Assembly: GCA_049999805.1 (NCBI GenBank)
Contig: JBNGIO010006046.1
Coordinates: forward strand, 49,944 to 69,943
DNA from: Folioceros fuciformis
Lineage: Eukaryota
Length of the DNA stretch: 20,000 bases
Direction of reading: 5' to 3'
Positions 1 to 20,000 of this stretch are shown in pieces. The position numbers were made by a program, and so were the translations under genes. Below the pieces are notes generated by a model, which saw only the letters and a program-made list of their open reading frames with translations, was not told the DNA's origin and did no database searches. The first letter of the stretch is position 1. The number at the start of each line of letters is the position of its first letter.

Positions 1-582
1 GGATATGGGAAGGAGAACGCCAGGCTTTCCCAGGCACACAGGATCTATATCTTGATTTCGTGATTGGAATCGCGTCTTGTCTACTGTCCACCACATGTGC
101 GCTCCACTCGTGTGATGTAGAAGTACATATTTCGGTTTGGTTGTTGTTCCAGGGGTATCTACCGTATATACAGTTAGCAGCAGGTGGGACACTGTATTCA
201 TTGTCCCACCCCTACAGTGGGAAGAGACACATTTTGCATGCCGCTTAGGATACCGTTAGTAGCAGCTATGGTATGATCTTGAACAGATATTTTTCAAATA
301 CCTTACGAATCCAACATTGATGTACAAGAGACTTGTTAAATAAATGATTGAATTTTATTAAAATAATCTGTATAATGTCTTTGGCTTTTCTTTGCATAAA
401 CTACACTATGATTAGGATGGAATATAAAGGAACAAAGAGTTACATCGCAGCTGCCAAATCCCCATCAAGCTAATCCCATCTTGGACTCCATGTCCAAGCA
501 GCTTCTAGTAGTATGATGTATAGGAATGAGATACTTTATATCTCTTTAAAGCTCAGTCAAACAACTTGCAAATGATAGGGTG

Positions 583-786
583 TCATCTTACAATAGCTTT
601 ACAAGCAAGCAGCCTACAACAAAAGGTGAGGCATCATCTTGCAATAGCTTTACAAGCAAGCGGCCTACAGCCAAACATGGCGCATCATCCTATAACAGCT
701 TTACAGGTAAGCAGCCTAAAGCAAAAGATGGGGTATCATCTTGTAGTAACTTTATAAGCAAGAAGCCTAAAGCCAAAGATGGGGCG
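583..786. repeat. 51-bp tandem repeat, ~4 diverged copies
   Basis: Unit TCATCTT(A/G)CAATAGCTTTACAAGCAAGCAGCCTA... recurs at 583, 634, 685 and 736. It gives the 17-aa repeat SSYNSFTSKQP... in ORF 580-900. Confidence 0.9.
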
Positions 787-789
787 TCG

Positions 790-913
790 TCTTCCATTCA
801 CCTAGTTGAGCATGAATGCTCTGTGAGGTCTTCCATTCACCTAGTTGGGCATGAATNNNNNNNNNNCTGTGAGGTCTTCCATTCACCTAGTTGGGCATGA
901 ATGCTCTGTGAGG
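790..913. repeat. 39-bp tandem repeat, ~3 copies spanning an N-gap
   Basis: TCTTCCATTCACCTAGTTG(A/G)GCATGAATGCTCTGTGAGG at 790, 829 and ~876. The gap makes the copy number uncertain. Confidence 0.8.
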
Positions 914-1187
914 CCTACGTCTCAATCTCCGATCCAATCCCGTGTGTAATCCCCCATGGCATGGCATCCCCATCCTCCACCGTGCATCTCTCTTCATCCA
1001 AACTCTCTCTACAGGAAATCACATATCACGATTGCCTCTACTCGTATCGCCCAGTTTTGCCAATCTCCTAGTTTAAGCCGTGAAACCATGTTTTGCCACC
1101 TCCTAGTTTAANNNNNNNNNNTGAAACCATGTTTTGCCACCTCCTAGTTTAAGCCGTGAAACCATGTTCAACCGTGAAACCGGGTCG
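912..1187 (+). repeat. Left TIR of the MULE, with repeated AGCCGTGAAACC motifs
   Basis: AGCCGTGAAACC at 1076-1087 and 1152-1163; CCGTGAAACCGGGT at 1172-1185. Confidence 0.85.
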
Positions 1188-3051
1188 AACTTGTGAAACT
1201 GTGTGCGGTCTTTTGAGGAGCAAGGCAAGGAGACCCTGAAGCAAGGAGTCGGAGGTAGGAGGCGTGTGGCATAGTGGGCAAGGAGGAGCCGAAGCATCTC
1301 GTTTATCTTTTGACAATGATTTGGCGTATGTTGTGTACTACTCACAAATTTCATGGTCATGGCCAACAAAACGAAATGAAAATAAGCTAACATGCAACAA
1401 CACCTATAGTTTGCATGTCACTTTCTTCTTCTTGGGTAGTGCTCGTTCTTCTATACCTGTAAATCGCATAAGCTTATTCGTCCCTTCGTATCTCTTCCAA
1501 GGCTGGTCTTGTGGTCTTCTGCATAAAGAGGCCTTGTGTTTGTTTCATTATTGTATATGCCTCATCTAGGATAGCAGGTTTGGCTTGAACTATGCTTTGC
1601 ATGTTCATATAGATGGCATCCAAGCCCCGACGTCGTTTCATCCTCAAATATGCCAAGTTAGGCGGGTTGCTTTGAAGGGTGGCCACATCTTCATTACTAC
1701 ACGGCACATGATCCTTATCCATTATCTTGTCACATGCCTAGCCTTCATCACTCACCACATTGAGTTCAGGTCGAACAAAGTACGTCCCTCCTCTTGCCCT
1801 ACAACATATCCTTCATTAGTATGCCAAGAAAGCTGTACTAGTTGAGAAGTTTCTTCAAATGTACTAGTTGAGAAGTTTCTTCAAATATACCACAAACATG
1901 TTGCACCTTTACGACATGCTTGCATAGAAAACCTCGCTGCCCCATTCCACATGAGCAAAAAGCCTAAGGAGAGTGTGCAACTTCAATACAATATAAGTGA
2001 TCATTGTCATTAGACAACATGCAATATGCAACAGTAGATCCAACTGTTGTGAAAAAGATGACAGTCTCGTCTACAATACTACTTGCTATAGCAACGACAT
2101 GTTCTTACACTTTTTTCAACTTTGAATTAGGTCTGTATCCTCTAGCCTTAGTGAAATCAAGATACCAATAATGCCGGGCTATCTTGTTCACTAGTTGATG
2201 CAATAACCAATCCATATGCCTACCTGGCAACGTTGCTTTGGTGAATGACACTCTTTCTTTCAGAAAACGGTTAAAAGCCTCCAAGGCAAACGTTGTGTCT
2301 TGTCCAGTATCAGGTATGCCCTATAGTTCTTCATCCACATTCCTGTGAAACAAAAATAAGGCATGTCAGTAGAAACAACGAAAAGGAACAATATAACTAG
2401 TTCACACTAACCCTGAACATCACAAATATTACCTACAAAGTTTCCCCACTGCTTTCGGAAGTAGTCGATGAATCCAGGCTCAGTAACATTCCACTCCTTA
2501 TAGAAAAACTCCAACAACACCTTACCCCATGCTATAGTCTTATCTTGTGTCTTGTGACCACTGACATACATAATGTTTGCAAGAGCTACTCGTATCGCCT
2601 TCCTTGCTACAGGACACTTAACCTTCTTCAAAAGGTTTCGCTGCCATGCCTGTCTAACATGCCAGAGGCACAAAACAACATTTATGTTTACTCCCCATAC
2701 CTGTTTGAACCCTCCCCACTAGAAAACAACTAGGAGTCCATGAAGAACATGTGTTCGTGCAATTCTTTTAAGAGGCCCCAACCAAGACACCTAAGACATT
2801 ACGGTAGCTTCTTGGGTTAGTGCCCATGCCATTGGAATACCATTCAAGTGGTGATAAAAAACCATGACATTAAATAGATGATACGTATACTTATTCAGCC
2901 CGAATGTAGCGTTCATTGCTAGAACACTATTGTTACCATGTTTGATCAACATGTGCCGCACAAAAGGAGTTTGCAGCCCTAAAATAAAAGGCTCATCCCA
3001 TTCTGATATATGAGATGAGCATGGAGTTTCAACCACATGTCAGTGGACGAT

Positions 3052-3349
3052 GATCAGGATCTAACTTCCCCTCGCGCTTCTACTTGTCATTTGATGTTCA
3101 AGATGACATGAACTTAGCANNNNNNNNNNTTCAAGATGACATGAACTTAGCATCATCAAGATCCAACTTCCACTCATGTGCTTCTACTTGTTGTTTGATA
3201 TTCAAGATGACATGGACTTAGCATCATCATGATCCAACTTCCACTCACGTGCTTCTACCTGTTGTGTGATGTTCAAGATGACATGAACATAGCATCATCA
3301 GGATCCAACTTCCACTCACGCCCTTTTACCTGTCGTTTGATGTTCAAGA
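3052..3349. repeat. 71-bp tandem duplication inside the transposase coding region
   Basis: TCAAGATGACATG... recurs at 3131, 3202 and 3273, with a partial copy at 3344 and one before the N-gap. The length is not a multiple of 3, so it shifts the frame. Confidence 0.85.
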
Positions 3350-3577
3350 CATCCTTTCATTGCATGTAATCATCGCGAACATCCCGGTGTGCTCTCCATG
3401 TATGTAGTTCAAGACATCCTTTCATTGCATGTAATCATCGCGAACATCCTCTCCATGTATGTAGTGACTCATCTTCTCGTACACAACTGCAACATGTTTG
3501 CGCATAATTTCTGAGACGAAAACCTTGCAATAAAGACATGGAGTGACCATCATATCGGGGACCATGATATGACAAAC

Positions 3578-3917
3578 TGTAGGGTTATTAAAGCCCAATG
3601 TGATTAAAGCCCAATGTGATTAGACTAATGTGTTTAGTCTAAGATTAGTGTCCAGTTTAGTCTAAGATTAGTGTCCAGTTTAGTCTAAGATTAGTATCTA
3701 GTTTAGTCTAAGATTAGTGTCTAGTTTAGTCTAAGATTAGTGTCTAGTTGATATTAATTTAGCTTAAGTAGTGTCTAGTTGATAATAATTTAGCTTAAGT
3801 TAATTTGTAGGAAGCTTGTTGGCAGCTTCCTGTGCTATGCGCTTCTTGTCAAGCTTCCTTGGGAGCTCTTCTATAGGGTATAAATACCCTCTTGAGCTCC
3901 CTTGCAATAATGTGAGA
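3578..3917 (+). mobile_element. LTR-like (U3-like) insertion inside the transposase
   Basis: Starts TGTAGGG and is flanked by AAAC direct repeats (3574-3577, 3918-3921). Removing it joins ...YTDQVGD to VCH...HGP. It holds 23-bp x5 (3632-3746) and 31-bp x2 (3738-3799) repeats and TATAAATA at 3879-3886. Confidence 0.55.
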
Positions 3918-4317
3918 AAACATCACCAACCTGATCTGTATATTGTCCTTGGTGAAGAATGATCTAAGCTCCTTGAAACATGAACAATTGCTTTACAACA
4001 AAATGGGCCATACAACTAGTCTTCATTCGAACATTTCTAAGTGAGATAACTGCTCAAAAATCTTCTGGTCCATAGGAGCACCAATACCTACAAAAGAGGA
4101 GGATATGTATTTTAGCATAGCTTCAATTACCCACCGCATATCCTTCAACCAAAATGCCACAAGACTGTGGAAGGGTGTACACAAGTGCATAGACACATTA
4201 GCCTTAGCTGTTCAACCGTTTGCCAAATACAGCAGGGTAGATTATATCAGCCATATTATGGCACAGCAGGGTAGATTATATCAGCCATACTATGGCGTGA
4301 GGCCTATCAGCCATATT

Positions 4318-4614
4318 ATGGCACAACAGCTGGCCGCAGGGCATTTCGACTCTTTGAATCTTTGCGGTTGGCCGCACTCTTGAGACTTTCTCTAGCCACA
4401 AAATCCTTCACATGATTCCATTGAAATGTCCGAGCGGTGGGATGTGGACGTTGAGCGGGAATGTCTAGTGATGGCACAACAGCTGGCCGCAGGGCATTTC
4501 AACTCTTTGAATCTTTGGAGTAGGCCGCACACTTGAGACTTTCTCCAGCCACGAAATCCTCCACACGACTCCATTGAAATGTCCGAGTGGTAGGATCTGG
4601 ATGTTGAGTGGGAA
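4318..4614. repeat. ~153-bp direct duplication inside the MULE
   Basis: ATGGCACAACAGCTGGCCGCAGGGCATTTC... at 4318 and 4471. Confidence 0.85.
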
Positions 4615-4679
4615 CTCCATCAGAACATAAGCACGGTGCAAAGCGTGCTCGCTTTAGGGTTTAAGCAAAATGGTTGTTG

Positions 4680-5069
4680 AAGCTTAAACCCGGTTTCACG
4701 GCTGNNNNNNNNNNGCTTAAACCCGGTTTCACGGCTGCTCGCTTTAAGGTTTAAGCAAAATCGTTGTTGAAGCTTAAACCCGGTTTCACGGCTTACATGG
4801 TTACATCGGAGGTGGCAAAACTGAGAAAAACGAGTACAGGCGATCGCAATATGTGATTTCCTGTAGAGATGGTGAAAGAGAGATGCATGGCGATCGCAGT
4901 ATGTAATTTCCTGTACAGATGGTGAAAGAGAGATGCATGGCGATCGCATTATGTGATTTCCTGTAGAGATGGTGAAAGAGAGATGCATGGCGGAGGATGG
5001 GGACGCCATGCCACGGGGATCACACGCGAGGGCGAAGCATTTATTGGATCGGAGATTGAGACGCAGGCC
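4680..5069 (-). repeat. Right TIR of the MULE, with an internal 50-bp x3 duplication
   Basis: ACCCGGTTTCACGG at 4688, 4721 and 4778. The 50-bp unit GGCGATCGCA.TATGT.ATTTCCTGTA.AGATGGTGAAAGAGAGATGCAT occurs at 4839, 4889 and 4939. Confidence 0.85.
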
Positions 5070-5488
5070 GCTCGGTGTGCACCGCGACAAGGCACTTGAG
5101 CAGGTGGCTACTCATTCGCGTGGTTGTGGGAAGGCATACTTTGTGATAAGCTCCGTACGGCCCCATCTGCGTCATGTACTGAGCACTTTCCAGAATTCTA
5201 GGAGGCAAGAGTGACGGTTTACTAAAATCTGAAAAGGAAACCAGCGAGTCAATTGACCACACCAATAATGTACAGAAAAGCTCAAAAAGACAAGCTCCAA
5301 CATCAATGCCTCCAATGCGCTACTAGGTGTTCTAAACCTCCGAATCACAGATACACAAAATTTCTGGACCTCCCTTGTTGAGCCAGATTCAATGGTTCGC
5401 AGTACGAAATCTACAAATGCCTGCAATGTGCATCTTTGACCAATGCAAGGGGAATCCTTTAGGACATCATATGCCTATCATCACCCAA

Positions 5489-8400
5489 CTATGCCCTGAA
5501 CAAATAACGCAGATCTGACTCGGACAGCCGAGTTCTTTGCTCCGTGAGCTCGGTCTCACCAAAAGCGGAAGCAACTATCTGCCTTTTATTGTCCTGCACA
5601 ACCCAGAACAACAGGGTCATCAACGGTGCGTCAAAGAGGAACGACATGCTACGCACAGGATTTGTAAAAGGTGAACTAACCAACCTGCAACGCTAAAATG
5701 CGGTCCTCAATTGTGTTCTTCACTGTGAAACGGGACACTTTCACAGGACGGGTTTGCCCAATACGATGTGCGCGATCAATAGCTTGATCTTCGGTTGTGG
5801 GATTCCACCAAATGTCCATCAGCAGGACATGGGACGCAGAGACCATGTTCAGTCCCAAGCTTGCTGCCTTCAAGGACATGATGATGACATTCACCTGCAA
5901 CACTTTGTCACAGCAACATGAGAACCAGGTACCTCAAAGTTGAGCAGTCCCATTGGAATCTCACCAACAGCAGCACATGCTCACCTCGGGAACTGTGTTG
6001 AACTCATGGACAGCACGATCTCTGGCATTGACAGACATAGTACCATCGAGCCGTCTGTAGCAAAATCCAGCTTGCTTCAACGGAGTTTCCAGCAGATCAA
6101 GCATGCCTGTCCACTGTGAAAAAACAATAGCCTTCTCCGTTGCAACTGAATGCTTCGTAAGGGCAAAGCTTTTGTCAACTTCAACCAGCGAACAAGTCTT
6201 TTCTCCCTTTACTTCAACCTGCCCTCTCTGTGTCGGTAAATCCGAAACAACAGCGTCAGGCAAGATTCCTACCGTCGTGTCAGTCACCTGCAACTTTGGT
6301 AGTGCCATCAGTGTACTGATGACAGCATCTATCTTAGAGGAAGAAACCCAAGCTTGGTTTGCCTCTGAGTCCAGAGTTAACTCCTGGCCCTTCACCGGCA
6401 TTGCATCGTCCAATATTGTGGCCTGGCCATTCAACGCAGCAAGAGAGTACAATTGAGATGATTTCAGAGCCTTCCTACACCCAGAAAATGGGCATATTGT
6501 ATCATCTCCGGCTCCCAGGTGCTGTAATATGCACTGCTCACAGAAGACATGATAGCAGGACGTCACAACTGCTTCCTCAAGAGCATCCTGCAGAGGGATT
6601 GAAGGTTTCAGTAACAAACAATGATGAAGGGAAGAAGGTAATGCAAAGAAACAATGATACAAAGATTCACCAAATGTTGATGAAACCCAATTGGTGCTTA
6701 GGTAGCTGAAAACATCTTATCACATATTTTTGGAGAAAACAAGGGGATTAAAGCATACATTGCATATGGAACAGATAGAATTGTTGTCCTCAACCATGGC
6801 AAGCAGCTGCCCTCGCTTGATCTCAGACAATGCGCAAACCGAGTCAATAGTGGATCGCTGGCGAGACTGGGAACTAAGGCCTTTAACGAGCTGCCTGTGA
6901 TCGCATGCCTGGCGTAGTCGCAGCAGTAACCACAATATGTTGACATAATTGTTCTGAACAGTTCCAGCTGCTGCATACATCTACACCATTCCAAAGTGAT
7001 GACGGCAGGTTAGCTTGAACCTTCATTTTCTGGTACAGATATCTAGTAAGCGGGGATCAACCAACTACGGCATCAATGCTACACAAAGAGCCACCTGAAA
7101 CTGCTCCCGAGACTCTTTCTCGAGACAAGTGTAGAACGCGCGTTCATCAGGAGTAAATTCTGCTTGTTTCAGTTCCACAATTCGAGGAGGCAACTTCACT
7201 ATTGGCTCTCCATCAATGAGGGTGCCTGGACACGCTGACAAAGGTTACGCTGCTGTTGTTTGAATTGCAATATGCATGGGAAAAGGACTAAGAACACGTC
7301 AGCCTGAAAAGACGAGAGTTTTTTTTCTTTCTTCTTTGGGGGGAGCTACGGCACTATGTTGTGCCAGCATGAAGTACTATTCTTGGACCAAGTACTGACC
7401 TTTGGTGCGCCGCAGCAGAATTCCACGTAGAATAGCCTGTAACTCACGATATCCTTCGGCAGGAAATCGGGTGATTTTTTCTTTTACTCTGGCCCGAAAC
7501 TCATTGTATTTATCATATGGTGAGTACCTCAGAAATCGGAAGTAACTGTAGAGGTCATCGATGGAGTTCTGAATGGGTGTTCCACTTAGACACCACCTCC
7601 TCTTGGCCCTCAAACCCCAGGCAGCACGGGCAACCTGTGTTTTTCCGTTCTTAATGCTTTGAGCTTCATCAAGAATAACCCGAAACCATGTGACCCTTGC
7701 TAAGGGCCCAGCATCTGAATGAGCTGAAACACCATCTTGTCCCTCAGTACCTCGGCCCCTTGGCTTCTTCCTCCCTTTGTCCGCTTTCTTTGCAGCCTTG
7801 GCTTGGAAGAAGCCATTGTTCAGTCCGTAGTCACTGTAGTTTCTTTTCTCTTCTTCCTGTTCCTCAGGAGATGGTTGCAAAGGCACCTCCAAACCAAGAA
7901 TTGAGTATGTGGTTAAAACCACGTCATATTTTGCAAGTTCTTCCGGGTCACGTGTCCTGCTTCCTCCGTGATAGATCACAAATGTCAGTCCTGCATTGGG
8001 GGACACCCTGGTCCTCAGTTCATTTGCCCATTGTCTCAGCACACTTGTGGGGCACACAACCAGAGTGCCCGCTGCGGGCCTTCCCTTGGTTGGGAAACAA
8101 GCACCATGATTTGGCGTCTTGTCATGAGCATGAGAGGGCCCATTTGTTATCGCTTCCTGGAGTTCAAATTCTTTGATATCTCGCTTGATTGGAAAACTCT
8201 TGCTCTCCTCCTCATCCTCAATATGGACAGTCTGTGGCTCTAGCAGTAAGGGACGTGACTGTTCACAATCTACATTCCGACGCGGTGGTCTGTTTTTCAA
8301 AATGAGAGAGATCGTTGAGATCGTCTTTCCAAGACCCTAGCACAGACAAGGACATGAACAACGTGAGCACAGAAAATGTGCATGCATTCATTCATCTATT

Positions 8401-10395
8401 TTGTCGTAAAGAACAAATTCCTCACGTCATTCATTGCAAAAGTCTCCCAAAACTACCTGATCATCTGCCAAGATGCCACCAACAGGGAGGTGCTCACTTG
8501 GAGCCTCCCTTTTCGTCATCCAATTGAGAGCAATCCTCTGCAATATCAACGTGACAGATATCCTCAATGTACTCTCACATTAAAATACAAATAGTATCTT
8601 TCAGAAAGAGAATTACACGAAGTTTTAAATCCACTTGACCACCCATTAGTGTACCTGATGCTTCAGAAGCTGAACAGTCATCAGACCCTCATCCAAACAT
8701 GATTCCTCTGAGGTAGGACCTTCTGCAAAAGTCTGAAACATCAACAGAAGATCTCGGTTAGAGGTTCCAACAGACAGCAAGACGCACTGAGAACCTTTCA
8801 AGAAAGCAGATAATCTCATAATCGCACAGCAGATCACGACATCGATAAATCATCTAAGGGGCCAGCTGATCCTACTTTTCCCCTGCTGACCACACTGTTG
8901 ATGTTCTGACCATGAAAGGTTCTTCTGATATTTTGTCCAATTCCAGAGGGTGGGATGGTCACTCTTGCACATAGATCATTGCTGTAAGGGTGAACCTGCT
9001 CCATCAAACGCCTTTGCGCATAGCCAGGCAGATCAAGGAGTTTGACATCGGGCCACTTCGTGATCGCAGGATGTCTGGCAGAGAGTCCGGCAGCAGCAAT
9101 CTGTTTGTTCAACAAGTCTGTTGGCAGAGATGCCACAGGTTTGGCAATATTCCAAGCTTGCGGTGCAGCTGCTTCTGACTTGACCCTAGAAAGATCAACA
9201 AGCTGAAATGCTGACTTATCCTGTTCATCAAACTTCTGGGCAACACAGGGAATCGTAACCCGATGCCGTTTGGCTACCGAATCCATCCATGCAGGAAGCA
9301 TTCGTTTTCCAAGCGCACTGCTCCCCACTTCCATTTGATCAGACAGTTCATCATCACTGCTTTCTATCTCAGTGAGGTCAACAAATCCATGCTTGATTAC
9401 AGCAGGCTGTTTTTTAGTGTCCCTCCCGTTTGCAGCTTGCACACTGGAGCTTCCAGGAAATGACATGACCATAACACACGTATCATCTTCAGAAGCAGCC
9501 ATCGCATCCTTGTGAAACTCAACAACGTCAGAGCATGGGGACAGCTCTCCAGTTGGTTCATTCACAAACCTAGACAGTGACGAAGTCACACCCTGCTTCC
9601 AATCTGATGCTAAAACAGAATCATCAGGTTGTTTGGGCCGATTACGGTCAATAAGCCTATCTGGTGTTCCGTAAGAGAAAAACCCTAACTCCTGTGATAA
9701 ATTGCTTGGAACTCCAAAAGTGAAGCTTTCCCCTCTCAGACCCTCGGATGAAGCAAAGCGGCTGCCTACTGCCATTCCTGAAGCAGCACAGTCTTTTGAT
9801 TTAGAACAGAAGAATAAGAATAGGGGTTGCAAGTCAGAGTCGACCAGAGCAGAACAGAAGACCCACAAGAGGAGTACCAGATGTTTGGGAGCCAGAATCC
9901 TGCCCAGCCAAGAAACCCCTTTGTTCTGCCAAAACTACAGTAGGCGAAAAGTCACTGTGTGACAAACTTCCTGGCGCCTCGACGTTGTTAGCCTGCCAGA
10001 AGGATGACGATGTTTTAATGAACAAACTGCCAAAGGTACAAACTGCAAAGCTAAAACTAGACCTAGCTTCCCATCGACTTGCACTGCAAAACACTTCATG
10101 CTAATATTACCTTTGGATCTTCTCTCATTAAAGCATAAAAATCGGCCAAATCAATATCAGCCTTGTCCCCATCACCCGTTAATTGTTCATCAGAGTCAGC
10201 AATAACCGCCGGCTCTACGATACCATCTTGGATTGCGGAGGTGTTGTAGCATTCATCCCCACTGACTTCACTGATTTCATCCTCAGAGCTGTGAGTCAAG
10301 ATATTTTCCATGCCATCAACCGTTGGGCGAACTGGAGGACGTGAAAACAGACTTCCCATTCCTCCACCATCGGCATGATCCCACGAGATTTTCAT
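5489..10395 (-). CDS. SNF2-family RING-finger helicase-like chromatin remodeller (Ris1/Rad5-16 subfamily, plant CHR27/CHR28 = FRG1/2-like), multi-exon
   Basis: Inferred exons (GT-AG): ~10395-10111, 9992-9878, 9792-8876, 8732-8655, 8537-8457, 8336-7400, 7225-7095, 6980-6759, 6587-5985, 5894-5685 and 5593-5489. Motifs: [12 protein letters not shown], Walker [27 protein letters not shown], Walker [27 protein letters not shown]3HC4 RING ([24 protein letters not shown]...CPFSGC), [27 protein letters not shown]. The start codon and 5' exons are uncertain. Confidence 0.93.
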
Positions 10396-11315
10396 CTTCT
10401 GGAGGTACTGAATATCTCTGCGCAATATTGTCCACAACCCGACAATCGCATGTCTACCCTGTTACAGCCACCCTTGGCGGCAGTTGTAGCACATTGACAG
10501 CAGCGAGAGACATCTGGAAGCCGATCCTACAACGCTTGCCGGTCGTAGGTGCAGGCTACGTGCTATGAAGCTCTCCTCTGACTTGTGTTTCCAAATCGAA
10601 TCCTGGAGCCACCTAGGAAAGATCAACCTTCCGGATAGAAACAAAAGCAGCAACATGCCCCCATGAAGGCAACGGCTGATTTCAGCATCAAAATCAAAAG
10701 AATCGGGCAAAATCACAAAAAAACGGTCGGACTTCACCCAGTACGTCACAATCAAAAGCAGCAAACAAGTGCAGGAATTGCTGGGCCCGTCACACGTTTC
10801 TTGCACGAGCAGCTCATCTGGACTACAACCTTCCCAACAACCAGTCAGCACCCCAACTCCCCCGACATACAATCGGTGTCTCTCGTGTTTCATTCTGGTG
10901 CCCCAGCCCCTGATGTCTCCAGCTCCGAGCGAAACCCGTTCGTCTCCAGCTCCACATCAGACAATTCACCACACGGGCCTGGCCTCACGTCGGACACCCG
11001 CAATGGCCAGACGCTTCAATATCCTCAGTCCGACTAACCAGTGATTCTCATCGTCCTCAAGCTGACTAAGTACTGAGAGATGGCTTCCTCATAGCTGAAA
11101 CATACCGGTAGACGATCCCGACGCAGCCAAGGTGGGTAGCATACAATGCAACAGTTGTGACGCTGGTATCAGAACATCGGCAGCAGTCCGTAGATTAGGG
11201 TCTCTCGATCGGCTTGAGGCAGGCATAACACAGATTACACTCTTCCTCGTCCGACCTAGGGCTCTGTTCTTGCCTTACACTTCACGCGTGCCCAATTGCA
11301 ATCCCGCTCCTCCAC

Positions 11316-11324
11316 ATATATATA
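11316..11324 (-). promoter_or_regulatory. Candidate TATA box of the SNF2 gene
   Basis: TATATATAT near the change from GC/CpG-rich to AT-rich sequence upstream of the gene. Position is the only support. Confidence 0.3.
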
Positions 11325-12068
11325 GAGTGCCGACCGAGTCTCGCCTCGGTATCATGCCTGTTAGTCTTCGCCGATCCATTGTAGCGACTTGCTGAGTTGT
11401 CGAGCCTTCCAATGCTCCCTCGAGGTTTATGGTGGCCCGTATTTGAGCCACGTTTTCCGCTTCTTTTCGCCGAACTTGTCTCTCTCTAGTAAGCTTAAAC
11501 CTTTTTAACATCAAACCCGCATTCTCGTTCAAAAATAAAAATTGAAGCACGATTAAAGATTACGATTGTTTTGATACATAAACGACGTTCAAGTTATGTA
11601 TAATCATTTCTTTATACATAAAAAAACCTTAAACCTGAATTTGAAGCTCAAAGTTCATTGTGTGAAGGCTCAAGGGTCTTTTTACAAAGGCCCCACCAAT
11701 GAGATGATATATTTAAGTTTAAATCTCTTTATTTTTTTAATCTATTAAAGAAGAAAAAGGAAATCTTTCGAGTCCACCAAGGAGACATGACTATGTCCAT
11801 TCATTGAGGAATAAAAGAAAAGGTGAAACTAATTTAATTTCATGTCTTTTGCACTTCTCCTTTTCATATTATTTAATCCACCCATTGGGTACGGACCATG
11901 TTGTATGATGAAAGGTCCTATTTAAGGAGGTAACACTTTATAGAATTCTCCTTTAAGAAGGGCCAACTACATATATTTGAGTAAGTTCAAAATAATTGCT
12001 ATCAACACATGCAATATATAGATATAAGTAAAGTTGTGGGCCATTGATTTGGGAATAGCACCATAGTA

Positions 12069-12372
12069 TAGCTTCTAGACATGGATCTTAGTAGGTTCAT
12101 TTTAGATAGTTTCTAGACATGGATCTTAGTAGGTTGATTTTAGATAGCTTCTAGACATGGATCTTAGTANNNNNNNNNNNNNNNNNNNNNNNNNNNNNNN
12201 NNNNNNNNNNNNNNNNNNNNNNNNNNNNNNNNNNNNNNNNNNNNNNNNNNNNNNNNNNNNNNNNNNNNNGATCTTAGTAGGTTGATTTTAGATAGCTTCT
12301 AGACATGGATCTCAGTAGGTTCATTTTAGCTTTTGGACATGAGATCTTTGTAGGTTCATTTTAGCTTTTGAA
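12069..12372. repeat. 38-bp tandem array spanning a 100-N gap
   Basis: TAGCTTCTAGACATGGATCTTAGTAGGTT(C/G)ATTTTAGA at 12069, 12107 and 12145, and again after the gap. Confidence 0.9.
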
Positions 12373-12613
12373 CATTGCATCTTTATAGAGCGAGAGAAAG
12401 TTGGAAAGGGGAGCAACATATGGTGCCTCTTCGATGGGTGGCAGGCCCTCTTATCCATTTGGTGCATTGTGGCACATCATAAGGAAAGTAGTCCACATCC
12501 CAAAGCCTAAGACTTAGTGTCACAAGAAACATTAGGGAAAGTATCCTTGTAAGCCCTCTTAAGATGCCAATACCATCTTCACATCATACTCAAGACTGAA
12601 AGACCAAGTCCTT

Positions 12614-12828
12614 AACCTTGGCCATGCACCTCAAGTCCTATGAACCTTGACCACACACCCCAAGGCCTTACTAGACACTATGCAACCACACAACTTGGCC
12701 GTGCACCTCAAGCCCTATGAACCTTGACCACACGCCCCAAAGCCTTACTAGACACTGTGCAACCACACAACTTGGCCATGCACCTCAAGCCCTTACTACT
12801 AGATACTATACAACCACACAACTTGGTC
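12614..12828. repeat. ~77-bp tandem repeat, ~3 copies
   Basis: CTTGGCC(A/G)TGCACCTCAAG...CTTACTAGACACT...CAACCACACAA repeated. Confidence 0.85.
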
Positions 12829-13099
12829 CACCATGCACCACTTGTGTTGAACCAGGCAAGCATAGATCAAGATAACAAGACATGACAAACTGTTCTAGAG
12901 GTTCTCATAGTCTTTTATAAGGCATCTCTCCTCTCACCTCCAGGTAGTTATTAATTAAGTAATTTGGATTAGTATGTCATTGGGTTCCACTAGAGTCTAA
13001 GCAATGAGCAAGGGGCAGGTGCCCCTTGTGGATCTAATGCTAATCAGATATACTTGCCTTAGTCCCTAAGGCAGCAAATCGTAGAGGAGTTGTGGTCCT

Positions 13100-14200
13100 T
13101 ACAACTAGAGCAAGCTGTCATAATCCGATATTTTCTTCACGAAAAAAAACGAGTGAGGAAGACCATACCACACCCCACTGATTCGAGAGCCATGGTTGGG
13201 CTAAAGCCTCATCTAGTCCAAATAAGGCAGTTTGCTTTGCGAATAAGAAATTTTTCATAGAGAAGAGCCACCATAACCACGTGCCCACTTCTCGCCAAAC
13301 ACCTTGCTCAAAGTTGCATTGAAAGAACAAGTGTTGGCTTTTGTTAGGGGCACCCAGTGCTTCACATTGTGCACCGTTCCTCCCCCGTAGCCACTAACAG
13401 TCTGTCCCAACGGTTGGCGTTAGGCAAGCACGCTTGGAAATTACTCGAGGGATAAAATCTTGCTCCAAAGACCTCTAAAACCTTGTGGAGGAATACCAAG
13501 CACATCGTCCCTATTAAGGGTCTTTGCCACAATGAGGAAGGCTTTAACCTCTAGGTAGTTGCTCTAAATTGAGGCTAAAAGTGGCGAACAATCCTTGGTA
13601 TCTAGTAAGGGCTTATCGGCTAGAATGTTGTCCATCAACCTCCGTCCTTGAATTTGATCCAAGTGCTAGGTTAACTAGCTTTACCAAGAGTATCTGGTTG
13701 GATTTGTAGCCTTTAGAACCCATTCCGCATGTAAAGTTTCTTGGGGTCCACTAGTCCCACACTGCCCAACTACTTGGACTAAATAATATGCTGCCATGCC
13801 ACCTTATGAAATGAGAAGAGGACTCCATAAGAAGTGAGTCACAATTTGTTGCAATCTCCTCAAATCTGCCTTACTAGGAGCCCATAGGAAGAGACAATAC
13901 CATCAAGAAGCAGTCAATATGTGGTTTATCACTACAATCTTCTAGTAGTAACTTGAAGGTCAGATCCCTAGTAGTTGGGGTACTTTCCCCACAAGCTCCA
14001 TTCCTATTGCTGTAGCCAATTTTACCAAGTCAGCTTTTAATTGTACAGGTACTTGTCATGCTGTTGCTGTATGGGAAACAGAGCACCTAAGACTCTATGA
14101 CTGGATACTGACTAGAGCATCCTGGGCATAAGCCCTGAATGCTGAAATGACTAGATACTGACTGGAGCATCTCGGGCATAAGCCCTGATGCTGAAGTGCT
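13100..14200 (-). mobile_element. Degenerate L1-clade LINE ORF2 fragment (end of RT through zf-RVT)
   Basis: Minus-strand remnants in the expected order: SASGLMP (~14195-14170, like ASGLxxN), Y*G (~13970, like YLG), AWQHII*SK*LGSVGLVDP (~13800-13745, like AWxxIxxPKxxGGLG), FQACLPNANRW...CTM and QHLFFQCNFEQGVWREV (~13440-13285, zf-RVT). There are many stops and frameshifts. Confidence 0.7.
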
Positions 14201-14728
14201 TGATGATGTCATGTACATGGCCCATGGATGGCCTGCACATGACATGTATGCCATCTATGCATGTGTGCCATGTATGCATGCATATGGAGATGAAGGATGA
14301 CATGTGATGTATGTGGACATGTGGCAGGTGATGTGTCATGGTGCATGCAACCTATATGCATGGTTGTGCATGAAAGGTGCATGCAACCTATATGCATGGT
14401 TGTGCATGAAAGGCGCGGTGCTATGCCGCATATATAGATAGCAGATTTATATTAGAAGATATTAGAAAATACATAAAAATCATAAATCAAGGAAAGTAGG
14501 ATTATAAAGTGCCCACCATCGATACGGGTGGACACTTCATCGAGAACTCCTGGGGGTTTTTGCCTATATATGTAGGCACCCAGCCATGGATTCTCGGATT
14601 GTTGATGTTTGTCTTGTTCCAATAGACAGCCATACTTCGTCCCTGCTGTGTCTTTGTCTCCTAGAGGTTCTTGTGGTTCGTTGCATTGCCAGGTTGGGAG
14701 AATTTTCCAGCTTGATTTCACCACATCA
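14201..14728 (+). repeat. Putative 5' LTR (~525 bp)
   Basis: TGATG(T) at 14201/14204 and (A)CATCA at 14723-14728 form inverted ends. LINE homology stops at ~14200. There is a TATATAT at 14565 and a 36-bp x2 repeat at 14340-14411. The second LTR is outside the window, so the boundaries are unconfirmed. Confidence 0.6.
14565..14571 (+). promoter_or_regulatory. LTR TATA box inside the inverted repeat TGCCTA-TATATG-TAGGCA
   Basis: TATATAT lies 30 nt upstream of the sequence complementary to the putative PBS. Confidence 0.6.
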
Positions 14729-14896
14729 ACAATCCGCTTGTTGGGGACTAAGATACGGTACTGGAGGAGACTGTGGCGCGCTGGAGATTGGATGAAGAGG
14801 CGGAAATCGTCCACCATCCAACCCAGGAGACAGCTGCGATCCGAGAAGGTTGGGTGTTGCAGAGGCAGCACTAAGAGATAGGCTGATGTTTTTCTG

Positions 14897-15121
14897 ATGG
14901 ACAGGAATTCTGCCATTGATTATACACGGCTTAGGTGTGGTAGTCTCACGATTGCTGAGTTAGCAGAGCTGTCTGGAGAAGAGCCTGCATACGTCTGGAG
15001 TCGTTTGTGGATAGAGGCAGTGGATGTACTTTTCTGGCTAGCTGATTGGGCTAACGGTGGAAACAATTTGCCCTTTGACAACATCCGTGCAGTGGTCAGG
15101 CATAGGAGAAGTAACCATTGA
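14897..15121 (+). CDS. 74-aa upstream ORF of unknown function whose stop overlaps the gag-pol start (TGATG)
   Basis: ATG at 14897. TGA at 15119-15121 shares its A with the ATG at 15121-15123. No homology recognised. Confidence 0.4.
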   Translation: MDRNSAIDYTRLRCGSLTIAELAELSGEEPAYVWSRLWIEAVDVLFWLADWANGGNNLPFDNIRAVVRHRRSNH

Positions 15122-18100
15122 TGGTGTTCCTGAGATCAGGGTGGACTGACGAAAGGACACCTGCGCCGTCTTCAGTCGGAGAAGTGCACGACGGCTACTA
15201 CTCGCCATTCAAGAGGACACCGGAACAATACAGAGACAACGCGCCAGTCACAAGGAGACAGTTTGGCGATTGGAGCGGAGAGTCTGCAAGAATGGAGCTT
15301 GAGTTCACACCAAGTAAGAACGATGTCTTCACAGGAAAACATGGAAGCATGTCTCTTGCAGATTTCGAGGAGAAGTTTCGTTGGGCAATGGCGGAAAACA
15401 AGATGAAATACAAGGACGAGTTCACTCAGAGGATGGCGTTCATGAAGATGTCATCCTACCTTGCGGGTGAGGCTCTAATGTATTACAGAGATGAGAAGGC
15501 TGGGATCCTGAAGGTGGCCGAGAGAAGAGAAGCAGTGCACGAGGCGGCCAAGAGGGCTGGTTCGACTGCACCCCCTACTGACGAGGACAAGCTCGAGCAT
15601 CTGGTGGACTTGATGTTCGCCAAGTTAACCACCATGTTTCCTACAGCTTCGCTGGAAAAGATCCAGGAACTGTCGAGGTTTTCTTTCAGGCCTAACGAGA
15701 CATTGCGTGCATCTTACCTCAGACTGAAGGTTCTGGTGGAAGACACGGGAGTGAAGACGATGAGGGAGGCTGCCGAGATCTTCATGGCAGCATTGCCTGC
15801 CAGACAAAGAAGGAAGGTAATGGACTCGCTGCATGGAGCGATGGGAGAAAGATATCAGTTGATAGACGCCTACCAAATTGCTGAGAAGGTGCTCAAAGGA
15901 GATGCAGTAAGCCAGGCTTACTTGGAAAATCACGGAGTCGTGAAGGGCTCCTCGCAGCACGGGTCTGGAGGACACGGGAATTCCAGGTTTGTTCCAAGGT
16001 ACCAGTACCGGGAGCAAGCACAGTCCTCAGGACATGGCAAGCAGCCACATGCGCCGAAGGAGAGGCCAGCTAACAATGCAGGTCAAGCAGCTGTGAAGTG
16101 TGGCAGATGCTGTGGAGCGCACAAGGCGTTCGAATGCGACTACAAGCCAGGTGGTCCGAAGGGCAAGGAAGCCTGTAAGTCTTGTGGCAGATGGGGTCAC
16201 ATGGAGGCAGCGTGTTGGGAAGCTCATCCAGAGCTGAAGCCCAAGCTTGCACCAGCTGAGAACGAGAAGGGCAAGGGCCCGAGTCGTAAGGCTCTCCTTG
16301 GGCAAGTGGAGGAGCTCAAGAAGGAGATGGCCAACATGGCCAGCAGAATAGAGCAGAGGATTTTGTTCTCTGACTCTGATGATGATGAGGCATTTGGCAT
16401 GATGGCGGTGCGCAAGAAAAAGAAAAAGGCTGTTGCTAACTTTGGTGAAGGCGTCACTGCGAAGGGAGTGCCGGAACGGGAATCGACCAAGATGCCGGAG
16501 AGTTTCCGGCAGGTCGAGGGAAACTCCACGACACAGAAGGTGTCAAGATCAGGTCGAGACGTTGAGGCGTTGCTGGACAAGGCCATGGAGGTGCCTGCAG
16601 TAAGTCTTGTGGATCTGGGAGTGAAAGGCAACAACTTCAAAAACATCATGCGAGAATGGCTGAGAAAGGAGCTTGAATCCGCAGGATCTCTCCCTAGTAT
16701 GGCCAGTTTGTGTGGCGAGCATCTGATGCCAGAGGCGCGAGGTGGAGGAGGTGTTGCCATGATTGATAACACGGGACGGCACGTGACCTTTGATGGCTAT
16801 GCTCCAGTAAACGTACTTGTAGACACAGGAGCGGATCCGGTACTGCTGGGAGCACGGGTGCAGGAGGCACTAAAGCTGTACGGACACAAGCTCGTTCCGA
16901 GCGACGTGAACATCACCACCTCTGCAGGTACCAAGGAACAGGTACTGGGAATGACGAGGAGGCTCGTGAAGATTGAATTGAAGCCTGGCACGAAGGATGC
17001 CAGCATCGTTGAAGTGAGATGTTTGGTCACCAGTGCGAAGACATATGATGTCTTGCTGGGGTCGGACGGAACTCACCGTCCTGCCATGGGGGTTGATCCC
17101 TTGCACGCTGAAGCTTTCTACAGACCATTCTGGTGGAGAGGAGATTTCACGCATGTTGCACGAATTCCTCTAAGGATGAATAGGAGTGGTGGCAAGAGCA
17201 GGACGAGGATGACAGGCAGCACCATGATTGCCCACAGTGCTCAGAGTGAACATCGACATGAGATGTGGGAGGAAACGCAGGAGTTATCCTCTCTGGAGAT
17301 GCCAAAGCCAAGAGAGCAGAAGGGTGTGCTTAAGGTGGTGCGCTCAGAATATTTGGATCAAGCGAGGGTTCGAGAGAACCAGCAAAGGAAGGAGGATCGA
17401 CCGTGGAATCTCACAGACACATGTCCTGAGAGGTCGATCCCAAGTATGGGGCCTGCCAAGTCGGGAGATCGACGCATCGACGATGCTCTAGTACGATGGA
17501 AGGTGGGCGCTCAAGGCATCCATTTGTTGGAGCTCTGCTCGGGAATCAGCAGTGGCCTGGAAGCGGTGTTGCAGTGTGGCGTCAAGATACGGCAATATAC
17601 CTGCGTGGAGAAGGATGAGAAGATTCGAGCTGTCGCTAGGGGTCGAATCCTCAGGTTCTGCAAACAGTATCCAACACTACTGAGCGAGGAAGCAGTTCGA
17701 GGCTGTCAGAGCAGGCTGCCCACAGACGTGAACCTGGTTGGGAAGCGGCAGCTACAAGCCTTGTCAAGCCCAGTGGATATGCTGATCGCGGGATGGGAAT
17801 GCAAGACATTTTCGACAGCAGGCAGAGGCAACGGTGAAGGCGTTTCGTTGGCTGCTGAGCTCGCACGAATCACGCGAGAAGTCCAGATTGCTAATCCACG
17901 ATGTTGGTACATTCTGGAGAATGTGTGTGCAGCCATGGACAAACGTCCAGCTGTTAGGGCCCTGTATGAAGAGATTCGGGCGTGGTTCGGCAATGAGCTG
18001 ATCATGGACGAGGTGCAGTGTGGCTCATATGCACACAGGCTTCGCAGTTACTGGACAAATGTGGCTGGACTGGAGGTGCTCAGACAGCACAGGAATTTGA

Positions 18101-20000
18101 CAACTCCGAAGCGGAAGGTTGTGGATGATATCCTAGAGTTGGGAAGGTGCTCACAACAGGTGAAGAGGATGGACAAGTTGCCATTTTACCCTGTGAATCG
18201 AGTAGGGGAATCCAGAAGGGCATGGCCAACTCTGGTGAGCACACCGCAATCTTATGCCTTCAGACCAGGAGGAGATGGTGTGATTCTGGATTTGAAAGGG
18301 AATGAGCTTGGAGAGCTCAATGTTGAGGAACGCGAGCAAGCGATGGGCTTTGCCAAGAAGGACACTCAGACCATGGGCATCACAGAATCTGCAAGGTGCA
18401 GGATGCTCGGACAGGCATTTGACTTGTACAGTCTAAGGTGGCTGGTAAGCACAGGCTTGGCGTTCCAACTTGCAGAAGCCAAAGGGAAGCGAAGGCCTTT
18501 CCTCCAACTACTGCAGGATAAAGAGGTTCCTAAGGCAGAGGAAGACGAGCTGCTGCGGGAGAGATTCAGCATGGCCGCTGTGGATACTGAACTGTCCACC
18601 AAGAGTGTGACGAAAGAGGTTCATGTATGGCACATTGCAGAAGATGTGAGCCCGGAAGATAAGCAGAAAATCATCGACATGCTTGAGAAAAACAAGGGTG
18701 CTTTTGCATTCAGTTGGAAGGAGCTGGGCAGGTATGAGAAGATCAAGTTCAAAGTAGTGACGACTCATGAAGAGCCCGTCTTCAGAAGGAGGCACCGCCT
18801 CAGTTCAGCAGAATGGGCGATTGTTGACAAACGCTGTCAAGAGTTGTTCGAAGCGGGGTTGATACGAAAATCAAGCTCTCAATATGCTGCTGCGACTGTC
18901 CTACCGCTCAAAAAGGATGAGAACGGTGAATGGAAGGACAGGAGGATGTGTGGCGACTACCGACCTCTAAACGAGGTGACTCCTATGGAACGGTACCCCA
19001 TGCCTACTCCAGACGAGATTTTCGATGCCATAGGTAAGGCAAAATTCTTTACCAGTTTGGACTTCCGCTCAGGCTTCAACCAAATTGTGATTGAAGAGCA
19101 GGACAAGTGCAAGACAGCCTTCTGGGGGAAGGACCAGCTTTGGGAATGGGAGACGATGCCGTTTGGGCTGAAGAATGCTTCCATATATTTCCAAAGAATT
19201 GCAGATCTGGAGCTGCAAGGGCTGCCATTTGTGCGTTGCTACATAGATGATATCCTGGTCTTCAGTGAGACAATCGAAGAACATATGGAGCATCTAGAGA
19301 TATTGCTACAGAGGCTGTCAAGCTCGGGTTTGAAAGCTCATCCTAAGAAATGCAAGTTTGCTTTCCAGCAGATCGAGTATCTGGGGCATGAGATAGTACC
19401 AGGAGGCATCATGCCTCAGCTGGCTAAGGTGCAGGCCGTGATGCAAATGCCTAGACCAAAGGATGTAGCCGCTCTTAGAGCCTTCCTGGGTTTGGTGAAC
19501 TATTACAGGAGATTTATGAAGGATCTCAGTTCCACGTGTAAACCTCTGTATGAGCTGTTGAAGAAAGACATTGTGTGGAAATGGAACCAAAACCAGGAGT
19601 TGGCTTGGCAAGATCTTCGGGACCAGTTGGCAGAAAAGCCTATGTTGGCCAGGCCGAATTTTGATCACCCTTTCACTCTGTACACAGACTGGAGCACTGC
19701 GGGGATTGGAGCAGTGTTGTCACAACATGATGCAGATGGTGTTGAGCGAGTGATAGCTTATGCAAGCCGATCTAACAACTCCGCTGAAGTGAACTACTCC
19801 TCATATGAGGGAGAGTGTCTTGCTGCGGTATGGGCAGTTCTGCATTTCAGGGTCTATCTGTATGGAAGGCGTTTTCAACTGGTCACAGATCACCAGCCAC
19901 TTCATTGGCTGATGACCAACATGAAGTTAAGTGGTAAGCTAGCCAGATGGGCACTGCTACTATCTGAGTACGATATGGAGATCGTGCACAGGGCAGGCAA
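15121..20000 (+). CDS. Gag-Pol polyprotein (Gag, zinc knuckles, aspartic protease, DNMT, RT, RNase H), 3'-truncated by the window
   Basis: Hand translation shows no stop from ATG 15121 (in-frame TAA at 15112) to the window end. Zinc knuckles CGRCCGAHKAFEC (16099-16137) and CKSCGRWGHMEAAC (16174-16215); protease LVDTGA (D at 16822) and YDVLLGSD; RT RMCGDYRPLN, LDFRSGFNQI, MPFGLKNA, YIDD (19240-19251), YLGH; RNase H LYTDWS...GAVLSQ, IAYASR, EGECLA, TDHQPL. Confidence 0.97.
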   Translation, partial: MVFLRSGWTDERTPAPSSVGEVHDGYYSPFKRTPEQYRDNAPVTRRQFGDWSGESARMELEFTPSKNDVFTGKHGSMSLADFEEKFRWAMAENKMKYKDEFTQRMAFMKMSSYLAGEALMYYRDEKAGILKVAERREAVHEAAKRAGSTAPPTDEDKLEHLVDLMFAKLTTMFPTASLEKIQELSRFSFRPNETLRASYLRLKVLVEDTGVKTMREAAEIFMAALPARQRRKVMDSLHGAMGERYQLIDAYQIAEKVLKGDAVSQAYLENHGVVKGSSQHGSGGHGNSRFVPRYQYREQAQSSGHGKQPHAPKERPANNAGQAAVKCGRCCGAHKAFECDYKPGGPKGKEACKSCGRWGHMEAACWEAHPELKPKLAPAENEKGKGPSRKALLGQVEELKKEMANMASRIEQRILFSDSDDDEAFGMMAVRKKKKKAVANFGEGVTAKGVPERESTKMPESFRQVEGNSTTQKVSRSGRDVEALLDKAMEVPAVSLVDLGVKGNNFKNIMREWLRKELESAGSLPSMASLCGEHLMPEARGGGGVAMIDNTGRHVTFDGYAPVNVLVDTGADPVLLGARVQEALKLYGHKLVPSDVNITTSAGTKEQVLGMTRRLVKIELKPGTKDASIVEVRCLVTSAKTYDVLLGSDGTHRPAMGVDPLHAEAFYRPFWWRGDFTHVARIPLRMNRSGGKSRTRMTGSTMIAHSAQSEHRHEMWEETQELSSLEMPKPREQKGVLKVVRSEYLDQARVRENQQRKEDRPWNLTDTCPERSIPSMGPAKSGDRRIDDALVRWKVGAQGIHLLELCSGISSGLEAVLQCGVKIRQYTCVEKDEKIRAVARGRILRFCKQYPTLLSEEAVRGCQSRLPTDVNLVGKRQLQALSSPVDMLIAGWECKTFSTAGRGNGEGVSLAAELARITREVQIANPRCWYILENVCAAMDKRPAVRALYEEIRAWFGNELIMDEVQCGSYAHRLRSYWTNVAGLEVLRQHRNLTTPKRKVVDDILELGRCSQQVKRMDKLPFYPVNRVGESRRAWPTLVSTPQSYAFRPGGDGVILDLKGNELGELNVEEREQAMGFAKKDTQTMGITESARCRMLGQAFDLYSLRWLVSTGLAFQLAEAKGKRRPFLQLLQDKEVPKAEEDELLRERFSMAAVDTELSTKSVTKEVHVWHIAEDVSPEDKQKIIDMLEKNKGAFAFSWKELGRYEKIKFKVVTTHEEPVFRRRHRLSSAEWAIVDKRCQELFEAGLIRKSSSQYAAATVLPLKKDENGEWKDRRMCGDYRPLNEVTPMERYPMPTPDEIFDAIGKAKFFTSLDFRSGFNQIVIEEQDKCKTAFWGKDQLWEWETMPFGLKNASIYFQRIADLELQGLPFVRCYIDDILVFSETIEEHMEHLEILLQRLSSSGLKAHPKKCKFAFQQIEYLGHEIVPGGIMPQLAKVQAVMQMPRPKDVAALRAFLGLVNYYRRFMKDLSSTCKPLYELLKKDIVWKWNQNQELAWQDLRDQLAEKPMLARPNFDHPFTLYTDWSTAGIGAVLSQHDADGVERVIAYASRSNNSAEVNYSSYEGECLAAVWAVLHFRVYLYGRRFQLVTDHQPLHWLMTNMKLSGKLARWALLLSEYDMEIVHRAG
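17518..18450 (+). other. DNMT3-like C5-cytosine DNA methyltransferase domain within the polyprotein
   Basis: Motif I LLELCSGISSG (17524-17556); II YTCVEKD (17596-17616); III DV (~17725); IV VDMLIAGWECKTFSTAG (Cys at 17800-17802); VI YILENV (17908-17925); VIII GSYAHRLRSYWTN (18022-18060); IX LNVEEREQAMGF (18316-18351); X ITESARCRMLGQAFD (18379-18423). Confidence 0.93.

Follow-up and report, generated by a model that had tools for sequence, protein, structure and literature searches.

A Ty3/gypsy element with a Dnmt3-like domain in Folioceros fuciformis: split repeats, a putative self-primer and a proposed route of integration

The DNA described here, called the window below, is a stretch of 20,000 nt from Folioceros fuciformis (assembly GCA_049999805.1, contig JBNGIO010006046.1, positions 49,944-69,943 of the forward strand). 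It holds the exons of an SNF2-type helicase gene with a RING finger (5961-10461, minus strand), minisatellite arrays (568-822, 3050-3772 and 12046-12826) and a pair of inverted repeat blocks (912-1185 and 4628-5069) lying ~3.5-4.1 kb apart. About 3.6 kb past the last long frame of the helicase gene, and in the opposite orientation, lies a retroelement whose features are collected in Table 1. Just beyond its 3' end there are frames (L031, ~7900-9650; G000:C6046:76900-78650) whose motifs, judged by eye, resemble those of a plant diterpene synthase gene. The integrase, the PHD finger, the G-run tract and the B-A-B repeats of the element lie outside the window and were read from its sister copies L076 and L078. 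The own-genome assembly is fragmented (7240 contigs) with gaps at the repeats of the element, and the two TACT sites of the window copy are separated by a 5-kb N gap. The copies compared comprise 39 stretches of related own-genome families and 80 metagenome loci.

Table 1. Features of the element within the window (positions in the window)
Feature	Position	Strand	Remarks
Left 4-bp target-site duplication, TACT	14050..14053	+	TACT also follows the B end at G000:C6046:75119
Repeat A, 5' copy	14054..14722	+	Starts TGTCA, ends TTTCACC; length 669 bp (most copies: 633 bp)
TATA-like box (TATATAT)	14565..14571	+	30 nt 5' of arm 1
Arm 1, predicted RNA 5' end and self-primer	14595..14608	+	Perfect complement of arm 2
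Second helix, 5' strand	14644..14661	+	Pairs with 14743-14760; crosses the primer helix
Arm 2, putative primer-binding site (PBS)	14723..14736	+	Begins at the first base past repeat A
Second helix, 3' strand	14743..14760	+	Shortly 3' of the primer-binding site
gag-pol, single open frame	15115..20000, runs off the window	+	Met at 15121 and 15292
Aspartyl protease	16783..17067	+	PF13650
C5 cytosine methyltransferase-like domain	17509..18480	+	PF00145 below cut-off; best solved structure DNMT3A, E 3e-4
Reverse transcriptase core	18931..19395	+	PF00078; best solved structure Ty3 RT
RNase H	19582..19971	+	PF17917/PF17919

The element, of the Ty3/gypsy type, combines a DDE integrase with a PHD finger and a Dnmt3-like domain. 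Its domains stand in the PR-RT-RH-IN order with an rve integrase, the latter being taken from L076, and its TGTC...GACA ends and 4-bp duplication agree with the TG...CA ends and 4-6 bp duplications of Ty3/gypsy elements. The two complete and identical terminal LTRs of this group are absent, the layout being A-int-B-A-B with a 5' repeat that ends in CACC. The Dnmt3-related domain lies within the gypsy pol frame, where its matches to solved structures are weak but specific to DNMT3A, and PF00145 scores above its cut-off in six of eight relatives scanned. The catalytic Cys of this domain is kept as GWEC, against GSPC in DNMT3A, and EN(V) and an RxR-like motif are also kept. A protein search returned 720 relatives among 8000 candidates, and a search with the DNMT domain gave 125 matches. 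Among the 120 relatives listed, most have PHD and/or DNMT domains, none has a chromodomain (PF00385), and the named plant sources are Marchantia and Closterium, beside many environmental contigs. One relative (P0114), labelled as a bacterial MAG protein and probably a contaminant, has the RT, DNMT, integrase and PHD in another domain order. In a quick RT tree, built without a Tf1 or Tcn1 reference, the clade of the element forms one branch (SH-aLRT 98) apart from five own-genome chromodomain elements. Pfam analysis of the two 3' frames of L076 returned rve, H2C2 and PHD only, with no recombinase match, and membership in PAT/Ngaro (DIRS order) was rejected for want of a tyrosine recombinase. 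Four 99%-identical copies (L076, L077, L253 and L256) have internal deletions that remove RT or RT-RH and keep the ends, and these are possibly non-autonomous forms.

The end of the 5' repeat was located by searching the own genome with positions 14400-14900. Many of the 44 matches end at query base 323, which is 14722, and arm 2 therefore starts 0 nt after repeat A. An earlier note on this DNA had put the end of an LTR at about 14725-14728, 3-6 nt too far downstream, and had assumed an ordinary LTR pair, which the copies contradict, as the repeats are split. In sister copies of about 99% identity, the 3' half runs from the integrase zinc finger, the rve core and the PHD finger through the G-run to B, GC, A and B, and the layout is therefore A-internal-PPT-B-A-B. 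The termini of the element are TGTC...GACA, and target duplications of 4 bp flank it. The same layout recurs in own-genome family 2, whose RT is 56% identical, and in two metagenome repeat families, and in all four repeat families the G-run stands directly 5' of the first B (B1). Repeat A is only a part of the functional LTR and appears to comprise R-U5 and, of U3, the promoter portion. In the window copy it contains a 36-nt tandem duplication (14343-14378) which is missing from most copies and is skipped by contigs of two DNA runs.

At 19 own-genome loci, a constant unit of 206 bp, B, stands directly after A and ends in GACA, and the 4-bp duplications flank A..B, not A..A. The duplication is exact in 12 of 14 contiguous A-B solos, with one a base off and one showing no match; of the whole A-int-B-A-B units, L153 and C6246 have an exact duplication, L132, L145, L148 and L155 one with a single mismatch, and L139 and L200 none. 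Own-genome target duplications are G/C-rich, and at 4 of 35 external A starts the preceding bases are TGGC. At the B|A joint stands the palindrome GACA-GC-TGTC, the halves of which are the two termini of the element, and it is kept across families that are only ~50-56% identical in RT. It is exact at L089, L091, L093, L104, L125, L129, L168, L171, L189, L204 and L222, and GACAGCTGTC is found exactly in own-genome family 2 and at the metagenome loci L129, L168, L171, L189 and L204. The A|B joint is variable and holds residue of the plus-strand primer tract. Among 21 such joints of family 1, 18 are flush, two include the first PBS base and one has a 13-nt insert ending in GGGGGC, the tract that precedes B1, and the joints of family 2 contain 0-3 extra G; judged by its sequence, the A|B joint looks like a joining seam. 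Also present are A-int-B forms with duplications (L151 and L167), five int-PPT-B ends running into flank and many A-B solos. One locus (L256, G000:C6226) shows an int-B-A-PBS-int tandem with a damaged joint, which is either a tandem copy or an assembly artefact, and at L116 (425-755) a long near-perfect inverted repeat with perfect stretches of 35, 24 and 22 nt lies 5' of a related element.

In Schizosaccharomyces pombe, Tf1 primes reverse transcription by annealing the 5' end of its mRNA to the PBS, and its self-primer arm measures 11 nt. The same manner of priming, without a tRNA, had been proposed in the earlier note for the present element, and the features on which it built are all in the sequence: the perfect 14-bp reverse complement, the start of arm 1 at 30 nt after the TATA at 14565, and the lack of a TGG-initiated PBS after the repeat end, the nearest TGG being at 14742. 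A perfect 14-mer anchored at the repeat end is expected by chance 2.5e-6 times under uniform base composition, and an unanchored perfect pair of this length, spaced by less than 300 nt, 0.02 times in the window under the same assumption. The two arms are the sole perfect pair of at least 14 bp in the window with arms less than 3 kb apart. PMC6317226, in its available part, asks of a self-primer that 10 bp or more be complementary to a site beginning 0-5 bp past the LTR; the Tf1/sushi type is recognized by such a match after the 5' LTR, and the element has 14 nt at offset 0.

The end of A was set by homology and the pairing was then sought at other joints, as a perfect match of 10 nt or more between a stretch of A and the complement of the bases that begin 0-5 nt past this end; no rows were dropped beyond the filters of the script for gaps and short ends. 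Among the 46 joints at which something other than B follows A, 21 have such a pairing, as opposed to 0 of 54 A|B joints. The 25 non-B joints that fall short of 10 nt comprise, among others, degenerate copies, copies that lose an arm to a gap or a contig end, errors of offset and A|B joints filed in the wrong class. In most matching copies arm 2 lies 0-2 nt after A. The arms are not the same in the four repeat families, measuring 14 nt (family 1), 18-21 nt (family 2), 13-16 nt (family 3) and 16-17 nt (L171), or 13-21 nt overall, and the pairing is nevertheless kept, which is the compensatory covariation that the earlier note had suggested looking for. L095 and L097 differ from the window copy by transversions that leave the pairing intact, which deamination cannot explain, whereas some compensations in family 2 are of the CpG/CHG type, for which deamination is a possible source, and provide weaker evidence. 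An automatic DNA alignment of six leaders failed to bring the arms of L094, L095 and L097 into register, and no pair count was taken from it. TATA-like boxes stand 30-32 nt before the arm in the window copy, L097, L145 and L167; families 1 and 3 have this spacing, and family 2 has no clear TATA at -30. The TATA spacing and the failure of 39 tRNAs to match the PBS also speak for self-priming. Because arm 2 adjoins the A end and the pairing is kept in related families despite their differing arms, Tf1-like self-priming, with a start site that is predicted only, is well supported and, as far as sequence comparison can tell, very probable.

The leader offers a second helix that crosses the one formed by the primer, and this may be a 'pretzel' duplex or a competing fold. 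In nested folding, the primer helix forms at P near 1 in seven of eight other leaders. In the window leader its P drops from 1.00 to 0.00 when 14760 is included, a hairpin over the PBS and the crossing helix displacing it, in a fold that is nested only, as the folding program cannot score pseudoknots. The second helix outdoes shuffled sequence at the 2% level or better in only 3 of 14 leaders. The small hairpin (14726-14744), predicted in L079 and L080 too, covers the PBS and could act as a switch gating priming. An Rfam search gave a single chance-level match, and a bacterial promoter scan, the model of which is not apt for this DNA, gave nothing.

Primer site and plus-strand tract fix the cDNA ends in standard LTR reverse transcription, and a 2-nt 5' overhang is typical of integrase-processed ends. 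From the layout, which stands in the genome as described, we infer an integration route of five steps. Transcription would start ~30 nt 3' of the TATA box, near 14595. The first ~14 nt of the RNA would then anneal to 14723-14736, be cut free as in Tf1 and start minus-strand synthesis at the A end, a step to which we give the same high likelihood as to self-priming itself. Strong-stop DNA would jump to the 3' A, and plus-strand synthesis would begin at the G-run before B. With the minus-strand 5' end fixed at the A end and the plus-strand start at B, the LTR of reverse transcription would be B+A and the product, as the anatomy suggests, B-A-int-B-A. In the fourth step, the A end would be joined to or extended onto the B start, by closure of a two-LTR circle or an end-to-end jump of RT, and this would make the variable A|B joint. 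Finally, the DDE integrase would cut GACA-GC-TGTC after CA on each strand, leaving TGTC...GACA ends with a 2-nt overhang, and A-int-B-A-B would be inserted with the 4-bp duplication, the latter being seen in the genome. Since the inserted form starts at A and ends at B, both termini would come from the B|A palindrome and the second B (B2) would be added after A in each cycle. These last two steps, end joining and palindrome cutting, we consider probable.

A closed circle with two cut sites would be expected to yield four inserts, A-int-B-A-B, A-B-A-int-B, A-int-B and A-B, of which A-int-B and A-B can also be obtained by ordinary recombination between repeats. If the circle were symmetric, A-B-A-int-B should be as frequent as A-int-B-A-B, and the counts are contrary to this: B stands 5' of the first A at 0 of 22 metagenome loci and 0 of 11 family-2 places, which disfavours a symmetric circle with random site choice. 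In the single candidate, L008 with L250, the duplication CGTT is the same on both sides and recurs at no other of the 35 starts and 36 ends examined; this candidate spans a 100-N gap and two contigs of the fragmented assembly. As A-B-A-int-B is nearly absent, one-way plus-strand extension onto the start of B explains the data no worse than the symmetric circle, and perhaps better. As a whole, the route of a self-priming, split-repeat Ty3/gypsy element integrating through an internal attachment site is judged moderately likely. The broadest form of the claim, namely an old green-plant Ty3/gypsy clade in which the ends of reverse transcription are split from those used by the integrase, and which self-primes, must join its cDNA ends and has a DDE integrase that cuts an internal GACA-GC-TGTC, is about evenly poised.

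Template switching has been proposed for split-repeat elements with a tyrosine recombinase, and a reading along these lines would retain self-priming and derive B2 from the RNA instead of from end joining. The RNA would run through B2, switches between B1 and B2 and between the two copies of A would rebuild the ends, the B|A palindrome would be the template restoring both termini, and the integrase would use ordinary linear ends. Such a course would agree with the near absence of A-B-A-int-B, and how many extra G the A|B joint holds does partly follow the subfamily within family 2, as an inherited joint would. However, a primer at the A end fixes the minus-strand 5' end, so that copying B2 from RNA needs a second priming, of which none was seen; the joint inserts match residue of the tract; and L228 has one extra G that copies 99% identical to it lack. 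We regard this reading as unlikely.

It is less likely still that the inverted pair is a conserved structure of the 5' leader, serving packaging, dimerisation or translation control, and that priming falls to a tRNA fragment or the RNA 3' end. The predicted nature of the RNA start and the nested fold of the window copy, devoid of the primer helix, would leave room for it, as would the tRNA set, which is incomplete (39 tRNAs with 19 anticodons, from 40 of 63 listed loci, without Met and seven other amino acids). Within this set, the best match of a tRNA 3' end to the PBS is 6 nt and the best internal one 7 nt, in line with the tRNA-free priming of the earlier note, and there is no tRNA at the six other exact 13-mer sites, five of which are older copies of repeat A. 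A leader structure would also have to be reconciled with the position of arm 2 right after A, the presence of a G-run plus-strand tract, and a PBS whose sequence changes from family to family, as is more to be expected of a co-evolving self-primer than of a fixed tRNA. Separately, L287 has a TGG-type site 5 nt after its LTR. An ordinary LTR element whose LTR is A, beside or carrying a separate small repeat B, or an artefact of collapsed repeats, might be suspected from the fragmented assembly with its gaps, but is hardly credible given duplications that flank A..B, a B that differs between families with position and palindromic joint kept, and other assemblies in which complete A-int-B-A-B units each lie within one contig.

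In the accepted view, integration of LTR retrotransposons and retroviruses uses a linear cDNA that is trimmed at both ends, and circles are mostly treated as by-products, with exceptions in vitro such as that of PMC1180852. If the proposed route of self-priming and end joining is true, an LTR-type integrase would have an obligate joined intermediate, standard LTR finders would miss the clade, and a widespread clade whose inserted form is the permuted two-LTR product would make the question of circle versus linear DNA directly testable. The conserved combination of split repeats, a DDE integrase and an internal palindromic attachment site is more surprising than self-priming. The latter would add a self-priming plant lineage to Tcn1 and TAR, the only ones given for plants in the accessible part of PMC6317226. 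That survey, in the same part, required TG...CA LTR pairs with duplications, and surveys of this kind would therefore miss these elements, though they are numerous here; the words 'PHD' and 'methyltransferase' are absent from the portion available. The route would also explain the odd repeats noted for KnitGypsy-Dnmt3 of Klebsormidium nitens.

Troyka is another element with unusual repeats. As far as its available account goes (PMC12440569), it has CG...CG ends and a 3-bp duplication as against TGTC...GACA and 4 bp here, and it is unrelated. The nearest described element is KnitGypsy-Dnmt3, for which the legend of Fig. 4c of PMC5890265 gives DIRS-like repeats, A-coding-B-A-B, with Gypsy domains. 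According to the accessible text, it resembles the present element in a Gypsy polyprotein whose pol frame includes a Dnmt3-related domain and in the DIRS-like repeats, and the two, compared by description, most likely belong to the same clade, though no row under the name K. nitens came up among the relatives, most of whose rows are nameless; the same text deals with neither priming, palindromic joint, target duplications nor the handling of the repeats by a DDE integrase. A streptophyte Gypsy-DNMT3 is mentioned in bioRxiv 10.64898/2026.05.21.726589, with no mechanism in the part available. No account of a priming or integration route for this clade was found in a literature search that left subscription papers, Repbase reports and theses mostly outside, and a prior description elsewhere is possible.

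Split repeats in the order A1-coding-B1-A2-B2 are shared with PAT/Ngaro (PMC7192593). In the sections available, that work ties them to tyrosine recombinases, which PAT/Ngaro use, and PMC8557442 counts them a DIRS feature, whereas the integrase of the present element is of the rve type, its ends are TG...CA and its duplications measure 4 bp. Foamy-virus integrase, in the accessible account, cuts the palindromic junction of two-LTR circles (PMC1180852), and the model shares with it a DDE integrase that would obtain processed ends by cutting a palindrome. The foamy-virus palindrome is described there as the joint of two cDNA ends, whereas that of the element would be an encoded site inside the LTR, distinct from the place where its cDNA ends meet, the inserted form being permuted. 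With Tf1/sushi elements, including plant Tcn1, the element shares a complement of the RNA 5' end, which is a predicted one here, to a PBS right after the LTR and the lack of a tRNA site, as given in the parts available of PMC6317226 and PMC10085805, and its crossing helix resembles the extra duplex beside the PBS in the Tf1 pretzel of the latter. It differs from them by its PHD finger in the place of a chromodomain, by a DNMT domain and split repeats, by arms of 13-21 nt and by a 5' repeat whose last bases are not CA. Without a chromodomain, the element is no chromovirus and is not filed as Tf1/sushi, and the term 'Tf1-like' of the earlier note thus stands for the mechanism and not for membership.

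What the first reader, a model, noticed from the sequence alone, without database searches (positions are those of the whole stretch)
17518..18450. Gypsy retrotransposon encodes its own DNMT3-like cytosine methyltransferase between protease and RT
Seen in sequence: a ~310-aa domain with C5-MTase motifs I, II, III, IV, VI, VIII, IX and X in canonical order, fused in frame inside an uninterrupted Gag-Pol. Established: AHRLRSYWTN, EEREQAMGF and ARCRMLGQAF parallel DNMT3 AHRARYFWGN, EMERVFGF and ARQRLLGRSW, and the unpermuted order argues against plant DRM origin. DNMT-bearing retrotransposons are rare but have been reported from dinoflagellates and the charophyte Klebsormidium (de Mendoza et al. 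2018). Inference: the neighbouring genes look like those of a land plant or close streptophyte, so this may extend the system to a new lineage. The enzyme could methylate the element's own cDNA or insertion site as camouflage or self-regulation, or reshape the host methylome.
Basis: partly seen in the sequence, partly recalled or inferred. Interest (0 to 1): 0.95.

Follow-up and report, generated by a model that had tools for sequence, protein, structure and literature searches.

The report
Retrotransposon carrying its own DNA methyltransferase
A jumping gene in a plant-lineage genome encodes, inside its own long reading frame, a DNMT3-type DNA cytosine methyltransferase; such elements were first described in a green alga and prove widespread in green plants, so this is a new member of a rare but known kind.

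Summary
Window 15292-20000 (+) is one uninterrupted Gag-PR-DNMT-RT-RNaseH frame that runs off the window. Positions 17518-18480 encode a C5 cytosine methyltransferase domain. Pfam alone barely sees it (21.6 bits, cut-off 22). A profile of 30 relatives matches DNMT3A at 5e-25, ahead of DRM and bacterial enzymes, in unpermuted order. An AlphaFold model (pLDDT 90) superposes best on DNMT3A/B/C. Every catalytic residue is kept.

It is not a new kind. The domain belongs to a family of 958 clusters. That family includes a Klebsormidium nitens protein with the same Gag-PR-DNMT order, from the species and element type published in 2018 as KnitGypsy-Dnmt3. It also includes unannotated copies in Marchantia, Sphagnum and Closterium.

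The host gene is 52-58% identical to all land-plant groups, so the lineage stays unresolved. The element is highly repeated. Most copies diverge from the window right after the DNMT domain.

Verdict: a real, apparently young new member of the streptophyte Gypsy-DNMT3 lineage. Methylating activity and function are untested.

The parts
14054..14723 (+). Left end of the repeated element and putative 5' LTR. The start is fairly firm; the 3' end of the LTR is tentative.
   Evidence: In run X1 the word depth is 6-27 over 12200-14026 and 2665 over 14027-14287. The unique-depth contig ends at 14081. Repeat contigs begin at 14054 (loose ends 'before' 14054). Three contigs run off 'behind' 14722 with unlike continuations. 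The sequence starts TG at 14054-14055 and has CA at 14722-14723. No 3' LTR is in the window, so it is unconfirmed.
15292..20000 (+). Gag-Pol reading frame (Gag-PR-DNMT-RT-RNaseH), uninterrupted and open at the window's 3' end
   Evidence: The frame is open from 15118, with the first ATG at 15292.
16174..16215 (+). Gag zinc knuckle CX2CX4HX4C (CKSCGRWGHMEAAC)
   Evidence: Regex on P0001. Pfam zf-CCHC did not reach E 0.01 here but does in relatives.
16783..17067 (+). Aspartic protease (DTGA at 16822)
   Evidence: Pfam Asp_protease_2, E 1.8e-6, 29 bits against a cut-off of 24.3; motif located.
17518..18480 (+). DNMT3-like C5 cytosine methyltransferase domain, motifs I-X in unpermuted order. It carries the catalytic Cys in GWECK, ENV and the RxR motif.
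18665..18665 (+). Point (codon 1183, just upstream of the RT module) where most copies in the sequencing runs stop resembling the window
   Evidence: X1 depth is about 520-600 before this point and about 85-110 after it. An identical 30-nt loose end lies 'behind' 18665 in X3 and X4, and that 30-mer is absent from the window.
18931..19395 (+). Reverse transcriptase (YIDD at 19240)
   Evidence: Pfam RVT_1, E 4.4e-28; motif located.
19582..19971 (+). Ty3/Gypsy-type RNase H
   Evidence: Pfam RT_RNaseH, E 4.7e-37, and RT_RNaseH_2, E 1.9e-32.

Best explanation
This is a copy of a Ty3/Gypsy-type LTR retrotransposon of the streptophyte 'Gypsy-DNMT3' lineage, the kind first described as KnitGypsy-Dnmt3 in Klebsormidium nitens. 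SHOWN: its Gag-Pol frame carries a DNMT3-like C5 cytosine methyltransferase domain between protease and reverse transcriptase. The domain has the DNMT3 fold and unpermuted motif order. It keeps the SAM-binding acids, the catalytic Cys, ENV and RxR. The element is highly repeated in its host, with many near-identical copies, so it spread recently. INFERRED (about 0.35): the domain is made as part of the polyprotein and therefore sits in the particle beside RT. There it would methylate the element's own new cDNA, or the DNA at the new insertion, de novo. The element would then enter chromatin already carrying a host-like mark, or would damp its own expression. INFERRED (about 0.6): the most abundant form in the host keeps Gag-PR-DNMT but lacks this RT, as a deletion derivative or a divergent subfamily. 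The window's copy would then be the rarer autonomous-looking form.
For: The Gag-Pol frame is uninterrupted, with PR, RT and RNaseH in Gypsy order. A family profile matches DNMT3A (5.4e-25), then DNMT3C and DNMT3B, ahead of DRM (2.5e-16) and M.HhaI (1e-10). It matches DNMT3A colinearly, whereas DRM chains match in permuted positions. The AlphaFold2 model has pLDDT 90.3 and pTM 0.90. All 33 Foldseek PDB rows printed (ranks 1-50) are DNMT3A/B/C, with TMt 0.73-0.82 on catalytic-domain chains. Viral MTases fit worse, with TMt at most 0.64 and rmsd about 7-10 Å for the best-ranked matches. In a 163-sequence domain alignment the window keeps the catalytic Cys (161/163), ENV Glu (163/163), both RxR Arg (158/163 each), motif II acid and motif III Asp. 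Its 'EC' in place of 'PC' is the family majority (E 93, P 57). PF00145 is matched by 28 of 30 aligned relatives. The same PR-DNMT-RT order occurs in 32 of 178 relatives. These include full-length CCHC-PR-DNMT-RT-RH-INT proteins (P0307, Closterium P0021) and Marchantia, Sphagnum and K. nitens proteins. The window's RT is 48-51% identical to the RTs of those relatives (n=7) and 33-45% identical to the RTs of the other architecture (n=52). For repetition, X1 depth is about 420-2660 from 14027 to 18724, against 6-27 in the flank, and 83 of 221 laid contigs are at least 99% alike. The PR-DNMT junction is bridged by contigs from three studies: X3 17002-17695, X4 17333-17648 and X5 17258-17580. Published background for the kind, and for the cDNA-methylation idea: PMC5890265 (passages, Discussion).
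Against: Pfam's own model is under its cut-off on this copy (20.5 and 21.6 bits against 22). The residue after the catalytic Cys is K where 144 of 163 relatives have Q; only 3 of 163, the window included, have K. No activity is shown. The published K. nitens domain gave no methylation in yeast, a result its authors call inconclusive. The DNMT-RT link in this exact form rests mainly on the window. Depth falls about five-fold at 18665, and the only printed contig crossing it (X4, 18636-18819) has 30 letters on the left, one short of the tool's bridging rule. The variants printed in the frame are 8 synonymous and 15 non-synonymous (3 and 4 in the DNMT domain), which does not show purifying selection; 114 further variants were not shown. 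The integrase, the 3' LTR and the target-site duplication lie outside the window. No reference DNMT3, DRM or DNMT1 sequences were at hand, so no rooted DNMT tree was made.
Confidence: 0.8

Rival explanations
1. The domain has the methyltransferase fold but no longer methylates DNA. It would serve as a DNA- or chromatin-binding or structural module of the polyprotein, i.e. a pseudo-enzyme.
For: Motif IV is non-canonical (GWECK): Glu replaces the near-universal Pro, and Lys replaces Gln at a position where 144 of 163 relatives have Q. Pfam PF00145 is below its cut-off. The K. nitens relative showed no de novo methylation in yeast (PMC5890265).
Against: Every residue needed for catalysis and SAM binding is kept: Cys, ENV Glu, RxR, motif II acid and motif III Asp. 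These residues are nearly invariant across 163 diverged relatives, which is hard to explain without catalysis. 'EC' is the majority state of the whole family, not a lesion of this copy.
Confidence: 0.1
2. The in-frame DNMT-RT junction in the window is an assembly or recombination product. The DNMT-bearing repeat in this genome would really be an RT-less element, and the RT half would belong to another Gypsy family.
For: Depth drops from about 520-600 to about 85-110 at 18665. X3 and X4 contigs leave the window there with the same foreign continuation. In organism B the RT half is deep (166-355) while the DNMT half is shallow (1-24). No printed contig bridges 18665 with at least 31 letters on both sides.
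Against: The frame stays open across the junction for 1627 codons. Fourteen of 178 relatives have DNMT immediately followed by RT, including full-length ones. The window's RT is closest to the RTs of exactly those relatives. X4 and X1 contigs run over 18636-18819 before a separate 1134-nt deletion joint. Table 8 was cut (266 pieces not shown), so bridging contigs may exist.
Confidence: 0.07
3. The enzyme acts on RNA (the element's genomic RNA or the primer tRNA) rather than on DNA, as DNMT2 does.
For: The substrate is untested. The 2018 authors raise RNA methylation for another TE-borne DNMT, SymbioLINE.
Against: Profile and fold rank DNMT3A/B/C far above DNMT2 (E 5e-25 against about 1e-4). 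The DIRS-borne Dnmt3 domains methylated CG in DNA in yeast.
Confidence: 0.05
4. A host DNMT3 gene, or a domesticated one, merely abuts a retrotransposon, and read-through creates the long frame.
For: None specific. Streptophytes do have host DNMT3 genes.
Against: The DNMT segment is as repeated as Gag and PR, at depth about 500 against about 10 for the flank. It has no introns. It lies between PR and RT, as in relatives from five other genera.
Confidence: 0.02

Closest known systems
KnitGypsy-Dnmt3 of Klebsormidium nitens (de Mendoza et al. 2018, PMC5890265)
   Same: An LTR/Gypsy-type Gag-Pol with an unpermuted Dnmt3-like domain in the polyprotein, intronless and multi-copy. A K. nitens protein (GAQ93235.1, P0106) has the same Gag(CCHC)-PR-DNMT order. 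It aligns at 32% identity over 360 aa (E 3e-43). It falls on the window's side of the main split of the domain tree (support 0.869).
   Different: Only about 32% identical, so this is a different, long-diverged subfamily (window branch length 0.99). The host is a different, land-plant-like genome. Depth of contigs in this host is about 50 times the flank's, though the tool says depth is not a copy number; the paper stresses 'fewer copies' in K. nitens. The DIRS-like repeat layout reported for KnitGypsy could not be checked because the window ends inside Pol. I infer, but did not verify, that GAQ93235.1 is one of the published KnitGypsy-Dnmt3 copies, since the paper's supplements are closed.
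Unannotated Gag-PR-DNMT(-RT) proteins of Marchantia polymorpha (Mp_8g17980, MARPO_0008s0049, MARPO_0084s0073), Closterium spp. and Sphagnum fallax in public proteomes
   Same: Same domain order. They are the best named matches to the window's domain, at 38-40% identity with E 1.8e-65 to 4e-55 for Marchantia. A Closterium protein is full length: CCHC-DNMT-RT-RH-INT.
   Different: They form separate clades in the domain tree (Marchantia group 0.983, Closterium group 0.981). I found no paper describing them as TE-borne DNMTs.
Green-algal Gypsy elements with RT-RNaseH-DNMT-integrase-PHD order (Haematococcus lacustris, Cymbomonas tetramitiformis, many metagenome proteins)
   Same: Homologous DNMT domain, 29-37% identical. 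The family-profile E-values reach 6e-153 overall and about 1e-111 to 1e-136 for the named algal proteins.
   Different: The domain sits after RNase H, not before RT (75 of 178 relatives). These form essentially one clade (75 of 75 such tips with 1 of the other type). Their RTs are more distant from the window's.
Animal DNMT3A/3B/3C catalytic domains (solved structures)
   Same: The closest solved sequences and folds: unpermuted motif order and shared AHRxR..W.N, ERE..GF and R..LG motifs.
   Different: About 18-21% identity. No PWWP or ADD reader domains (Pfam). Motif IV is EC, not PC. There is a larger insert between motifs VIII and IX (TMq 0.58-0.67 against TMt up to 0.82). It is embedded in a retroelement polyprotein.
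SymbioDIRS-Dnmt3 of Symbiodinium (PMC5890265)
   Same: A Dnmt3-type domain inside a retrotransposon Pol. Two such domains were shown to methylate CG de novo in yeast.
   Different: These are DIRS elements with a tyrosine recombinase, in dinoflagellates. The authors regard them as independent acquisitions. No sequence comparison was made here.

Membership tests
C5 cytosine DNA methyltransferase (Pfam PF00145 fold) | Significant match to the family model | tested here: inconclusive
   This copy scores 20.5 and 21.6 bits against a cut-off of 22. However, 28 of 30 aligned relatives match at E<=0.01, best 2.6e-17.
C5 cytosine DNA methyltransferase (Pfam PF00145 fold) | Rossmann-type MTase fold with the catalytic residues: motif IV Cys, motif VI ENV, motif VIII RxR and the SAM-binding acids of motifs II and III | tested here: met
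   The model has pLDDT 90.3. Foldseek gives 192 PDB matches at E<=0.001, and every printed row is DNMT3. All the listed residues are present.
DNMT3 family | Closer to DNMT3 than to DRM, DNMT1/CMT, DNMT2 or bacterial MTases | tested here: met
   Family profile against PDB: 29 DNMT3A/B/C sequences at 5.4e-25 to 4.1e-17, DRM-type at 2.5e-16 to 1.4e-12, M.HhaI at 1e-10, DNMT2 at about 1e-4. No DNMT1 or CMT appears at E<=1. The fold ranking agrees.
DNMT3 family | Unpermuted motif order (I-X), unlike DRM | tested here: met
   Three colinear stretches align to DNMT3A (profile 75-116, 151-307, 359-405 to chain 9-50, 68-211, 242-288). DRM chains align with their C-terminal half to the profile's N-terminal half.
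DNMT3 family | Placement inside the DNMT3 clade in a rooted tree with reference DNMTs | not tested
   No reference DNMT3, DRM or DNMT1 sequences could be obtained. For K. nitens copies the 2018 paper reports a divergent Dnmt3-related clade (text seen; figure and supplement not seen).
DNMT3 family | N-terminal reader domains (PWWP/ADD in animals, a DUF in land plants) | tested here: not met
   Pfam finds none in the 1627-aa frame. According to PMC12344493 these domains are not conserved across eukaryotic DNMT3s, so this does not exclude membership.
Ty3/Gypsy LTR retrotransposon | Pol order PR-RT-RNaseH(-INT), with Gypsy-type RT_RNaseH | tested here: met
   PR 556-650, RVT_1 1272-1426, RT_RNaseH 1489-1618. 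The integrase lies beyond the window; it is present in full-length relatives P0307 and P0021.
Ty3/Gypsy LTR retrotransposon | Two LTRs, target-site duplication, PBS and PPT | not testable with these tools
   Only the left boundary is visible (about 14054). The window ends inside Pol, and no genome is held. A Met-initiator-type PBS motif (recalled) was not found in the leader.
Streptophyte Gypsy-DNMT3 (KnitGypsy-Dnmt3 kind) | Dnmt3-like domain in frame within the Gag-Pol of a Gypsy-type element | tested here: met
Streptophyte Gypsy-DNMT3 (KnitGypsy-Dnmt3 kind) | Homology and shared architecture with the K. nitens copies | tested here: met
   P0106 = GAQ93235.1 [K. nitens]. BLASTP gives 32% over 360 aa at E 3e-43, plus PR at 28% and E 7e-8, in the same order. 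Pfam on P0106 finds CCHC, PR and PF00145. Same side of the 0.869 split.
Streptophyte Gypsy-DNMT3 (KnitGypsy-Dnmt3 kind) | [quoted passage not shown] | tested here: inconclusive
   Only 7 printed variants fall in the domain (3 synonymous, 4 non-synonymous), and 114 variants were not shown.

The most novel reading that the evidence does not exclude
Gypsy-DNMT3 is not a Klebsormidium curiosity. It would be an old, Viridiplantae-wide lineage of methyltransferase-carrying retrotransposons with two alternative positions of the same DNMT3-like domain: before RT in streptophytes and after RNase H in green algae. It would still be transposing in genomes at land-plant depth. In this host the form that multiplied most would keep Gag, protease and the methyltransferase but not this RT, which would point to the DNMT module itself being what is selected or exploited. 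Neither the land-plant copies nor the two-architecture pattern appears in the papers I could search.
Probability: 0.3. Interest if true: 0.6.

Novelty: new member of a known kind. Interest (0 to 1): 0.4.

Why it matters
Cytosine methylation is the host's main weapon against transposons, so a transposon that carries its own de novo methyltransferase inverts the usual picture. Only two host groups have been described in print: dinoflagellates and the alga Klebsormidium. This copy is intact as far as the window reaches, recent and highly repeated. It sits in a genome whose genes are as close to land plants as land-plant groups are to each other. That makes it a practical subject for asking what the enzyme does: methylome data on young and old copies, and expression of the domain. 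It also prompts a census, because homologues in Marchantia, a laboratory model, are sitting unannotated. The finding itself does not change the concept.

Tried and rejected
The window's own genome is not held. That ruled out a copy census, a 3' LTR search and dN/dS across copies.

RNA evidence: no RNA holder is listed, and X3 is only guessed to be RNA. Nothing is said here about expression.

Homodimer prediction of the domain gave no answer, with scores 0.00 and 0.00. It is not evidence either way.

The 30-nt continuation that most copies show after 18665 does not occur in the window at up to 3 mismatches. The abundant form therefore cannot be explained as a deletion within the window.

A Met-initiator-type PBS motif (recalled from memory) was not found in the leader. 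The two hits elsewhere are at chance level.

Host placement: identities of the SNF2 exon are flat across land plants at 52-58%. I made no tree, because the named hits contain no algal outgroup, so an unrooted tree could not separate 'deep land plant' from 'close alga'.

CpG observed/expected is 0.51-0.63 in the element and 0.54-0.55 in the flank and host gene. There is no element-specific signal.

Earlier notes of this scan had nothing near this place or like this sequence.

A viral origin was considered. Viral C5-MTases fit the model worse than DNMT3 does. This does not exclude an unsampled virus.

One search failed on the wrong frame and was corrected. One search exceeded the size limit, so five of its seven proteins were scanned and P0044 and P0176 were left out.
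Full report
OBSERVATION. On the + strand a frame without stops runs from 15118 to the end of the window, 1627 codons. The first ATG is at 15292. Pfam finds an aspartic protease (aa 556-650; DTGA at 16822), RVT_1 (1272-1426; YIDD at 19240) and Gypsy-type RT_RNaseH (1489-1618). Between protease and RT it gives a weak PF00145 hit of 20.5 bits against a cut-off of 22. A CX2CX4HX4C knuckle lies at 16174-16215. Cut out as P0002 (window 17458-18510), the domain still scores only 21.6 bits. Its best PDB matches by phmmer are DNMT3A at E 3.9e-4. All 24 sequences listed at E<=1 are DNMT3A/B/C, DRM2 or 4onj/4onq chains. From memory I take 4onj/4onq to be a tobacco DRM.

IS IT REALLY A DNMT. A full HMMER scan of 1.84 billion representatives found 958 clusters at E<=1e-3, 473 at 1e-10 and 140 at 1e-30. 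The best is about 40% identical. I aligned P0002 with 29 short relatives, chosen from the 32 relatives of at most 560 aa that have full domain coverage. PF00145 is matched by 28 of those 30 sequences.

The profile of that alignment hits 57 PDB sequences at E<=1:
- 29 DNMT3A/3C/3B sequences come first, at 5.4e-25 to 4.1e-17.
- 4onj/4onq follow at about 1e-16 and DRM2 at 1.3e-12.
- M.HhaI scores 1e-10, and HaeIII, DNMT2 and others trail.
- No DNMT1 or CMT chain appears.

The match to DNMT3A is in three colinear stretches covering motif I, motifs IV-VIII and motifs IX-X. DRM chains instead align their C-terminal half to the profile's N-terminal half. This confirms the unpermuted order.

AlphaFold2 on that alignment gives pLDDT 90.3 and pTM 0.90. 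Foldseek against the PDB prints 33 rows within ranks 1-50, all DNMT3A/B/C. On catalytic-domain chains TMt is 0.73-0.82 and rmsd 3.4-5.7 Å. Viral C5-MTases fit less well, with TMt at most 0.64.

In a 163-sequence domain alignment the window keeps the catalytic Cys (161/163), the ENV Glu (163/163), both Arg of RxR (158/163 each), the motif II acid and the motif III Asp. Its Glu before the Cys is the family's majority state (E 93, P 57). Only the Lys after the Cys is unusual (Q 144, K 3).

WHAT FAMILY. Named relatives in the word-indexed search are three Marchantia polymorpha proteins (38-40% identical), nine Closterium proteins, one Haematococcus protein and one Sphagnum fallax protein. A profile search adds Cymbomonas and more Haematococcus and Closterium proteins. 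An exact look-up shows that P0106 is GAQ93235.1 of Klebsormidium nitens.

I used the window's own Gag, PR, DNMT, RT and RNaseH segments as phmmer queries on the 178 relatives P0003-P0180:
- 32 have the window's order, with PR and/or Gag before DNMT and/or RT after it. Fourteen of them have DNMT directly followed by RT.
- 75 have RT/RNaseH before DNMT.
- 71 show only the DNMT domain.

Pfam confirms full-length CCHC-PR-DNMT-RT-RH-INT in P0307, CCHC-DNMT-RT-RH-INT in Closterium P0021, and CCHC-PR-DNMT in the partial K. nitens protein. The Marchantia proteins read Gag-PR-DNMT, and one of them continues into RT.

I built a FastTree of 163 domains. Sixteen of the 178 relatives were dropped because their domain envelope fell outside 270-420 aa. 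The tree has no outgroup and is midpoint-rooted. All 75 RT-RH-DNMT tips fall in one clade together with a single tip of the other type. The PR-DNMT-RT tips form several separate groups: Marchantia (support 0.983), Closterium (0.981) and others. The window lies on a long branch (0.99). It pairs with an unnamed JGI protein (0.935), on the same side of a 0.869 split as the K. nitens protein.

BLASTP of the whole window frame against the K. nitens protein gives 32% over 360 aa of DNMT (E 3e-43) and 28% over the protease, in the same order. The window's RT is 48-51% identical to the RTs of seven same-order relatives and 33-45% identical to 52 of the other order.

LITERATURE. De Mendoza et al. 2018 (PMC5890265) describe intronless Dnmt3-related domains in the Pol of a Gypsy LTR element of K. 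nitens (KnitGypsy-Dnmt3). I read passages of this paper and its whole Discussion. They report conserved key residues, Ka/Ks below 0.2 and an inconclusive activity test in yeast. The DIRS-borne Dnmt3 of Symbiodinium methylated CG de novo.

A 2026 preprint (10.64898/2026.05.21.726589; passages) refers to 'streptophytes (Gypsy-DNMT3)'. [quoted passage not shown] PMC11982613 and PMC6453930 (passages) held nothing on TE-borne DNMTs.

Six full-text searches found no paper that names land-plant copies or the two architectures.

HOST. The minus strand at 5676-10956 carries an intron-bearing SNF2-RING-helicase gene with SNF2-rel_dom, RING and Helicase_C domains. Its best named relatives are CHR28-type proteins. 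Over one 319-aa exon it is 52-58% identical to liverworts, mosses, lycophytes, ferns, gymnosperms and angiosperms alike. Those groups are mostly 55-62% identical to one another. The host is therefore about as far from each land-plant group as they are from each other. It belongs to none of the groups among the named hits. I cannot tell a deep land-plant lineage from a very close alga.

THE ELEMENT IN ITS HOST. I laid Logan contigs of four runs on 12200-20000. In X1 the summed word depth is 6-27 up to 14026. It rises to 2665 in 14027-14287 and stays at 420-1270 from 14288 to 18463. The tool warns that depth is not a copy number. Even so, the contrast shows that the element, DNMT segment included, is highly repeated.

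A unique-depth contig ends at 14081 and repeat contigs start at 14054, which marks the left end. Of the 221 contigs laid from X1, 83 are at least 99% alike, which suggests recent spread. Contigs from three studies bridge the PR-DNMT junction.

At 18665 (codon 1183, just before the RT module) depth falls to about 85-110. X3 and X4 contigs both leave the window there with the same continuation, which is absent from the window. A separate 18819-to-19954 deletion joint is seen in X1 and X4. The commonest form in this host therefore keeps Gag-PR-DNMT but not this RT sequence, and the window holds a rarer form with an intact frame.

The printed variants in the frame are 8 synonymous and 15 non-synonymous, too few to judge selection. 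Ten of the 26 printed variants touch a CpG. Four are CpA in the window where other copies have CpG. That is a hint of ordinary CpG decay, not of anything specific to this element.

MECHANISM. Shown: domain identity, fold, retained catalytic residues, position in the polyprotein and repetition. Inferred: the domain is translated with Gag-Pol, so it would be packaged beside RT. The simplest role is then de novo methylation of the element's own cDNA or of the fresh insertion, as the 2018 authors argued for the DIRS elements. I give this about 0.35. Rivals are a non-catalytic role, an RNA substrate, and a mis-joined DNMT-RT junction.

VERDICT. The reading as a DNMT3-like enzyme inside a Gypsy Gag-Pol is supported. 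The 'new lineage' claim is only partly supported. This is a new member of a known kind.

Noticed in passing
window 952-5018: Long inverted repeats (952-1062 against 4813-5018; arms of 31-57 nt, 86-91% complementary) flank about 3.9 kb. That interval holds minus-strand ORFs with weak, sub-threshold MULE and ZSWIM RNaseH-like matches (2791-3039: PF10551 at 17.7 bits, PF21056 at 20.9 bits). This looks like a MULE-type DNA transposon just downstream of the SNF2 gene.
   Followed up: partly
window 5676-10956, minus strand: The neighbouring host gene is a CHR28-type SNF2-RING-helicase. From memory, not from any call, Arabidopsis CHR27/CHR28 (FRG1/2) act in RNA-directed DNA methylation. A methyltransferase-carrying transposon next to such a gene is probably coincidence.
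   Followed up: no
family of P0003-P0180 and P0308-P0335 (not in the window): The same DNMT3-like domain occupies two different positions in Gypsy Pol. It lies before RT in 32 of 178 relatives (streptophytes). It lies after RNase H, followed by integrase and PHD, in 75 of 178 (Haematococcus, Cymbomonas, many metagenome proteins). The latter form one clade in the domain tree. I found no paper describing this.
   Followed up: partly
family alignment: Motif IV of this family is mostly G-W-E-C-Q: Glu in 93 and Pro in 57 of 163 sequences, in place of the near-universal Pro-Cys of C5-MTases. What a Glu next to the catalytic Cys does to catalysis is unexplained.
   Followed up: partly
window 18665 and 18819-19954: Most copies in the runs diverge from the window at 18665, right after the DNMT domain. 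A 1134-nt internal deletion joint (18819 to 19954, removing most of RT and RNase H) is seen in two runs from different studies. RT-less derivatives that keep Gag-PR-DNMT seem to dominate.
   Followed up: partly
window 14097-14188, 14340-14411, 12046-12377, 12617-12826, 3130-3349, 3609-3772, 569-772: There are many short tandem repeats, with units of 23-77 nt. Two arrays (50-nt and 36-nt units) lie inside the putative LTR. The 36-nt unit is present once instead of twice in other copies (joint 14342 to 14379).
   Followed up: no
window ~857-866, ~1112-1121, ~4704-4717, ~12170-12181: Short runs of N interrupt repeats in the window. They look like masked or unresolved stretches. None lies in the element's reading frame.
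   Followed up: no
window 17234, 17384, 18481, 19953: At these sites the window has CpA where other copies have CpG. At three of them the CpG form is the majority. This is consistent with deamination of methylated CpG in this particular copy.
   Followed up: partly
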